Below are positions 1-64,000 of a DNA stretch of 64,000 nucleotides, piece by piece. The number at the start of each line of letters is the position of its first letter. Positions within the stretch are counted from its first letter, which is position 1. The notes beneath the pieces were generated by a model. It saw only the letters and a list, made by a program, of their open reading frames with translations. It did no database searches and was not told the DNA's origin. The position numbers and the translations under genes were made by a program. This DNA comes from Candidatus Bathyarchaeota archaeon (lineage in GTDB: Archaea; Thermoproteota; Bathyarchaeia; Bathyarchaeales; Bathycorpusculaceae), in assembly GCA_963827165.1 (NCBI GenBank), contig CAWGZR010000004.1:128001-192000 (forward strand), in the 5' to 3' direction.

Positions 1-842
1 ATGTTTTTCCCAGTTAGCGCGGTAAGGTTTGCAATGAACGTTTCTGTGGATTCAACGCCGATTGGAAGATCCCCAAACTTGGCTGGCATGCTGTATTTTT
101 CCTGCAGATAGTTTGCTGCGCCTTGTCCTTCATATTTGCAAAGTGGTATTGTTCCCTGTGAGTTCGAGCAGTCAGCAATCTCCTGCACTGTTGTTCCTCC
201 ACGGGGGAAATGTGGTTTAGGAAGACGCAGAGGTGCGTTGAGTGTTTGCGAGATGTCGGTGAGGTATAGGCCGGCGATACCCATTTCTGCTATGATATGT
301 TTGATTTCTAAGACGTCGCCTGGGTTAAGCATGCCTGGGATAATGTTGACTTTGCCGTTGGGCACCGTTTTTGGTTCAGCAAGCTGGGTGACAAGCGCTT
401 TTATGGCGTTGTCATAACCGATTATGTGGGTGCCGACGTAGCTGGGCGTGTGTATTCCGACTATTTTTGTGTGCTCGTTGTTTTCGGATTTAAAGGCTTT
501 AATTATTCCGTGAATGTCATCGCCTGTTGTTTCGCTAAGGCAAGTGGTGATAACCGTTATTAATTCTGGGTGTTGACGGGAGATTATGTTGGCTAATGCT
601 AGTTTTAGGTTAATTGCTCCTCCAAAGATGGTTGCTTTCTCATGCAGAGACGTGATGGCAACTTCTATGGGTTCGCGGAAGTGCCGGGACATCAAGTTGC
701 GAGGAAATGTCGAGCAGCCCTGCGAACCATGTATAAGGGGTACGCTACCATGAATGCCTAGGGTAGCCCAGATTGCACCGATTGGCTGGCACATGCGTGG
801 CGCGTTTATAGCGACACTTCTTTGTCTGTTAATTATCACCAT
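1..842 (-). CDS. nifK: Nitrogenase component I beta subunit (runs off window edge)
   Basis: Not in ORF track. Manual translation from ATG at 842 gives MVIINRQRSVAINAPRMCQPIGA...HGSQGC...HFREP...TTCLSETTGDD...TPSYVGTH, with all three P-cluster Cys. Starts 2 nt after the nifD stop. Confidence 0.9.
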   Translation of the reverse strand, partial: MVIINRQRSVAINAPRMCQPIGAIWATLGIHGSVPLIHGSQGCSTFPRNLMSRHFREPIEVAITSLHEKATIFGGAINLKLALANIISRQHPELITVITTCLSETTGDDIHGIIKAFKSENNEHTKIVGIHTPSYVGTHIIGYDNAIKALVTQLAEPKTVPNGKVNIIPGMLNPGDVLEIKHIIAEMGIAGLYLTDISQTLNAPLRLPKPHFPRGGTTVQEIADCSNSQGTIPLCKYEGQGAANYLQEKYSMPAKFGDLPIGVESTETFIANLTALTGKN

Positions 843-844
843 AG

Positions 845-2221
845 CTAATCTGCATCCCGTGTTTTGATAAACTTCCATGCGGGGCTGTAGATTGACTTAT
901 AAATGTCTCTTGCAAAACGTACAAAGCCTTTGAAGACCATGTAGCCGCCTTTGCTTTCGTATGTGTGCCCGTTTAAGAAAGGCACGCCATACTTGTAAGC
1001 CAAATATTTTTCTTTGGTACCGGAGATGAACAAATCTGGTTTGTATTTAACCATCATTTCTTCCAGTTCAGGCGCGTTGGGGTTATCAATTAACAGGGTT
1101 CCATTTTTTACTCGGCTCACGATTTTTTCATAGTCATCTTCATGCCCAAATGTAGTTGCGACAACGTTGAGTTCCATGCCCAGTTCCTCCATGGCTCTTG
1201 GCCAATGCCAACTGCGCGGTCCGCCCTCGTAAATCATCACTTTTTTGCCTTGCAATTTTTCTCTGTAGACATCCATCTCACATTTTATGTCTGCCATTTC
1301 TTTTGCGATGACTTCTTCGGCTTTTTGTTCCAAACCGAAGAATTTTGCAACGGTCCGCAAATCGTCAGCAGTCTGTTGCATGCCGTATAAATCCACTTCA
1401 ACGAAGGGTGTGCCATACTTTTCCTCCATCATTTTAGCTATATACATGGCTGACCGTGCGCATCTTACGACGTTTAGTTTTGCATGGTGCATTTTTGCTA
1501 TGTCGTGGATGGAAGAGTCACCTGTGAAAGTACACACTACCCGAAGTCCTATAGCTTCCAGCAGCGGCAGTATAAGCCAGTCATCTCCTCTGATGTTGTA
1601 TTCTCCGACAAGGTTTATGTCATAAGGCGTCTTGTTCTGGAGTTCTTCTGTGCCCACAACCTTGTTAAACAGAACCTCGTTACCAACGTGGTGCCCTAGA
1701 CTTTGGCTTACGCCGTGAAAGCCCGGGCAGTTGAAAGCTACCACTGGTTTTCCTATGGCGGCGGTTGCACGTTTAGCAACAGCTTCTATGTCGTCGCCTA
1801 TTAACCCGGCAACGCATGTTGAGTAAACGAATACTCCTTGTGAGTTTGGGAAAGCCTTGTTTGCTTCAAGTATGGATTCGTAGAGTTTTTTTTCTCCTCC
1901 AAAGACGATGTTTGATTCGCGCAGGTCTGTGGAGAAAACGTTGACCAGTTGAAAGTTTGTGTCTTTTGCAAGGTTTGGTCGTACGTCCCAGGGATAATAG
2001 CAGCAGCCTATGGGGCCATGTTCCAGTTGAATAACGTCTTTTACTGGTCCACCGACGACGCCTCTGCAGCCAGCGTAAGTGCAGCCTCGCTCAGTCATGT
2101 CGCCTGGGATGGTTGCTACGTTGCAGGCTGGAATGTGGCATTCGTCTTTGTCATCTTTCAGATAGCAGTGTTTTTTTCTGTCTGGCACATGCTTGTCGCA
2201 TTCTGGCAAGATAAATGGCAT
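845..2221 (-). CDS. nifD: Nitrogenase component I alpha subunit (Group III-like)
   Basis: P-cluster Cys in ERGC, HGPIGC and STC. SQSLGHH (Q191/H195), cofactor ligands CARS (C275) and NGHTY (H442), GGPR loop. Confidence 0.92.
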   Translation of the reverse strand: MPFILPECDKHVPDRKKHCYLKDDKDECHIPACNVATIPGDMTERGCTYAGCRGVVGGPVKDVIQLEHGPIGCCYYPWDVRPNLAKDTNFQLVNVFSTDLRESNIVFGGEKKLYESILEANKAFPNSQGVFVYSTCVAGLIGDDIEAVAKRATAAIGKPVVAFNCPGFHGVSQSLGHHVGNEVLFNKVVGTEELQNKTPYDINLVGEYNIRGDDWLILPLLEAIGLRVVCTFTGDSSIHDIAKMHHAKLNVVRCARSAMYIAKMMEEKYGTPFVEVDLYGMQQTADDLRTVAKFFGLEQKAEEVIAKEMADIKCEMDVYREKLQGKKVMIYEGGPRSWHWPRAMEELGMELNVVATTFGHEDDYEKIVSRVKNGTLLIDNPNAPELEEMMVKYKPDLFISGTKEKYLAYKYGVPFLNGHTYESKGGYMVFKGFVRFARDIYKSIYSPAWKFIKTRDAD

Positions 2222-2231
2222 CTACTTCACC

Positions 2232-3128
2232 TCAATCGCTGGATCGACCATAACCACTGAAATGTGTACCGCAGGTTTCCTCCCCAGGCACTCCCATGGC
2301 GTCGGCTCTGCATTGGACGCAGTTGTGAAACTGGAATAGCATGCCTTCGCACAGGTGCCGGATTCTTTGAATTTCCTGCAGAGACGGAGCTGGAATGTAG
2401 GCGAATTTAGCTTGGGGAATCAGGGGCATAATGTTCATTATGTAAGCGCCCATGTCACGTACAGTTCTGGCTACGTCAACTACATGTTCTGAGTTTACGC
2501 CTGGAATGAACACTGAGTTAACTTTGACGACTATACCTGCGTCAGCGGCGGCTCGTAATCCGTCGAGTTGATTTTTGCTAAGGATCTCGAACGCTTTTCT
2601 ACCCAAGTATGTCTTGTTTTGGTAGCGAACGAAAGAGTAAATCTGCTCACCTACCTTGGGGTCTACTGCGTTGATAGTAATTGTGAGGGCTGAAACGCCG
2701 ACCTCTTTTAGTTGGGCAAGTTTTTCTGGTAGCAGCAGCCCGTTTGTTGAAACGCAACGGGTTAAATGTGGAAACTCCTTTTTCACTTGGCGAAGAGTGT
2801 CAAATGTGACGTCGCTGCTAAGTGGGTCGCCTGGGCCAGCAATGCCTACGACACGCAGCCGAGGGTCTTTTTGCACTGCAAACCGCACTCGCTCTATCGC
2901 TTCTTCAGCCGTTATCACTTTGCTTGTAACGCCGGGACGGTTCTCGTTCGCGCAGTCGTATTTTCGAACACAATAGTTGCAGCCTATGTTACATGTTGAT
3001 ACTACGGGAAGATGTAGTCTGCCAAACTTGAAATGCGCTCCGGAACCGTAACAGGGGTGCTCTTGCACTATTTGAGAGCAAATCTTCTTGCGTATCTCTG
3101 ATTTTTCATAGCTAACCATCTTTTTCAC
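2232..3128 (-). CDS. nifB: FeMo-cofactor biosynthesis radical SAM protein NifB (short form without NifX domain)
   Basis: HPC, CNIGCNYC, ENRPG, AGPGDPL, STNG and CVQCRADA motifs. Confidence 0.93.
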   Translation of the reverse strand: MKKMVSYEKSEIRKKICSQIVQEHPCYGSGAHFKFGRLHLPVVSTCNIGCNYCVRKYDCANENRPGVTSKVITAEEAIERVRFAVQKDPRLRVVGIAGPGDPLSSDVTFDTLRQVKKEFPHLTRCVSTNGLLLPEKLAQLKEVGVSALTITINAVDPKVGEQIYSFVRYQNKTYLGRKAFEILSKNQLDGLRAAADAGIVVKVNSVFIPGVNSEHVVDVARTVRDMGAYIMNIMPLIPQAKFAYIPAPSLQEIQRIRHLCEGMLFQFHNCVQCRADAMGVPGEETCGTHFSGYGRSSD

Positions 3129-3983
<855 letters not shown>

Positions 3984-4077
3984 TTACTTCTGTTTTTTTC
4001 AAATTTCTTTTCACCTTGATGTTTTTTCTACTTTCTCAGCTAATGTTTCCGCGTAATTTAAAGCTGGTTATGATTTG

Positions 4078-4094
4078 TTCAGAAAACTTCTGAA
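4078..4094. promoter_or_regulatory. Palindromic operator upstream of nifH (TTCAGAA-N3-TTCTGAA)
   Basis: Perfect inverted repeat. Related copies at 5537, 5609, 6052 and 8521. Confidence 0.6.
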
Positions 4095-4271
4095 AATATA
4101 ATCAAATATCATAGTTTAGCTTATTCAACATCAACGATTGTCGCAGTATTTTTATTTTACTTAGACGTTTGTTGTCATCAAAATATCGTTAAAAATAATT
4201 CCGCTAACGATTACCTGTTTAATGTAAGCTAATGAATACTGTTTACCAAAAAATGAAAGGATGTGATTGAC

Positions 4272-4826
4272 TCACATTTTCTTAGTTGGCTGAGTGCGAA
4301 TGTTTATTTTTGATAGATTTTCTTTTAATTCAGCTTTTATCCCTATCTCAGAAAAGTATCCCTCAAGAAAAAATATTATAAATTTTTTAGTCAATTCCGA
4401 TCTTAAGATCAAGGTAAAATTGTTTTCAGAGGTTTTAATTACCTTAAAGAAATTGCATACTTCTAGTCTATTTAATAAGTCCTCAACTGTTACCACTGTG
4501 TTCTTAAGCTGTCCACCATGAGAACGAGCGACTTCTCTATGCTTCGTCCAGAATGTTTCCTGGTTTTGTGAAGACTCAATAAAATTAAGGAAGAGAAACC
4601 AGTGTTCTATATCTATTATAACGTGTTCTCCATTCGAAAGCAAATTCAGGTATGTTTTCATGTTTTCTGTTGAGATTGCTCTGTTTTCTTGATAAAAATT
4701 TAGGGCTCGTCTTATGATTTCGCTATATGACAGATCGTCTTGTGCACTGATTTTTTCAAGGAAACTTATCATCGCGCCGTCAAGGGCTGCAGTTATCCTT
4801 TTTTGTTTTTTCAAAGTGATCGCCAT
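4272..4826 (-). CDS. Ribbon-helix-helix (CopG-like) transcription regulator with C-terminal domain
   Basis: N-terminal RITAALD...SYSEIIRRALNFY fits the RHH pattern. Confidence 0.7.
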   Translation of the reverse strand: MAITLKKQKRITAALDGAMISFLEKISAQDDLSYSEIIRRALNFYQENRAISTENMKTYLNLLSNGEHVIIDIEHWFLFLNFIESSQNQETFWTKHREVARSHGGQLKNTVVTVEDLLNRLEVCNFFKVIKTSENNFTLILRSELTKKFIIFFLEGYFSEIGIKAELKENLSKINIRTQPTKKM

Positions 4827-4849
4827 GCAACGTTATTTTTTCTTTCTCA

Positions 4850-5266
4850 TCATTTAATTACACAAAGTGAAGCAGCGTCTTCTTTTATTATCTCGAGGGT
4901 AACACTAGGAACAATTCTGTGAATACCATTGATTTTTTGTAACTGCTTGACAAAGGAGACTATTTCCGAGTTCTCTTTGAATTTTGCTGTTAAGATGATG
5001 TCAAAATCTCCTGTTATCTGGTAAACTGATATGATATTAGACATTTTTGATATTGTGCTTTTAATAAATTCAACGCGTCCACTAGTTTGAATAAGGATTA
5101 CTGCAGTGTGGGTATAGCCCAGCTTTGTTGGATCCAGAATAATGGTATATCCCTTTATGATGCCCTCATTCTGTAGCTCTGCTACTCGGTTTATTACGGT
5201 TCCCGGTGCTTTGTCAAGTTTTATTGAGACCTCGCGAAGACTTAACCTACCGTCATCCTTTAGCAT
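4850..5266 (-). CDS. Lrp/AsnC family transcription regulator
   Basis: DGRLSLREVS...TVINRVAELQNEGIIKGY HTH and ITGDFDI RAM domain. The frame extends upstream (IDKLDVQIL), so the true start is probably an upstream CTG. Confidence 0.9.
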   Translation of the reverse strand: MLKDDGRLSLREVSIKLDKAPGTVINRVAELQNEGIIKGYTIILDPTKLGYTHTAVILIQTSGRVEFIKSTISKMSNIISVYQITGDFDIILTAKFKENSEIVSFVKQLQKINGIHRIVPSVTLEIIKEDAASLCVIK

Positions 5267-5536
5267 ATTTAGGATTTGGACGTCTAGCTTATCGATTACT
5301 CCTTTTCTCAGGGTTTGTCACTTCGGTTAATGAATTGTTTTTTTTCTGACTTTTCGTCTCTATTCTTACTAACTTCAATAAACAATGGTACGTGGTCGAA
5401 CGTAACCAAGGATTTCCCAAACGCCTTATTCGAAATATTTTTTACATTAAACATTTGTTAAACTTCACGTTCCAAGTTGTTAACGATATATGCGCTTCTT
5501 AGACACAAAATGTGATATAAGCATAGTTGTGATTTG

Positions 5537-5625
5537 TTCAGAAGTATTCGGAAGAAAGCAACGTTTGTCTTGAATAAACCGATTTTTATCAAGCATATGT
5601 CTTAATTTTTCTGAAATTATATGAA
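5537..5625. promoter_or_regulatory. Two inverted operator copies upstream of the Lrp gene
   Basis: TTCAGAA-gta-TTCGGAA (5537-5553) and TTCTGAA-att-ATATGAA (5609-5625). Both carry the flank TGAACAAATCACAAC, which matches the nifH copy (TGAACAAATCATAAC) at all but one position. Confidence 0.55.
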
Positions 5626-5679
5626 CAAATCACAACCACACTTAAATCCTTTCTTAAGTATTTAGCTATTAAGAAAAAA

Positions 5680-5856
5680 ATGAGTGAAGCGGAAAAATTG
5701 GAAACAAAAGAAATTTGCTGCACATTATTAATAAAAAATAAGGTGCGCTCAAATCTGACGAGAAGACAGAAATGCCCTGTTCTTTCAGAATTCGCAAGAA
5801 GTATTCTATCAAAAAGTGTCGTTGATGCGGAACTTTGGTACTTCACTCACATATAA
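5680..5856 (+). CDS. Small hypothetical protein (58 aa)
   Basis: ATG ORF MSEAEKLETKEICC...WYFTHI just downstream of an operator and TATA-like sequence. No recognisable family. Confidence 0.25.
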   Translation: MSEAEKLETKEICCTLLIKNKVRSNLTRRQKCPVLSEFARSILSKSVVDAELWYFTHI

Positions 5857-6051
5857 AAAAATTAGAGGTGAAAAACGAAGAGTTCGCTAGAAGAAGAGGG
5901 TAAAAAAGCCTTACAATAAATAAGAATATTTAAACAAGAAACGCCCCATTTTTTTTCTCAACAAGAGAAGTCAAGTCTGACGGGGGATTGTTGCAGGCAA
6001 CATAGATGTTGATTCAAGTAATCTTTAAAATGGTGTTCGATCGTTCAACTA

Positions 6052-6295
6052 TTCATAATATTTATGAACATTTCTCAAATCATCTTATATAATGAAATAT
6101 TAATTTAGTTTTAGAGCCAAAACAAAAAATTGGGTGAAAAAGAGTTGAATTTGGGAATCTTTGTATGCGCAGGTTCAGACTTTTTTATCCCACCTTTTAC
6201 ATCATGAGGAATAGGAGTTCGTTCGGGTGCAACAAGTTATAAGAGTAAAGATCAAAGAGGCTTGACTTAAATAGCACAATTGTTTTGGTTGCCAA
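6052..6295 (+). repeat. ~240-bp element, copy A (upstream of cobQ), beginning with the palindrome TTCATAA-tat-TTATGAA
   Basis: Colinear similarity to the reverse complement of 8289-8537 (TGAACATTTCTCAAATC, TTTAGAGC-AAAACAAAA, GTTGrATTTGGsAATC, TTTTGG-TTGCCAA). Confidence 0.7.
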
Positions 6296-6359
6296 TTCCA
6301 TGTAGAAGTTCAACGGTTATGCAGAAAAGTTGTTTAGTATACCCATGTGGGGTTTAGTA

Positions 6360-7919
6360 ATGAAGAAAGCAAAGACTCTGATGATTCAAGGTACAGGCAG
6401 CCAAGTTGGGAAAAGCATAATAGTTGCAGCGTTCTGCAGAATTTTCGCCAAAGATGGGTACAAGGTTGCCCCATTTAAGTCGCAGAACATGTCCCTAAAT
6501 TCCTTCGTCGCCAAAGACGGTGAAATGGCCAGAATTCAAGTTCTGCAGGCATTGGCCGCCTGCGTAGAACCCACTGTTGACATGAACCCGATCCTAGTGA
6601 AACCGAAAGAAATAGGAAAAGACATTCAGTTGATAATACACGGAAAGCCGTACTGCGATGTCGCGGTTGATGACTATTGGCAGCATGGAAAATTTGCTAC
6701 GCTGTTGACCAGAGTGATTGAGGAATCCCTTGAGCGACTCAAGTCAGAGTCCGACGTAGTAGTCATTGAAGGAGCGGGATGCCCCACAGACGATTACTTT
6801 AATGTAAGCGTTGTTAACATGAAGACGGCAGAAATAGCTGAGGCTCCTGTTTTATTGGTTGCAGATATAAACTGCGCCAGAGGAGGGGCTATGGCTTCCG
6901 TCGTAGGCATCCATGAGTTGCTCGATAAAGACGGCAGAAACAGAATCAAAGGAGTGATAATCAATAAATGGGAGGGACGAAAAGATTTTCTCAAGCCATG
7001 CTCTTCAATTATCCAAGAGAAAACTGGATGGCCCATAGTTGGAGCAATTCCTCGCATTGAAGGACTTGTCCTCCCTGATGAAGATTCAATAGGACTAATG
7101 GAAAAAACTGTCACGCACACCGGAACAAATGTCGAAATCGCCGTTATCCGTCTTCCCATGATTTCAAATTTCACGGATTTCCACCCGTTAGAAATCGAAC
7201 CAAATGTAAAAGTGAACTTTGTCGGGTCAACACGGGAATTGGGCTCACCGGATGCCATTGTCATACCTGGAACCAAGAACACTATCCAAGACTTTCTCTG
7301 GCTGAAACAGTCTGGGTTCGCAGAAAAAATCGTTGCCCTTGCAGGGAAAGGTGTTCCAGTGATAGGTGTTTGTGGCGGATTCCAGATGCTCGGTAAAGAG
7401 CTGGTGGATGAAAAGGGAATTGAAGGAGGCCTTCCCACAACTATTAGAGGGCTAGGGCTGCTCGACGTCTCAACAAAATTCGATTTCTACGGCAAGACCA
7501 CCAATCAGCTTGAGGCCGAGATAATAGGATCGGGCCATATATTTGATCAAGTGAGGGGGCAAAGGATTGTAGGTTACGAAATCCACATGGGTTCAACTGT
7601 ACTTGGCGAAAAAGCCAGTTCGATCTTTAAGGTAGTAAAGCGTGACGACAACACATTCGAGAGACTTGACGGCGCATGTGATAATGCTGGCGTTGTCTTT
7701 GGTACATATCTTCACGGTCTCTTCGATGATCCACCGCTAAGGCGGGCTTTAGTTGGGTTTCTGTCTAGAAAAAAACAGCTAAAGACAAGTTTTCACCGTG
7801 AAAAAAACATTGAGAAGATCTGGGAAGAAAATTTGGATAAGTTAGCCGAAATCGTAAGAGCAAATACAGACATGAAGAAGCTTTATGAGGTTACCGGTCT
7901 GTCGCCAGTCAAATGTTGA
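6360..7919 (+). CDS. cobQ: Cobyric acid synthase-like amidotransferase
   Basis: MIQGTGSQVGKS, APFKSQNMSLNS, MNPILVKP, ISNFTDF, GVCGGFQMLG, GYEIHMG, GTYLHG. Confidence 0.88.
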   Translation: MKKAKTLMIQGTGSQVGKSIIVAAFCRIFAKDGYKVAPFKSQNMSLNSFVAKDGEMARIQVLQALAACVEPTVDMNPILVKPKEIGKDIQLIIHGKPYCDVAVDDYWQHGKFATLLTRVIEESLERLKSESDVVVIEGAGCPTDDYFNVSVVNMKTAEIAEAPVLLVADINCARGGAMASVVGIHELLDKDGRNRIKGVIINKWEGRKDFLKPCSSIIQEKTGWPIVGAIPRIEGLVLPDEDSIGLMEKTVTHTGTNVEIAVIRLPMISNFTDFHPLEIEPNVKVNFVGSTRELGSPDAIVIPGTKNTIQDFLWLKQSGFAEKIVALAGKGVPVIGVCGGFQMLGKELVDEKGIEGGLPTTIRGLGLLDVSTKFDFYGKTTNQLEAEIIGSGHIFDQVRGQRIVGYEIHMGSTVLGEKASSIFKVVKRDDNTFERLDGACDNAGVVFGTYLHGLFDDPPLRRALVGFLSRKKQLKTSFHREKNIEKIWEENLDKLAEIVRANTDMKKLYEVTGLSPVKC

Positions 7920-8288
7920 AAAGCTCAAAGACCCCCCTTGAATGATGAGGCGAATCTCACCTGCATTTTTATTTAAATCTGTCTTCTTAACAAGTTTGTG
8001 AAGCGTATTAAGCTCTTATATTAAAAGGTTGATTACCTCGTGGCCTTGTTGCATTGCCAAATAATACGCATAGCAACTTTCTTTTCCGCCGCTCCATGCA
8101 GCAACACCTTTCATTTGGTTTTTACTCTCCGTAAGTTAATTTGTTTGTCAGATTTTTAGCCCATTTTTTCTTGGTTGAGCTGCAATGACCACCAAAGGTT
8201 TGCTAGAGCGAATTAGTGGACGCTTCTTGCGTGCAGTGCATGTTTTGAAAACGATGCAGTTCTCCGAGCAGGAGATGGCTGTTTTGGT

Positions 8289-8537
8289 TTGGCAATCCAA
8301 AATTATCGTACTATACAAGTTTAAGCCACCTTGCCCGATGTTGCTTTTAGCGCCCGTTGGATGCATGAACTGCCATACCCCGTAAATATGAAGGGTAAGG
8401 TAAACAAACTTAAACACGTTAATAACAGGATTGCCAAATCCAACATGCCATATCATCCTATTTTGTTTTGCTCTAAAAAACAAAAGTGTTAGGATAAAAT
8501 ATAAAGCGATTTGAGAAATGTTCACAAATGTTAAGAA
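8289..8537 (-). repeat. ~240-bp element, copy B (inverted, downstream of cobQ)
   Basis: Diverged inverted copy of 6052-6295. Contains a possible 41-aa hydrophobic ORF, MLDLAILLLTCLSLFTLPFIFTGYG... Confidence 0.65.
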
Positions 8538-8744
8538 TAACTATGCAAGTGTCATGCTCTTCGCAGAAAAAATAAAAAACAAACCAAGGAAACATGTTTT
8601 CATCACTGGTGAGTTGATGAAATTAGGCCAAAAATAGCGCACAAGCAAAACCGCTGCGAAGTCAAGCTTGGTAAGCCTCTTGGGTACCACACCCAAAAAG
8701 AGAAACGAACGCGGCCCAACCCTTCACGGGGGCGGAACTTGTAA

Positions 8745-8821
8745 CGGGCCCGGTAGGGATTTGAACCCACGATCTCCGGCTCCGAAGGCCGACACCTTAA
8801 TCCGTGCTAGGCTACGAGCCC
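8745..8821 (-). tRNA. tRNA-Arg(TCG)
   Basis: Reverse complement GGGCTCGTAGCCTAG...CT-TCG-GA...GGTTCAAATCC...CGGGCCCG folds as a cloverleaf. Confidence 0.93.
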
Positions 8822-9091
8822 TTTTTCCATATGAAAACACTAGTTCACGGTGTTAAAGGTGATGCTACGGTTTTATTTAGCTTTTACATTGCTTATTACT
8901 CCGTCCTAGGTGCAATTTTACGGGGTAACGTTTTTTCGGCGGCTAATTCGGGGGTTTAATGGGAACCAAAAATTATGTCAAACTCCTAAGGGCTTCACCT
9001 CCGCAATGGTAAATCCAGCTCGAGTCCCTAGCAAGCGCGTTTGAGGAAAGCTTTTAAGAATGATTCTTTAAGAGTCATCCCCGACTGAAAA

Positions 9092-9322
9092 TTGGAAAAT
9101 GAAATTGTCGTAAAGAAGAAAGGTCAAACTACTATACATGTAAAAATCAGAAAGAAGCTGAAAATTGAGGAAGGAACAAGACTAGAAGTAATAAAGACAG
9201 AAGAAGGTGTACTTTTAAAACCTAAAAAATCCTTCTGGGACACTATAGGCTCAGGATCAGAATTTGCCACAGTGGAAGAAATGAATAAGCTGCTAGATAA
9301 GCTAAGGCATGAAGATGAATAA
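9092..9322 (+). CDS. AbrB/MazE-family antitoxin
   Basis: KKGQTTI..KIRKKLKIEEGTRLEV pattern. Overlaps the downstream PIN gene. Confidence 0.85.
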   Translation: MENEIVVKKKGQTTIHVKIRKKLKIEEGTRLEVIKTEEGVLLKPKKSFWDTIGSGSEFATVEEMNKLLDKLRHEDE

Positions 9323-9698
9323 AGCAGTCTATGATACCAGATTCTTTGTCGAATTCTACTACTCGACAAACCAGCCTTTTCGGCGGAAAATAGAGCAGGA
9401 AAAAAGGCGCAGGGACAAATATGTTTCAACCGTGGCAATTCACGAAATATACAACATCACACTTGCCCGCGAAGGGCGGGAAACCGCAAAACTAAGAGCT
9501 ACTCTAATACCGAAGGATTTTCAAGTGATCCCTGTTGACGAGCAAATCGCTCAAGTTTCCGCGGAGCTAAGGTACAAATACAAGTTGTCGATGGGGGACA
9601 GCATGATGGCTGCGACAGCATACACACTTAAAGCTACCTGTATTTCAGACGATCCTCACTTTAAACAAATCAGCGAAATCGAAACAACCTGGACATAG
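9309..9698 (+). CDS. vapC: VapC PIN-domain toxin
   Basis: YDT, HE, LSMGDSMMAATA and SDDPHF acidic PIN residues. Confidence 0.88.
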   Translation: MKMNKAVYDTRFFVEFYYSTNQPFRRKIEQEKRRRDKYVSTVAIHEIYNITLAREGRETAKLRATLIPKDFQVIPVDEQIAQVSAELRYKYKLSMGDSMMAATAYTLKATCISDDPHFKQISEIETTWT

Positions 9699-9868
9699 GA
9701 AAAGCGGCTGCCTCGCAAGCAGCAAGCCGAGAACGCGCAAAGGTGGGAAGCGGGTTAAGAAATTTTTTTCCGCGTGACTCAAAAGCTAACTGAATATCGT
9801 TTGAAAGTTCGGGATCACTGGCATTTCAACGGATTATGAGTGGAGCAAGGGCCGAGCTAGTTTAACTG

Positions 9869-10534
9869 TTACTGAGAAGTGCCGTCACCAAAAGTGACAG
9901 TAAAGTTGAATGAATTTTTAGAGTTGACAGCCGCCTGAACATTATTTATTCTTTGTTCTATAGTTGGATGGGTATGAGGAAGTAATTTGAAAAGCAAACT
10001 TGTTTTTTGTGGACGAAGCGTCGCCAAGGCGGATATAACGGCGGCTGCACCGACGAACTCGGCGGCACTTAGGTCGGATTCAGTTTCTTGTTTTCTAAAC
10101 CATTTAGCGTTAACATAATACGAGCAAAACAAAAAGAAAATGAAAGACAAAACCACTGCCGATGCCATGTACAGAAATGAGGCAGAGTCAATTAAAAACA
10201 GGTAACCTATCACAACAGCGAGTACCGCTGCGGGAAGAACCGTTCGAGGTAGCCTCTTTGCAATATGCCGTTTTGCTATGTGGTTAAATTCGTGGGCGCC
10301 AATTGCGAGGACCTCATCGGGCGAGAGCATTTGGTAATAATTGGAGTTGAAGACAAGTGCGTCGGAGTAGGCTAAGCAGGGAATGGGAAGAATACTTGAT
10401 TTGTAATAGCGTTGGAGCTTATTTTTTTTGAGGATTGATGTTGCTTTCATACTCTCGGCTAGTGTGTCGAGTGCTTGCATTTCAAATGGTTGTGCTCTAA
10501 GCAACCGCACCATAATGGAGCTCATAAATCCCAT
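9869..10534 (-). CDS. M48/HtpX-like membrane zinc metalloprotease
   Basis: AHEFNH, E..SD, THPTIEQRI and two TM segments. Confidence 0.82.
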   Translation of the reverse strand: MGFMSSIMVRLLRAQPFEMQALDTLAESMKATSILKKNKLQRYYKSSILPIPCLAYSDALVFNSNYYQMLSPDEVLAIGAHEFNHIAKRHIAKRLPRTVLPAAVLAVVIGYLFLIDSASFLYMASAVVLSFIFFLFCSYYVNAKWFRKQETESDLSAAEFVGAAAVISALATLRPQKTSLLFKLLPHTHPTIEQRINNVQAAVNSKNSFNFTVTFGDGTSQ

Positions 10535-10606
10535 TTTCCATCATCCAAACGATTGATGGCTACTATAATGGGTCTTGACTTTTAAGAGCGTACGTGTGTT
10601 ACAACC

Positions 10607-10744
10607 TTACCTATACTTATGAGAATTAGATAAAACACAAACCCTGTTGTTGACAAAGTCCTTCTCAGTGAGATCCTTAGTGAATTCTTCTAATTCGCTA
10701 ATAGCATCATAGATATCTTTGAAATACAACTTGAGGTTTCTCAT
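10607..10744 (-). pseudogene. Truncated HEPN (DUF86/HepT) toxin
   Basis: MRNLKLYFKDIYDAISELEEFTKDLTEKDF is the DUF86 N-terminus. It overlaps the MNT stop and ends after 45 aa without an R-x4-6-H motif. Confidence 0.7.
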
Positions 10745-11046
10745 ATGGGCGTGGCTTCTTGCAGAATTTGATCTCGAATGCTGCTTTTTATCGAGTCTTT
10801 GGGAACAAGATCTACCTTTTTGTGTAATCTCTTGATCAGGAATTCCTTAAGGTCTAGGAACTCCCAAAGGTCATAAGGCGCAGAAAAAGATACTATGAGA
10901 TCAATGTCACTGTTATTTGTCTGTTCCCCTCGCGCATAGGAGCCGAATATTTTTATCGATTCCACTTTGAAACACTCTTTAAGCGTAGGTTCCAGAACTT
11001 TGAGTTGGCATCTAATTTGATCAACTGATTTTGGCGTTTGTTTCAT
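10741..11046 (-). CDS. Minimal nucleotidyltransferase (MNT/MntA) antitoxin
   Basis: FGSYARGEQ...SDIDL...KVDLV. Confidence 0.9.
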   Translation of the reverse strand: MKQTPKSVDQIRCQLKVLEPTLKECFKVESIKIFGSYARGEQTNNSDIDLIVSFSAPYDLWEFLDLKEFLIKRLHKKVDLVPKDSIKSSIRDQILQEATPI

Positions 11047-11102
11047 TTAGCCTACCTATTTTACTAGCTTATTCTAGTTGTTTATCCTTAAAACGCTTTC
11101 AC

Positions 11103-11322
11103 TTAATGATTTCTTCGCGATCTAGGCAATTAGATGCGTATGACAATGCGGCCCTATGTCCTCTTTTTTCAAATCGGGATAGTCTTCTAATATTTCAGTT
11201 TCCGTGGCACCGTTCGCTAAGAGTTGAGTAATAAGATTAACCGTGATGCGAGTACTTTTGATGACTGGCTTGCCAACCATTATTTCAGGGTCTATAATGA
11301 TCCTGTCCATCAGCTCGTCCAT
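11103..11322 (-). pseudogene. DUF433 protein, frameshifted near the C-terminus
   Basis: RIIIDPEIMVGKPVIKSTRITV...YPDL..EDI. The expected AALSYA...EEIIK* tail continues in another frame (1-nt deletion near 11155). Confidence 0.75.
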
Positions 11323-11760
11323 TCAAATCACTTGTTCTTATTGACGTTATCAGAGAATGTCTTATCGGCTGGGAAATATATGAGGATATACAAGAATGTT
11401 AATATTTCCGAATTTAAAGAGCCATTGGCTACCCAGAGTCAAAAAACCTTCCCGAATGCCGCAAAAAAAGGAACGGCAAACCAAATAATTGGAGTCTTTT
11501 AGCCGAAGCCAAAACTTGACTTTACATCACAATTCCAACGTAGGTGTGCTTGCGTTTGCGCCTCTCAAAGGAAACTAAAAAGGATAGGTGTTGTCGTTGG
11601 CAGCAGAAAACTTAAGGGCGATTTCACCGTAGCGGATGAATGACGTGATAGACCTCGAGCCCAATGCTCAACCTTACAAAGGGGGGATGGGGGCGCGTTA
11701 AAGCGTTCACGGCAATTCTTATAAACTAACAGAATATTTAACTTCAGTGCTCGATTAGGT

Positions 11761-11838
11761 GGGCCGGTAGCTCAGCACGGCTGGAGCGTTCGACTGATAA
11801 TCGAAAGGTCGGCAGTTCAAATCCGCCTCGGCCCACCA
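11761..11838 (+). tRNA. tRNA-Ile(GAT)
   Basis: GGGCCGGTAGCTCAG...TTCGA-CT-GAT-AA-TCGAA...GTTCAAATC...CGGCCCACCA. Confidence 0.95.
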
Positions 11839-11848
11839 CTTTCAATAA

Positions 11849-12172
11849 TCATTTGCTGATCTTTTTTATTTGTTCATGGAATTTGTTGGCGATGTAATCA
11901 TATTCATGCGAGTCGGCGAACCTGTACCATTGGTTCCAGTAGTAGCTGTTTGCTTTTTGCTGCAAGTCTTTTCTGTGCGATAGTTCTTCCCGCGTCAGGG
12001 GGTTTTTAAGGAAATGGATTTTTCGGTTCAGTCTGTAAAGTTCCAGAAAAGTCAGTAACAGTAGAAAAGCTCCTATAGGGTAAGCTTTCGCGGCAAAACA
12101 AAGATAAGCGAGAGCTATTTCTATGAGAAGATACAGTGCGCTAAGAAAGAACGATGTTTTGATGTGCCGCAT
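11849..12172 (-). CDS. Hypothetical membrane protein
   Basis: Two N-terminal hydrophobic helices. Confidence 0.55.
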   Translation of the reverse strand: MRHIKTSFFLSALYLLIEIALAYLCFAAKAYPIGAFLLLLTFLELYRLNRKIHFLKNPLTREELSHRKDLQQKANSYYWNQWYRFADSHEYDYIANKFHEQIKKISK

Positions 12173-12266
12173 AGCCTATCCTGTTGTTGTCATATGTATT
12201 TATTTTTTTAGCACCCAGCCATTTCCAAATCTGTCAGCGAATCGATGAACATCTTTGCCGACCTAC

Positions 12267-13184
12267 TTATTTCTCAAGGTCTCTTAGCGTTGGACTAATC
12301 GGCTTCTCTAAAGGCATAATCTGTATGATTACAGGTTTTTTTGAGCGCGAGCCAAAATTTATAGCGTAAACTTTTGATAGCTCAGCTCCGAAGAATGCGA
12401 TTTGGTTGAGGATGTAAATCCACAGCAAGATGATAAAGAGTGAGCCTGCGGCGCCGACGATTGTGGTCACGGTGAAGGTTGCAATGTAGGTTCCGATGAT
12501 ATAGTTTGTCACTGTGAAAGCTCCTCCCGCGACCAAGGCCGCCAGGGTTACGTCTTTCCAGCGGACTTTAGCCTCGGGAATCATTTTGTATACAATGGCG
12601 AAAAGCAGTGTAGATAGGGCGAACGAAACGATGACTTGGGCAAACATGAGGGAAATGTGTGTTAGAACGATATTTATCGATAACAACCGTATCGCGTCAA
12701 ACAGGAAAGTGGCGATCTGCGCTGAAGCCACCACGATTAAACCAAGAGAGGAGACAAGAACAAACGGACCAATCCAACGTCTAATTTTGCCCGTTAATCT
12801 TCTGCTCCGCAGCGGCTTGTACTCCCAAATAGTGTCCATCGTGTCCCGTAAAACCGCAAAGGCTCCTACTCGCACCCCCAAAGAAAAAGCCACAACGGTA
12901 ACGGAAGTCCAAAGAGACATAAATGGCGATGAAGCATTTGCAAGCAAAACCCTAAATAATTCTGCGATTGCGGGTCCAGCGAATGCACTTATTTGTTGAA
13001 TCAACAATTGGAAGGCTTGAGCTTGCCCATAGAATAACGAGAAAATCGAAACCACAATTAGCAACAACGACGGAAGGGGCAGAATTATGAAAAAAGTCAA
13101 TGCCGCGGCTCTAAGCGGTATGCTGTCTTCTCGCCAATCCCTAAGAGAAGTACCGAACAATTGCGTTACGTCTTTTCGGTTCAT
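12267..13184 (-). CDS. YihY/BrkB family membrane protein
   Basis: AAALTFF..LPLP, IYKMIP, GAAGSLFIILLWIY...FGAEL. Confidence 0.88.
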   Translation of the reverse strand: MNRKDVTQLFGTSLRDWREDSIPLRAAALTFFIILPLPSLLLIVVSIFSLFYGQAQAFQLLIQQISAFAGPAIAELFRVLLANASSPFMSLWTSVTVVAFSLGVRVGAFAVLRDTMDTIWEYKPLRSRRLTGKIRRWIGPFVLVSSLGLIVVASAQIATFLFDAIRLLSINIVLTHISLMFAQVIVSFALSTLLFAIVYKMIPEAKVRWKDVTLAALVAGGAFTVTNYIIGTYIATFTVTTIVGAAGSLFIILLWIYILNQIAFFGAELSKVYAINFGSRSKKPVIIQIMPLEKPISPTLRDLEK

Positions 13185-13371
13185 GCAACTATCCTAAAAC
13201 CTAATTAAAATACCCTCTCAGGTTCACCAACCATTGTAGCGTGTATATTTCTATGTGGGAGTAAAAGCGCAACCACAAACATGCAAGAAAAGGATCCATC
13301 CACTGAACCTAAAGCTGAAATTTAACCTCCAAAAAAGCGGTTGCTTCGTTAAACTCAACAATTTTGAGTGG

Positions 13372-14529
13372 TTAGCTTGACTTTTCATCTTTCTTTTTCT
13401 TACGGCCAGTCTTAATGATGACGCTCACTTGGACACTGCCAGCTTCAGGCTCTTCTTGTTCCGACGCCGCTTCGACTTTCGCAGAGGATGAATCCTCACT
13501 TTTGGCTGCGTTTTCATTATTCCCAGATGGAACAATCGCGGATTGCTTGAACTCCTCAATCACCGCAGCCGTTTCCGCTTTTTCTTTCGTTTCTTCAGTC
13601 AGACCCTTTGTCGCCACTTCAATTTGCTCGTCGACCTTCTCGAAAGATTCCAAGAGTTTCTCCGCTTTCCCGGATAAATGGAAAGATGGGTGCGGCCCCA
13701 CTGTTGTTGCATAGACTTTGGAGATTTCGGCGCCGAAAAGCATAATCTGATTTAGTATGTATATCCAGAGAAGAATAATCAAGAGCGAACCCGCGGCGCC
13801 AGCGATTGTTGAGACATGGAAAGTTTGAATGTACCAACCGAGTACGTAATTGACTACGGTGAATGCAACGCCAGCCAATATCGCGGGGAAAGCCACATCT
13901 TCCCAATGCACTCTTCTTTCTGGAAGAACCTTGTAGATTATGGCGAAAAGCAGAGTCGATAAACCAAACGACAACAAGATCTGGGTTGCAGTAAGAGTAA
14001 TCAACGTTAGCGTTCCGTTTATTGAGTAGAATTTGATTGCGTCAAACAAAGCTTCTGAAATAACCGTTCCCGCGATGACAACCAATCCGAGAGAAGAAAC
14101 CAGCAAGAACGGCCCGATTGTATCCCTGACTCTGACGGAAATCTTCTTTGTTTGAGGCAATTTAACCGCCCAAACAACATTCATTGTGTCTCTTAAAATT
14201 GCGAAGGTGCCGATTGCTCCAGCTAAAGAGAATCCAACCACAGTGATCGCTGCCCAAACAGAGGTGAAAGGCGACGTCGCACTTGCCAAGAGTTCATTGA
14301 ACAATTGAGCGACGACGGGTCCTGCAAGCGAACTTATTAGCTGAACTAGTTGTTGGGTTGCTTGGCTTTGACCGTAGAACTGCGCAAGAAGAGTCACAAC
14401 AATCAGCAAAAGAGACGGCAGAGGCAAGATTATGAAGAAGGTTAAAGCAGCTGCCCGTATAGGTGCGTTGTCACCCGCCCATCCTTTGAATGAAGTTAGA
14501 AACAAGTCAACAAGCTGATTTCGATTCAT
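13372..14529 (-). CDS. YihY/BrkB family membrane protein (tandem paralogue with acidic tail)
   Basis: Same motifs as the adjacent gene and clearly paralogous to it. Confidence 0.88.
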   Translation of the reverse strand: MNRNQLVDLFLTSFKGWAGDNAPIRAAALTFFIILPLPSLLLIVVTLLAQFYGQSQATQQLVQLISSLAGPVVAQLFNELLASATSPFTSVWAAITVVGFSLAGAIGTFAILRDTMNVVWAVKLPQTKKISVRVRDTIGPFLLVSSLGLVVIAGTVISEALFDAIKFYSINGTLTLITLTATQILLSFGLSTLLFAIIYKVLPERRVHWEDVAFPAILAGVAFTVVNYVLGWYIQTFHVSTIAGAAGSLLIILLWIYILNQIMLFGAEISKVYATTVGPHPSFHLSGKAEKLLESFEKVDEQIEVATKGLTEETKEKAETAAVIEEFKQSAIVPSGNNENAAKSEDSSSAKVEAASEQEEPEAGSVQVSVIIKTGRKKKKDEKSS

Positions 14530-14699
14530 AATTTAACCTGAAAACTCTTTAAAAAACGTCTAAATTCTCAAGTACCTTCGGCGCTTATATTTATATTGCG
14601 GTAAAAGGGCAGGCATGGAAGCCCTGTTTCCCGGTTTATTAGGAACCGAAAGGCTTAAAATAAAAAACAAAAGAATAATCAATTAAGGAGTTTTTTGTT

Positions 14700-15080
14700 T
14701 TGACATCAGATGATGAAATTCTTGCAGAGTTAAAGAAAATTAGAGAAGCCGTTGAAAAGGGTCCGCCTCCAACGCCGCCGAAAGGATTATGGAACGAGTT
14801 CAAAGAATTTCTAAAATCGTACAAAGTTCTTGGCTTAGCAGTTGCGTTCGTCTTGGGTTTGTATCTTGGCGCTTTGGTTCAATCAGTCGTTAAAGACTTC
14901 ATAATTCCGCTCTTGGGCTTAGCGATTCCAGGCTTGACAAACTTAGCTACCTATATGACTTCAGTTGGGAAACAGTCGTTTGGCATCGGCGACTTTCTAG
15001 TGGCGCTGATCACTTTCATTATAGTGGCACTAATAGTGTTCCTAATAGTGAAAATCGCCAAAAGAATGAAAATCGACTAA
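14700..15080 (+). CDS. mscL: Large-conductance mechanosensitive channel
   Basis: EFKEFL...VLGLAVAFVLG...V.DFIIP...GDFLVALITFII. Confidence 0.88.
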   Translation: MTSDDEILAELKKIREAVEKGPPPTPPKGLWNEFKEFLKSYKVLGLAVAFVLGLYLGALVQSVVKDFIIPLLGLAIPGLTNLATYMTSVGKQSFGIGDFLVALITFIIVALIVFLIVKIAKRMKID

Positions 15081-15254
15081 ATTCGAAATCTATTTTTCCT
15101 TTTCTTTTTTTTGAAAATCAACGGCGCGCGAATTTTTTTAGAAAAATCGTCGATACTGCATTCTCTAAAGTGCTCAACAGGCTCAAGGTAACGGTCAAAT
15201 TTCCAAGATTTTGGGTCTTTCTCGCCGACTTTAACGGTACTCTATTAAGCATGG

Positions 15255-16280
15255 ATGAAAGTTCTTAGACTGAAAAGCATGCCTCAACCCTCACCCGAAA
15301 CAGTCTGGGAATCCAGCAAAAAAGAACTTTTAGCCATGCTGGAATCGGGTTCTTTATCCCCTTTAACCCAGGAAATCCGTTTCTACGCGCCCAGCTTTAC
15401 CTACTACAAAACAAAGTATTTTTGTTCGTCGTCATCGAGTTTCCCGACGATTTCTGTGACAGGCACGAGCTGCGCTTTGAATTGCAAACATTGCGGAGGC
15501 AAAGTTCTTGAAACCATGCAGGCTGCACTTCAGCCAGACGAATTATTCGAATTATGTTCCAATCTTAAACGGGATGGGGCTAGGGGCTGTCTTGTCAGTG
15601 GCGGATGCTTGCCCGATGGATCTGTGCCTCTTGACAGGTTCGTGGAAGCGCTTGGGAAAATCAAGAGGGAACTCGGCTTAACCGTTTTCGTTCACACAGG
15701 AATAATAAAACCTCAAACAGCCGCTGAACTCAAAAAGTCGGGGGTCGATGCGGCTTTGATTGATGTCATAGGCTCTGAAGAAACGACTAGAAAAGTCCTC
15801 AATCTAAACGTAACCCCAAAAGACTACGAGGATTCTCTGTTCGCTCTAGAAAAGACAGGGATCAATTTTGTGCCGCATGTTATTGTTGGGCTAAACGAAG
15901 GCAAATTAAACGGCGAATTAGAATCCCTCAAAATGATAGCTGCAGTTAAGCCCTCTGCTTTGGTCATAATAGCGTTTATGCCCATTCATGGAACAGCCAT
16001 GGAGAAAACTGCGCCGCCAAATCCTGAAGACATAGCCAGAGTCGCCGCCACGGCGCGACTAATGTTCCCCAAGACGCCGCTGATTCTAGGCTGTATGAGG
16101 CCCAAAGGCAAAGCTTGTGTTGAAACCGATGTTTTAGCGTTGAAAGCGGGGGTGGACGCGGTAGCCTTCCCGAGTGAAAACGCGGTTGAATATGCTCGAA
16201 ACAAGGGGTGGAAGACTTCGTTTTCATCTTTTTGCTGCGCACAAATGTATTTGTATGCAGCTGGGAAAGCAGAAGAGTAA
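15255..16280 (+). CDS. lipS1: Radical SAM protein, archaeal lipoyl synthase LipS1-like
   Basis: CALNCKHC plus the LGCMRP and C-terminal CC motifs described for LipS1. Confidence 0.72.
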   Translation: MKVLRLKSMPQPSPETVWESSKKELLAMLESGSLSPLTQEIRFYAPSFTYYKTKYFCSSSSSFPTISVTGTSCALNCKHCGGKVLETMQAALQPDELFELCSNLKRDGARGCLVSGGCLPDGSVPLDRFVEALGKIKRELGLTVFVHTGIIKPQTAAELKKSGVDAALIDVIGSEETTRKVLNLNVTPKDYEDSLFALEKTGINFVPHVIVGLNEGKLNGELESLKMIAAVKPSALVIIAFMPIHGTAMEKTAPPNPEDIARVAATARLMFPKTPLILGCMRPKGKACVETDVLALKAGVDAVAFPSENAVEYARNKGWKTSFSSFCCAQMYLYAAGKAEE

Positions 16281-16883
16281 TCAATCTTTGGTTTGCTTTA
16301 GGATTCTGTAGCCGACGGCGATGGCCCATGCTGAAACAGCAAGTGCTGAAATTGTTTCTGGAATCGCTACATTCGGGGCATACCGGAATGCTGCCAGTAT
16401 TATCCATGGCATAGCGGCGATAATCCCGACGGCGAGAGTGGAAAACGCTGATCGTTTCTGATGTGAAAGGGCAAAAGCACATGTAATAATGAAAAGTGAA
16501 ATTGGAGTTAAAACAAAGAATGCGACTGAAAAGGCGAAGTGGGTTCCAGAGAAGCTTTCGTTAAAGATGCCGATGCAAATAAGGGCCACGGTAGCTGCGG
16601 CAAATGTTAAGGCGCCTGCTTTGCCAACAAGGGTTTTCCCAAGATAGCCGTATAAACCAAAAAGCGCAGAAACTAACCCCAAAAAACCGCTTGTATAGAG
16701 CCCGAAGTTGAAAAGCGGGCCAGTGAAGCCTTTTACCACGCCTAAATCGCTTAGGGCATTGTTTGTCCAGCTGAACGAGGGGTAAGACGCGATGGCTAAA
16801 AGAATGCAGGTGAACGCGAGCACAGGAGCTAAAATCCCCGCTACAGCACCCAACTTTTGTCTACCCTTGTTCCCGAAAACCAA
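16281..16883 (-). CDS. DUF998 family membrane protein
   Basis: FSWTNNALSDLG...FN, GIFNE...H, PE; multi-pass membrane. Confidence 0.78.
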   Translation of the reverse strand: MVFGNKGRQKLGAVAGILAPVLAFTCILLAIASYPSFSWTNNALSDLGVVKGFTGPLFNFGLYTSGFLGLVSALFGLYGYLGKTLVGKAGALTFAAATVALICIGIFNESFSGTHFAFSVAFFVLTPISLFIITCAFALSHQKRSAFSTLAVGIIAAMPWIILAAFRYAPNVAIPETISALAVSAWAIAVGYRILKQTKD

Positions 16884-17262
16884 CTTGAATCCCTAAGCAA
16901 CTTTAATGGCGGCAAACTGCTTTAAGAATTTGCGCCCCTCCACAGCTACATTGGATACCAAATTACCCGCCCGTAAAACAAGCAATAATCCAACGCAGTC
17001 GGCGAGACTGAGAATTCACTGAAAAAGAAACCAAGCTGATGCTGCAAGGCACATCTCCCGCATAACTTTGTGCAGACAAAGTTGAAAGATAAAAACTCTC
17101 AGCCTCACGGAATATATCAAAGAATAGCCACGTAATCTAGGCGCACTTCTCAACAGGAGATAACATAAGGAACCACAAAAGCCGCGGAAAAAACAGCCTT
17201 TTAAGCAGCTTTTTGCAAACCAAAAGCGAAAGGTTAATAATGGAATGTTTAGGTGTAATGTT

Positions 17263-17386
17263 TGGTTTGCCGGTCAAAGGGCACGGGTTCCACCTGATCC
17301 CATTCCGAACTCAGAAGTTAAACCGTGTTCCGTTTCCAGCTGTAGTGTGGTCTTCGGCCATGTGAACCTGGGAAAGCTGGCAACCA
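17263..17386 (+). rRNA. rrf: 5S rRNA (stand-alone)
   Basis: CACCTGATCCCATTCCGAACTCAGAAGTTAAAC core, complementary ends, upstream TATA-like box and downstream T-tract. Confidence 0.93.
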
Positions 17387-17468
17387 CTTTTCTTCCTAAA
17401 ATTATGTGGGTAGATTTGGCATAGCTTTATAACTGAGATTTAATGTTTTTTGAGAAGTGGTGTAATAA

Positions 17469-18638
17469 TTGAGTCTTATTCCTATCATCGACGCGTTTAC
17501 GCGGGTAATGGCTGTAGCGCTACCGGTTCATGCAAGTCAACTCGGTGGCAGCTCAAATACATGGCTCACATATCTGAGTCTTCTCTCATACGTGTTCTTC
17601 ATCGTTCTGATCTTCTATGGTCAAAGAATCCAAATGTACGTTATGATCCGCGAGGTAGAAAACTCGCTTCATAAACTCAAGTACATCAAGGAAGAAGGCC
17701 GAAAAGCCACTATAGAAGCCATTAAAGAAATCGGCAAACCAACCGAAGATCCATCCGCACGCGTAGACCGATTCTTAGAGTACTTCACCATTGGCCCTCA
17801 AGGCATGGATCCAGCCGGGGTCGTCTACAAGCTCGATCACATCCTTGACGTCAGAGACGAACGCATGAAAGATGAAGTCAAACTCATGGCTCCATCAAGC
17901 GACGAAGTCCAAGTAAACAATTTAGAAAACACTTTGGAAGCCGCGATGGCTCTCAACTTCATCTACAAAGTAGTGAGACATTACTACATCCAAGGCAAGA
18001 AAACCCTAAGCCTCTACGTCATAATGCAGCTACAAATGATATTGCCCATGGTCATGAAAGAAGCCGAAGCATACGCAAGTGCACTTAAAGCCTTCGCCTA
18101 TGGACAACCAATCGGAGACGGAGCGGGCCCACTGATAGCGGCAAAACTCATGCGCGGCTACGAAACACGCAAAGTACAAAAAGACTGCGTTGTGGCAACT
18201 GTTCCATTCGCAGGACGCACAGCCTTAGTCTTAAAAGCTGAAGGACCAGGCGGCAACGTCGGCAAGCCAGGTGACGCCGTTGAAACAGTCATAGAGGAAA
18301 ACGAAGGCAAAATCGCAATGCTACTAATGATTGACGCAGGCTTAAAGTTGGAGGGCGAAGACGTCGGCGAAGTTGCAGAAGGAATCGGAGCGGCAATCGG
18401 CGGACCAGGCGTTGACCAATACAAGATAGAAGAGAAACTTACAAAATACAAGATTCCAAACTACGCCATAATAATCAAAGAAGACATCGGCGACGCAGTT
18501 TCACCAATGCGCAAAGAAATCAACGATGCAGTAGACAAAGCCATCGAAAGGATAAGAGCCGTTGTCCTGGAAAGAACCAAAGAAGGCGACAAAATCATAA
18601 TCGTCGGCGTCGGCAACTCCATCGGAGTCGGACAGTAA
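17469..18638 (+). CDS. DUF1512 family protein
   Basis: GQPIGDGAGP, KAEGPG, IDAGLKLEGE, GVGNSIGVGQ. Confidence 0.82.
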   Translation: MSLIPIIDAFTRVMAVALPVHASQLGGSSNTWLTYLSLLSYVFFIVLIFYGQRIQMYVMIREVENSLHKLKYIKEEGRKATIEAIKEIGKPTEDPSARVDRFLEYFTIGPQGMDPAGVVYKLDHILDVRDERMKDEVKLMAPSSDEVQVNNLENTLEAAMALNFIYKVVRHYYIQGKKTLSLYVIMQLQMILPMVMKEAEAYASALKAFAYGQPIGDGAGPLIAAKLMRGYETRKVQKDCVVATVPFAGRTALVLKAEGPGGNVGKPGDAVETVIEENEGKIAMLLMIDAGLKLEGEDVGEVAEGIGAAIGGPGVDQYKIEEKLTKYKIPNYAIIIKEDIGDAVSPMRKEINDAVDKAIERIRAVVLERTKEGDKIIIVGVGNSIGVGQ

Positions 18639-18651
18639 GGAGGAGAAGCAA

Positions 18652-19107
18652 ATGACACAAAAAAATCAACCATCAGCATCAACCCGAAAAATCTCAAATT
18701 ACATAACCATGATCGTCGTAGTCGTTATTGCGCTCGCCGCAGTAGCGATCATACTGGCAGCCAGCCTATACTACACTGGAACAACAGCTACCGGCTCAAC
18801 ACAATCAGGAGACTACGCAGCAGCAGGAGTCCTAGCAGTCATCGGCGTAATCGCTCTTTCAATGTCTACGTTCACGTTTTTCCAGTCAAGAAAGCAAGTA
18901 GCAGAAATGAAAATTGACATTCCCAAAGTAATGACAACTATCGGATGCACAACTGTAGGATGCGACGCAAAAACTATGCGGGAATTCCAGCGCGGAGACT
19001 ACGTCTACAAAGAACTTGACTCTCCATGTCAAAAATGCTCAGGCAAACAGATGATAACCGCTGTCTACAAAGAAGTCAAAGACAAAGAAAAGAAATACGC
19101 AGTCTAA
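18652..19107 (+). CDS. Membrane protein with C-terminal zinc ribbon
   Basis: Two TM segments, C..C REFQRGDYV, CQKC; lies directly after DUF1512. Confidence 0.7.
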   Translation: MTQKNQPSASTRKISNYITMIVVVVIALAAVAIILAASLYYTGTTATGSTQSGDYAAAGVLAVIGVIALSMSTFTFFQSRKQVAEMKIDIPKVMTTIGCTTVGCDAKTMREFQRGDYVYKELDSPCQKCSGKQMITAVYKEVKDKEKKYAV

Positions 19108-19113
19108 CTTAAC

Positions 19114-19374
19114 CTAAACTTTTTTGTTTTTTCTTTTTGTAAAACGAATCCCATACTTTTCTTCATCTATAGTTTTTGTGCGGCTGTCAACAAGCCCTTG
19201 TGCAATCGCTTCTCGGACGGCTTCGTTGAAAGACACGGGCTGAGGATTCGCACACTCCTTTTTTGTTAAAACAACCCATATCTCATGGTACTTCTCTTTG
19301 TTGATCTTCAGAAATCCAGCTAAATCTTCAACAGTCTTAGGCTCGTAGGAGATGGACCCTTCAGCGGATGTCAT
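19114..19374 (-). CDS. YdeI/OmdA N-terminal-like hypothetical protein
   Basis: EIWVVLTKK...SFNEAVREAIAQGLVDS...IRFTKR. Confidence 0.65.
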   Translation of the reverse strand: MTSAEGSISYEPKTVEDLAGFLKINKEKYHEIWVVLTKKECANPQPVSFNEAVREAIAQGLVDSRTKTIDEEKYGIRFTKRKNKKV

Positions 19375-19383
19375 TTCAGCCGC

Positions 19384-20298
19384 CTAAGTTAAGATTTCGC
19401 AGCCCCCTGCAGTCAGGAGCACGGTGTGTTCGGCTTGGGCTACAGGTTTCTTGCTGACTTCAACAAAAACGGGGTACTTCATTATTGCTTTTGAATCAAG
19501 AAGCTCCTTGAAAGACGGGCCATGCTGCTCTTTTGGAAGAACTCCGATTAGCCACCTTTCGGCGAACGGCAAGGTCCTAAAATTTGCTTCTATGTATTTG
19601 AGCAGTTTTTTGGCAGATTCTGTTTTAACGGATTTTGCTTTAAGAAGCCGATAAATGGTGTACTGCGGGCTATCGTCAACACGACCTACTGCGTCGGGTA
19701 AGGTAACGAAGGGTTCGATGGCGTAAACTTCTCCGGCTCTAACTTTGGCAAGCGACATTGTTTCAGCCACGTTTGGAATGGACAAGCCGGCGTGAATCAA
19801 GTATCGTCCAACGGAATGTCCAGTTAGGTTCGAGATGGGTTTGAAGCCACGGTTTCTAATCGAGGTTTCTATTAAGCTACCTATTTTTCCTATTCCCATA
19901 TCTCCATGGATATTTTCGATGGCTACTTTCAAAGCTTGCTCGGCTGTATTAGCCATTGCCTTGCCCTCAGGGTTAAAACAAGCCGTGAACGCAGTATCGG
20001 TGACGTAGCCGTCAACTTGAACTCCCAGATCAACCTTGACTGTGCAGGCTTCGGGAATACGTGATGTGTCGCCTGGTGGCGCTGTGTAATGCGCGGCAAC
20101 CTCATTTATGCTTACGTTACAGGGAAAAGCAGGTTTCCCCCCTTTGGCTCGGATCAGTCCCTCAGTTTTTTCGCAGACATCGATAATCAGCATGTTTTCT
20201 TTAACGACGGTTCTCATTTCTTCCCGTGTTTCTCGCAGAATCCGACCTGATATCCGGAATTTTTCGATTTCTTCCCTATCGTATGCCATGCCGTTCAC
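19384..20298 (-). CDS. map: Methionine aminopeptidase type II
   Basis: AFPCNVSINEVAAHYT, KVDLGVQVDGYVTDTA, NLTGH, AIEPF, QAEHT. Confidence 0.95.
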   Translation of the reverse strand: MNGMAYDREEIEKFRISGRILRETREEMRTVVKENMLIIDVCEKTEGLIRAKGGKPAFPCNVSINEVAAHYTAPPGDTSRIPEACTVKVDLGVQVDGYVTDTAFTACFNPEGKAMANTAEQALKVAIENIHGDMGIGKIGSLIETSIRNRGFKPISNLTGHSVGRYLIHAGLSIPNVAETMSLAKVRAGEVYAIEPFVTLPDAVGRVDDSPQYTIYRLLKAKSVKTESAKKLLKYIEANFRTLPFAERWLIGVLPKEQHGPSFKELLDSKAIMKYPVFVEVSKKPVAQAEHTVLLTAGGCEILT

Positions 20299-20393
20299 TT
20301 TTTCGCTGTTTGGAATTACGCAGTAGATGCTTAAATGCCTAACCTACTACAAAAAAGGGTTTTCTGAAAAGGAGATGCGACAGCCTAGGCGCC

Positions 20394-20954
20394 TTAGGGT
20401 TTGTAGGTTTTAGGGTCAAGCAACGCGAAGTTGTTTCCGCCAACATGATAGAGCACGCGGGCTTTTTTGAGGTCATAGCTTTCAGCGAAGACGCCCATGT
20501 CAGCGTAGGCTTCCACGATTTTGCCTACGAACACCGTGTGGTCGCCCGTTATGAATTTGTCTTCAACAGTGCATTCGATGTGCGCTATGCATTCTCGGAT
20601 TGCGGGGGCCTTCACTTTTTTGGCAGGCATCGGCGTCAAATTTGTCTTTTTGAATTTGTCAAAGCTTCTTCCAGTCAAGGAGCCGCATGCGTAGACGGCT
20701 TGAAGAATTTCCAACGTCGGAACGTTGATAACGAATTCGCCTGACTCTGCAATTAGCAAGTGGGAATGCCTTGTTGGAGCGAGGCTGATGGCCACAAGCG
20801 GCGGGTTAATTGAAGTCGGCATCGCCCACGCAAGAGTTGTAATGTTGGGTTTGCCAGCTTTGCCGACACATGAAACAAGAACAGTATGCATGGGATGAAG
20901 AAGCCGATAAGCTGAGGATATGATTACTTGAGTTTTCGCAGACACATAAACCAC
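20394..20954 (-). CDS. Flavin reductase / flavoredoxin family protein
   Basis: PNITTLAW, EFVINVP, DKF, APAIREC, GDHTVFVG. Confidence 0.88.
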   Translation of the reverse strand: MVYVSAKTQVIISSAYRLLHPMHTVLVSCVGKAGKPNITTLAWAMPTSINPPLVAISLAPTRHSHLLIAESGEFVINVPTLEILQAVYACGSLTGRSFDKFKKTNLTPMPAKKVKAPAIRECIAHIECTVEDKFITGDHTVFVGKIVEAYADMGVFAESYDLKKARVLYHVGGNNFALLDPKTYKP

Positions 20955-21016
20955 CTTTTACATCTAAAAATAACGCTGCGTTTTACTTATTTCTTTTTTC
21001 TTTTCAGAAGTATCTT

Positions 21017-21128
21017 AGTCAATAAAACTACATTTTGCTCTTCCAACAAAATGAGTGAAGCCGCCAGGGGTTTCCATTTTCTATGATACCAGAAACTAAA
21101 ACATAGTGTCGACAAATACACGAAGCAT
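21017..21128 (-). pseudogene. Degraded PIN toxin remnant
   Basis: MLRVFVDT followed by a 1-nt deletion and then (N)VLVSGIIENGNP, directly after the AbrB stop. Confidence 0.6.
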
Positions 21129-21129
21129 T

Positions 21130-21462
21130 TCATGTGCCTTGCTTGGCTCTCTTCTCGCGCCTGTACGCTTGAATATCTTCTAAGATTTCTTTTTCCGTTA
21201 ATTTCTCTTTTCCTTTATTCTGTTCGTCAACTTCCTTGAAAAATTCCTTTAGACCGCTTAAAGCTGGAAGGTTGAGTTTTACTACCACTAGTTTATCATC
21301 TCTTCGGTAAACGCAGAGTTTGGTGTTTGGCGTTATTGCTAATTCTTTTCTAAGTCGTTGAGGAATAACTATCTGTCCTTTGGTTCCTACTACGGCAATT
21401 TCGGGTTCTTCGTTCATTTTCATCAACTGATTAATCGTCTGTTTAACCAGTATAACTTTCAT
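21130..21462 (-). CDS. AbrB/MazE-family DNA-binding protein (antitoxin)
   Basis: VVGTKGQIVIPQRLRKELAI. Confidence 0.85.
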   Translation of the reverse strand: MKVILVKQTINQLMKMNEEPEIAVVGTKGQIVIPQRLRKELAITPNTKLCVYRRDDKLVVVKLNLPALSGLKEFFKEVDEQNKGKEKLTEKEILEDIQAYRREKRAKQGT

Positions 21463-21554
21463 ACCGCGATGAGATAAGCTTTTCCTTTCCGATGAATTCT
21501 CTTTTCGAAAGTTTTATCTTAATGGTTCATATTCACCCAGCGAATAGTGAAACG

Positions 21555-21974
21555 ATGAACAGTGTCGGTCAGGTTCTGCTTGGCGCTTTCGCAGGCTTCA
21601 TTTTATCATTGGTGATTGGGATTCCTCTTGGAGTGCTTTTGCCTTTCATCGGCGTCTTAGTTGGCATGTTCATCGGCGGGTTTGCGGCTGGAGCCATATC
21701 AGGAGGGGTTGTCCGCGGTTTAATAGCGGGTTTGTTGGCTGGATTGCTTGGTGCAGCGGTAATCGTGGTACTTACCCTTGTTGGCGCTGCATTGCTGGGA
21801 GGATTTTTCAGCCTCATCATCCATGGCTCTTTCGGCGGCTTAGTGGGAGCAGCCATCGGAGTTATTGGCGGCGTTCTTGCAACCTTAGGAGCCATCCTAT
21901 CTGCGGTTGCAGGCCTAATTGGCGGGGCACTCACAAGAAAACGGTCGACCACCTACTACACATGGTACCCATAA
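21555..21974 (+). CDS. Gly-rich multi-pass membrane protein (DUF5518-like)
   Basis: Repeated GxxxG helices. Confidence 0.65.
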   Translation: MNSVGQVLLGAFAGFILSLVIGIPLGVLLPFIGVLVGMFIGGFAAGAISGGVVRGLIAGLLAGLLGAAVIVVLTLVGAALLGGFFSLIIHGSFGGLVGAAIGVIGGVLATLGAILSAVAGLIGGALTRKRSTTYYTWYP

Positions 21975-22153
21975 ACGTCGGGTAGCCGGTACAACTTCAA
22001 GATACAATATCAGCATTCTGATGAATACAGCAGCTGCTTCTTAATTCTTGATCGAAAAACCTCTTACGCGTCTAAAATAATGATAAGAATGCAAAAAAAA
22101 TAAAATAAACTACGGATTGACTTTGCCTTTTCTCGCTCAGTCTTAGACCATTT

Positions 22154-22315
22154 TTATCTTATGGCTTGGTCAATTTTAGATTCTCTTTTGATGCTGGTGA
22201 CTTCTTTGAATAGTTCCAGACATTCTTTCTTGCTTGGTGCCTCAACGCTTATGGCGCCGTAAGCCCCAATGTCAATGCGGTAATTCTTATCTCTGTTTTT
22301 ATTTGTACTCGTAAT
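22154..22315 (-). CDS. Small hypothetical protein (53 aa, ATT start)
   Basis: GAGGGG RBS-like sequence before ATT. Open frame ITSTNKNRDKNYRIDIGAYGAISVEAPSKKECLELFKEV...AIR*. Confidence 0.45.
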   Translation of the reverse strand: MTSTNKNRDKNYRIDIGAYGAISVEAPSKKECLELFKEVTSIKRESKIDQAIR

Positions 22316-22427
22316 CTGATCCCCCTCTTGTCCCCTCTAAAGGCTTCCGGCTATTATATCCTTAATGGCGAGCAGCCGATAGGAGGCATACCCCAACAGA
22401 TCCAAAAAAAACACTGTTGCTTGATCT

Positions 22428-23537
22428 TTATCCTCTTTTTATGTGGTATTGGTCTATTACGTCCTTGGCTTTCTCTCGTTTTTCTCTATGTGCTTCGAGG
22501 AACTTGTTGAGTTTTTCAGCTATGTCTTTTTTGCATTCGCCACAGAGCATTTCGCCGCCTCGGCATCTGCGTTCCCGCTCAGCGAGTTTGCCATGGTCTT
22601 CCTCAAAAAGGTAAAAGTAATATTGGAAAATGCTGCATACCGTTGGGTCGGCACCTTCTTTGCGCTGCTCTGCCGCAGTGCCTTTGCCTCCTGTGAACGC
22701 GTTCCAAATCTTCTTCTTGACGACGTCAGGCGGATCTATTGTGAAGATGCTGGTTTCAGGCATAGATGCACTCATTTTTCCTCCAGCGCCTAACCCAGGA
22801 AGGAAGCGGCAATGGATCTGTGCGGGTTTGTAGTAGCCGAGTTTTTGCGCTATGTCTCGGGTTACTCGCCAGTAGGGGTCTTGGTCGATTGCTGCTGGGA
22901 TGAGTGCTGGGACGTTTTCGCCTGTGAGTTTTTTGTGGATAAAGCAGGGGGCGGCTTGGATAGCGGGCCACATGACCCAGCCGATGTTGGTGCTGTCTTG
23001 GAAGCCGAAGCTGCTGCGTGCCGTGCTGTAAGTAATGCGTTTAGCCACTTCAAGTGTGATGTCGTAGAGCAAGTCGATGTCTTTGGTGTCGTAAATGATA
23101 AATGTGTTTTCAGGTTTGAAGCCGAGGGCGATTAGGTCCAAGGCGTTTTCGTAAGCAAACTTGCTTGTTTCTTTTAGGCTGGCGTCGTCGCCTATGAGGA
23201 ATTTTTCGTCGTCGGTCATTTGGAAATAGAGTCGCGTGTTGAATTTCTGCTGGATATGAAGCGTGAAAATCCACGGGACAAGGTGTCCGATGTGGACGGG
23301 TCCTGAAGGTCCTCTTCCTGTGTAGAGGACGAATTTGATGCCTCTGTCGTAGAGGTCAAGCACGACGTCGAGGTCGCGGTGGCTGAAGAAAATTTGTCTT
23401 TCAAGTTGCAGATGCAGCTTGTCAGTGTGCTTCTCGACTCTGGCGAGCAATTCGGGGGTGATTGGTTGCGTGCCGAACTCACGGATCAGTCGGTCATAGT
23501 CTACTTTGCCTTTTACTTCCCACGGAGTAACAACCAT
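22428..23537 (-). CDS. trpS: Tryptophanyl-tRNA synthetase (archaeal/eukaryotic type)
   Basis: VTPWEV, YTGRGPSG.VHIGH, AIDQDPY, KMSAS. Confidence 0.97.
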   Translation of the reverse strand: MVVTPWEVKGKVDYDRLIREFGTQPITPELLARVEKHTDKLHLQLERQIFFSHRDLDVVLDLYDRGIKFVLYTGRGPSGPVHIGHLVPWIFTLHIQQKFNTRLYFQMTDDEKFLIGDDASLKETSKFAYENALDLIALGFKPENTFIIYDTKDIDLLYDITLEVAKRITYSTARSSFGFQDSTNIGWVMWPAIQAAPCFIHKKLTGENVPALIPAAIDQDPYWRVTRDIAQKLGYYKPAQIHCRFLPGLGAGGKMSASMPETSIFTIDPPDVVKKKIWNAFTGGKGTAAEQRKEGADPTVCSIFQYYFYLFEEDHGKLAERERRCRGGEMLCGECKKDIAEKLNKFLEAHREKREKAKDVIDQYHIKRG

Positions 23538-23720
23538 TTCATTGTTGTTTTCTGCTGCGTTAGATGAAGCCGTCTTAATTCACCAGGACCTTTCCAAAAA
23601 CAGTGGCGCCTAAGTCATATATGCTTTTTCCGCAGAGCGTGGCTCCTCAGGATTAGGAAGTGTCAAAAAGTTTCCCGAAAGAGCGGGGTTTTTTCTTTTT
23701 AATACACAGTTTTGGCAGTG

Positions 23721-23825
23721 GACGGTAAAGGACGCTAGAGGACGGCTGTGGACTTTAAAGGACGGTAAAGAACGGTAAAGGACTTTAGTAGACGGTAAAG
23801 GACGGTAATGGACTTTAAAGGACGG
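23721..23825 (+). repeat. Tandem array of ~10.5 x 10 bp (consensus GACGGTAAAG)
   Basis: Visible units include gacggtaaag, gacgctagag and gactttaaag. Confidence 0.9.
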
Positions 23826-23957
23826 ATGCTGCAGATGATTCAAGCTTTTCCACAAGAAAGTAACTTAAAACACAAAGGAAAAAAAATAAAACTTTCCTTC
23901 TCTCACCACCCTTTGTGCAGCGTAAAAGCCTTAAGCCGTGATGTGCATCCAAGTTTG

Positions 23958-24020
23958 GGATGATGAGCACTAGAGTCACTGAGCCTATGCGGTGATATTG
24001 ACTCGACGGGCGAACTGACT
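23958..24020 (+). ncRNA. C/D-box guide sRNA
   Basis: Box C ATGATGA (23960), D' CTGA (23979), C'-like GTGATA (23992), box D CTGA (24015), ~60 nt, upstream TATA-like CTTAAG. Confidence 0.75.
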
Positions 24021-24036
24021 AAAACCGTTATCATAG

Positions 24037-24834
24037 ATGAAGCGGAGAATGGTGGAAAACGGCAAAATCGATTTGATCATGTGGACTTACAACAGCGCCA
24101 AGCTTCTGCCAACAGTGTTGCAACGAATTAACGAAGTTATACCCATCGAATTGGTTAATAGAAGAATCATAAGCGACGATCACAGCACTGATCAAACCGT
24201 TGAAATCTCCTGGAAGCTGGGCTGGGAAGTTCACGTTAACAAGGGTATGGGGCTACAGGACAACAAGCAGAACGCTCTTAGCCTCGTTTCGACGCCTGTA
24301 TTCGCTTGTTTTGAGCATGATGTCCTTTTGAGCCGAGACTGGTGGCGCAAAGCCTCCGAAATCATGAGGGATCCGCATGTAGGCGTCGTTCAGGGTATCC
24401 GGCTCTCCACCGAACCTAGACTACGCAAGTTGGATTCCTACGAGTATGCGAGAAGAAGCGACAAACGCAGCGTAGACAACAACCTATGCAGAACCGATGT
24501 AGTGCGGAAATTTGGTTTCGACGAATCAGGCAGCCCTGGAAGAATGAGACAAGACGGTTTTAGGTGGGCAGTCATGTGCGACGTCGTCTCCGACCACATA
24601 ACAAGAGCCAATCTGGTCGAAACCGTCCAGCATGACATGAGAATTCACATGCTTTCGCTGCCGAGCTACACAATAAGCGAGAAAGTTGGCTGCTTCAAGA
24701 TTTTCGTACACAGCCCCATCCGAGCTTTAGATGTCGTCCGAAAAACTCGAACCTACTCCATGCTAATCTTCTATCCCATTGATAGGCTAGCCATTTTCTT
24801 CGCTTATTTCACGAGAGACCGAAAAATAGAGTAA
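24037..24834 (+). CDS. Glycosyltransferase family 2
   Basis: TYNS, DDHSTDQT, EHD (DxD-like). Confidence 0.8.
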   Translation: MKRRMVENGKIDLIMWTYNSAKLLPTVLQRINEVIPIELVNRRIISDDHSTDQTVEISWKLGWEVHVNKGMGLQDNKQNALSLVSTPVFACFEHDVLLSRDWWRKASEIMRDPHVGVVQGIRLSTEPRLRKLDSYEYARRSDKRSVDNNLCRTDVVRKFGFDESGSPGRMRQDGFRWAVMCDVVSDHITRANLVETVQHDMRIHMLSLPSYTISEKVGCFKIFVHSPIRALDVVRKTRTYSMLIFYPIDRLAIFFAYFTRDRKIE

Positions 24835-24964
24835 ATCAGAATCGTTTTCATGGCTTTTCGGGGGCTGTTATCTTGTTGGGAGCGGAAAACTTATCTGTGA
24901 AGCAACTGTGAAGTGCATGATTAAACTCAAGCTTTAGGCGCACATAATCGAGGTGAATTGAAAA

Positions 24965-25264
24965 ATGGTTGAAACCAAAACTGTTGAGATGAAGGTTGAC
25001 GCATCAGAACTTAAAGGCGAAAAGCAAGACTTGATTTCGAAGCTCGCAGATTTCTTGAAGGAAAAAACAGGCGGCGAAGTATCTACAGCATCTGAGATGG
25101 TGACGATTAAGGGTCAAGGAGAAGCCCTGAGCAAGAAGTACATTCGAATAACGGTAAAGAAGTTCCTGCACAGACACGAGCTTACTGAGAGGTTTAGAGT
25201 AATCGGCGGCGAAGAAAACCTCCTGAAAGTAAAACAAAGAATAACGGGAGAAGAAGAGGACTAA
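24965..25264 (+). CDS. rpl22e: Ribosomal protein eL22 (L22e)
   Basis: LADFLKEK...LSKKYIRITVKKFLHRHELTERFRVI with an acidic tail, matching the eL22 SKRYLKYLTKKYL..LRDWLRV pattern. Confidence 0.8.
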   Translation: MVETKTVEMKVDASELKGEKQDLISKLADFLKEKTGGEVSTASEMVTIKGQGEALSKKYIRITVKKFLHRHELTERFRVIGGEENLLKVKQRITGEEED

Positions 25265-25420
25265 GCCACCTTCCCTTTTAAACAAATACAAATTTAATTT
25301 TTCTTGTCTAAAAAACGTTCAGTGTCAACTTTGTCCTACTATCTGAACACCCTGTTCTAATGCGTAGGATTAAATCAAAAAACGCCCTCTTAGCCATTAC
25401 AGCAGGCAAGGGAACAGAAC

Positions 25421-25597
25421 GTGAGCCACAAAACAATCGCGGTAAGCACAATAATCATTATTTCACTCGTAACCTTGACCGCACTTTTCATAGAAAGCTC
25501 CGCGGCGCTACAAAGCATAAACCCAGTAGCCGTATTGGCAGCGGCGACCGTCATCGTAATCGGTTTGGCTTGGTTCAAAAAAGCAAACAAATCCTAA
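25421..25597 (+). CDS. Small two-TM membrane protein (58 aa)
   Basis: GTG-start ORF MSHKTIAVSTIIIISLVTL...VIGLAWFKKANKS; below the ORF-track length cutoff. Confidence 0.5.
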   Translation: MSHKTIAVSTIIIISLVTLTALFIESSAALQSINPVAVLAAATVIVIGLAWFKKANKS

Positions 25598-25705
25598 AGA
25601 AAGAAGACCGGGTGCCTGCATTTCAGGATATTTTTGAAAGCTCACGTTTAGTCACAGCCATGAGAGCCCTAAGTCGAAATGTTTACTAAAAATGGTTAAA
25701 AACGG

Positions 25706-27901
25706 CTATTTGATTTTTAACTTCTTATAGATATAGGAAAATACTTTTTCGCCTTCCGCAACAGGTTCCTTGAACCTGACAGAAACCTCGGCTGCTGAAA
25801 GTGAAGCCCTGATTTCCCCTGCAACTCCTGATGCGGTAACAACTTTTGTTCCTACGAATTTGGAAGCAGCTTCCGAGGTGCTAAATAGACCCTTCACGGA
25901 ATATTCGTTGGCTTCTCTTTTTTGTTTTACAGTTCCTTCTTTGGTCTTTTTTGAGAAGAATTCTAATTTGCTGTTTGTTTCAGTAATTCTTCCGCCGCCG
26001 ATTATTCGAAATTCGCGGGCTTGGAGTCCAGGGTTCATCAAGAGGACTTGGTCGCCTCTTTCCGCCACGACTTGTTGTCTGAGTTCAATGTAAACTAAAC
26101 ATTTTTCAGAAGCCTTCACTGAGGTCTTCACAACGAACTTGCCTTCTTCCATGACCCCGGGCACGACGTTTCCCAGCACCTCATAAGAACCGACAAACAC
26201 GTCTACATCGCTATAGGGCGTCAACGTACGCAGATAGTATTTGTCCACTTCTAATTCGATTATTACACGGTGGGTAGAGCTTATGGAGCCTGGAGAAACT
26301 GCTACGTAACCCCTGTGAGCGTCATCAGGTTTTACGTCTTTGACGGCAACGCCCACCCTGTCTCCAGCGATAGCTTCCTCCTTGTCCTCACCGAATGACC
26401 GCAGTGAACGCACCTGACCTTTTTTGTCGATGGGTTTGATTTCAATGATATCTTTAACCTTTACTTTCCCGCGGTGTATCGTCCCTGTTAAAACAGTTCC
26501 CACTCCGACTATGGTGAATGCGTGGTCTATGGGCATCTTGAATGGACCATTCCATTGGCGAATAGGCGGACTGATAGACTCCTGTAGTGCACTTTTGAGT
26601 TCATCAATTCCTTTGCCCGTTAATCCTGAGACCTCCACGATCTTTGCGTTCTCATATGGAGTTCCTTTGAGAAGAACTGTGACTTTCTTCTTGACTTCCT
26701 CAATTCGCTCTGGAGAAGCCAAATCGACCTTGTTTATAGCAACTACAAGATTCTTTATTCCAACGTCTTTAATTATTGAGAAATGCTCCACGCTCTGAAC
26801 CTGGAGGCCGAGATCGGCGGCCACAACCAGCACAGCAGCATCAATTATGTTAGCACCCGCCACTGCATGCCTAACCAAACTGAAGTGTCCCGGCAAGTCA
26901 ACTAGAGTAGCGAGATAGGGACCTAACGTGAAAGCGGAGAAGCCCATATCCAATGTCATTCCCCGCCTGGCGGAGTCTGGTGCCTTATCCAGAGCTGCTG
27001 TCGAAGGTTTTTCAGTTAGCTGCCGGGCAAGCATTGTTTTGCCGTGGTCAACATGCCCGAACAGACCAACATGAACGGGAATGAGCCCCTTGCCCTCAGT
27101 CATAGCGTAACTTTTTGCGACTACATTGGCTTCTCTTAGGAATAATTCAACCGCGTCCACAGGCTTCGAACCGTCTTCAAGAGCCTTCTTCACCACTTCT
27201 TTTCTGATTCTTGAAAGAGAAATGCCCAAGTCCGGATTCTTGTATCGCGTCATAACCTCCATCATGGACTTTCTGGTTTCCCTTTCGATGCCTCTTGCTC
27301 TTAGTGACTTCTCGTTTTCCACAACTTTTCTGGGCTTGGACCTGATCGGTTGTTCAAGTCTCTTGAGAACTGCGGTAACAATGAGGCTTGCAATCTCTTC
27401 GATGCTTTGCTTACTTGGGTCGACAACAACAAGGGGAGTGTCCCATTTGTAATCGCCTTTTGGCGCGTCAAGTTTCTGATTGATTTCCTCAATGAGCGAT
27501 AATGGAATCGGCGATCCGCGTTCTTGATTCCATGCAATGGCTTGTTCAACGGGAGTGTCAACAAAAACTATGTCATAGTCAGAGCATAACCGTTTGGCAA
27601 TCTGCCTAAGCTCGCTCCTCATCGACTTGTAGTAGTTTAGGTCATCGCTAATTACGAGAAAACCATTCTCCAAACCGGTTGCAATAGCTTTCTCATAAAG
27701 AGTCTTGACAGATGCTTCCCGTTCAGGTTTGAATCCTTTGGAGCTATACGAGAGCATGTCCCGAAAATCGTCAGAGCTGACCACCATGGTTGAAACGTCA
27801 TGTTTGTCCTCGAGCAAGGAGGCGACGTTTTTGCAGATGGTTGTCTTTCCTGAAGAAGGCAATCCGCATAGTATAAGCAGGTAAGGAACGCTCTGTGACA
27901 C
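25706..27901 (-). CDS. selB: Fusion of L-seryl-tRNA(Sec) kinase (PSTK) and Sec-specific elongation factor SelB
   Basis: N-terminus: GLPSSGKT, DDLNYYKSMR, WDTP. C-terminus: GHVDHGKT, STAALDK, RGMTLDMGFS, DLPGH, NKVD, DHAF, RIIGGG, and an archaeal/eEFSec-like domain IV. Confidence 0.92.
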   Translation of the reverse strand: MSQSVPYLLILCGLPSSGKTTICKNVASLLEDKHDVSTMVVSSDDFRDMLSYSSKGFKPEREASVKTLYEKAIATGLENGFLVISDDLNYYKSMRSELRQIAKRLCSDYDIVFVDTPVEQAIAWNQERGSPIPLSLIEEINQKLDAPKGDYKWDTPLVVVDPSKQSIEEIASLIVTAVLKRLEQPIRSKPRKVVENEKSLRARGIERETRKSMMEVMTRYKNPDLGISLSRIRKEVVKKALEDGSKPVDAVELFLREANVVAKSYAMTEGKGLIPVHVGLFGHVDHGKTMLARQLTEKPSTAALDKAPDSARRGMTLDMGFSAFTLGPYLATLVDLPGHFSLVRHAVAGANIIDAAVLVVAADLGLQVQSVEHFSIIKDVGIKNLVVAINKVDLASPERIEEVKKKVTVLLKGTPYENAKIVEVSGLTGKGIDELKSALQESISPPIRQWNGPFKMPIDHAFTIVGVGTVLTGTIHRGKVKVKDIIEIKPIDKKGQVRSLRSFGEDKEEAIAGDRVGVAVKDVKPDDAHRGYVAVSPGSISSTHRVIIELEVDKYYLRTLTPYSDVDVFVGSYEVLGNVVPGVMEEGKFVVKTSVKASEKCLVYIELRQQVVAERGDQVLLMNPGLQAREFRIIGGGRITETNSKLEFFSKKTKEGTVKQKREANEYSVKGLFSTSEAASKFVGTKVVTASGVAGEIRASLSAAEVSVRFKEPVAEGEKVFSYIYKKLKIK

Positions 27902-28138
27902 CGTTTTCCCCTATTGTCTATCCCGTCTGGGTTTATAATGGTGTCGAACATTAGACTTTGATCATTAATTCCATAATATCATGTTGGATTTAACTCCAAG
28001 ATCCCCAAACTACCAATTTATATACGGGGAAAGACAACTCGGGAACTATACAGGAAAACCAGAAAATGTTCTCGAAGCAAGGAAACATTTCTTCTTATCT
28101 AAGGGTTGTTCTTGCCGACGGCACCAGAGGTATGTTTC

Positions 28139-29452
28139 ATGTTACCGTTTGATAAGTTAAAAGATACTATCCCAAAGAGCATACTTGAGAGAGGCCTAAC
28201 AGTGTTAGGCACAGAGTCACAGCCGATAAAACTGCTTTTCGAGCAAAGAAGAATACCCCAAGAAGGCTGGAAAGACAGCCAAATCGAAGAATTCCTGAAT
28301 TTGCTGTCTACAATGGATTCGGACAAGGACAGTAAAGCAGTTTTTGTAGGCGAAAGAGAAGGCAGGGTTGCATCCCCAGCAGTTTCAAAGCTGGCAAGTG
28401 GATTTCACCACGGGATAGGAAGGTCAGGTGACTTGACTGAAGCCCAGCCTAAGGCGGCAGGTGGATCTCTCATGTATTATTTTGCTAACAAATTAGCAAA
28501 TGACGCCATGAAAAGGTTCGGACTCCCAAACATCAAAAAGACAGTGGTCTTTCCTGTGGCAACGGGAATGACGCTTGCTCTTGTCTTATGCGCCGCAAGA
28601 AACCACGCCATGGGAAGAGAGGTGGTTTACCCACAGATTGACCATAAGACCCCTTTGAAGGCAATTCATCTTGCCGGTCTTCAAGAGAAAATAGTTAAAG
28701 GAGAAGTCGATGGAGACGCAGTAAACGTTTCCACTGAAGAGATAGAAAAAGCAGTTAATGAAAATACAGCTGCGATCCTTTCAACAACCACCTTCTTTTC
28801 ACCCAGAGAACCAGATAAAATCAAAGATATTGCAAAGATCGCAGAGAAGAAAAAAGTCCCACATATTATAAACAACTCCTTCGGAGTGCAGAGCCGCGAG
28901 ATCATGAAACTCATAAGAGGCGCAGTCGACGCAGGACGTGTGGACGCAATAATCCAAAGCACCGATAAGAATTTCCTAACCCCAGTAGGAGGAGCAATAG
29001 TCGCTTCACCCAACGAAGAATTCTTAGACGAAATATCTGAAACCTATGCAGGGAGGGCAACAGCCGCTCCCGTAGTGCAATTCCTAGCAGCTGCACTGTC
29101 GATAGGATTAGAAGGCTACGAGAAACTGAGAACCCAGCAAGAAGAAAACAAGAAGTTCCTTGAATCATCCTTGAAAGAGGTTGCAGAAAGGCATTCGCAG
29201 CGTATTCTCAACGTTTACAATCCAATATCGGTGGCTATGACACTGGAGGGAAGAAACGCCAAAAAAATAGGTCAAGCCCTCTATACGGCAAGGGTTAACG
29301 GAGCAAGAGCTTTAGAAAAAAATGATTTCGGAGTATGCTGCCCAGAATACATCTCATCTTACATCAACTTCGACGCCAGCATAGGAATACAAAAAAACGA
29401 AATCACTCTAGCAACAGAGAGGTTAGACACCGTTTTGAAGACTGCGTCGTAG
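28139..29452 (+). CDS. spcS: O-phosphoseryl-tRNA(Sec) selenium transferase (SepSecS)
   Basis: MDSD, GEREGRV, HGIGRSGDL..AQPKAAG, ATGM, QSTDKNF (PLP lysine), YAGRA. Confidence 0.95.
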   Translation: MLPFDKLKDTIPKSILERGLTVLGTESQPIKLLFEQRRIPQEGWKDSQIEEFLNLLSTMDSDKDSKAVFVGEREGRVASPAVSKLASGFHHGIGRSGDLTEAQPKAAGGSLMYYFANKLANDAMKRFGLPNIKKTVVFPVATGMTLALVLCAARNHAMGREVVYPQIDHKTPLKAIHLAGLQEKIVKGEVDGDAVNVSTEEIEKAVNENTAAILSTTTFFSPREPDKIKDIAKIAEKKKVPHIINNSFGVQSREIMKLIRGAVDAGRVDAIIQSTDKNFLTPVGGAIVASPNEEFLDEISETYAGRATAAPVVQFLAAALSIGLEGYEKLRTQQEENKKFLESSLKEVAERHSQRILNVYNPISVAMTLEGRNAKKIGQALYTARVNGARALEKNDFGVCCPEYISSYINFDASIGIQKNEITLATERLDTVLKTAS

Positions 29453-29542
29453 TGGCGGCGTCCAAGGGGAATCGGACCCCGAGACCTTGCGGGCTCACCG
29501 GATTTGAAGTCCGATGCTAGGACCACCTAGCCGTGGGACGCC
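29453..29542 (-). tRNA. selC: tRNA-Sec(TCA)
   Basis: 9-bp acceptor stem (one mismatch), 6-bp D stem GCTAGG/CCTAGC, CT-TCA-AA loop, long variable arm, 4-bp T stem, G73 and encoded CCA. Confidence 0.95.
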
Positions 29543-29725
29543 CTCAACGATGTTCGACAGTTGAATAATTTGTCTCGAAGCGCGATTTCTGTATTCACTC
29601 GGCAAAATAAACATATTCCGCCCTGAACACCCTAGACTAAGCTTGTGCAACATGCATTTTGACGTATCTTTCCGAGTTTTCATCTTGTTTTTGACAATGA
29701 CATATTCAAACGCCCATGTCTTTTA

Positions 29726-30244
29726 GTGAACTTGAAGCAATTTTCCATCATTTTATTAAGCTACAGCCACAATGTTCTTGCGGGACGGATTAGCTTGGCT
29801 ATTTTGTTTAAAGTCTCAAAATACGTTGTGGCTCTTTTAGTGGCAGGTGGGCTCGCGTGGCTTATTGCAGGATTGTTCTTTGGAGGATCGGTTGCGATCT
29901 CTTATTTTTCAAGTGGTTCTCTCGCGAACGCAGGCATCGCGACTCCTGGCTATCCAGCCGGTGCTGTGCGCCAACTTGCTTGGGACCAATTTTATATCAA
30001 CCTTTATTCCGCAGTAATCGGGTTGTTCGCAATCATCATTGGTCTCACCGCGTTCAGACAAGGGGAAAAATGGGCGTGGTATGCAATATTGGTCCTTGTC
30101 CTAAACGGGTTGATTACAAGCGTCTTTGATTATTTGAGCTGGGGAGGTTGGTACACTGTATTCGCTACTTCTTTACCGATGCTTCTTGCTTTGTTGTTTT
30201 CTGCCAAGAGCTTCTTCTCAGCTGCACGCCAAACGTTAAATTGA
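29726..30244 (+). CDS. Hypothetical four-TM membrane protein
   Basis: Hydrophobic helices and AFRQGEKWAW. Start position uncertain. Confidence 0.65.
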   Translation: MNLKQFSIILLSYSHNVLAGRISLAILFKVSKYVVALLVAGGLAWLIAGLFFGGSVAISYFSSGSLANAGIATPGYPAGAVRQLAWDQFYINLYSAVIGLFAIIIGLTAFRQGEKWAWYAILVLVLNGLITSVFDYLSWGGWYTVFATSLPMLLALLFSAKSFFSAARQTLN

Positions 30245-30355
30245 TTGACGGGTTAATTACGAATTTAGTGAGCATACTGTGTGCTCCCAGGCAAATAGCA
30301 AGCGCCAGCATCATAACCTCGCCTAACGGTAAAGGCTAAGGAACAAATTCTTTTG

Positions 30356-32863
30356 TTACTTCGCCGGTGCTTTGTCGGCGGGTTTAGCTGCAGGAGCTGA
30401 GGCTGCCGCTTTGCGTTTTAGCATGTTCTCTAAAGTTGGACGAAGCTTGGCGTTTTCGGCCAGTATCTTTTCTTTTCCCAGTTCCTTAAGTTGGCCGCTC
30501 ATTTCCTTGACTATATTGACAAATTTCTCTCCTTCAGCCGACGAAACATAGTCAACCCTTAGTCTTTCCGGGCTCAATCCAAGCTTCTGAAGCATTCCAC
30601 CCAAAGCATCCATGCGCACTTTCATCCTAACGTTTCCAGAGATATAGTGGCAGTCGCTGGGAAGATGACAAGCGGTAATCAACACGCCTCCGACTCCCAG
30701 CCTAAACGCTTCCATAACAAAGTCCCGATCTACCCTCCCAGTGCACATTACCCGTATCGCCCTTGTAGTAGGAGGGTATTCCAGCCGGCTCGTCCCCGCT
30801 CGGTCCGCGCCGGCATAACCTCACCAATTACACATAAACGTCAGTATCTTGTCCTCAGGATCCCTTTCCAGAGCAGCTCTGATTTGCGAGGTTATTTGCT
30901 CATCCGTAAAATGCATCTGAGTTATAGCATCTTGTGGGCATTCAGCAACGCATGTTCCGCACCCATGGCACTGGGCTGCATTAATCTGAGCTGGTTTCCC
31001 CTCAACTGCAGTTATGGCACCAAATGGACAGCTTTTCACGCACACCCCGCATCTTGCTTTTACGTTTCTGCATTTTGCGATGTCAACTATCGAGACTATC
31101 GGTTCTATCGTCCATTTGGGTTGAGAAAGGATCGTTGCCGCCCTTGCTGCCGCACCGCTTCCTTGGGCAACGCTATAGGGTATGTCTTTTGGTCCCTGGC
31201 AAGCACCCGCCAAGAATACTCCGTCCATAGGTGTGTCCATTGGTTTGAGTTTTGGGTGACTCTCCATGAAGAACCCGTCTGATCCTCTCGTTATATGGAG
31301 GATGCCAGCCAATTCTTCGGCTCCCTTGCTGGGTATAGCCGCCGTGCTTAGAACGGCCATCTCCACTTCGACTTCGATGGGCTGCCCCAGCGTCGAGTCC
31401 TCTGCTCGGATAACCAAGTTTTTGGTCTTTGGGTCTTCCAGTATTTGAGATGGCTTTCCCCTGACAAAGATAACGCCCATTTCACGGGCTCTTCGATAGA
31501 ATTCTTCATAACCTTTGGAGGGAGTTCGTATATCAATGTAGAAGATGTAGACTTCCACTTCATTATGGTAGTGTTCTTTCAGAAGGATGGCCTCTTTGAG
31601 CCCGTACATGCAACAGAAACCTGAACAGTATTCGTACTTGTTTACATCCCTTGAACCGACGCATTGAATTATAGCGACGCTCTTCGGTCTTTTTCCATCG
31701 GATGACCGGATTACATGTCCACTTGTTGGGCCGCCCGCTGTGATGAGTCTCTCAAACTCCAAAGCCGTAATTACGTTATCGTATTTTCCGTAGCCGTACC
31801 TTGCATCCTCATATGGTAGATAAATGTCACAGCCCGATGCTACTACGATTGCCCCAACTTCTAAGTCAACTTCTTCTGGCTTTTGGTTAAAGTTAATGGC
31901 TTCACGAGCGCCGCAGGCGTCCACGCATTTGAAGCACTCTATGCAGTAATCCATGTTAATCGAGTAGATGAGAGGCACTGCTTGATCGAACGGAATGGAG
32001 ATGGCTTTTCTTACGCCTAAGTTCATATCCCATTCATTGGGGTATTCTATTGGGCAGGCGTCTTTGCATTCTCCGCAACCCGTGCATTTTTCGGCCATAA
32101 CATATCTCGGGTTCTTGCGAACTTTAACTCTGAAATTGCCTACAAAACCCTCCACCTTGAGGATGTCCGCATTGGTTATTACTTGGACCTTAGGATGGCG
32201 CAATACTTCCACCATCCTAGGTCCTTCAATTCATATGCTGCAATCCAAAGTTGGAAAAGTCTTGTCGAGCTGCGCCATGTGTCCGCCTATGCTCGCGTTC
32301 TTCTCGACAAGGTATACCTCGAACCCCATATTCGCCAAATCCAAAGCAGAGTTGATACCGGCAATACCGCCGCCGATAACCAAGGCGTTTTTGGTTACAG
32401 GGACCTCCATGGTTTCAAGGGGCTTGAGCAACCTCGCCTTGGCAACGGCCATCCTTATAGTATCTTTTGCTTTTGCTGTGGCTTCTTTAGGATCATTGGG
32501 ATGGCACCATGAAGCGAACTCACGTATGTTCGCCATTTCAAACACATAAGGATTTAGTCCTGCTTCACTTACAGTTTTTCGAAATGTTGGCTCATGCATC
32601 CTTGGGCTGCAAGCAGCCACGACAACACGGTTTAATTTGTGTTCTTTTATGGCTTTTCTGATTTCTTCTTGTCCCGGGTCAGCGCAAGTGTAGCGGTTTT
32701 CTTTAACATAGACTACGTCAGGTATGGTTTTTGCGTACTCGGCGACTGAGGGTACGTCCACTGTGCCTGCGATGTTCATACCGCAGTGGCAGACAAAAAC
32801 GCCGATCCGCAGTTCTTCTGGTTTTTGAGTTTCAGGTTGTTTTTTGGCTTCTGGATTGCTCAT
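30356..32863 (-). CDS. hdrA: Selenoprotein HdrA-MvhD fusion (~835 aa, Sec at UGA 32231-32233 and 30821-30823)
   Basis: Three ORF-track pieces share one frame and are joined by TGA: [23 protein letters not shown] and [18 protein letters not shown]. HdrA motifs CHCG, ACSP, GGGIAG, QCVGSRD, CSGFCC. MvhD motif RVMCTGRVD. Confidence 0.92.
30784..30814 (-). other. In-frame hairpin 6 nt 3' of UGA no. 2 (candidate SECIS/SRE)
   Basis: GCCGGC/GCCGGC stem, CG/CG, tandem GA/GA, CC/GG. Confidence 0.5.
32185..32224 (-). other. In-frame hairpin 6 nt 3' of UGA no. 1 (candidate SECIS/SRE)
   Basis: GGACCU-AGGAUGG-UG pairs with CG-CCAUCCU-(A)-AGGUCC: 15 bp with one bulge. Confidence 0.6.
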
Positions 32864-33792
32864 TTCACTATCTCCTCAAAGTTGAGTCTTTTGGAAACTG
32901 CTTTGCGCCTGTTCTCGCCGGCTCGAGCTTTCAACTCTTTAACAGCATCAATGTGTGATGTTAATCTTTCTAATGATTTGTTCCAAGCACCCGAATGAAT
33001 GGGCGTATGACGCACTGCTGTGCGCTTAACCTTTAATGCTTCATCGATGGGGCAAATATTTTTGCACGCGCCACAGTAGGTACAGAACAAATCGTTAACA
33101 TGAACCTTCTTGTCGCTGAGCGTTAGCGCTCCTGGAATCGGGCAGACGTCAAAGCAATCGGTGCAACCCTCGGGACATTTCTCCTGAGCGATGGCGATTA
33201 CTCCTTCAAAGGCTTTTTTGACCTTTATCGCGCCTGGACTGCATTTGAACTCGCATACTCTGCAAGTTGGGCAGTAATCCTTCTTGATGTCGAGGCTAAC
33301 CTGAATGCGTGCTTTGAAGCTAGGGGAAGAATCCGCAATGTTTTCGACGGGTTTGCCGTCAAAACCAACTTTCGACACTGTTATCAACCCGAATGGACAG
33401 GCGGCTTCGCATTCAACACATTCTTTAGGGCACTTGGAGTTATCCACTTTTATGTCCCGAACCAGCTGAGGGTAGCTGTCTTTCGCCAAGACAGAGAGGT
33501 CATGATTCCCATTTAAAGTAACCTTGATGGCGCCGTAGGGGCATGTGACGTCGCATATTCCGCAGAAATTACATTTAGCCAAATCAACATCAACTTTGGC
33601 TTTTTTAGTTTTTTCTCCGGCGTTCTTTGGCTGTTTTTGCGTTGTTATTGCCTCTTTAGGGCAGGCCAACATGCAAATTTGGCAGCCGACGCACCGTTTC
33701 TTGTCGAGAGTTAACTTGTAATTCTTAACTTGTAAATCCCACTCTAATGTTAAGGCATCTGCCGCATCCTTCTTTATGGTTTTAAACGGCAT
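32860..33792 (-). CDS. Polyferredoxin (FwdF-like)
   Basis: Six CxxCxxCxxxCP-type motifs and C-terminal HTPIHSGAW. Overlaps the hdrA start (ATGA). Confidence 0.85.
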
Positions 33793-34170
33793 ATCTTTCC
33801 ACCAAGGGCTCTCCAAGCCGCCGAACAGAACACCAATGGCGGCTAACAGTTTAATTGGTAGGACTTAAAGTGCTTTTGATATAAATATTGCTTGAACAAA
33901 AACGTGCTTTCTACCATCAAAAACACCGGAAAAGAGTTTGTTTAGCTGACGGAATAGGTTTTAGATTTTATGTGTTTGTTTTTGAATCTTTGTACCCTTG
34001 TCCAACCTTTCCGCGCCCTATCTAAACCCAGTTTAAGCCATAAACCAGAAAATAGCCTAAAGTTCAGAAAAACTTCTGCGGCTGAAATTGTGAAGGCTCC
34101 TCTAGCTATGTCCTCGGTTGGCTTTCTTTGACGCCTATCTGATTTGATGAGCGTTGCCTTTTTTGGCCTT

Positions 34171-34250
34171 TTATACCATATTATAGAGCATAAAATAGCA
34201 TAAGATAGCATATTTCAGCGTATTATAGCATATTATAGCATGCAGTAGCA
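34171..34250 (+). repeat. Tandem array of ~8 x 10 bp (consensus TATTATAGCA)
   Basis: taaaatagca taagatagca tatttcagcg tattatagca tattatagca. Confidence 0.8.
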
Positions 34251-34360
34251 ACCAAAACAAGCCCCATTTCATAAAAGCAACTCAAAACACAAACGGAAAA
34301 TTTTCTCTTCCCAAAAAAGCGGGTCCACAGCGCTCAAATCTGCGATTCTATTTATAGACT

Positions 34361-34410
34361 ATTTGATACGTTTCAATACGTTTCGATACGTTTTGGTATG
34401 TTTTGAGATT
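34361..34410 (+). repeat. Tandem array of ~4-5 x 10 bp (consensus TTTCGATACG)
   Basis: atttgatacg tttcaatacg tttcgatacg ttttggtatg. Confidence 0.75.
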
Positions 34411-34555
34411 ATGGTTTCAAGTATTTCAAGCCCCAAACCAAAAAAACAGCTCAAAACACAAAGAAAAAAAAATTAGAGGAAAATTTATTTTGTTTAAGGA
34501 CACAAACAAAGAAAAGATAAAGAGCTAGCTCAGCTTACCCCAAGAGTTGTCAGAG

Positions 34556-35737
34556 CTAGTTTTCGCCTTGGGGTAGCCCGATTTTGCGCATGTAGTCACG
34601 CGCATATCGAGGATTGTATGCGAGCAGTTCTTTGCTTCTGAGTAGTCGGCGGTCTAGGCGGTCTAATGCGACTCGGAAAGTGGGTTCGATGCCCCAGCCT
34701 TCGCTTGCGCTAATGAAGGTGCCTCTGACAGTTCTGAATTGGAGACGGCAGTGGATCATGGGGGTTTCGCGGGTGTTTGTGTTGCCGTGGCTTTTCATGT
34801 AGACAAAGAGGGTGCCTAGTTGGAAGGCTTCTTGGTATTTGTGTGTAAAGGAGTCAAATTCGCCCATCATGAAGGCTTGCTGTTCCGGTGTGATGTCCAC
34901 TTCTTTTACGCCGAACTGAATCGACAACTTGCGTTCAGCAGTTTCAAGCTGACTTATCGGCTCAAGGAAATCAAGTTTGGTGACAACGCCGACAAGCCGA
35001 TCACTCGACGTAACTGCCACACAAGAAACATCATGGTCGTGCATCATTTTCTCAGCATCCCGAAGGCTTGTCTTAGGCTCAACCGTCACTACAGGCCTAC
35101 TCATGATGCCTTTAGCTGGAACACTTAGCGTTTCAATCTTTTCCCCAACAATGTCACCTGTTGTCTGGCGCCGTTGAGGCCAGTAAATGTTTTCCAAAAT
35201 ATCTTCAATACCAATCATGCCTACAAGTTTTCCAGAGTCCATGATTGGAACATGCGAAATGCCATATTCCCTCATCAAGCTTAAGACGGCTCCGACTGAA
35301 CGACTTGCTTCAAGAGTGTGCGGCGCCCGAGTCATAATTGTCTCTGTTTTGGTAGCTCCCCACTCCTGCGCCACCGCCGAATGAATAATGTGCTCATCAG
35401 TAATGAAGCCAAGAAGCTTGCTTTTGTCGAAAACCGGCAGCTGCCTTAACCCGCTTTCAATCATCAGCTTTGCGGTTTTGCTCAATGAGAAATCAGGGTT
35501 GACCGGTGGAGCGGTCTTCATTAGGGTTTTAACTTTTGTTGAGTTGAGGTCGAGTCTCGATCTTAGAATCGCGCGGCGAGTGATCATGCCTTGATACTTG
35601 CCTTTTTCGTTTAACACGGCTAAGACCGGAAGAACTCCTTTTTCGAATGCTTCTAAGCAACGGGAAAGCGTGTCGTTTTCCTGCACGCCGTTGAAGCTCT
35701 TTGAATAAACATCTTCGGCAGAAATTGAGGTTGCCAT
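34556..35737 (-). CDS. Four-CBS-domain protein with C-terminal HPF/RaiA-like domain (putative ribosome hibernation factor)
   Basis: Four CBS repeats. The C-terminal ...CRLQFRTVRGTFISASEGWGIEPTFRVALDRLDRRL resembles HPF. Confidence 0.75.
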   Translation of the reverse strand: MATSISAEDVYSKSFNGVQENDTLSRCLEAFEKGVLPVLAVLNEKGKYQGMITRRAILRSRLDLNSTKVKTLMKTAPPVNPDFSLSKTAKLMIESGLRQLPVFDKSKLLGFITDEHIIHSAVAQEWGATKTETIMTRAPHTLEASRSVGAVLSLMREYGISHVPIMDSGKLVGMIGIEDILENIYWPQRRQTTGDIVGEKIETLSVPAKGIMSRPVVTVEPKTSLRDAEKMMHDHDVSCVAVTSSDRLVGVVTKLDFLEPISQLETAERKLSIQFGVKEVDITPEQQAFMMGEFDSFTHKYQEAFQLGTLFVYMKSHGNTNTRETPMIHCRLQFRTVRGTFISASEGWGIEPTFRVALDRLDRRLLRSKELLAYNPRYARDYMRKIGLPQGEN

Positions 35738-36151
35738 AATAATCCCTTTGACTTAATGGTAAAAGCGGAATTTAAATGTTGCAAGGAAGCTAAGCATGCA
35801 AGAAAGCCAGCTATAACAATTATAAGAATCGCCAAGTCACAGTTATTGACATGTTTTCTGACATGAAAGAGGACGTTTCATCGCGCAGATATTCGAAATG
35901 CATTTAATGCCGATACTCAAAATCGTTCCATTACAAACTCGGTTTGTCCTATAAAAAACAACACTACAAGAAGTAATCGATAATATTCAAAAAGAAGTTT
36001 TACTGTTATAAAAGAATAGAACAATTTTTCCTTTTCGTTTAAATAACTCTTTACGGACATTATATGGTTGAGGAGCAGTCGGAATAGCCCACTTCCGTTT
36101 TTGTAGACAATAAGAAAGTGTTTTTAATACTCGCTTCAAGCGTGAAGGGAT

Positions 36152-36544
36152 TTGCTGGCAATGTCTGTAAATCAAAAAGAATTCGTGGAAGAACTGAAAA
36201 TCGAGTGGAAAAAGCTCTGGCAAGAAAGGTTCGATGACGGTATTAGAGCCGAAAGCGTAGCAGTCAAAGGATACGACCAGCTATTCGTCGACAAAGGCAC
36301 AATAATCAATGCCACACGCGATTTCAAAGCTTTAAACTTCAAAGAAATCTTCGAAGAGCACCAGGTTAAGAATGCGGAAAGATACTTCCCGCCGAACCCA
36401 AGAGTAAGCGGATGGATGAAATTCGCGAAAACAAAGATCACGGATCAAAAGAAGCAGAGAAAACGAGATGCTCACTTTTGCGCCCGTGAAAATAAGGAAA
36501 ATAAACAGTTGAAGCAAAGCGGACGAGGATGGCTGCATGTTTAA
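36152..36544 (+). CDS. Hypothetical protein
   Basis: 130-aa ORF with globular composition, upstream of the wHTH gene. Confidence 0.6.
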   Translation: MLAMSVNQKEFVEELKIEWKKLWQERFDDGIRAESVAVKGYDQLFVDKGTIINATRDFKALNFKEIFEEHQVKNAERYFPPNPRVSGWMKFAKTKITDQKKQRKRDAHFCARENKENKQLKQSGRGWLHV

Positions 36545-36585
36545 TGGTTTCTTGGATTTGAAGTTTATTTTAGGGGAAACTTAGA

Positions 36586-36918
36586 TTGCGTAATTATAGA
36601 GATAGAATGGACATAATCGCGGACATTCTTAATGTTGCAAGTCAAGATGCTAAGAAAACCAAGATAATGTATCAGGCGAATTTAAGCTACAAGGTTCTTC
36701 AACGTTATTTGGCTGAACTAGTTGATGCTGCACTCGTAACATTCGAAGACCACAATCAACAGTACAAATTGACAGCTAAAGGACACGAGTATCTTGACGC
36801 TTACAAAGTCTATGCTCGCTACAACAAGAGCATGGAGAAATACCTCAAAGATTTTTCTTCGAAAAAGAAAGTTTTGGAAAACTTGTGTCCAGCCAAAGAT
36901 GTCGCTACAAAAAAGTGA
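36586..36918 (+). CDS. Winged-helix transcription regulator
   Basis: RDRMDIIADIL...KTKIMYQANLSY...YKLTAKG. Confidence 0.85.
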   Translation: MRNYRDRMDIIADILNVASQDAKKTKIMYQANLSYKVLQRYLAELVDAALVTFEDHNQQYKLTAKGHEYLDAYKVYARYNKSMEKYLKDFSSKKKVLENLCPAKDVATKK

Positions 36919-37419
36919 CGAACAATCTGACAATCGATCAACAGATAGAGTAATTATGGGCTGCCTTCAAAAACGTGCTTAGAAACTGCGTATTTCAATA
37001 GTCCATCCCTCGAAGACTGTACCGGGTTGGACCACAGTTCGAAACGCTGATCGGTTTTTTGAACAATCGACATAGAGCTGTTCATGTTTCGGAATACGTG
37101 GGTTTTAGAAAGAGGCCTTTGACAAGTTCAAAACGAGACTTAACTGTATTTAACCTATTTAAGTTCTCAAAACGTGTCAGTGGTCTGTACTGCGGTCATT
37201 TTGAAAAGAAAGATTCTTTATAGGTAACGGGAGCCAACCCAGATTAAGATTCATTAATTGGTTTTTTCTCGTAGAACTAAAAAGCCTCTGAACATAGATT
37301 TTAACTGAAGAGGTATAGACCATTATTCGAATGTTCTGAAGATTTGGTCCTTATGACTTTAAATACTGGTTTTCGCTAAGCAATTTATAGCACAAATTCT
37401 GCTTTTTGGAGGTCTTTCC

Positions 37420-38187
37420 GTGACCGAAATTCGATTGAACGACCCAGTTTATATTACAACGCTCCGTGAAGAAAACGCTATAGAATTGCAAAATGCTAAG
37501 GAACAGCATCCGAATGTTTCAGTAGTAATAGCGACGCTCAACGAGGAAGAAGGAATCGGACCCACAATTGATGAGTTACAAAGGACCTTGATAAACCCTT
37601 ACTTGGTCGTTGTGGACGGAAACAGCGTTGACAGAACCATGGAAATAGCGAAAAACATGGGCGCCGATGTTATGTTGCAAGAAGGGATAGGGAAAGGAGA
37701 CGCGATGTTCCAAGGTTTCCAAAATATAGGTTCAAAAATCCCATACGTTGTTTTCACCGATGCGGACTATACTTATCCAGCTGAATACGTACCGAAAATG
37801 GTTGAGATTTTAGAGCAAAACCCTGATGTTGGCATGGTTATCGGAAACCGCTTCAAGGGTGAAAATAACAACAGTAAAACGGTGATGAACCCGTTCTATT
37901 TAGGCAACAAGATGCTTGCGTTCGCTCAGTTGGTTCTGAACGGTGTTAAGCTTGATGATCCCCTATCGGGCCTTCGTATTGTTCGCAGTGAACTACTTGA
38001 CGGGTGGAAACCTAAGAGCAAAGGTTTTGACGTGGAAGCTGAAATGAACGCCGTTGTCAGCCGCAGCGGTTACAGAATAGTTGAAATTCCAATTGATTAC
38101 CGGATTCGACTAGGCGAGAAAAAACTGAAGCTCAGACACGGGATAGGGATAATGAAAAGAATTCTTTCTGAAAGCGTGAAATTCTAA
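37420..38187 (+). CDS. GT2 glycosyltransferase (DPM synthase-like)
   Basis: TLNEEEGI, VDGNSVDRT, GKG, DADYTYP, GNRF, DPLSG, FDVEAE. Confidence 0.88.
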   Translation: MTEIRLNDPVYITTLREENAIELQNAKEQHPNVSVVIATLNEEEGIGPTIDELQRTLINPYLVVVDGNSVDRTMEIAKNMGADVMLQEGIGKGDAMFQGFQNIGSKIPYVVFTDADYTYPAEYVPKMVEILEQNPDVGMVIGNRFKGENNNSKTVMNPFYLGNKMLAFAQLVLNGVKLDDPLSGLRIVRSELLDGWKPKSKGFDVEAEMNAVVSRSGYRIVEIPIDYRIRLGEKKLKLRHGIGIMKRILSESVKF

Positions 38188-38239
38188 ACCAAGAATTTGC
38201 ACCTCACACTGCTTTGCTTGTGAACTTGGAATTTTTGAG

Positions 38240-38596
38240 TCACCAGTCAGATTTTCTTTTCCATACGTTCATTGTACATTGGCCCCAACAGTAAGAGCTA
38301 GCCTTGAATTGGCATCCATTGCAGCCGATGCCAGTGAATTTTGGAACGGACTCATATTTTGAGTGCACTCGAACGAAAATCTTTTTGGGTTCAGGCCGAC
38401 TCGAAGGCGGGCCATCTTTTTGGTACTTTAGACGCTGTGGACACTTTTCGTAGACTGAAGGGTCCGAAAAGATAGAGGAAGCACAAGTTGAGCCCCCACA
38501 TTCACGAACAGTTAACTCAAATTCTCCTAAACCGGTCTCAGCCTTAGCGTATTCACAGCAAGGCGCTTTCTCAACTTCCTTCTCAGCCTCAGTCAC
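38240..38596 (-). CDS. Cys-rich hypothetical protein
   Basis: Multiple Cys clusters (CC, C..C, CNGC...C...C). Confidence 0.55.
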   Translation of the reverse strand: MTEAEKEVEKAPCCEYAKAETGLGEFELTVRECGGSTCASSIFSDPSVYEKCPQRLKYQKDGPPSSRPEPKKIFVRVHSKYESVPKFTGIGCNGCQFKASSYCWGQCTMNVWKRKSDW

Positions 38597-38691
38597 ATCT
38601 TTCCCCTTCCCGTGACTGTCTTAGTAAGCCGACCTTAAGACTTTTGCTATTCGCAAGATAGGGATTTGGAGCTCTTTTACAAGAGAGTTTT

Positions 38692-38979
38692 CTATCGAAA
38701 TTTGACGGCGTAATCAGCTTCGAAGGCTCTTGGAGTTACTTGCCGGGTTTTGCCAACCTTTAACTCAACTTTGCCGCTTAGTGCTTTGAATTGTTGAGGG
38801 AAGCCCTCCACATAATCCAGCACGCCGCAAACGTAACAGAAGCTGCCATAAAAAGAAACCGTAACGATTTCGAGAGAAATTGAGACTGGCTTAGCCGTTA
38901 TTTCGGGGCTCCGCAGCCTGTTGTAAAGAGCGACGGCTTTGGCTATGAGTTGTTCCAGTTCCTGCTGACTCAGGGACAA
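38692..38979 (-). CDS. Hypothetical protein (archaeal, GSFCxxCG motif)
   Basis: YNRLRSPE...FYGSFCYVCGVLDY; follows pyrK in the same direction. Confidence 0.65.
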   Translation of the reverse strand: MSLSQQELEQLIAKAVALYNRLRSPEITAKPVSISLEIVTVSFYGSFCYVCGVLDYVEGFPQQFKALSGKVELKVGKTRQVTPRAFEADYAVKFR

Positions 38980-38988
38980 TGAAACGCC

Positions 38989-39807
38989 CTAGAAGGGTAT
39001 TCTTGAGCCGTCGAATCCCAGTCTTGAAATTCCCAGTTCCTCTTTGACTTCACGCAGTTGCGCCGCCGTGAAAACAGGTCCATCCCTGCAAACGCGGTAT
39101 TTACCGATGACGCAGCTTCCGCACAAGCCAATCCCACAACGCATAAGCCGCTCTAAGCTTGCTTCCAACGGCAGTTTTCGTTGTTCCGTCAAATCGAAGA
39201 TTTTCTTCACCATGACTTCTGGACCGCAAGTGTAGATCATTTCGAATTTTTCTCTGTCAAGCAATTTGGCTAAGGGTTCAGTCACCATGCATTGTAAACC
39301 GTAGGTGCCATCTTCCGTGGTTGTGATTATGCTTTTCTCGTTGCAGACACCGCCAAGTTCGCGTATGAAGAGAAGTTCGTCTTTGGTTTTTGCTCCCTCA
39401 ACAAAGGATAGACGCTCGGTTTTTGCGGCTAACTGCTTTGCCAAGAATAAGAGAGGCGCCGTTCCCGTGCCGCCTCCGACCAGCAGAACCCGGCCTCGGC
39501 TTTCAGTGAAGCTGTTGCCGAAAGGTCCCCGAACTCCAACGGTTGCGCCAGCCTCCATGTTGTGAAGATGCTTGGTTGCGTCGCCGATTTGTTTTACAGA
39601 AACGGAAACCAATCCATTCCCAACTTCCATTACGCTCAGCGGAATTTCGTCTATGCCGGGGATCCAAAGCATCAAAAACTGTCCTGGCTTCGCCTTTGAG
39701 CATAGCCTATCGTAGATGGTGAAGGTTTTCACAGATGGGCTCTCTGTTCGAACCTGAACGATTTCCGAGGTTCTAATTGTATTAGCTGCGATGAGCGAGG
39801 TTGACAA
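38989..39807 (-). CDS. pyrK: Dihydroorotate dehydrogenase electron transfer subunit
   Basis: PGQF, RGPFG, GGGTG, CGP, MRCGIGLCGSC, VCRDGPVF. Confidence 0.93.
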   Translation of the reverse strand: MSTSLIAANTIRTSEIVQVRTESPSVKTFTIYDRLCSKAKPGQFLMLWIPGIDEIPLSVMEVGNGLVSVSVKQIGDATKHLHNMEAGATVGVRGPFGNSFTESRGRVLLVGGGTGTAPLLFLAKQLAAKTERLSFVEGAKTKDELLFIRELGGVCNEKSIITTTEDGTYGLQCMVTEPLAKLLDREKFEMIYTCGPEVMVKKIFDLTEQRKLPLEASLERLMRCGIGLCGSCVIGKYRVCRDGPVFTAAQLREVKEELGISRLGFDGSRIPF

Positions 39808-40717
39808 TTTCTTTTACACTCCCAAAATGTTTCTTTCTAAGGTAAACTTCTAAGCCTTTAGTTATATCTTCAAAAACAGATGTGTCCTCCCAAGCTATGG
39901 CAGTTCCAACCTGCACGGCTGAAGCGCCAGCTAACAAAAACTCGACGGCGTCGCGCCATCCGCTTATGCCTCCGCAGCCGATGATGGGCACATCAGGCAA
40001 CTCTTCGCGAATGTCGAATACGCATCGGAGAGCCACTGGCTTGATTGCTGCACCCGACAAACCGCCCTTGATGTTGCTTAAAATTGGGTGCGTTGTTTCC
40101 GTGTCGATCGCCATGGCTTTTAACGTGTTCACCGCGGTTAAGGCATCGGCGCCTGCTTCAACTGCCGCCTTAGCCGACACTGTTATGTCTGCGACATTTG
40201 GCGTTAGCTTCACGATGACTGGTTTGTTAATGGTTGCCTTCACCTTTTCAACTACTTGTGAAAGAAGACGAGGGTTTTGACCGATTTCCGAGCCGGTATA
40301 TTGAACGTGTGGGCAAGAAACGTTAAGTTCCACTGCGTCCGCCCCTGCTTTGACGGCTTTCTCAGCGACGGATGCGTATTCGTCCTCGGTGTAGCCGAAA
40401 ACGCTAACGATAAGAGGGATTCGAAGAATTGTTTTTGCGTATTCTATTTCACCTTTGTACTCGTCGATTCCTGGGTTTGGTAAACCCATCGCGTTTATCA
40501 ACCCTGATTCAGCTTGAACCACCGTTGGGTTCGGGTAGCCGACTCGGGGTTCTACGCCTATGGATTTGGTCACAACTGCGCCTGCACCGCCTTTAGCCAC
40601 GCGGTTGAAGGATTCCGCTGAAAAACCCAACACCCCAGAGGCAAGAACCGCTGGGTTCGGCAAATCCAAGCCAGCGAGGCTTACGCGTAACGGATTACTT
40701 TCCAAATTCAAAGTCAC
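39782..40717 (-). CDS. pyrD: Dihydroorotate dehydrogenase 1B catalytic subunit
   Basis: LASG, INAMGLPNPG, ELNVSCPH, VKLTPN, GGLSG. Confidence 0.95.
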   Translation of the reverse strand: MTLNLESNPLRVSLAGLDLPNPAVLASGVLGFSAESFNRVAKGGAGAVVTKSIGVEPRVGYPNPTVVQAESGLINAMGLPNPGIDEYKGEIEYAKTILRIPLIVSVFGYTEDEYASVAEKAVKAGADAVELNVSCPHVQYTGSEIGQNPRLLSQVVEKVKATINKPVIVKLTPNVADITVSAKAAVEAGADALTAVNTLKAMAIDTETTHPILSNIKGGLSGAAIKPVALRCVFDIREELPDVPIIGCGGISGWRDAVEFLLAGASAVQVGTAIAWEDTSVFEDITKGLEVYLRKKHFGSVKEIVNLAHRS

Positions 40718-40822
40718 CTATCCTAAAACTAGTTTGCACAACTAAAAAGATAAAGCTTCTTTTATAGCAAAAAATTAAGTGAAGAACAATTGATTTTTTT
40801 AGGGTTGAGCCTTTCTTGGTGG

Positions 40823-42383
40823 CTATTTTGTGAACAGAGGATTGTCCTGAATGTACTCTTTTCCAGTTTTCAGGGCGATTTCAGCCTTTGCCTAGTTCAC
40901 TTCCAAGATAGGCCAAGTGAAGCGGCTGCTGCGCCAAACCCAATTCTGAGATTTTTGTGTAGATTGCGTCTGCGGTTTTGCCCTTGATGATTTCGTCGGG
41001 TTCACTCATTTTTTTGTTTGAGTAATGAAGCGCCACAATGTTTCCGCTCATTCGCTCGAGGACGATCCTAAAAGATCCAGAAGCATCCAGTTCCGTCGCG
41101 CGCGTTTTTTCAGCGAAGATTACGGGTGCTTTCTCCTCCAGAATTCGGTCGTAGGGTTCCTCCCTATTTCTTTTGTCTTTAAAAATGAGAAGATCCAAGC
41201 CGAGGTCTTTCGGGACGGAACCACGTTTTTTGGCAAGAAACATCATTTTAGCCGCCGTGGCTTCTTCGCTTACGCTACCTCTTGCCTTGTTGCTTTTCTC
41301 TGTTGCCAAAAGGATGCTTGCCCCCACCTCAGAGGATAGCCGTGCCAGCAAAGCGTTAACGCCGACAGAGTCAGCATCCATCAGTTCGCTGACGTTCGAA
41401 ACACCTACGAATAAGGGGACATTGGGGTTTCTTTGGGCGAACAACCGGAAAGCAGTAAAAGACTCAAAAATGTCTGTTGGGTCAAGAATGAGGTCGGCAA
41501 CGCATTTTGATATACCCAGCCGTTTTGCCTTGGCAATGGTTTTTTCTAGGAAAGCTACTCGTTCCTCCGCTTTTTTGGGAAAGAACCCTTCCTGCTGATT
41601 GGTCGGAATCACGACCACCACAACCTCTGATGTGAACGGTGCGATTGCTTCAATGTTGCCTGCATCCCCGCTTAAAACCAAGTCGGCTCCCGCATCCACT
41701 GCTTCTCGAATTTCTGCAGCATCAAGCGAGTCAATGCTCACAGGAACCTTTACCGTCCGTTTAACAAGCGCCACAATCCGTTTTGCTTCGGAAGGATGTG
41801 ATTCACCTGCCACCATGCCCACATCAACTATGTCTGCGCCTGTCTCCACGTGCTGTTTCGCAATTCGTAAAATTGTTTCTTCGTTCAATGTTGGGGCGTC
41901 AATGATTTCTCCGAGGACACGCATGGGGAAAACTTTGCCGACAGCAACGTCACCTATCAACATGCTGCCAGGTTCTTTGAGAAGTTCTAATCGGTTCTTC
42001 TCAGTTTTCTCTATTTCTTCAAACGCTCTTTCCTCAAGCCTCTCGCGAAGTAAATCGTCAGCTGGCTCAACAGTGGAAAGCTTAACTTGCCCAAGCATAT
42101 CCAGCACAAGCGGCAGGTCGGCGTCATACCGAGATCCCTTAAACACCGGGATACCGACGGCTTTAGAGATTGCTACGACGTCCTCACAAACCAAGCCAGG
42201 CGTCAAAACCAAATCATAATCTTTCAAGTCTATTTTTTTTAGCTCTTCGATGATGATTTTAGGTGTCAAGAACGCGGCAATGGCAACCTTCAACCCCACA
42301 ATATGAGTTCCCACTTTGCTTTGCTTGGCGTAGCTTTCAACAGCCTCTTTTTCCTGTACGCTTGTGACAAGGAGCACCTTCAT
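40823..42383 (-). CDS. Dihydropteroate synthase-like protein (frameshift near the 3' end)
   Basis: Pterin-binding barrel (GADIVDVG, VSIDS, ADLILDP, LMDADSVGVN). An extra A near 40888 displaces the conserved KAEIALKTGKEYIQD tail. Confidence 0.8.
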
Positions 42384-43027
42384 TCTTGAATCCATGCCCC
42401 AATTCTTTTCATCAAATCGGCCATAACCGCGGAGTACGAAGAGTTCGGCGCAACCCTTCCGACAATCTCGTTGCAGTCAGCAATCTTTCTTAAAAGTTCC
42501 CGCACATGATCCTGTTCATTAGAGTTGCCTGACAATGCTTTAACGCGCGTCGCATGGATGATAGCTTCAATCGTCACTCCAAATGCGCGGCAATAAACCT
42601 TCGGAAAACCCTTTTCCGCTTTAACCTGTTCCACTCTAAAAAAAGCCTTAGTTTTCTCCGCTCCATGTGGCAATAGGTCAACTAAAGAAACGTCAATCGT
42701 CGCTTCTGCCAGCCTTAGTTTGGGTGCGTTTGCGACCTGGGATTTTATGAACCACTCGTCGGGAACCGCGTCGTCTGGGTTTGTCTCTTTGAAAGCTGTT
42801 CGGAAGTAAACTTCAATGGTACTTGTCAAGTTTACTGTGGCACATCTAAGGTTTTTTATGTTTACAAGGGTTTTGGATGAATTGTAGAGGATGATGGCTA
42901 GGTGCTGCTCATCTTGTAGGCTGGCACCCATGGGCGCAGCGTTGGGCGATCCGTCCGAATTGTAGGTTGCAACTATGGTTTCTGAGATTGCGCCTTTTTG
43001 GAAACCTAAATCGCTGAGTTTAGCCAT
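42380..43027 (-). CDS. DUF447 family protein
   Basis: ETIVAT...PNAAPMG, S.TL.N, IEAIIHATR. Confidence 0.82.
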   Translation of the reverse strand: MAKLSDLGFQKGAISETIVATYNSDGSPNAAPMGASLQDEQHLAIILYNSSKTLVNIKNLRCATVNLTSTIEVYFRTAFKETNPDDAVPDEWFIKSQVANAPKLRLAEATIDVSLVDLLPHGAEKTKAFFRVEQVKAEKGFPKVYCRAFGVTIEAIIHATRVKALSGNSNEQDHVRELLRKIADCNEIVGRVAPNSSYSAVMADLMKRIGAWIQE

Positions 43028-43231
43028 CGAACAAACCCAATTGACCTAGAAGGTTGCGGTAATTAAGTTTTACCAGCACCGAACCTGCCTATGCCGGATA
43101 GTTCTTCACAAAGCAAATTGCAGGTGCCCTTTGCGGTTATGGAAGGTTTTTAAAGGGTTGCATGCTCTATTTTTACTGAGGATTTTAAGTCTTCATTCTT
43201 AAGAGCATGCCTTTTGGCGGTTAAGCATACC

Positions 43232-44608
43232 ATGACGGTTAAAGTAGCTTTGGTTTACCCGTATTTTCACCCGACGAATGACAACTCGATTTTTCGTTTT
43301 CCGCCTTTGGGTTTAGGCTACCTAGCTGCCGCCTTAAAAAAGCACGGTTTGGAGGTTGAGTTGGTTGACTGCACTTTTCTGCAGTTTCCGCAGGCGGTCG
43401 AGCGGGTTAAGCAGGCGAAGGCTGACATTGTTGGTTTTTATTCAATGTTTTCGATGAAGAAAACTACGCTTGAGTTGGCTGCAGCGATCAAACAGGCCTG
43501 TGGAGGCGGATGCGGCTTGTTTGTGGTTGGCGGTCCCATGCCTAGTTGGTCGCCTGAAAGCTTTCTCGGCGCTTTCGACGTGGTGGCGGTTGGCGAGGGC
43601 GAAGAAACTATGGTTGAACTTGCCAACTGTGTTTCGAATGGGATGCCTCTTTCAAATGTGGGGGGGCTTGTCTTCAGGGATGGCGAACGTGTTGTGCATA
43701 CGAAGCCTAAGTCATTCATCAGCGATTTGGACAGCTTAGCATATCCGTCCCGTGAGCTATTTGACAACTTGGCTTATCAGAAGTATTATCTTGACCGTTT
43801 CGGCTACTCGACGTCGTCATTGATTACGTCTCGGGGTTGCCCGTTTTCATGCGATTTCTGCAGCCGGCCCATTTTCGGCGTTGATATGAGAAGCCGCTCT
43901 GTAGGGAGCATTGTTGGCGAAGTGGAGCAGATTAAATCGCTTGGTTATTCACGTGTGTGGTTTGCCGATGACTGCTTCACCTTAAACCGTAATCACTTGC
44001 TGAACGTTTGTGACGAATTGAGGCGCCGCCAAGTTGACATAGGTTGGGAGTGCCTGTCGCGCGTCGACACTATGAACAGCGAGGTTGCGGAGGGCATGAA
44101 GCGTGCAGGATGTCTGCGTGTTTTCTTTGGGATAGAGTCAGGCAACAACTCGGTTTTAGCTTTAATGAACAAATGCATCACAACCCAACAGGCTAAGAGA
44201 GCTGTGTATGCCGCCAAAACCGCGGGTCTGAAAGTCGGCGCCTTTTTCATAGTTGGATACCCAGGAGAAACCGACAAAACCGTGCTTGACACAGTGAGGT
44301 TTGCTTCGGGTTTACCGCTGGATTACCTGTCGTTCACGTTGCCTTACCCGATTCCAGGAACTCCACTTTACGAACGCGTTAAAGACAAGAACGTCGAAAT
44401 CGAGGATTGGGAGGAACCGAAAAACTACCGTTTGATAAGGCACAAACTGCTTTACGCCGCCGGTTTCAGCGAGGGAAAACTCAAATTCGCAATCGGGAAG
44501 GCACACGCACAATTCTTCGGCAGGCGGCACCTTGGACGGGTCGGCTACAGCGTTTTGGGCAATCCATTCGAACGCTTAACTGACGCCGCCTTCGAAATTA
44601 TGCGTTGA
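43232..44608 (+). CDS. B12-binding domain radical SAM protein
   Basis: PPLGLGYLAA, GEGE, SRGCPFSCDFC, GIESG, IVGYPGET. Confidence 0.9.
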   Translation: MTVKVALVYPYFHPTNDNSIFRFPPLGLGYLAAALKKHGLEVELVDCTFLQFPQAVERVKQAKADIVGFYSMFSMKKTTLELAAAIKQACGGGCGLFVVGGPMPSWSPESFLGAFDVVAVGEGEETMVELANCVSNGMPLSNVGGLVFRDGERVVHTKPKSFISDLDSLAYPSRELFDNLAYQKYYLDRFGYSTSSLITSRGCPFSCDFCSRPIFGVDMRSRSVGSIVGEVEQIKSLGYSRVWFADDCFTLNRNHLLNVCDELRRRQVDIGWECLSRVDTMNSEVAEGMKRAGCLRVFFGIESGNNSVLALMNKCITTQQAKRAVYAAKTAGLKVGAFFIVGYPGETDKTVLDTVRFASGLPLDYLSFTLPYPIPGTPLYERVKDKNVEIEDWEEPKNYRLIRHKLLYAAGFSEGKLKFAIGKAHAQFFGRRHLGRVGYSVLGNPFERLTDAAFEIMR

Positions 44609-44701
44609 TTTTAGGTTTCAAAGTTTTACTAGCAGATCTTGAAATTTAGAAGACAGACATTTAACCTTCAAAAATTAGTAAAGAGCATCGATTTGCCGCT
44701 A

Positions 44702-45205
44702 ATGCAAAAACTTATCCTTGTCCCGCTCGCTATATCTGGTAAGAATTGCAGTTTTGCCCCTTTTGTTCTGTCTGCATAGTGCAGGCGCCGTCGTTTTGTG
44801 TTTGGTCCTGTTCGCTGCTGCAGCCATCACGGACCTGTTGGATGGCCACTTGGCACGGAAACTGAATGGGCCACAAGGTTCGGTGGCTTCTTTGATGCAA
44901 CCACCGACTTCGTTTTCGTCATCGCCATATACACTTTCTTCAGTCTGCAGGGATTCTACCCCCTTTGGCTGCTGCTCTTAATAGCCGCATCGTTTGTCCA
45001 ATTCATAGTTTCAAGCCACTCCGCAAAAAAACTCTACGACCCTGTCGGCAGATACATCGGCAGCGCACTCTACATCGGCGTTGTGCTAACACTTGTTCTT
45101 CCGACACAGGCAACATTCGCCTTTGTCGATTACGCTTTCCTCGTGTTCTTTCTTGTGTCTCTTGCAAGCCGAGCAATAAGCTTTACAAAAAACCGTCTAA
45201 CATGA
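44702..45205 (+). pseudogene. CDP-alcohol phosphatidyltransferase (frameshifted)
   Basis: TDLLDGHLARK in one frame and TRFGGFFDATTD in another (shift near 44868). A probable second shift lies near the start. Confidence 0.72.
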
Positions 45206-45280
45206 AAGTGGGTTTTAAGCTTTCTTGTCCATTACCAATAAATCAGTCTGCCGCTTCTTTTTGGCAAGGTTGTTGGTTCA

Positions 45281-46285
45281 TTGGATCAAGAAAACCCCAT
45301 CCTAATTCGAGTTTCATTAGGCACCGCTATATTTCTGGGATTATTGACGGGCAAGTTGGATGCTGAGCCTACGACAGCGTACTTGATGACTTACAAGTTG
45401 GGTAAGTGTACGGCTAACTGCGGCTTCTGCCCTCAAGCCCGAACCAGCGAAAGCAACGCGGAAATGCTATCGAGGGTTACATGGCCAACCTTTTCAACCC
45501 AAAAAGTTTTGTCTGCCCTTGGAAAAGGGTTCAGGCAAGGTAAAATCAAGCGAGTTTGCATTCAAGCCTTGAACTACCCTGAAGTTTTCGCGAATCTCCA
45601 AACTCTCGTAAAAAAAATTAAGAAGGAAGTGGCAGTTCCCATTTCGGTTTCTTGTCAGCCTCTTAACAGGGCAAATATTGAGCTTTTGGCGAAGGCGGGG
45701 GTTGATCGGTTAGGAGTGGCATTGGATGCGGCAACCGAGGCTCTGTTCGAGAGGGTCAAAGGTAAAGATGCAGGTGGGTCGTACAGTTGGGATAGCCAGT
45801 TCCACATGCTTGGTGAGGCGTTAACGGTTTTTGGGAAGGGAAACGTCAGCACACACGTGATCGTCGGGTTAGGCGAAACGGAGCACGAGGCAACCGAGGT
45901 AATTCAGAGGTGTGTTGACATGGGTGTCCTGCCTGCTCTTTTTGCGTTCACGCCTGTTCGGGGAACTGCGCTTGAGAAAAATCCGCCGCCTTCAGTGGAG
46001 TCTTACAGGCGGGTTCAGCTTGCTAGATTCTTGATTGTTAGGGGGCAGGCGAGGGTTGACGGCATGCATTTTGATTATCAAGGGAAGATTGAACGCTTTG
46101 GGTTAGCTAAGGAAGCCTTGGAAAAGAGGGTTTTGTCGGGAGAACCCTTTTTGACTTCAGGATGCCCTAGTTGCAACCGACCGTTCTACAATGAAAAACC
46201 CAGTGGACCTATCTACAACTATCCCTACAAGCCTTCGGAAAAGGATGTAAAAGAGTTTAAGCGGCAGTTTACTATTTTTTTCTAG
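45281..46285 (+). CDS. lipS2: Radical SAM protein, archaeal lipoyl synthase LipS2-like
   Basis: CTANCGFC plus the TSGCPSCNRP motif described for LipS2. Confidence 0.75.
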   Translation: MDQENPILIRVSLGTAIFLGLLTGKLDAEPTTAYLMTYKLGKCTANCGFCPQARTSESNAEMLSRVTWPTFSTQKVLSALGKGFRQGKIKRVCIQALNYPEVFANLQTLVKKIKKEVAVPISVSCQPLNRANIELLAKAGVDRLGVALDAATEALFERVKGKDAGGSYSWDSQFHMLGEALTVFGKGNVSTHVIVGLGETEHEATEVIQRCVDMGVLPALFAFTPVRGTALEKNPPPSVESYRRVQLARFLIVRGQARVDGMHFDYQGKIERFGLAKEALEKRVLSGEPFLTSGCPSCNRPFYNEKPSGPIYNYPYKPSEKDVKEFKRQFTIFF

Positions 46286-46871
46286 CGCCGCAGTTTGGAC
46301 AAAAAAGTGCGGTCTGGGGCATGAGTGAACCGCAGTAACTGCATGGGACCAGAACTATTTCTCGTTCAACCTCTTTTGTGACTATTGGGACGGCTTGTCC
46401 GTTAACGGGTTTTTCGACTTGAATTTCGTAGTTTTGTGTTGGAATGTTTGGTCGGTCCTTAACTTGAAGAACTGCAGCTAGCAGCCACTTAGCGTAGTGA
46501 TCTATCGTGTAAATTGTTGGGGTTGCTGCAGGTGAGATTTCCAAGTCATATTGGTAGTTGGCGCTGAAGCCCTGCGGAATGTGCACTAAATCAAACAGTT
46601 TGAATGTCGTGCTGTACGTCACCGCGTTTTCCCAATATTCACTTTGCTGAACTCCGAATTGGTTCGACCAGACTTGGTTTCTTCGAATGTTTTCATTGCA
46701 TGATAAGCAGACAATTGCTTGGTTGACATCGAATTCTTCCTGTGAAACAATTTTAATTCCGCCTTTAACGTGGTCGCCAAGTACATACTGGGTTTTCTCG
46801 GCGGATAGCTGAAGGGTAGCGTTTGGCGCTGTGGGTTTATCGGACCTGTTTGATAACCATTTAGGGCTCAT
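46272..46871 (-). CDS. Arrestin/Spo0M-like beta-sandwich protein with C-terminal zinc ribbon
   Basis: KTQYVLGDHVKGGIKI pattern and CSYCG...CPNCG. Confidence 0.6.
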   Translation of the reverse strand: MSPKWLSNRSDKPTAPNATLQLSAEKTQYVLGDHVKGGIKIVSQEEFDVNQAIVCLSCNENIRRNQVWSNQFGVQQSEYWENAVTYSTTFKLFDLVHIPQGFSANYQYDLEISPAATPTIYTIDHYAKWLLAAVLQVKDRPNIPTQNYEIQVEKPVNGQAVPIVTKEVEREIVLVPCSYCGSLMPQTALFCPNCGARKK

Positions 46872-47008
46872 TTTAGACCACTCTTCTATCGCTTGTTTGC
46901 CTTTTTATGCCCTTTGGTAAGGGTCAGCCCATAAAATTTTCGCTTGTTTTCACTTGAATTGTTAGAAGAAATCATGGAGTTCGAAATTTGATACCTCTAC
47001 CGAGTTTT

Positions 47009-48370
47009 TTAGACTACTAGCTGGTCGGCTGTTTGAGTAGCTTTCTTTTCGTCTTTAGGAAGTTTCGGCTTCTGCCTTGTCACTTGCTCGACTAGACGCC
47101 AGAACTCATCCATTGTGTAGCCTTTAAGCAGGTCCTTCATGAGTCGTTTTACTTGGTAATACGTCATTTGGGCCTCGCCTTTGTCCAAGTTTTCCTGCGG
47201 ACCTTTGATCCGTCGGAAAAGCTCATCCATCTGGCGTGGAGACGCACGAACGCCAGCCTTCTCCAAGAGTTTCTGGATAAGCGTTTGACCTGTGCTTCTA
47301 CCGATAAAAATCGTTGTTTCTCTACCCACGATTTCAGGGGGGAACGGCTCGTAAAGCAGCGGTTGAGCCATCATCTCTTCTACTTCTTCTTCCACCTCAT
47401 GAGTAAAGATGTTTTCGCCGATAATGGGTTTATGGAATTGAATCGGAAGCGCGAATGCTTTTTCAGCGGATTGAGCGAGGCGATAAATCTTTCCCAAGTC
47501 AATGCCTGTATCGATGTTGTAGAGAAGTTCCGCTCCCGTCACAACTTCTTCGAAGGGCGCTATTCCAGCGCGTTCCCCGAAGCCGGCAATGCATGTATGC
47601 AGATATGCGATGCCTTCCTCCATCGCTGCTAAGGTGTTAGATGTCGCTAACCCGAAATCGTTGTGGCAATGAATCGATAGAGGAACCTTGTTTCGTATCG
47701 AATCTGGCAAGCCGTCGCGCACATGAGCCATCAAATAACGCATAGAAAGTGGCCTGATGAATCCCACGCTGTCTGCTAACCCCAGACTTTTAGCCCCAGC
47801 TTTAGCTGCTACTTCAAAAACTTCTAAGATGTCTTCAAGCACCGTTCGTGTACCATCCACAAGCACGAAGTCGACGTTTGCCCCATGTTTTTTCGCGTAA
47901 TCGATCCCTTCAGAAAGCCTCTGCAGAGCCTGGGCTTTAGTTATCTTCAGCTTGTACTGTAGGTTTAGCCCATTGATGGGTGTTTCAATGGTTATTTCCT
48001 TTATTCCACATTCTAAGCAGGCGTTGATGCTGTTTTTAGTCGGTTCGGCTGAGGCGGTTAGTTTAACGTTGCCGAAACTTTCGTTTACAATACGTTTAAC
48101 ATTTCGTTTTTCATCTTCAGACAAAGCTGGAAAACCAACATTGATCAAAGCGACCCCCGCTTCATCCATTAACTTTGCAAGCCTGACCTGCTCAGAGTAA
48201 GTTAAGTAAACCGTTGGCGCCTTGATGCCTTCCCGAAATGTTTCATCCCAAATAAAAACGCGGTCGGGAAGTTTAGGAGGCAGATTCTTTCTTAAACGGT
48301 TGTAATTAGCGATTAGTCCCTGAGCTTCCAGCTTTTTAAATATGGTCTTCCTCATCCAGACACAATCCAT
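47009..48370 (-). CDS. LeuA/homocitrate synthase-family (DRE-TIM) protein with degenerate motifs
   Basis: DETFREG, GFPA, HCHNDFGLA, GFGERAG, KPIIGENIFTHE. Confidence 0.8.
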   Translation of the reverse strand: MDCVWMRKTIFKKLEAQGLIANYNRLRKNLPPKLPDRVFIWDETFREGIKAPTVYLTYSEQVRLAKLMDEAGVALINVGFPALSEDEKRNVKRIVNESFGNVKLTASAEPTKNSINACLECGIKEITIETPINGLNLQYKLKITKAQALQRLSEGIDYAKKHGANVDFVLVDGTRTVLEDILEVFEVAAKAGAKSLGLADSVGFIRPLSMRYLMAHVRDGLPDSIRNKVPLSIHCHNDFGLATSNTLAAMEEGIAYLHTCIAGFGERAGIAPFEEVVTGAELLYNIDTGIDLGKIYRLAQSAEKAFALPIQFHKPIIGENIFTHEVEEEVEEMMAQPLLYEPFPPEIVGRETTIFIGRSTGQTLIQKLLEKAGVRASPRQMDELFRRIKGPQENLDKGEAQMTYYQVKRLMKDLLKGYTMDEFWRLVEQVTRQKPKLPKDEKKATQTADQLVV

Positions 48371-48537
48371 AATATGAATGTTAAGCCGTTATGTTTAATC
48401 ATCGAATTCCTATATAAAACTACATTATGTGAGGTCAACGGCTATTCTTTTTTGAAAAGAAGGGTCGAAATAATGTTTTTGCAAAAGTCTTAAGTGCAGA
48501 GTGGGTTAATGTATAACCGTTAAGAGGGGTACCTGGA

Positions 48538-48750
48538 ATGAGCAGCCTGCAAAACACAATTCAGAAAATCAAGAATTTAGAAACCGAAAAAAAGACTCTT
48601 CTCACCGAAATTGATGAACTGAAGAGAATGGCTGATTTGAAAGTCTCCGCGCTGGAAACCGAGGTTGCTTCTCTACGGGAAGAAGCTAAGACGCTAAAAA
48701 CTTTGATCGGGCAAGAGCAGCTAAGCGTAAACCCGCTTAAGGTTAACTAA
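48538..48750 (+). CDS. Small coiled-coil protein
   Basis: Heptad pattern and GAGGGG RBS. Confidence 0.65.
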   Translation: MSSLQNTIQKIKNLETEKKTLLTEIDELKRMADLKVSALETEVASLREEAKTLKTLIGQEQLSVNPLKVN

Positions 48751-48777
48751 GAATTCCCCCGTTTTGCCGCTTTGCAG

Positions 48778-49641
48778 TTACTGTTGCTCACTTGTCGGCG
48801 GTGTCCGCTGGATAAGAGCATTTACTGCACATGCCAAGGCGTTGCATGATGCCTGACGTGATTCAACGGACGTGTCAGTTTCGAGTTTTTCCAGCGCCTT
48901 ATGTAAACTCTCAATTTTCTCGGTGATTTCCTGCTTTTTCTTCTCGTAGTCATCATGCAGTTTCTCTTGGTCAGCCGTAAATGTTGAAAGCGTCACTTCC
49001 AACTCTGCCTTTTTGGATTTCAAATCCTGCTTCACCTTTGCAAGGCTTTCAGCCGCCTTTCGTTTCGCATTGAACTTATAGAAACTAATTTTGACTAGTT
49101 CCTGGCTTGCAACGTCATCCTCTAACTCGCGAATATCCGTGCTTAAACTTTGGACGTCAGCGTTTCGTTTGAAGCTCAGCTGCCTTGTTTTCTCAGCGTA
49201 TTCTTTGTCGGTTTCCACCAGAAGATGGTTATTGTCAGCCAATTCTTTGGCTTCTCCATCGAGACTGGATTCTGCAATCCTTTTTTCGGCGAGTGCACCT
49301 TCAACATCGAGGAATATCTGTGTCCGTTCTTTTACAAATTGTTCGTCAACTGTTACGGCAGGGTTAGATTCGAATTCTAAGACAATTTGCCTCAGATTTA
49401 CAACCCAAGGGTCAAAATATTGGCTAAAGGGTGAAAGAGCAAAAATCTGGTTCCCCAGACGAGTTAAACTGCCTAACGTTCTTTCAACAATGTCTTTTGC
49501 TGAAACTTGCGTTTCTTCTTCCAAATACTTTCCCGCGGCAGTCCGCTGCTTCTTCTCTTTTGTCTTCTTCTCATGCTCAGACTTCGAGACTTGGCGGCGT
49601 ACAGCGCTTCGACGCGGTCCTGATTGAGATTTAAAGCTCAT
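48778..49641 (-). CDS. Coiled-coil hypothetical protein
   Basis: Long K/E-rich helical ORF. Confidence 0.65.
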   Translation of the reverse strand: MSFKSQSGPRRSAVRRQVSKSEHEKKTKEKKQRTAAGKYLEEETQVSAKDIVERTLGSLTRLGNQIFALSPFSQYFDPWVVNLRQIVLEFESNPAVTVDEQFVKERTQIFLDVEGALAEKRIAESSLDGEAKELADNNHLLVETDKEYAEKTRQLSFKRNADVQSLSTDIRELEDDVASQELVKISFYKFNAKRKAAESLAKVKQDLKSKKAELEVTLSTFTADQEKLHDDYEKKKQEITEKIESLHKALEKLETDTSVESRQASCNALACAVNALIQRTPPTSEQQ

Positions 49642-49816
49642 AGAGACATCACCGTGCAAGAAATATTTAAACAATAACTGTAAAGAAAGTACCGAATTTT
49701 ATTGGGTTGTGGGGTTTGGAGATAACTTGAGGGGGAGAAGGGAGAGCGTGCAAAAAATATAATTCTCCAAACCTTTCCACCCAACCCATTGTTTTCGGTT
49801 TTTTGGCCCTCCGTGA

Positions 49817-50992
49817 CTATAGTGCTTTGAATGCTTCGAACCAGCGGTTGTATGCTGTCAGCATGTCAAGGGAGACGCTTGGTTTGCGTTCTTCGAGGAT
49901 TTGTCGGAAATCAACCATCGTTAAAGGTCTTGGCGTTGCTGCTTTGTCCATTGCTTTGCCTGACTCGAAGAATTCTCCTATGAGTTTCAGCTGTGCTGAC
50001 TGGCATACATCTCGTATGTCGCTTCCTGAGAAGCCTTCTGAAATCCGCGCTAACTCATCAAGGTCTACGTCTGAAGATATGACCAGAGTAGCCGAGTAAA
50101 CTTTGAACATGTTCAGTCTTGTTGCGTGGTCCGCTAATGGGACGAGAATTCTCTTTTGGAAACGTCTGATGAATGCCCAGTCCAAATCCCATGGTTTGTT
50201 TGTTGCGCCAATAACGTAAACGTGTAGATTTTTGCCTTTGTCAACTATGCCGTCCATTTCTTTAAGGAATTGGTTGCGTACGCGTATTTCTCCTCCGACT
50301 TCGTTTGTGTGTGCTCCCATTAGTGAATCTAATTCATCAACGAAGACTATGGCTGGTTTGCCGTCGGTTGCGGATTTGCGTGCTGTTCCGAAGAGTTTGG
50401 CAACGTTTTGCTCTGCTTCCCCTAGCCATTTGGACATGATAGATGCTGCATCTATCGAGTAGAAGTTTGCGTCGATTTCTGTTGCAACTGCGGCTGCCAA
50501 AAGAGTTTTGCCACAGCCAGGTGGACCGAAAAGCAGTATGCCGCGTGGCCAACCTAATGGAAACAGGTCGGGTCTTTGAACTGGGTAAACGATGGCTTCT
50601 TTGACGGCTTTTTTAGCAACATCTAATCCGACGACTTCGTCCCAGTTCACCTTGGGTTTCTCAGTTAGGACAAGTTCTTCGTTGGGTTTTGAGACTCCGC
50701 CGGGGGCATCCATCGTAGCTGCTCCACCTCCGTCGTTGTTTGCTGCCTCATTCATCTCAGTCGAAGAAACGGCACCTTGCAGCGCTTTGATTCTTTCTTG
50801 GTAAGCGATTGCTCGCTGGACATAGACTTTGTTTAAACCGTATTCTGGGTAAAGCTGGACAAGCTGCAGAAGAGCTTCTATTGCTTTTTGATAAAGTGTT
50901 ATGGCTCTTCCCTTTTGCCCCTGCTTATCTAATCGTACAGCATCTAAAGCGTAAGCTGTTGCCGCCTTCTCAAGTTCATTTGAAGCACTCAT
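49817..50992 (-). CDS. cdvC: Vps4-like AAA ATPase CdvC
   Basis: N-terminal MIT domain, GPPGCGKT, SKWLGEAE, FVDELD, ATNKPW, RRFQKR. Confidence 0.93.
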   Translation of the reverse strand: MSASNELEKAATAYALDAVRLDKQGQKGRAITLYQKAIEALLQLVQLYPEYGLNKVYVQRAIAYQERIKALQGAVSSTEMNEAANNDGGGAATMDAPGGVSKPNEELVLTEKPKVNWDEVVGLDVAKKAVKEAIVYPVQRPDLFPLGWPRGILLFGPPGCGKTLLAAAVATEIDANFYSIDAASIMSKWLGEAEQNVAKLFGTARKSATDGKPAIVFVDELDSLMGAHTNEVGGEIRVRNQFLKEMDGIVDKGKNLHVYVIGATNKPWDLDWAFIRRFQKRILVPLADHATRLNMFKVYSATLVISSDVDLDELARISEGFSGSDIRDVCQSAQLKLIGEFFESGKAMDKAATPRPLTMVDFRQILEERKPSVSLDMLTAYNRWFEAFKAL

Positions 50993-51017
50993 ATTCTCTC
51001 TCTCCTTCTCCTTTCTC

Positions 51018-51905
51018 TTACTCTGGCGATTTTAACTCAATTTTTATTTTACCCTTAGTTCCTAAACTTTCTAGGGCACGTTCGATTTCTTCATTTGAAG
51101 TTTGAAGTTCACTTGAACACCGTCCAAGATCGATTTCCCCATTAGTTTTTCGGACGTACTCCATGAGAACATCTTCCAACGAGGAGTTCTGAACCTTCAT
51201 CGTGAACTCCTTTATCTCCTGCTTCTTGTAGGAGAATAAGGAGTTGGCGGGGTCAAACCCAGTTTCCTCCACGGTTTTGTGTCCGATCATCTGCGAAGAA
51301 GTCGCTGTAAGGGCAACCATCTCTCGGATGGGTGTTTTTTCCACCACTTTAGGCGCTCCGATCGGAGGCTCAGGCAGAGTTTCAGATATTTTCTGCTGCA
51401 TAAACGATGTGACTTCTTTAAGGATTTCTTCTCCGCCCTCGGTTTTTCTCCCAACTGGAATCACATTTTCGTCAGTTGTTATTTTCGCCGCGTGCAACGT
51501 ATCTTGGATTGCGACGTTGACGCTGTCAAGTTCCGAACTTACGTCGGGGAGAACCTGGAACAGCTCTTGGGAAACGCCTTGCAGTAACTTCAGAGCAGGC
51601 TTAAGATCGGTGACGATGTCTCCTAGCTCCCTAATTGTTTCAAGGCGCATGATTACTCGTTCAATGGCTAATTGGACATTGTATAAGAATTTTACAAGTT
51701 TCCTAACTTCAGCAAGTTCAGTCGCACATATTGCGGCTTTTTCACGGTTATTCTTTTTCAGGGCACCCATGCAAGATTCAAAAAGTATTCGATCTCGCTC
51801 TTTGAGGCGAAAACTGGCTTGTTCAAGTTTGCCCTGCTGTATCTTAAGAGTAGTGATTGATTTAGTGGCGACTTCGCGGACAGGTGGAGGGGTCGGGTTG
51901 CTCAA
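51018..51905 (-). CDS. cdvB: ESCRT-III protein CdvB (with C-terminal winged helix)
   Basis: Snf7 core ELAEVRK...LAIERVIMRLET, LPEPP, C-terminal wH; located between cdvA and cdvC. Confidence 0.85.
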   Translation of the reverse strand: MSNPTPPPVREVATKSITTLKIQQGKLEQASFRLKERDRILFESCMGALKKNNREKAAICATELAEVRKLVKFLYNVQLAIERVIMRLETIRELGDIVTDLKPALKLLQGVSQELFQVLPDVSSELDSVNVAIQDTLHAAKITTDENVIPVGRKTEGGEEILKEVTSFMQQKISETLPEPPIGAPKVVEKTPIREMVALTATSSQMIGHKTVEETGFDPANSLFSYKKQEIKEFTMKVQNSSLEDVLMEYVRKTNGEIDLGRCSSELQTSNEEIERALESLGTKGKIKIELKSPE

Positions 51906-51955
51906 AACTTTGATACCTTATCCCTCCGCGCGACGTCTCCACTTTGGTTCGGCGT

Positions 51956-52672
51956 TTAGATGCCTGCTTTTCCCACTTCTTTAACGTAAACAACTACTGG
52001 GGGTTCAGGAAGTTTTTGAGCCGCTGTATTCACTTGTTCAGCGTAGACTTTTGATCTCTGAAGGGCATCTTGATTGTCGCCGAGGAGCACGCTTGAAATC
52101 TTGCTTTTTGTCAGTTCATAATCGGTTTTCTCTGAAGTTGCCCGTCGCAGTGCATCTTGAAGCACGACAAAAGCGTTCTTATAGTTCTCTTCGTCAACTT
52201 TGCCGATTTCATGCTCAATTTCCAAGTTGGCGACAGCGTAGCTCAACGATGTTATTTCGTCTTTGCACCGTGCTATTTCTACAGTGGCATCGTCAACGAT
52301 TTCCTGTGCGTCTCTCTTAAGCGAGGAAAGGACGTTGGTGAAGCTGCTGTGCAGGTCCTGGAAGACTTCCGGCGAGATCTTTTTCTTCTCCAGAAGGTCT
52401 TTTAAGGCTTGGTCCTTGCGCCAAATTAGGGGTATTTGGTCGCATAAAGCACCTGATTGAGACTTGATCCTTGTGATGAATGTGATTTCAGCGCCATTAA
52501 AGCGTAAGCTTTCCATGGGCTGCCTGGTAAATTGACCATCACCAAATTCAACGTAAACGGCGTCGAATTTGCCGCTGGGGGTTAATGCGAAAGAAGCGAT
52601 CTTGCCAATTACTCGCCCATATTCGTTCTTCACGGGTTTACCAATATAAAGAAAAAGATTGGAGTTAGACAT
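51956..52672 (-). CDS. cdvA: Cell division protein CdvA
   Basis: PRC barrel IGKPVKNEYGRVIGK, coiled coil, C-terminal EPPVVVYV peptide. Confidence 0.88.
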   Translation of the reverse strand: MSNSNLFLYIGKPVKNEYGRVIGKIASFALTPSGKFDAVYVEFGDGQFTRQPMESLRFNGAEITFITRIKSQSGALCDQIPLIWRKDQALKDLLEKKKISPEVFQDLHSSFTNVLSSLKRDAQEIVDDATVEIARCKDEITSLSYAVANLEIEHEIGKVDEENYKNAFVVLQDALRRATSEKTDYELTKSKISSVLLGDNQDALQRSKVYAEQVNTAAQKLPEPPVVVYVKEVGKAGI

Positions 52673-52691
52673 TGTGTTTTATCCTCCTATT

Positions 52692-53350
52692 TTAGAAACT
52701 CTGTGTTGATTTCTCTGATTGTGGGGCAGCTGGCATTCCTGGTGGCAGATCTGGGAATTTGTCTTTGATCTTTTGCTCCGCAACTGTTGCTGCTTCTGTG
52801 AGTATCTTTGATGCATCCTCGTTCACTGTGTCAAAGTTCAGTGTCATTCCGCTTCCTTGGCCTGCTTCGATCATTATTCCGCTTAACATGTTGCCGATTT
52901 CGCCAAGTTCATTTTCTGCTTCTGGAAACACACTAACTAGGCCGATCTGACGGAACGTAGAACTCCTACGGCTGGACCTAAGGTTGAAACTACGTCGCCG
53001 AGTTCTGATACTGTTCGTAATCTTAAAGTGATCTGTTCGAGTGCAAGTTTAGCATTCATGATCAGCTTTGACATTTTTCGTACTTCTGCTAATTCGTTAG
53101 CAAAGACGTTTGCGCGTGCACTGTCATGTTTCGCATATGCATCAACGATTCTTGCGAAGATTGCTTTGTCTCTTTGGCCGAATCTGTCAGTGGCTTGGTC
53201 AAGCTTCTGTACTTGAAGATCGATGCGTCTGACTGCGAAGTCGAGTCGTGGCTTCAATGGCCCCGGTGGCTTCACTGCGTCTTTAATGCGGTTTTGGAAG
53301 GGAGTCTCATCCCGCTTGCTTTCCCACTTTTTTGCGAAGTTTTCTGACAA
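52692..53350 (-). CDS. ESCRT-III paralogue (CdvB1/2-like), split by a 1-nt frameshift near 52945
   Basis: TTG start after GAGGT. ...ANELAEVRK...LRSVRS continues as GLVSVFPEAENELG...EAATVAEQKIKDKFPDLP in the shifted frame. Confidence 0.82.
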
Positions 53351-53577
53351 TTTGATTACCTCTAAATCAGTGAAATGCCGCGGCAGACGCATTAACGTAT
53401 CTAATATGACCAGAATATGCACGTATATATGTACAGATATACGCGGAGAAAAAAAGTCCATGAAGCTTGCGGTATAAGAGTTAAAGATGGTATCAGCGCT
53501 AATCCGTTTAGACAGAAATATGTTATATAGACTAAAATGCCTGGCGAAGTAATGCTAAAACAAAAAAGGTGAATTGA

Positions 53578-53805
53578 ATGAATAGTAGATTGAAAATATT
53601 CGGATTAATAGCTCTTTTGGGTTTCGTAGCAGGCATCATAGCCCAAGTCACAGCGACCTTTTTCATTCCATGGATGATCAGCGTTTTGCCATCACTTGCA
53701 GGCGCAACAACCTATTTGATATCGGGTTTTGCGGGCGCATGCTTAACAGTTGTGCTAGTCGGCGCATGGGCATACATGACTGGCAAGAAAGACCCATACC
53801 AATAA
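53578..53805 (+). CDS. Small two-TM membrane protein
   Basis: GGTGA RBS and hydrophobic helices. Confidence 0.65.
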   Translation: MNSRLKIFGLIALLGFVAGIIAQVTATFFIPWMISVLPSLAGATTYLISGFAGACLTVVLVGAWAYMTGKKDPYQ

Positions 53806-53920
53806 GAGCTTAACCTCCTCTTTCTTTTGTTACCAACTTTTTAAAACAAGAATAATTGAATTCTTCCGTCCCACTTTTCTCTTGATCTAATAATCAACAA
53901 ACGGGTCATAAACCAGAAAA

Positions 53921-54640
53921 TCATAACTTTTGAAGAACCTTCGGAAGCTCCTTTAAGCTTTTTATTACCACGTCCGGTTTGAGATTCTTTATTTGTTTTT
54001 CCGCTCGTCTCTTAATGTAAACTGTTTTCATGCCTACCGCTTTTGGTCCTTCAACGTCTGCATCCAATGTATCTCCGACGAAAACCGTTTCAAAGGCGGA
54101 AACATTCAGGGCTTCCAGAGTTTGGTTGAAGATTTCTGGGCTGGGTTTGCGCTTATTCACTGCACCTGAAACAATGACCACATCGAACAATGCGTTCAAA
54201 TCGTGGTTCCTAAGGAGTTCATAGACGCATTCGGGAATGACATAGTTTGAAACGATACCCAGCTTGTATTTGCAATGCAGGCTACGCAGCAGGGGTTCCG
54301 CATCTTCATCCAAGAAAACATACTTCATGAATTCGTCACAAAACACAGAGCTAGCAGAAACCACAAGCGGGCTGGAAGCGTCGTAGTTGCAATCCAACAT
54401 TTTTAGTGTCAATGCAAGTCGCACGTTGAAATGCGGTTCCTCAAGTTTTGGGTCTGCCACCGCGTAAAGCTCTTCGCGGGCTTTATCGTATGCTTCTTTA
54501 AATTTTTCCAATGGAACATCTACGCCGTTTTCAAAAAGGAACTTGTACATCCGCATAAGAGACGGACTATAAAAATCGTGGTTCTTGCGAATAATCATCA
54601 ATGTATCGAACATGTCAAATAAAACGGCTTTAGTCGTCAT
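53921..54640 (-). CDS. HAD-superfamily hydrolase
   Basis: FDMFDTL, VSN, KPSPEIF, VGDTLDADV. Confidence 0.9.
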   Translation of the reverse strand: MTTKAVLFDMFDTLMIIRKNHDFYSPSLMRMYKFLFENGVDVPLEKFKEAYDKAREELYAVADPKLEEPHFNVRLALTLKMLDCNYDASSPLVVSASSVFCDEFMKYVFLDEDAEPLLRSLHCKYKLGIVSNYVIPECVYELLRNHDLNALFDVVIVSGAVNKRKPSPEIFNQTLEALNVSAFETVFVGDTLDADVEGPKAVGMKTVYIKRRAEKQIKNLKPDVVIKSLKELPKVLQKL

Positions 54641-54917
54641 TAGTTTTTTCCTAAAACATAGGGTTTAGGAGGCTTAAAATCCTTATCGCAGCCGAACTTC
54701 GCTTACCAACTTACCTTCAACTTCGAGCCGAAGTATTGGACTTAGTTTAGAAAATCCGACATGAAATTGTAATTCAATATTCTAATGACTGAAGGATGTT
54801 AACTAACTGAAACACCGAATAATATCAAGAAGTCATCAGTACCGAAATTGAAAAAAGAAAATGTTAGAAACGTCAAGAAGCTCTTAAATTCAGCTTGTTT
54901 TCAAAGAAGCCGGTTTT

Positions 54918-57803
54918 CTATTTGTCCCAAAACTCTCTTGTACGCAGGTACTGGACCTTCGCCTTCAGGAGGTCCATATAGAACCCGTCTTCCTGGGCAT
55001 GCATCTTGCCTAGAATCCGAGAAGCTGTCTCGGGACCAACGCCCTTCACCTGCAGCGCCCGAACCGCATCCTTGCCGTAACTCAAAATCAAATCTGCCTT
55101 CCGACGCGCCTGACTAAGTTCCTTGAGCTCTTCAGGGGTCAGTTCTTTGCCGTCCCTTCTTCGCGCCAAAGCATCCCACAAATGGTTAGCGTCCTGAGAA
55201 CGGTAGAGCGGGGCCAAAAGTCCTGAACCGCATTTGGGGCACTCTGGCTGCGGAGGTAGATCTTTGATTTTTTCTTGCCCAGTCCACTGTGCGCATTTCA
55301 TGCACATCAACGTTATTGTGCGAGCGTCAATCGCCATTTTCAGCTTGTCAATGTTGTTGACGATAACTCGTTCGGGAGCCATCAGTTCGGTGACATCGGC
55401 GTATTTCGCCAAGATGTAGTAAGCTAGAGGGTTTGGCTTTTCGTAGCTTATGTAGGTTGTGAGCTTGATTTTTCCCTCTGCAATATCCCGCATAATTTGT
55501 TTGGCTTGAGGCAAATCGACTTTTTCCATCATAGCTTCACGGATAGTTTCCCGGTAAACAGGCGTGTTTTCAAATTGAGCTCGAAGTTCGCTTTGTCTTT
55601 GGTAACTCATTGTTTTTCCTCGGGGCAAAACGCCGAACCGCTCCGCCACAGCCTTCATCTTGTAGCCGAACGGGAACTTGGCTTCCAAATACTTCTCAAA
55701 GGCATGGTCAACTGCTTCGTCGCTGAGCGTGAAGAGGGTTTGTCCAAGCTCGGCGACTTCTTGCTTGTTGAGTTTGCGCGGCAACTCGATTAGGATTCTG
55801 TAGCCGTCTGTCCACCAACCCGTTATAATTTCGCGTTCGGACAAAACGCTGTCAAATACGCCGCCCAAAGTCTTGTTAACGAGCTCGCCGAAGCAGGCGT
55901 GAATTATCAGGTATTTGCCATAAACTTCCAAAACCACGTGTTTCTCAGTTGGCAACGGCGCATTCTGCTTGATTTGCTCCCCAACTTCCGAAATAGCGTT
56001 TAGCATGCTGTCTTTATCTGAGCCCCATTCTTTCGCCAAAATCTCGGCGGTAACGTTGACGTCTGAAGTTTCTTTGAGCACTTGGGCGATTCTTTCCCTG
56101 TGCTTTCCTGTTTGCTGCGCAAGCTCGAAAGGTACAGGCAAGATTTCTCCGTCCCATCCTGGAACAGACGCGAAGGGGTCTTCCGACGGCAAAACATGAA
56201 CGGTCCCACTTTCCTCTTCGATTTGCACTATTCTCCAGACTTTGCCTTTCATTATGAAGTTTAACCCGACTCTTGCGTGCAGAGCCATGAATTCGTCCCC
56301 TAATGTGCCGATTTTACGGTCGGTTAGAATGTTTATAACTGGGTACCTTCGTTCATCTGGAATCATTGAGAGGTTACTGAAGTAATATTCCCGGGTTCTC
56401 CGTGTTTTAGTCAAAACTCGCTCGACTTCGTCGAATCTTAAGTGGTTCAGGCTGTCTAAAAAGCGTATCAGATCCAACAACTCTTTTTTCCCGAGGCTTC
56501 GGTACAAATAAGACCTGTGCAGCAAACGAAAAAGCTCCTCAAAACTTACCTCTCCAAGATCCATCAGCACCCCAGCGATTTGATGCGACAAAACGTCTAG
56601 CGCGTTTTCATGCATCAAAACGGGTTCAATCATGTTACCTTTCGCGTTTTTTATCGACGCTAAAGCTTCCAATGCGTCGTCTGGGTAAACCGTGATTATT
56701 GTGCCTTGCGAGGCCCTGTCTAAGCTGTGCCCGCTTCTGCCGACCCGTTGAATGAGGCTATTTACTTGCCTAGGCGACATGTACTGGACTACCAAATCGA
56801 CGTTGCCGATGTCAATGCCTAACTCCAAGGTGCTTGTGCAAATGATTGCTTTCAACTGCCCGTTCTTGAATGCGTCCTCAATATTGATTCTTTCCTCTTT
56901 GCTTATTGACCCATGATGAACCGCTATATCATCGCGGTTTAGCTGTTGAAGTTTATGTCCCAAAACCTCCGCGACCGTGCGGCTATTAACAAAAACAAGA
57001 GTTGACTTATGTGAATCCACAAGCTCCAAAATCCGACGTATTCTTGCAGCTGCTTCAGGCGACGTCTCCAGTTTTGCAGCAAGCTCGTAGTCTGCTTCTA
57101 TCGGTGAAGGATTTTCAACGTTGTAGAGGTAGGTTTTCTCAGGTGAGGCTTGAATGATGCTGATTTTTCGGCGGGCGCCAGCGATGAACTTGGCGATTTC
57201 CTGAGGGTTCCCGACGGTTGCTGACAGACCGATTCTCTGGAAGTCTCGGCCCATTACAAATTGCAGCCGCTCAAGCGCCAAAGAAAGTTGAGTTCCCCGT
57301 TTGCTTGAAGCCAAATCATGAACCTCATCCACGACAACGAACTCTACGCTTCGCAAGTGCTGACGCATCCGGCTTCCCGGAAGGACCGCCTGTAAAGTTT
57401 CTGGAGTAGTTACAAGCAGGGTTGGTGGTTTTTTAGCTTGCATTCGACGAGTTTTCTGTTCCGTATCGCCATGGCGAACTTCCACCGTGAAACCTAGCTT
57501 TTGCCCCCAAAGAGTTAGACGTTTTAGCATGTCGCGGTTCAAAGCCCGAAGAGGCGTAATGTACAGCACTCTTATGCCCCTTTGATTTTCGCTTTGCTGC
57601 TCAACGAGCTTAGAGAAGATGGGGAGAAGAACCGCTTCCGTTTTTCCACTCCCAGTCGGAGAAACCAAAAGAACGTTTTTTCCTTCAAGCACCGCTGGAA
57701 ATGCCATTATCTGCGGCGAAGTGGGCTCATAGAATCCAAGCTCAGCTAACGCTTTCTGAACAGGTTTTGCAAGCAAATCGAAAACGAAACTTCGGGTCTG
57801 CAT
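54918..57803 (-). CDS. Lhr-like DEAD/DEAH helicase
   Basis: PTGSGKT, TTPETL, DEVH, LSAT, TSTLELGIDIG, QRVGRSGH, C-terminal zinc finger and HhH. Confidence 0.92.
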   Translation of the reverse strand: MQTRSFVFDLLAKPVQKALAELGFYEPTSPQIMAFPAVLEGKNVLLVSPTGSGKTEAVLLPIFSKLVEQQSENQRGIRVLYITPLRALNRDMLKRLTLWGQKLGFTVEVRHGDTEQKTRRMQAKKPPTLLVTTPETLQAVLPGSRMRQHLRSVEFVVVDEVHDLASSKRGTQLSLALERLQFVMGRDFQRIGLSATVGNPQEIAKFIAGARRKISIIQASPEKTYLYNVENPSPIEADYELAAKLETSPEAAARIRRILELVDSHKSTLVFVNSRTVAEVLGHKLQQLNRDDIAVHHGSISKEERINIEDAFKNGQLKAIICTSTLELGIDIGNVDLVVQYMSPRQVNSLIQRVGRSGHSLDRASQGTIITVYPDDALEALASIKNAKGNMIEPVLMHENALDVLSHQIAGVLMDLGEVSFEELFRLLHRSYLYRSLGKKELLDLIRFLDSLNHLRFDEVERVLTKTRRTREYYFSNLSMIPDERRYPVINILTDRKIGTLGDEFMALHARVGLNFIMKGKVWRIVQIEEESGTVHVLPSEDPFASVPGWDGEILPVPFELAQQTGKHRERIAQVLKETSDVNVTAEILAKEWGSDKDSMLNAISEVGEQIKQNAPLPTEKHVVLEVYGKYLIIHACFGELVNKTLGGVFDSVLSEREIITGWWTDGYRILIELPRKLNKQEVAELGQTLFTLSDEAVDHAFEKYLEAKFPFGYKMKAVAERFGVLPRGKTMSYQRQSELRAQFENTPVYRETIREAMMEKVDLPQAKQIMRDIAEGKIKLTTYISYEKPNPLAYYILAKYADVTELMAPERVIVNNIDKLKMAIDARTITLMCMKCAQWTGQEKIKDLPPQPECPKCGSGLLAPLYRSQDANHLWDALARRRDGKELTPEELKELSQARRKADLILSYGKDAVRALQVKGVGPETASRILGKMHAQEDGFYMDLLKAKVQYLRTREFWDK

Positions 57804-58060
57804 TTTTCCTATGGCTTACTGTTTGAGGCGTTTTTTAACTCTTTACTTTCAAAAGGTCGGCTTTTGCCTGAAAAAAGCAACCGTTTATCGTCTGTCGGCT
57901 TGGTTGGTATTTAGAGGACTATGCTAGGAACCTGATTTAACAAATAACCGAATTCGGCTTTGCAAGAAAGTTAATATCCATTGGACAACAAAGCAGAAGC
58001 ATAGAAGAGTTAAACTAATAGTTAACAAAAACCTTACAAGTTAGCGGTTGGTGGGGGAAA

Positions 58061-58369
58061 GTGAACCTAAAACTATATGCGGTAAAGAAAGGCAACCAGA
58101 GACTCGACAGGAACGTCCAACTGGTCGTCGTTGACCTAGACAAAGGTAGACGTTACCCTCTCAACTTCGTGTGCATCCTACCAAGGTATCTTCGGCTGCT
58201 TGAAAAAAGATCAAGCAACTTCGCCAACATTTTCGGTGAAAAAAGCCTGTGCGTAGCAAAGGACCTCCTGGTTGAAGCGAAACATGTTGAAGAAGACCCA
58301 GATATCCAGAAAGCCATCGGCAAACGGATAAAAGACATAGATCACAAAAAGATCCAAGCTGGCTGCTAA
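58061..58369 (+). CDS. Hypothetical protein
   Basis: 102-aa ORF with RBS-like GGTGGGG. Confidence 0.6.
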   Translation: MNLKLYAVKKGNQRLDRNVQLVVVDLDKGRRYPLNFVCILPRYLRLLEKRSSNFANIFGEKSLCVAKDLLVEAKHVEEDPDIQKAIGKRIKDIDHKKIQAGC

Positions 58370-58480
58370 GAAAAGCAAATCGACTTTAAGCGATTTTCAT
58401 TCATACGGTTCTAGTTGAAAACTTCTAAATTTAAATTCTGGGCAAGCGAATGCTATGCTAATGGCTTAGAGAGGGAGCGC

Positions 58481-59350
58481 ATGGCTTTAGACTGGGGAAT
58501 TGCCCTTGCAGTTGTCGCAATGGTTAGCTGGGGAGTAGCAGATTTCTTAGCGAAGAAAGCAATAGACCAAGTCGGCTACAGAACAAGTATAGTAATAAAC
58601 CAAGCCATCGCGTTCATACCTATCCTGTTCTTTGCAGCCCTATTCTTCAAGATGCCCAGTTTTTCAGCTCTTCTCGTTGGGGAAGTCGTTTTGGCAGGTG
58701 TAACAGGGGTCATCGGCTACATTTTCCTGTACAGGGGCTTCGGGAGAGGGAACGTTTCGGTTGTTGCTCCGATTACCGCCAGCTGGTCAGTCATAACAGT
58801 CCTGCTCGCAGCCGTTCTTTTCGCGGAAAAATTGACCCCACTTCAAATCACAGGTGTTGTCGCGGTTTTCATCGGCGTCTTTTTAGCCTCCACAAACTTT
58901 ACCGAACTCAAGAAAAGCATCAAAGTAGGCGGATGGGCAGCTGGCGCCACAGACGCCACAATCGCTATGGTGGCATGGGGAATCAGCTACGCACTGCTAA
59001 AACCTATCACGTCGGCAGTCGGACCTGTGATCGCGCTTTTTCTTCTTAAAATCATCGCCGTTGGAGCACTTTTCTCATTGACAAGCATCACAAAAACCAA
59101 GGTTTCATTTCCAGCCAAAATGATTTTTCTTTTCCTGGCTATAGCAGGGTTACTGGATTTCGTGGCTTACTTGGCCTTTAACTTCAGCTTGGGTACCCAG
59201 TATGTTTCGGTTGTTTCGGCTATTGTGGCAACCGCTCCTGCCATAACTATCGCGCTTGCCTATGTTTTCTTGAAAGAAAGAATCGTGCGCAACCAAAAAC
59301 TTGGCATTATCGCAATAATAGTCGGGCTCATTCTCATCGCCCTAACCTAA
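58481..59350 (+). CDS. EamA/DMT family transporter
   Basis: About ten TM segments with duplicated EamA motifs (WG, VSVVAPI, LFAEKL / FLKER). Confidence 0.88.
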   Translation: MALDWGIALAVVAMVSWGVADFLAKKAIDQVGYRTSIVINQAIAFIPILFFAALFFKMPSFSALLVGEVVLAGVTGVIGYIFLYRGFGRGNVSVVAPITASWSVITVLLAAVLFAEKLTPLQITGVVAVFIGVFLASTNFTELKKSIKVGGWAAGATDATIAMVAWGISYALLKPITSAVGPVIALFLLKIIAVGALFSLTSITKTKVSFPAKMIFLFLAIAGLLDFVAYLAFNFSLGTQYVSVVSAIVATAPAITIALAYVFLKERIVRNQKLGIIAIIVGLILIALT

Positions 59351-59391
59351 ACCATTACCCTTATGGATAGGGAGATTTTCAGCGCAACAGT

Positions 59392-60615
59392 TTATGAAGA
59401 TGGCTTTTTGCCTGCAGAGACAAGTATTGAGATTAGGTAGTCATTTTCGACTAATCCGAATGCTCCGTTTCTTGCTGAGGATTCATCGAATTTTTTGACT
59501 CCGTCGGGTTTTAAACTGGGCGATTTGATGGCGAAGGGGATGGGTTCTCTTGAATGTGTGCCAGTGCTAACGGGCGTCGGGTGGTCAGGCGATATAGAAA
59601 TCGTGTAGGGCATATCTAAGCCGCCGAGAATTCTTCCAAGGAGCCTCTTGTCCAAATCTTCAATGGTCTTAACTTTAAGGACAGGATCCTTTGAGTGTCC
59701 AGCTTCGTCCGGAGCTTCAACATGGACGAAGACCAAATCTACCTCCTGCAGAGCTTTGAGAGCCGCATCAGCTTTACCCTCATAATCTGTGTCCCATAGA
59801 CCAGTGGCGCCGGGAACCTCGATAACCTGCATCCCAGCGTAAATGCCTAATCCCCTAACCAAATCTACTGCAGTTATGACTGCACCGTTAAGACCGAATT
59901 TTTTCTTCAAGGTAGGTATTATTGGTTTTTTACCGCCGCCCCAAGGCCAAATCAAGTTACCGGGTCTTTTGCCTGCTTTTTCACGAGCGATATTAACAGG
60001 GTGACTGCGCAGAATCTTCCTTGAGCCAATGATTAAGTCTCTTAACTGTTGCGCGTCTTTTTCAGCTTCGGACTTTTTGGCGTTGGGCAGAATCGATGAG
60101 ACTTTTACGCCTATTGAGTCATGCGGTGGCATGCAATCGATAAATTCGGGATAAGGGAAGTTTCGCATTATAAGGAAGTGCCGGTACCCACATCCTGAGA
60201 AGAACTCGATTTTGCCAGGCTTCCCGTATGCTTTGCTCATGGCTTCAATCAGTTGGGAAGATTCCTCGGTTGTTATATGTCCGGAACAGTAGTCGAGAAT
60301 AGCCCCGTCGGCCTCAGTAATCAAGTTGCATCGATAGGCGGCATCATTTTTTCCGAGCTTTATGCCTCGGGAAGGCGCTTCAAGGGGTCCCCTGCCCGTG
60401 CAATAAATTCGAGGGTCATAACCCATCAGAGAACAAATAGCAGTGTCTGAACCTGGGATGCAGTCGTCAGGAACAGTTTTCAGCAGCCCACTTTGCCCTT
60501 GCGCCGCGATCGAATCCATGTTCGGCTTATAGGCTGCTTGAAGAGGCGTTTTGCCGCCAAGTTCAGGAACGGGGCAATCAGCCATTCCATCTCCAACAAC
60601 GAGAATATACTTCAT
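59392..60615 (-). CDS. apgM: Cofactor-independent phosphoglycerate mutase
   Basis: GDGMAD, GKTPL, PGSD, RGPLEA, HVEAPDEAGH, PDHPTP. Confidence 0.92.
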   Translation of the reverse strand: MKYILVVGDGMADCPVPELGGKTPLQAAYKPNMDSIAAQGQSGLLKTVPDDCIPGSDTAICSLMGYDPRIYCTGRGPLEAPSRGIKLGKNDAAYRCNLITEADGAILDYCSGHITTEESSQLIEAMSKAYGKPGKIEFFSGCGYRHFLIMRNFPYPEFIDCMPPHDSIGVKVSSILPNAKKSEAEKDAQQLRDLIIGSRKILRSHPVNIAREKAGKRPGNLIWPWGGGKKPIIPTLKKKFGLNGAVITAVDLVRGLGIYAGMQVIEVPGATGLWDTDYEGKADAALKALQEVDLVFVHVEAPDEAGHSKDPVLKVKTIEDLDKRLLGRILGGLDMPYTISISPDHPTPVSTGTHSREPIPFAIKSPSLKPDGVKKFDESSARNGAFGLVENDYLISILVSAGKKPSS

Positions 60616-60741
60616 CTAGTCAAGTCCAAACAATCTTTTAGGGTGTATCCTGAATATGAGTTCTTTGTTTTTTAAAGTTAACACGACCAAATATTTAAGC
60701 GCAAAAGTAGAACAAACAAAAGAAAGATGGTTGATAGAGAG

Positions 60742-61476
60742 TTATGGCATTACTACTGCGCCAATCAGACTTATGGTTGGTGTCGGCAGGACATTTGCTG
60801 AGTATTCTGAGCTGAAGCCGACGGGTGCGTTTGAGATCGCCATCACGACGTTTTGACCGTAGATTACTTGTCCGAAAACGGTGTATCCTGAATCGAGGTC
60901 GCTATTGTCGGCCACATTAATGAAGAACTGTGTGCTTGCTGTGGCTGTACCGCCTGCATTGGCCATCGCGATGGTCATGTTAAGATTGCTGTTCCCATCT
61001 CCGTTTTCAAGGTTTGTGATGGTTGGTTGGGTAGTTTTGCCTTCTCCGCCTTGAATCATGAAGCCAGCGATGACTCTTTGGAAGATAGTGCTGTTGTAGT
61101 ATCCTTCGTTGACCAGTTTTACGAAGTTGGCGGTAGTGATTGGCTTGTCATCTCTCATCTGGATGACAATGTCGCCTTTGGAAGTTATGAAAAGTACCTT
61201 TGTGCCGCCTGCGCTGTATTCGCCTGTTGGGGAAGTTAGCGGAGTCACGGATGGATACGGACTGCCAGAAGAAATTGGAGATGACGAAGCAGTTGGAGCA
61301 GGTGAAGGAGTGTTCTGAATAGTCGATGGTGCACTTGGGCCTAAGTGAGTAGCTACTACGTATCCGACAAACGCGATAACGATAATTGCCAAAACAGCGC
61401 CTACTATCATCTTGCGGTTGTTGCTGCGTTTTTTAGGATTGTAAGTCTTAACTTTGACGTTTTTCTTGGAGCTCAT
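60742..61476 (-). CDS. Membrane-anchored cyclophilin-type PPIase
   Basis: TM anchor, P/S/T linker, FQRVIAGFMIQGG, IAMAN, TQFFINV, YTVFGQV. Confidence 0.88.
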   Translation of the reverse strand: MSSKKNVKVKTYNPKKRSNNRKMIVGAVLAIIVIAFVGYVVATHLGPSAPSTIQNTPSPAPTASSSPISSGSPYPSVTPLTSPTGEYSAGGTKVLFITSKGDIVIQMRDDKPITTANFVKLVNEGYYNSTIFQRVIAGFMIQGGEGKTTQPTITNLENGDGNSNLNMTIAMANAGGTATASTQFFINVADNSDLDSGYTVFGQVIYGQNVVMAISNAPVGFSSEYSANVLPTPTISLIGAVVMP

Positions 61477-61677
61477 GCCCAGAATTATTGAACATTTTTT
61501 ATTTAAACCTTTCAAAAATAACAGGCAAAAAAGAATGGCTCCAACTTCTTCAGAAATAACGGCCTTACACATGCCAATTAGCGTTTCAGCGTTCAGCACT
61601 ATTTTTATTTACGTTCCAGTTTCAGTCATATGTTGGCGAGTAAGCGCGGCAGCAAACTCTGGTTAAGTTGAAATGGA

Positions 61678-62274
61678 ATGAAAGAAACTGAGTATAGCGT
61701 TCATGTTGACTTTGGTAAGATCGAAGCTGAAGTGGACAAACTTCAAGGCGGCAACGAGGAGATAAAGGATAGAATCGCTTGTTTCCTAAAATCACTGAAA
61801 GAGACCACGGCGAGGATAGAACCCACCCTGAGCAATGAAACAGAAGATGAACGCGAACTTTGGGAGGATTACAAGCGTTTACAGAGAGAAAAGCTGGCTG
61901 TTCTAGATTTGTCTCATGAATGGGATTATATCAGCGAAGAAATCAAGGAGTCAAATCCAAGATTGGACTTCCTGGTCAATGATGCGATTGAGGAGCTAAA
62001 CGACCATATGGGGGTTTTAGCTGAATCGCACCGCGCTCACATCGATATCCTTGAAATTTATAACACCCGTAAAATCGAGTTTTTGGCCCTTGTAATCACT
62101 GCAGCAATCTCATACATCGCCGTTTGGGAATTCTCTGTCAGGGACCTCCTGGTAAGCGTAAGGTTCCCCCATAATTTGAGCCCGCTTCTAAATTATCTGT
62201 TAGTCTTACTTACCCTGCTGCCAGTATTTGTAATCGTTGTTTGGGCTTGGGCTAGACGCAAAAGCTACTTCTGA
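61678..62274 (+). CDS. Coiled-coil membrane protein
   Basis: Helical N-terminus and two C-terminal TM segments. Confidence 0.6.
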   Translation: MKETEYSVHVDFGKIEAEVDKLQGGNEEIKDRIACFLKSLKETTARIEPTLSNETEDERELWEDYKRLQREKLAVLDLSHEWDYISEEIKESNPRLDFLVNDAIEELNDHMGVLAESHRAHIDILEIYNTRKIEFLALVITAAISYIAVWEFSVRDLLVSVRFPHNLSPLLNYLLVLLTLLPVFVIVVWAWARRKSYF

Positions 62275-62290
62275 AAACCACTGTAGGTAC

Positions 62291-62689
62291 CTAAGGTTTG
62301 AAACAGTATCGAGGCCACTGCGGCCACTGCTGAGTTGTGCTGCATGAGCCGAAGTCAACCGTTAACGCCATGCCAATCTTCAGCTTTTCCTGGGTTACAC
62401 CGTTTATCATCCCTGGAATCTTCAAGCCTTCCTCAAGCTCTAAGATACCCACCGCGTAAGGTGTTAAAGCTTGAAACTGCTCGGGCGCCACATTTATGAC
62501 AGTGTATGCGAGCAATTTGCCTTTTCCTTGGACGTTGACCCATTCAAATTCTTGCGAGAGGCAGTTATCGCAGAGGGGTCTCGGTGGCAGATGGATTTTT
62601 CCGCATTTGAGGCATTTCCCAGCCATCAACTTGTGCTGCTGCAGGAACCTATAGAACTGCTCTATCGAGAAGGGTTCTTGGGTACTCAT
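62291..62689 (-). CDS. DUF35 zinc-ribbon/OB-fold protein (thiolase partner)
   Basis: KCLKCG...PPRPLCDNC, PYAVGILELEEG. Confidence 0.88.
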   Translation of the reverse strand: MSTQEPFSIEQFYRFLQQHKLMAGKCLKCGKIHLPPRPLCDNCLSQEFEWVNVQGKGKLLAYTVINVAPEQFQALTPYAVGILELEEGLKIPGMINGVTQEKLKIGMALTVDFGSCSTTQQWPQWPRYCFKP

Positions 62690-63870
62690 TAATGGTTTCT
62701 CCTGTAAATATGAACGGCAGCCGTCGCACCTGAGCCACCGACGTTGTGTGTTAAGCCTATTTCAGCGTCTTTAACTTGGCGTTTTCCCGCTTGATCGGTT
62801 AGTTGCAGGTAAACTTCGTAGGCTTGTGCGGATCCCGTGGCGCCCACCGGATGACCTTTGGCTTTCAATCCGCCGCTTGTATTAACTGGAATTCGTCCGC
62901 CAAGTCGGGTTTCGCCGCTTTCCACCAGTTTGCCGCTCCCGCCCACCGGACAGAACCCTAGGTCCTCGTAAGCCATGAGCTCAGCAAACGTGAAACAGTC
63001 GTGAACTTCTGCCAAGTCAACGTCTCGTGGCTTCACGTTAGCCAATTCGTAAGCTGTTCGGGCAGCTAATTTGGTGGCGTTCAGCGATGTGAGGCTTTGA
63101 CGTTGGTAGAGGCCGATAGTGTCACTTGCTTGTCCGCTACCGACAATATGTACTGGTTGGTCGGTGTATTTGCTAGCTAATTCGGGTCGGGTTATGATTA
63201 CGCAGCTTGCGCCGTCGGTTATTAAGGAGCAATCGTAAAGTTTAAGCGGCCAAGCGACACAACGCGACGACATTGCAGACTGCAGGGTGATTTCTTTTTG
63301 CAAGTGGGCTTTAGGGTTTAAGCTTCCGTGATAATGGTTTTTTACAGCAACCGCTGCCATCTGCTCCTCGGTCGTGCCGTACTTTTGCATATGCGCCGTA
63401 GCCATCATAGCAAATAAGCCTGGAAAAGTGATGCCATGCCACTGCTCAAACGGGTAATCTGAAGCCATCGCCAAATACTCAGTCACTTCAGCTGTGGTGC
63501 GATGAGTCATTTTTTCGACGCCACCTACCAGAACAACGTCGGCAAGTCCGGACATTGCGGCGTAAATTCCTGAACGCAACGCGACGCCGGAAGAGGCACA
63601 GGCAGATTCGGTACGTGTGGCTGCAATGCCTGTGAGCCCTGCCCAATCTGCAGCAGCTGCGCCCATATGACCCTGATGTTCATAGGCTTCGCCCATGTGC
63701 CCGATGAACATGGCTTTGATATCTTGCTTCGGGTTGAGTTTTGGGCATCGGCTGAATGCTTCGCTTGCGGCTTCCGCAAAGATCTCTCTTGCAAGTAAAC
63801 CATCGCGTTTGCCGAATTTTGACATGCCAGCGCCTACTATGCTGACGAGTGGCTTCCCCTTCAAACCCAA
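62689..63870 (-). CDS. Thiolase (SCP2-type acetyl-CoA acetyltransferase)
   Basis: ESACASSG, CSLITDGA, EVHDCF, NTSGGLKAKGHPVGATG, HNVGG. Confidence 0.93.
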   Translation of the reverse strand: MGLKGKPLVSIVGAGMSKFGKRDGLLAREIFAEAASEAFSRCPKLNPKQDIKAMFIGHMGEAYEHQGHMGAAAADWAGLTGIAATRTESACASSGVALRSGIYAAMSGLADVVLVGGVEKMTHRTTAEVTEYLAMASDYPFEQWHGITFPGLFAMMATAHMQKYGTTEEQMAAVAVKNHYHGSLNPKAHLQKEITLQSAMSSRCVAWPLKLYDCSLITDGASCVIITRPELASKYTDQPVHIVGSGQASDTIGLYQRQSLTSLNATKLAARTAYELANVKPRDVDLAEVHDCFTFAELMAYEDLGFCPVGGSGKLVESGETRLGGRIPVNTSGGLKAKGHPVGATGSAQAYEVYLQLTDQAGKRQVKDAEIGLTHNVGGSGATAAVHIYRRNH

Positions 63871-64000
63871 CGTTCCCTCTTAGATCCCAATACACAGACA
63901 CCATGCCTAAATAAAAACTATGCAACTCAAACGCTGGGAGCAATCCCATAAACAAGCAAACAGCCATACCCATTTCGTTGTTTCGATGTTATTTCTTATT

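Follow-up and report, generated by a model that had tools for sequence, protein, structure and literature searches.

A selenocysteine decoding module adjoining a two-UGA hdrA-mvhD gene in a Bathyarchaeia genome

Introduction

Does an ~8 kb cluster of PSTK-SelB, SepSecS, tRNA-Sec and a polyferredoxin plus HdrA-MvhD operon in a Bathyarchaeia genome encode a complete route to selenocysteine (Sec), which gene would it serve, and is it new to its lineage? A preliminary description of the window, by which we mean the whole 64,000-nt stretch of DNA analysed, had claimed an archaeal/eukaryotic-type Sec module with an adjoining two-UGA gene in a Bathyarchaeon, and had read it as a potentially transferable cassette that extends Sec decoding to a TACK-related lineage. 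Module and gene were both confirmed, each named component being recovered at or near the place first assigned to it (Table 1). In our assessment the locus is very probably a working-looking Sec decoding module of the archaeal/eukaryotic type that belongs to Bathyarchaeia and adjoins one gene that it apparently serves. The claims of novelty and transferability fared differently and are taken up below.

Results

Machinery genes in and outside the window

In the PSTK-SelB fusion, Pfam placed KTI12 at residues 8-219 (122 bits, cut-off 22) and GTP_EFTU at residues 277-443 (113 bits), with aSelB_III and eEFSec_4th on the C-terminal side of the latter. The SelB half matched the NCBIfam selB model TIGR00475 with 275 bits (cut-off 242.25), a match limited to model positions 2-338 of 581, and corresponds to an archaeal-type Sec elongation factor with domains I-IV, in which the bacterial winged-helix tail is absent; the PSTK half scored 141.4 bits with TIGR03574, below the cut-off of 290.5. 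Among the 120 relatives listed (identity 41-100%), GTP_EFTU was found in all, KTI12 in 118, and a length of 683-740 aa in 114, and the P-loop G..GK and the GTPase motifs were invariant in an alignment of 13 PSTK-SelB sequences. The junction between the two halves is spanned by an independent contig (X1, 27030-27597) with 0 differences. SepSecS scored 488.6 bits with TIGR03531 (cut-off 224.85), a model that found a match in M. jannaschii only among the control genomes, and 388 bits with the Pfam SepSecS model.

Table 1. Positions of the features discussed (window coordinates, except those preceded by the contig name C3 or C5)
Feature	Position	Strand	Basis
PSTK-SelB fusion	25706..27901	-	single 731-aa ORF without stops; Pfam and NCBIfam
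SepSecS, O-phosphoseryl-tRNA(Sec) selenium transferase	28106..29452	+	TIGR03531, Pfam
tRNA-Sec, anticodon UCA	29456..29542	-	ARAGORN, Rfam RF01852
Candidate SECIS, conserved ~35-nt element	30316..30355	-	abuts the hdrA-mvhD stop codon on its 3' side
HdrA-MvhD fusion selenoprotein gene, HdrA2-like, 835 codons	30356..32863	-	translation with TGA=U
UGA codon 2 (U681), motif CNWUGYAG, MvhD domain	30821..30823	-	alignment to MvhD chains
UGA codon 1 (U211), motif DCSIUIEG	32231..32233	-	alignment to Cys197 of HdrA 5odc_A
Polyferredoxin, first operon gene	32860..33792	-	multiple 4Fe-4S dicluster domains; ATGA overlap with hdrA start
Promoter-like block, TATA-like core	33873..33903	-	~65-90 nt upstream of polyferredoxin ATG
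selD	C3:248992-249867		232.6 bits (cut-off 125)
serS (SerRS)	C5:411040-412296		521.8 bits (cut-off 301.65)

The tRNA-Sec anticodon was read as TCA by ARAGORN, and Rfam RF01852 scored the gene at 64.5 bits (gathering score 47). In the predicted fold, 9 bp of acceptor stem and 4 bp of T stem make up a 13-bp 9/4 domain, and the D stem has 6 bp and a 4-nt loop; its discriminator is the G at 29456, and its 8th acceptor pair is a C:U mismatch, at which six relatives in an alignment of 16 carry U:U. SelD and SerRS had been stated to lie outside the window, and both genes were located elsewhere in the genome, which disposes of the objection, foreseen in the preliminary description, that the genome might lack selD. 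SelD is of the Cys type, with the motif HGCSCK and no in-frame stop. SepRS (477.1 bits, cut-off 380.65) and SepCysS (553.5 bits, cut-off 365.25) are also present, encoded by adjacent genes on contig C11.

By analogy with the known pathway, SerRS would load serine onto tRNA-Sec, the PSTK half of the fusion would phosphorylate it, SepSecS would convert Sep-tRNA(Sec) to Sec-tRNA(Sec) with selenophosphate supplied by SelD, and the SelB half would deliver Sec-tRNA(Sec) to both UGAs of the HdrA-MvhD mRNA. Since SepRS and SepCysS are encoded in the same genome, the fusion may keep Sep-tRNA(Sec) from SepCysS, a hypothesis of Mukai et al. 2022 (PMC8762117) that presupposes the absence of the SepCysE adapter. 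The same two enzymes raise the alternative that UGA is read via tRNA-Sec and yet Cys is inserted, SepCysS acting on Sep-tRNA(Sec) instead of or beside SepSecS; such cross-talk is discussed in PMC8762117, according to which Sep-tRNA(Sec) can serve as an in vivo substrate of archaeal SepCysS. We regard this as very improbable, as intact SepSecS and SelD are conserved alongside, the fusion has been proposed to block precisely this cross-talk, and Sec-negative relatives encode Cys directly.

The two-UGA gene and its operon

With C substituted for U, the HdrA-MvhD protein scored 1083.9 bits with the HdrA2 model NF040770 (cut-off 1100) over model positions 1-775 of 777, and its PDB matches comprised 5odc_A (E 4.7e-252) and MvhD chains (E 1e-38 down to 2e-25). 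U681 coincides with the second Cys of the CNWC motif in the MvhD chains 7bkb_F, 9sw2_D and 5odc_D, and Cys occupies both UGA positions in the Cys-type homolog of the Sec-negative relative G003; as judged from these alignments, the predicted Sec residues stand in for two conserved cysteines. The protein is the sole HdrA encoded in the genome. It is also the sole selenoprotein detected in a non-exhaustive survey of this genome (94.5% complete), in which SelD, the [NiFe] hydrogenase subunits and formate dehydrogenase are either non-selenoproteins or absent.

Both TGAs recur at the same codons and in identical contexts in eight other genomes (G083, G131, G108, G079, G105, G352, G467 and G349b), with a protein identity of 81-94% across and after them, and the same TGAs are found on independent contigs from two other studies. 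UGA codon 1 is covered by contig X3 (32228-32576) with 0 differences, and UGA codon 2 by contig X2 (29239-31927) with 1 difference, away from the codon. The in-frame TGAs are therefore not a matter of chance, being conserved in eight genomes and on independent contigs, and none of the independent contigs compared carries, at the UGA sites, the TGC or TGT that the preliminary description had named as telling against its reading. Contigs from RNA libraries match hdrA and SepSecS, a match that does not demonstrate translation. As its stop codon, hdrA has UAA or UAG, never UGA.

Position 33792, given earlier as the end of the cluster, is the ATG of the upstream polyferredoxin, which is a separate gene without UGA and no part of the two-UGA gene. 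The polyferredoxin is FwdF-like (155 bits, below the cut-off), and its position is conserved in relatives at 62-81% identity. Upstream of it, the promoter-like block is near-invariant in 10 of 10 aligned upstream regions, the neighbouring sequence being unconserved, and we infer from this pattern a promoter role for the block. Polyferredoxin and HdrA-MvhD would share a transcript from a conserved promoter, and HdrA-MvhD would form the flavin and iron-sulfur core of an electron-bifurcating complex of the heterodisulfide reductase type.

A tentative recoding signal

At the end of the operon, the element abutting the hdrA-mvhD stop codon is put forward, with low confidence, as a candidate SECIS. 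All 11 Sec-type operon ends compared could be aligned over it, and a profile of its core found no match in four of four Cys-type 3' flanks. Under a model of three small hairpins, 82.8% of alignment cells were paired, compared with 25-54% when the model was slid, and 1 of 500 shuffles scored as high; RNAalifold returned no consensus structure for the element. A model shaped like the methanococcal SECIS paired 69.9% of cells (60.5% in its lower helix) and as a whole did no better than shuffles (66 of 500). A GAG/GAA plus CCG-loop-CGG shape can be drawn in most relatives, and unlike in most of them, the small 3-bp CCG/CGG helix is broken in the window. The Rfam SECIS models, including the eukaryotic ones, gave no match at E up to 10. 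Inspection of the 11 aligned 3' regions by eye showed AUGA in three of them, with no complementary 9-bp strand after it, and nowhere the Lokiarchaeota arrangement of AUGA, 9-bp stem and GA. In genome G349, which carries Sec-type and Cys-type HdrA-MvhD in tandem, the element lies 3' of the Cys copy, ~2.8 kb past the stop codon of the Sec copy.

The lack of a recognised SECIS and the partial degeneracy of the candidate element in the window are what could be expected if the TGAs were true stops, hdrA-mvhD having decayed into three pieces or the Sec machinery being a relic; the hdrA of G109, which aligned as three pieces in different frames, points the same way. Such decay is nonetheless exceedingly improbable for this locus, given the shared TGA codons with well-conserved downstream protein in eight other genomes, their alignment to essential, conserved cysteines, the status of the gene as the only HdrA of the genome, and machinery ORFs that are all intact.

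A broader and rather speculative reading, which we think possible and by no means probable, joins three elements: the Sec apparatus would be kept for HdrA-MvhD alone, the recoding signal would be of a new kind, and the Sec-type and Cys-type genes would go back to an ancestral tandem pair as in G349. The signal would in that case be a short stop-abutting element lacking the methanococcal GAA/A core and the Lokiarchaeota/eukaryotic AUGA-GA core. Some descendants of the tandem pair would have retained the Sec isoform together with its machinery, and others no more than the Cys isoform.

Origin of the contig, distribution and descent

The assembly is of the metagenome type, with 14 contigs and an estimated contamination of 3.92%, features that would permit a chimeric or mis-binned contig bringing in the cluster of an Asgard archaeon or a methanogen, as the preliminary description had cautioned. 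The evidence from the contig leaves next to no room for this. The tetranucleotide distance of the cassette falls in the 7th-52nd percentile of windows along the contig (C4, 275 kb), a contig of typical composition for this genome; the TrpRS encoded 2 kb away from the cluster is 87-94% identical to that of 13 other species of the genus (eight with SepSecS, five without); and nine other species of the genus have SepSecS, one of them in a single-contig genome of 3.05 Mb. On these three grounds we consider the contig native. Supportively, the cluster and its flanks are common to seven genomes (G109, G083, G131, G087, G108, G079 and G105), and independent contigs bridge SelB, SepSecS, tRNA and hdrA. 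That the host is a Bathyarchaeon was borne out as well: the closest homologs with a named source, for PSTK-SelB (82-88% identity) as for TrpRS (83-86%), bear Bathyarchaeota or Bathyarchaeia names, with Nitrososphaerota and Crenarchaeota also among them.

The trait is patchy. Of 120 species of the genus, 10 have SepSecS (6 of 73 when high-quality genomes alone are counted); in a sample of 401 genomes from the class the count is 13, spread over 6 of 131 genera. This spread, together with the concentration of all needed genes but selD and serS within 8 kb, would suit a mobile cassette acquired by recent horizontal transfer. Synteny with the Sec-negative genomes G003 and G013 runs to TrpRS and then breaks, and the SepSecS of another genus (g26) is 81-88.5% identical to that of the window in three of four genomes, compared with 81-89% for the genus to which the window belongs. 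Identity of the cassette proteins nevertheless roughly tracks that of TrpRS across genera and families, with about 86-94% vs 89-94% within the genus, 81-91% vs 85-88% in g26, 37-55% vs 68% in f6 and 42-59% vs 61% in f29. A repeat that occurs genome-wide has three copies flanking the region here, but these repeats are not retained at the corresponding flanks of relatives; the flanking CBS, orf99 and GT2 genes are common to the Sec-positive relatives, composition is native, and Pfam and NCBIfam showed neither integrase nor transposase within the cluster. In the HdrA-MvhD tree, moreover, the five Cys-type rows form one clade with 100/100 support, apart from all nine Sec-type rows. Because the Sec and Cys types thus represent two separate old lineages, the data are better matched by vertical inheritance and differential loss than by a mobile cassette, which we consider unlikely, and the earlier description of the cluster as potentially transferable is not upheld. 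Judged from these comparisons, the module looks vertically inherited and often lost in this family, a Cys-type HdrA-MvhD isoform being retained instead.

Discussion

The locus leaves the map of Sec use unchanged. A 2017 paper had reported that archaea related to TACK use Sec (PMC5424206, available text), and the claim of a new extension fails because a Bathyarchaeota Sec cluster with the PSTK-aSelB fusion was published by Mukai et al. in Front Genet in 2022 (PMC8762117, section 3.4.1 and the legend of Fig. 9); the system is described again in sections 5 and 23 of the review PMC9499178. The Bathyarchaeota Sec lineage is under-appreciated; in its available part, a May 2026 review of prokaryotic selenoproteomes (PMC13188914) names Methanococcales, Methanopyrales and Asgard only, with Bathyarchaeota unmentioned. 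The accessible portions of the literature yielded no published mention of HdrA-MvhD as the sole selenoprotein gene in this lineage, of a patchy Sec trait in the genus or class, of separate Sec-type and Cys-type HdrA-MvhD lineages, or of the absence of a known SECIS or a stop-abutting ~35-nt element.

The locus offers a compact natural test bed, in which a single target gene has its two UGAs separated by 1.4 kb and served by one 3' end, and in which kinase and elongation factor are fused. It is therefore convenient for asking how archaeal SelB locates its mRNA, which is posed as an open question in the available text of the Lokiarchaeota paper (PMC4989117). It could also be used to probe whether joining PSTK to SelB diverts Sep-tRNA(Sec) from SepCysS, and the Sec-type and Cys-type HdrA-MvhD within one genus provide a natural contrast for the contribution of Sec to the enzyme.

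Compared with known systems, the target follows the order HdrA then MvhD, as in the Methanosarcina-type HdrA2 and the HdrA/MvhD of 5odc, 7bkb and 8rvu, with the NF040770 domain order; it departs from Methanosarcina-type HdrA2 in the predicted replacement of two Cys by Sec, in its polyferredoxin partner and in a score just under the NF040770 cut-off. Methanococcales and Methanopyrus likewise have PSTK, SepSecS, SelD, aSelB and a tRNA-Sec of the 9/4 fold, and their HdrA and VhuD/MvhD also contain Sec (PMC4989117 and PMC13188914, as available), whereas PSTK and SelB are separate proteins in those archaea, and in the present genome formate dehydrogenase, SelD and the [NiFe] hydrogenase subunits lack Sec or are missing. 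The methanococcal SECIS, a GC-rich stem of ~10 bp, an asymmetric GAA/A bulge, three GC pairs and an apical loop, located in a UTR, in the account available in PMC4989117, was not found at this locus, and the D stem of tRNA-Sec has 6 bp here compared with 7 bp in most archaea (PMC9499178, sections available). Lokiarchaeota and other Asgard archaea share the archaeal/eukaryotic type of tRNA and enzymes, hdrA stop codons other than UGA, and multi-Sec targets in HdrA and VhuD that a single 3' end serves across ~2 kb (Mariotti et al. 2016, PMC4989117, available text); they differ in that HdrA is fused to MvhD and PSTK to SelB here, in the much smaller selenoproteome here, and in the AUGA, 9-bp stem, A-rich 11-nt loop and GA motif, which were not seen by eye in this locus. 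Agreement with the published Bathyarchaeota system is close: in the available text of PMC8762117, PSTK and aSelB also occupy one ORF, the machinery is clustered with a Sec-using gene, SepRS and SepCysS co-occur, and the 8th acceptor pair of tRNA-Sec is mismatched (U6:U67 as published, C:U in the window). In the terms of that account, the module is of a kind already published for Bathyarchaeota.

Parts of the selenocysteine gene cluster

The window is positions 128001-192000 of contig C4 in a 3.13-Mb, 14-contig genome (G000) estimated to be 94.5% complete and 3.92% contaminated. All parts of the selenocysteine (Sec) module with a two-UGA target gene that the preliminary description had placed at 25.7-33.8 kb were found using ARAGORN, Rfam, Pfam and NCBIfam. 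The PSTK-SelB fusion protein matched the Pfam families KTI12, GTP_EFTU, GTP_EFTU_D2, aSelB_III and eEFSec_4th, and in NCBIfam its selB match was above the cut-off and its PSTK match clear yet below the cut-off. In the Rfam alignment the stems of the tRNA-Sec measure 9 bp (acceptor), 4 bp (T) and 6 bp (D, with a loop of 4 nt), and the eighth acceptor pair is a C:U mismatch; base 29456, adjoining the tRNA gene, is a G. Position 33792, previously taken as the end of the module, is the ATG of the polyferredoxin gene. Upstream of this gene, 10 of 10 loci shared an almost invariant, promoter-like block containing a TATA-like core, and hdrA-mvhD is therefore probably transcribed as the second cistron of a two-gene mRNA. 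The 172-aa ORF, hydrophobic by eye, was common only to the genome G131 (83% identity) and is not counted as part of the Sec system. Contigs of the RNA library X16 partly covered SepSecS, hdrA and the polyferredoxin gene; they were discounted as a sign of expression, because only contigs were at hand and DNA carry-over is possible.

Features of the window, of the G000 genome and of related loci
Feature	Location	Strand	Remarks
Nitrogenase alpha-subunit-like gene	845-2221	-	TIGR01862 595 bits vs cut-off 486
ORFs adjoining it	2232-3128, 3129-3947	-	
TrpRS	22428-23537		housekeeping gene, 2 kb left of the cluster
Genome-wide repeat, copies	23712-23883, 34156-34300, 34340-34469	+	many other places in G000
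PSTK-SelB fusion ORF	25706-27901	-	731 aa; first ~245 residues PSTK/KTI12 P-loop kinase family, remainder archaeal-type Sec-specific elongation factor
SepSecS	28106-29452	+	NCBIfam score far above cut-off
tRNA-Sec	29457-29542	-	ARAGORN; Rfam above gathering score
172-aa ORF	29726-30244	+	between tRNA-Sec and hdrA-mvhD; no Pfam/NCBIfam match
HdrA-MvhD fusion	30356-32863	-	835 codons; two in-frame TGAs, U211 and U681
Polyferredoxin gene	ATG at 33792	-	stop overlaps HdrA-MvhD start; same operon
selD	contig C3		232.6 bits vs cut-off 125
serS	contig C5		
SepRS and SepCysS	contig C11		adjacent genes, each above cut-off
Tandem hdrA-mvhD of G349	L128 (G349:C9), 10978-16321		Sec copy upstream, Cys copy downstream
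Two tRNA-Sec genes of G083	L039, 7687-7773 and 8726-8812		~1 kb apart
Diverging tRNA-Sec homologs	L045 ~154-244 (G051); L131 ~11198-11288 (G235); L132 ~194-284 (G340)		

The selD gene, not seen earlier in the window itself, was thus located on another contig of the genome; it is of Cys type, with the motif HGCSCK and no in-frame stop. In the pathway predicted from these genes, the tRNA-Sec would be charged by SerRS and phosphorylation would be carried out by the PSTK domain, after which SepSecS would make Sec-tRNA(Sec) with SelD-derived selenophosphate and the SelB domain would deliver it to the two UGAs.

Apart from the cluster, the window encodes a nitrogenase alpha-subunit-like protein that scored below the cut-offs of the nifD, vnfD and nifE models; as a member of the nitrogenase family in a Bathyarchaeon, the gene may merit separate study.

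The two UGA codons of HdrA-MvhD

In the alignment to the solved HdrA structure 5odc_A (E 4.7e-252), U211, within DCSIUIEG, falls on Cys197, and U681, within CNWUGYAG, falls on the second of the two cysteines in the conserved CNWC motif of three solved MvhD chains. In HdrA, Cys197 presumably takes part in ligating an iron-sulfur cluster near the bifurcating flavin. The same codons, with identical 17-residue contexts for both TGAs, were present in eight other genomes (G083, G131, G108, G079, G105, G352, G467 and the upstream copy of G349), in which HdrA-MvhD identity across and beyond the TGAs was 81-94%. The second TGA was also retained in the truncated contig of G087 and in the frame read in G109, whose hdrA aligned as three pieces in different frames. 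The homolog of G003, a species of the same genus without Sec machinery, has Cys at both sites.

The TGAs were likewise seen in Logan contigs from public sequencing runs; samples holding this population come from soil and peat. A 2709-nt contig of X2, which is from a different study than X1, spanned 29239-31927 with one difference, away from the TGAs, and a contig of X3 spanned 32228-32576 with zero differences; among the listed part of the differences in contigs of other public runs, which is 84 short of the full set, none fell at either TGA.

Survey of further selenoproteins in the genome

A partial survey by family searches and a de novo scan found no second selenoprotein gene in G000. The family search returned the gene in the window as the only HdrA of the genome, and among the FlpD/MvhD domains only this HdrA-MvhD contained a TGA. 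No in-frame stop was present in the three [NiFe] hydrogenase large subunits, no molybdopterin enzymes were detected, and the AhpC-TSA genes were ordinary, with no in-frame TGA found. One thioredoxin match contained a TGA, which proved to be a gene boundary, the thioredoxin-type genes being ordinary. The de novo scan used a dicodon score and gave 150 candidates, the top 20 of which were inspected: most had a start codon a few codons past the TGA and were rejected as neighbouring genes in one frame, and two seem to be antisense frames of paralogs. Comparing 5357 read-through candidates with one another by BLAST gave too much noise to be of use.

Short paralogous ORF families were also observed on many contigs of G000 (e.g., C3:67566, C3:171520 and C12:129824), in which the in-frame TGA of one copy stands opposite Trp or another residue in a 60-94% identical copy; this pattern suggests repeated genes in decay, not recoding.

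A conserved element 3' of hdrA-mvhD as candidate recoding signal

In 11 of 11 operon ends the hdrA-mvhD stop was UAA or UAG and ~35 nt directly 3' of it were kept; this element was absent from four 3' flanks of Cys-type genes, which encode Cys in place of Sec as read in G003. When the element was modelled by hand as three small hairpins, 82.8% of cells were paired, compared with 25-54% when the partners were slid; the pairing percentage was matched by 1 of 500 shuffles and the covariation score by 10 of 500. These values support the model weakly, because it was drawn from the same sequences on which it was scored, all of them close relatives. The single-sequence fold of the 3' region was no better than shuffles (z -0.15), and RNAalifold on the 11 sequences gave no consensus structure (-0.44 kcal/mol). 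With a sequence profile of the conserved core, no second copy beyond noise was found in the genome; in the sister genus g26 the right places were matched weakly (E 0.086 and 0.45), with noise matches of similar size elsewhere.

As to known signals, the Rfam SECIS search returned zero matches at E up to 10, a hand-drawn methanococcal-type (aSECIS-like) model failed, and no Loki-type AUGA-stem-GA was seen. Moreover, the small CCG/CGG helix of most relatives is disrupted in the window, and G349 has the element after its Cys copy, not after its Sec copy. Given the mixed fold tests, the broken helix and the placement in G349, the 35-nt element is considered only a candidate recoding signal.

The cluster is native to its genome

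The tetranucleotide distance of the cassette to the genome fell at the 7th-52nd percentile of windows of its contig C4, which is itself genome-typical. The neighbouring TrpRS shared 87-94% identity with its counterparts in 13 further species of the genus, of which eight have SepSecS and five lack it. The nearest homologs of TrpRS and PSTK-SelB are named 'Candidatus Bathyarchaeota/Bathyarchaeia archaeon', also 'Nitrososphaerota' and 'Crenarchaeota archaeon', and the lineage assignment rests on these names. Seven other species of the genus carry this cluster, flanked by the same genes; in an eighth, G098 (a single 3.05-Mb contig), SepSecS and tRNA-Sec lie side by side, and the fusion gene, a more divergent one, is apparently elsewhere in the genome. 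Based on the native composition, the TrpRS match and the shared clusters, a chimeric contig and an Asgard or methanogen origin can be set aside, and the bathyarchaeal host proposed earlier was retained.

Contig joints at 23825->34425 and 23838->34258 might suggest a form lacking the 10.5-kb region. This form was rejected: the sides of the joints are only 21-34 nt and lie in a genome-wide repeat present at both places. In each copy of the repeat, units exactly 10 bp long stand 8-11 times in tandem, with a unit sequence that differs between copies (GGACGGTAAA in one, TAGCATATTA-like in another), and are followed by a conserved ~70 nt tail that ends in an A-rich run. Its 15-nt core, with up to 2 substitutions, occurred 111 times in 3.13 Mb, 40 times with strong upstream 10-bp periodicity. 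Many metagenome contigs break at 34426, where depth rises, and relatives do not keep the repeat elements at these cluster flanks. The repeat might provide phased binding sites, encode a small RNA or act as a recombination site.

Distribution of the Sec system and history of the HdrA-MvhD isoforms

Of the 120 species genomes of the genus, 10 carried SepSecS, counting G000 (for high-quality genomes, 6 of 73), as did 13 of the 401 genomes sampled across the class, which fall in four families and 6 of 131 genera. Apart from G000, SepSecS was thus seen in nine genomes of the genus and in eight more of the class sample. The relatives drawn first included 36 other species of the genus, none of them with the fusion; outside the genus, that draw gave a whole fusion in G051 and a PSTK-only match on a short contig in G048.

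Such a patchy occurrence might reflect a transferable cassette, as had been suggested, or loss from an older state. The HdrA(-MvhD) proteins of the Sec-negative genomes G003, G008, G014, G030 and G013 were 67-73% identical to that of the window, whereas Sec-type proteins, with UGA at both sites, were 81-94% identical to it even across genera. In a maximum-likelihood tree, which leaves out G013 (partial contig) and G109 and G087 (gene broken or truncated), the five full-length Cys-type rows grouped together (100/100 support, branch length 0.43) and all nine Sec-type rows fell outside this clade; the outgroup G051 is on a very long branch, so that the root is unsure. G349 carries both types in tandem, with both TGAs in the upstream copy, and its downstream Cys-type copy was 68% identical to the window's protein. 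Furthermore, the identity of the cassette proteins fell roughly with that of TrpRS across the genus, the sister genus and other families. Taken together, the separate isoform lineages, the tandem of G349 and the identity in step with TrpRS, as judged by sequence comparison, favour old isoforms with differential loss rather than a recently mobile cassette; the native composition is likewise at odds with transferability. Resolution of the TrpRS tree inside the genus was poor, with 2 of its 14 inner branches starred, and the tree neither supported nor refuted a Sec-positive clade.

G098 (L037) and G337 (L129), from the same two genera, have a Sec system of a second, more divergent type. Its SepSecS was 68-73% identical, with tRNA-Sec adjacent, and no PSTK-SelB or hdrA was found in the 20 kb covered; P0079, a fusion protein 54% identical, is apparently of G098. 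The two tRNA-Sec genes of G083 were 100% and 95.4% identical to that of the window. The tRNA-Sec homologs of other-family Bathyarchaeia (G051, G235 and G340) aligned up to the T loop and then diverged, and ARAGORN made no call; this may reflect a T-arm intron or misalignment. A T-arm intron in tRNA-Sec is reported for Lokiarchaeota in a passage of PMC9499178.

Comparison with reported archaeal Sec systems

Among the matches listed in the protein database, relatives of the fusion were 41-100% identical; at least 120 carried GTP_EFTU, at least 118 of them KTI12 too, at least 114 were 683-740 aa long, and several are annotated as selenocysteine-specific elongation factor. The 2026 review of prokaryotic selenoproteomes (PMC13188914), in the part available, names Methanococcales, Methanopyrales and Asgard only and leaves Bathyarchaeota unmentioned. 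Nevertheless, section 3.4.1 and the legend of Fig. 9 in Mukai et al. 2022 (PMC8762117) describe a Bathyarchaeota PSTK-aSelB fusion and Sec gene cluster, which the review PMC9499178 restates, and Mukai et al. 2017 (PMC5424206) reported Sec use in the Crenarchaeota AK8/W8A-19 group, with SPS, HdrA, VhuD and VhuU as selenoproteins. Going by these passages, the Bathyarchaeota Sec cluster is already known and under-cited, not new, and the gene order, HdrA target and tRNA of the window may already be included in Fig. 9B or Supplementary Fig. S3 of PMC8762117. Of the overall interpretation in the preliminary description, the module and its lineage thus held, and novelty and mobility were given up. 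PMC8762117 also proposes that, when SepCysE is missing, the fusion shields Sep-tRNA(Sec) against SepCysS, and such a channelling role fits the presence of both SepRS and SepCysS in G000.

Follow-up and report, generated by a model that had tools for sequence, protein, structure and literature searches.

The window analysed here is a stretch of 64,000 nucleotides from the genome of a soil archaeon of the class Bathyarchaeia. In this archaeon the tRNA-Sec kinase PSTK and the archaeal elongation factor SelB (aSelB) are joined in a single gene, and the architecture is real and conserved. The gene lies at 25706..27901 on the minus strand and encodes 731 amino acids, with a GTG start, a stop codon at 25706-25708 and no internal stop, as the uninterrupted frame described in the first-pass annotation had implied. 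All of its domains are read on the minus strand. The P-loop kinase domain of PSTK (aa ~1-185, 27347..27901) was assigned from Pfam and from the match to the structures 3adb and 3a4l, with its boundary at aa ~185 set from the secondary structure of an AF2 model. It is followed by the helical C-terminal domain of PSTK (aa ~196-262, 27116..27316), recognised by phmmer and by three long helices in the AF2 model (197-220, 223-243 and 247-262). Alignment then places a linker of about 11 residues (aa ~263-273, 27083..27115), which contains Met267. The remainder is occupied by aSelB domain I, the GTPase (aa ~274-445, 26567..27082; Pfam, match to 4ac9 and motifs G1-G5), domain II (aa ~446-540, 26282..26566; Pfam and match to 4ac9), domain III (aa ~541-643, 25973..26281; Pfam aSelB_III) and domain IV (aa ~644-731, 25709..25972), the last assigned from an eEFSec_4th/RIFT-like match below the Pfam cut-off and a 4ac9 alignment extending to aa 703.

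The profile matches cover both halves of the protein. KTI12/PSTK (PF08433), a Pfam family that also takes in KTI12 proteins other than PSTK, matched aa 8-219 with 122 bits (cut-off 22). In the second half, Pfam gave GTP_EFTU at aa 277-443 (113 bits), GTP_EFTU_D2 at aa 468-533 (above its cut-off), aSelB_III at aa 546-641 (30.3 bits, cut-off 19) and eEFSec_4th at aa 645-718 (22.5 bits, under its cut-off of 27). The NCBIfam model for SelB (TIGR00475) scored 275 bits over aa 277-642, above its equivalog cut-off of 242.25, and the PSTK model (selen_PSTK, TIGR03574) scored 141.4 bits over aa 8-241, under its equivalog cut-off of 290.5. No SelB winged-helix family was among the 24 Pfam families listed. 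These matches agree with the earlier description of a PSTK followed by archaeal SelB domains I-IV without the SECIS-binding wings of the bacterial factor. The PSTK half carries a Walker A motif, GLPSSGKT, at aa 13-20 (G13 to K19 and T20), and the GTPase motifs of the aSelB half are GHVDHGKT (G1), RGMTLD (G2), DLPGH (G3), NKVD (G4) and VSG (G5). The AF2 model of the whole protein had a mean pLDDT of 85.5 and a pTM of 0.66; the blocks covering the linker scored 65-78 and were not disordered.

Both halves resemble stand-alone proteins of known structure. The PSTK of Methanocaldococcus jannaschii (3adb, 3a4l, 3am1) aligned over both its kinase and its C-terminal domain, with phmmer pairing aa 8-250 of the fusion with residues 13-245 of 259 in 3adb/3a4l (E 2e-27). 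That protein stands alone, whereas the PSTK half in the window runs into SelB in place of the last ~10 residues. The four-domain aSelB of Methanococcus maripaludis (4ac9, 4aca, 4acb) matched aa 276-703 (phmmer E 4e-75), and in Foldseek comparisons with 4ac9 and 4acb, which share 32-34% identity with it, the AF2 model gave target-normalised TM scores of 0.78-0.83. It too stands alone, whereas domain I in the window is preceded by a 265-residue PSTK and linker. CysN-CysC (PRK05506; bifunctional sulfate adenylyltransferase subunit 1/APS kinase) likewise combines in one chain a GTPase of the EF-Tu family with a P-loop kinase, here of APS-kinase type, and the fusion gave a two-stretch NCBIfam match to it (E 3e-24). 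CysN-CysC, however, has the opposite domain order, belongs to a different pathway and does not handle tRNA, and the likeness is one of architecture only.

The rest of the genome was searched for further copies of either half. Just one KTI12/PSTK match was full-length, that of the fusion gene (124 bits, model positions 3-209); three other matches covered the P-loop only (model positions 1-48, 21-24 bits). A second SelB-like match with more than 35% identity over aa 303-536 was not found in the genome. By these comparisons the N-terminal part is the only predicted PSTK of the genome, and the C-terminal part is its only predicted archaeal SelB.

Other components of a selenocysteine (Sec) pathway lie next to the fusion. 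SepSecS (O-phosphoseryl-tRNA(Sec) selenium transferase) is encoded at 28106..29452 on the plus strand (TIGR03531, 488.6 bits), divergent from the fusion as previously described; translation may really begin at the ATG of its residue 12. A tRNA-Sec with anticodon UCA follows at 29457..29542 on the minus strand (Rfam RF01852, 64.5 bits). Its acceptor stem has 9 bp, pair 8 being a C:U mismatch, its T stem 4 bp and its D stem 6 bp, the last closing a loop of 4 nt; the CCA after G73 is encoded in the DNA. At 30356..32863 on the minus strand lies a fused HdrA-MvhD selenoprotein of 835 aa, with two in-frame TGA codons read as Sec in the contexts DCSIUIEG and FMCNWUGYAGAD. When the 124 nt downstream of this gene were folded, no convincing SECIS hairpin was obtained (z = -0.26 relative to shuffled sequences). 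Two small open reading frames on the plus strand, at 25360-25689 and 29726-30244, had no Pfam matches. In X12, the single metatranscriptome run compared, contigs were present only at 25500-25650 and at 28294-28589, inside SepSecS, and none fell on the fusion, a pattern that has no bearing on whether the fusion is expressed. SelD is encoded elsewhere in the genome (contig C3, 248992-249867; 232.6 bits, cut-off 125), and the PSTK-aSelB gene thereby co-occurs with SepSecS, tRNA-Sec and SelD.

The Sec machinery of the window is a compact three-gene cassette adjoining its client gene. In a genome of the same genus that lacks selenocysteine, the cassette is absent at the syntenic site, and the HdrA-MvhD protein has Cys at both Sec positions. 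Within one genus, presence of the cassette goes with Sec in HdrA-MvhD, and its absence goes with Cys. Across 14 fused loci, SepSecS is at most 1.5 kb from the fusion in 10, and in four distant ones (L013, L025, L026 and L027) it follows immediately downstream, on the same strand.

Conservation was examined in the best 120 database homologs, of which 116 are fused proteins of at least 680 aa with the same architecture. Those nearest to the fusion bear Bathyarchaeota or Bathyarchaeia names, and identity among the 116 extends down to ~41%. In the PSTK kinase domain, K19 is kept in 112 of these 116 and D86, D87, R95 and R128 in every one; the catalytic residues are presumably among these five. T209, R210 and R219 of the PSTK C-terminal domain and H283, K288, T289 and K391 of aSelB domain I are likewise found in 116/116, D335, H339 and D393 each in 115/116, and N390 in 108/116, with T in seven. 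The linker differs from the domains on either side. Its sequence is variable, with 11% identity among distant homologs, and its length is fixed, exactly 30 residues separating reference positions 246 and 276 in 108 of the 116.

In a sample of 401 genomes of the class, the fusion was present in 13, and these were exactly the 13 genomes with SepSecS over its cut-off. All 13 Sec-positive Bathyarchaeia sampled have the fused form. A locus in Archaeoglobaceae (L066) also contains both halves, and a paralog in a relative (L057) has a degenerate GTPase and an intact kinase. Stand-alone genes were found in methanogens and Asgard archaea, at 13 loci for aSelB and eight for PSTK, consistent with the earlier statement that the two are separate in most Sec-using archaea. 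Two other genes of the class were considered and set aside. A stand-alone 256-aa PSTK/KTI12-like gene in a genome of the same order (G036; 39% identity), followed by an unrelated gene, was examined as a possible split form; neither a SepSecS nor a SelB ortholog was found in that genome, which is 86% complete, and instead of belonging to a split Sec system the gene could be a remnant or encode a KTI12-like protein. A 400-aa match to SelB domains I-II in another genome (G169; 40% identity) was not counted as SelB, and that genome is without SepSecS.

Trees were built separately for the two halves as quick searches, and both contain long branches, notably those of L066 and L057. In the SelB-half tree, one branch parts 25 fused from 13 stand-alone rows (SH-aLRT 99); in the PSTK-half tree, one branch parts 25 fused from seven stand-alone rows, with a weak support of 77. 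Three subclades are identical in the two trees. A single origin of the fused genes is indicated by these phylogenies. Taken with the domain matches and the conserved residues, they show that the two halves are complete, with catalytic motifs retained, and that both have evolved jointly, as one gene, from one ancient fusion event onwards. The fusion had been suggested to be recent; instead, it is kept to ~40% identity across several families of the class, and a single fused/stand-alone branch appears in both trees.

From these comparisons, the gene very probably encodes a bifunctional PSTK-aSelB protein, both tRNA-Sec kinase and elongation factor, in a predicted Sec pathway. The PSTK half would act on Ser-tRNA-Sec, yielding Sep-tRNA-Sec, which SepSecS, with selenophosphate from the SelD encoded elsewhere, would convert to Sec-tRNA-Sec. 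The SelB half with GTP would then bring Sec-tRNA-Sec to UGA codons, for example the two in the adjoining HdrA-MvhD gene. We infer that the fusion would keep the proteins that handle tRNA-Sec first and last in one molecule, with a constant distance between them and a 1:1 ratio. Instead of being released, a tRNA bound to the PSTK C-terminal domain might then move locally between sites: the kinase site first, SepSecS next and the SelB pocket last. Such channelling in a complex with SepSecS is plausible, because the SepSecS gene is no more than 1.5 kb away in 10 of the 14 fused loci. Fixed stoichiometry or co-regulation could by itself explain why the fusion was retained. PSTK is dimeric, and the fusion would therefore make a dimeric elongation factor. 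The 265-residue N-terminal appendage might hinder an elongation factor in binding to the ribosome.

A neutral origin is possible, though we consider it rather unlikely. Neighbouring genes of an operon would have lost the intervening stop codon, giving a 'Rosetta stone' fusion that provides co-expression without a gain in kinetics or fidelity. The clustering of PSTK, SelB and SepSecS in the lineage is compatible with such an event, as is the sparse and patchy use of Sec, seen in 13 of 401 genomes of the class and in none of the 24 other genomes sampled from the same genus; with low demand for Sec, a clumsy arrangement would be tolerated. Against this, none of the 13 Sec-positive genomes has reverted to split genes, down to ~40% identity, and the length of the linker has been conserved. 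Persistence and linker length argue for constraint on the joined state. Persistence is weak evidence of it, however, because splitting the gene again would need several rare events.

A published rationale is that the fusion exists mainly to keep SepCysS away from Sep-tRNA-Sec, in archaea with SepRS and SepCysS but without the adapter SepCysE (Mukai et al. 2022, PMC8762117). Like the lineages discussed there, the window's genome has both enzymes. SepRS (contig C11, 18130-19680; 477 bits, cut-off 380.65) and SepCysS (C11, 19846-20946; 553.5 bits, cut-off 365.25) are encoded side by side and divergently, on a 191-kb contig that matches the composition of the genome (GC 0.446, tetranucleotide r 0.997). 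Across the class, however, SepCysS exceeded its cut-off in 41 of 401 genomes and in only one of the 13 with the fusion, that of the window. A direct search of the other 12, which are 84-98% complete, gave best SepCysS scores of 26.1-46.9 bits against the cut-off of 365.25. The published rationale therefore fails to explain the distribution of the fusion, and we regard it as improbable as the main reason. Possibly the fusion dates from an ancestor that had SepCysS and was merely retained afterwards; in genomes such as the window's, protection from SepCysS could amount to a side benefit and no more.

It is considerably less likely still that the single reading frame yields two products, a separate aSelB arising where translation begins internally, at the junction Met, or where the linker is processed. 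The linker does contain an ATG, at residue 267 (27103-27101), the Met of MTEGKG, and an internal start had been suggested there. Among the 116 fused homologs from the best 120, the corresponding column has Met in only 30 (Leu in 32, Lys in 18, Ile in 10 and Val in seven), and a conserved internal start is unsupported because so few keep Met267. Any Met within eight aligned columns was found in only 55 of the 116 and was absent from 61, and a homolog with 85% identity (P0029) has Leu at this position. Conservation of linker length in 108 of 116 would also be needless for separate proteins.

The junction region at 27090-27130 was checked in independent assemblies, and the bridging contigs contained no indel. 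X1 record 4 (27030-27597) and X2 record 23 (26907-27247) showed no differences from the window, and X10 record 11 (26619-27239) had 31 substitutions and no gaps; these contigs come from runs of three studies, and one of these runs may be the window's own source. The only indel in the part of the window compared with the contigs was at 29552. Interruptions were seen in three related loci (G262, whose matches cover 2-544 and 547-729, L055 and L058), all within the SelB half and none at the junction. An artefactual joining of two neighbouring genes, through loss of a stop codon or through an indel, can in practice be dismissed, since the bridging contigs of the three studies show no indel at the junction, 116 of the best 120 database homologs have the same architecture at 680 aa or more, and 24 of 26 loci with both halves in species-representative genomes translate without a stop.

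The first-pass annotation had taken the fusion as new. The architecture is already known, having been in print since 2022: section 3.4.1 of Mukai et al. (Front Genet 2022, PMC8762117) describes PSTK-aSelB in one open reading frame in "diverse Bathyarchaeota and one Archaeoglobus", and the fusion is also covered in a passage of the review PMC9499178. Compared with the account in that section, the gene in the window is another member, alike in architecture, lineage and type of gene cluster. An experimental study of a PSTK-aSelB fusion was not found in the literature searched. Mukai et al. also cite the transsulfursome and the transamidosome as a model for a possible complex of PSTK, SepSecS and tRNA-Sec. 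The transsulfursome (SepRS-SepCysE-SepCysS) and the transamidosome keep a misacylated tRNA from translation until it has been converted. Those assemblies are non-covalent and held by an adapter, whereas the fusion is covalent, and the partner of the first enzyme in it is the elongation factor, not the second enzyme.

The bifunctional protein could go further and act, independently of SepCysS, as a dedicated machine for the hand-over of tRNA-Sec, a reading that we put forward tentatively and judge rather less probable than not. The PSTK C-terminal domain would stay clamped on the body of the tRNA while the acceptor end visited in turn the kinase site, SepSecS and the aminoacyl pocket of SelB, which is joined on by an 11-residue tether; tRNA-Sec would in this way stay on the protein from serylation to the ribosome. 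If the hand-over reading is true, the L057 paralog would be a variant whose role is limited to synthesising, or to holding, the tRNA, and the fusion would be the first instance in nature in which an enzyme that modifies aminoacyl-tRNA is linked covalently to its elongation factor for the purpose of channelling. Observations that may be of use to specialists are that the form is fused in 13 of 13 Sec-positive genomes, that SepCysS is missing from 12 of these 13, and that the cassette lies beside its client. A natural covalent union of the first enzyme with the elongation factor offers a ready-made probe of how tRNA-Sec moves in archaea, from its synthesis to the ribosome.

The fusion gene, which joins Ser-tRNA-Sec kinase (PSTK) to the archaeal SelB elongation factor (aSelB), occupies 25706-27901 on the reverse strand of the window as one open frame, 731 codons long and starting with GTG. 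Pfam placed a KTI12/PSTK domain at residues 8-219, an EF-Tu-type GTPase at 277-443, EF-Tu domain 2 at 468-533, archaeal SelB domain III at 546-641 and, as a weaker match, eEFSec domain IV at 645-718; bacterial SelB winged-helix families were absent from the Pfam matches to the protein. The NCBIfam selB model scored 275 bits, above its cut-off of 242.25, and the archaeal PSTK model 141.4 bits, below its equivalog cut-off of 290.5. When the first 270 residues were compared with solved structures, residues 8-250 aligned with residues 13-245 of the 259 of M. jannaschii PSTK (E 2e-27), an alignment that takes in both the kinase and the helical C-terminal domains. In the other half, residues 276-703 aligned with the solved M. 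maripaludis aSelB (E 4e-75). An AlphaFold2 model built from 20 fused homologs had a mean pLDDT of 85.5 and a pTM of 0.66, and its top fold matches were the aSelB entries 4ac9 and 4acb (TM 0.78-0.83, target-normalised). Pfam, NCBIfam, solved-structure and fold matches thus agree on the anatomy described in the first-pass annotation, which was correct. The methionine noted at the junction exists, its position being amended to residue 267 (codon 27103-27101, reverse strand).

The junction was checked in independent assemblies. Contigs from the runs of three studies were continuous across it without an indel, two of them with zero differences; the window itself may derive from one of these runs. 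At least 680 amino acids were present in 116 of the 120 best database homologs, and these 116 aligned end to end. In species-representative genomes both halves were found at 26 loci, of which 24 translate without a stop. In the interrupted relatives (genome G262 of the class draw and loci L055 and L058) the break lies inside the SelB half, and none is at the junction. The observation of a PSTK-aSelB fusion is confirmed.

Motif conservation was counted over 116 fused homologs. In the kinase half, K19 was present in 112, and D86, D87, R95, R128, T209, R210 and R219 in all 116. In the GTPase half, H283, K288, T289 and K391 were invariant, D335, H339 and D393 were each found in 115, and N390 in 108 (Thr in seven). 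On these data, both halves are under purifying selection. The linker (residues 263-273) is poorly kept in sequence, with 11% identity to distant homologs, and its length is constant: exactly 30 residues separate reference positions 246 and 276 in 108 of the 116. AlphaFold2 confidence at the linker was 65-78, outside the disordered range. Together, the fixed length and this confidence suggest to us that the distance from the PSTK C-terminal domain to SelB domain I is constrained.

SepSecS (28106-29452; TIGR03531, 488.6 bits) lies beside the fusion and is transcribed divergently from it, as first described. Five bases past SepSecS, on the opposite strand, is the tRNA-Sec gene (29457-29542, reverse strand; Rfam RF01852, 64.5 bits). 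In this tRNA the acceptor and T stems are of the 9/4 type, the D stem has 6 bp and a loop of 4 nt, and CCA is encoded in the DNA after G73. Its eighth acceptor pair is a C:U mismatch; PMC8762117 reports a U6:U67 mismatch at this position in eukaryotes and in a wetland lineage of Bathyarchaeota. A small membrane ORF without a family match separates tRNA-Sec from an HdrA-MvhD fusion gene (30356-32863, reverse strand), which is preceded by a polyferredoxin gene. The HdrA-MvhD frame contains two in-frame TGA codons and yields 835 amino acids only when both are read as selenocysteine (DCSIUIEG and FMCNWUGYAGAD); its MvhD/FlpD domain scored 151.6 bits. On the other side, a ribosomal protein L22e-like gene (24965-25264, forward strand; Pfam 25.5 bits, cut-off 23.6) adjoins the cassette. 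SelD (232.6 bits) is encoded elsewhere in the genome, and neither a second full-length PSTK/KTI12 match nor a second SelB was found in the genome. Since SepSecS, tRNA-Sec and SelD are present, the Sec pathway is complete, with two of its steps resting on the fusion gene alone. Of 14 fused loci examined, 10 had SepSecS no more than 1.5 kb from the fusion. In the family to which the window belongs the two genes diverge; in four distant lineages SepSecS follows directly downstream on the same strand, at about 20 nt.

Sec use is patchy: the fusion was missing from all 24 other same-genus genomes of the relatives draw and present in 4 of 40 same-genus genomes of the class draw. The cassette of PSTK-SelB, SepSecS, tRNA-Sec and the small membrane ORF sits between the L22e gene and HdrA-MvhD. 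We compared this stretch (window 25360-30356) with positions 1223-3822 of locus L039 from G003, a closed same-genus genome with no Sec trait. The L22e, HdrA-MvhD and polyferredoxin flanks are retained there, and an ABC-transporter ATPase and permease replace PSTK-SelB, SepSecS and tRNA-Sec. The Sec machinery therefore acts as a compact cassette next to the gene that it serves. The HdrA-MvhD of G003 (L039 3822-6287) has Cys at both Sec positions; within one genus, presence or absence of the cassette tracks Sec or Cys in HdrA-MvhD.

A full-length fused gene was found in 13 genomes of the class draw, which comprised 401; the 13 belong to several families, and identities ranged from 91% to about 40%. 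SepSecS scored above its cut-off in these 13 and no others; every Sec-positive genome in this sample uses the fused form. In maximum-likelihood trees of each half, from which we excluded the frameshifted L055 and L058 and the 97-aa L091, one branch separated the 25 fused rows from the stand-alone rows: 13 for SelB, from methanogens and Asgard archaea (SH-aLRT 99), and seven for PSTK (weak support, 77). The two trees agree on three fused subclades; an Archaeoglobaceae row (L066) falls among Bathyarchaeia rows on a long branch. These trees, unrooted quick searches and so short of proof, fit a single old fusion whose halves then evolved jointly. An internal start at the junction had been suggested. 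The Met267 column gives it no support: 30 of the 116 homologs have Met there, 32 have Leu and 18 Lys, and 61 lack any Met within eight aligned columns. The proposal of a recent fusion is likewise not supported, given the spread across families down to about 40% identity and the single branch in both trees.

Two fused copies occur in one genome (L057 2501-4681 and L054 2501-4681, one record; also L031 and L023 of G413, from the class draw). One fused copy, of 54% identity, has intact kinase motifs and a degenerate GTPase (G1 GHCKHGKT, G2 lost, G3 EMPGN, G4 SKID). Both trees show it as an old duplicate with a long branch, and in L031 a tRNA-Sec gene adjoins it. It may be a version of the fusion that serves only as a kinase or that holds tRNA. 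In G036, from the same order, a PSTK/KTI12-like gene of 256 aa stands alone (L014 1370-2140; 39% identity). Neither SepSecS nor SelB turned up in this genome, which is 86% complete, and the gene could be a remnant or an orphan kinase. Fused genes of 84-86% identity were also seen at L049 and L051, on contigs titled Limnocylindrales bacterium and Nanoarchaeia archaeon. Both nest among Bathyarchaeota rows in the two trees, which suggests that the contigs were wrongly binned.

The PSTK-aSelB architecture, with a figure of the typical Bathyarchaeota Sec gene cluster, is described in Mukai et al. (2022; PMC8762117), and the fusion studied here is a further member of that published class. No experimental work on it was found in the literature searched, subscription journals being largely outside the search. 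Mukai et al. proposed that, in lineages lacking the adapter SepCysE, the fusion keeps SepCysS away from Sep-tRNA-Sec, an account repeated in a review (PMC9499178). Within the literature searched, the fusion was mentioned in these two papers alone, and they were also the only ones found on SepCysE together with Bathyarchaeota and PSTK. This genome fits the proposal: on contig C11, whose composition agrees with the genome, SepRS (477 bits) and SepCysS (553.5 bits) are neighbours. SepCysS may also have been present in an ancestor of the fusion carriers. The class sample does not fit: SepCysS was above cut-off in 41 of the 401 genomes, yet in only one of the 13 bearing the fusion. In direct searches the other 12, which are 84-98% complete and related, hence not independent, gave best scores of 26.1-46.9 bits against a cut-off of 365.25, absence from an incomplete genome being no proof. 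The fusion thus appears to persist chiefly in genomes without a SepCysS that would call for protection, and protection is weak as a general reason for it. The SepRS and SepCysS genes form a divergent pair outside the window (C11:18130-20946). SepCysS is rare in the genus (found in one of the class draw's 40 other same-genus genomes), and the copy here scores like the other-family type of the class (about 550 bits), unlike the same-order type (about 380 bits), possibly a sign of horizontal gain. What may be new is that the fusion coincides exactly with Sec use in the class sample and is mismatched with SepCysS, that the cassette is polymorphic within the genus, and that a fused paralog has a degenerate GTPase.

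As is established for the proteins in their separate forms, SerRS serylates tRNA-Sec, PSTK phosphorylates the serine, SepSecS exchanges the phosphate for selenium supplied by SelD, and aSelB with GTP brings Sec-tRNA-Sec to UGA. One polypeptide must provide both the PSTK and the aSelB steps in this genome. The covalent link would set a 1:1 dosage of PSTK and aSelB and would keep tRNA-Sec local from synthesis to delivery, and the channelling of tRNA-Sec originally proposed, in a complex with SepSecS, is plausible.
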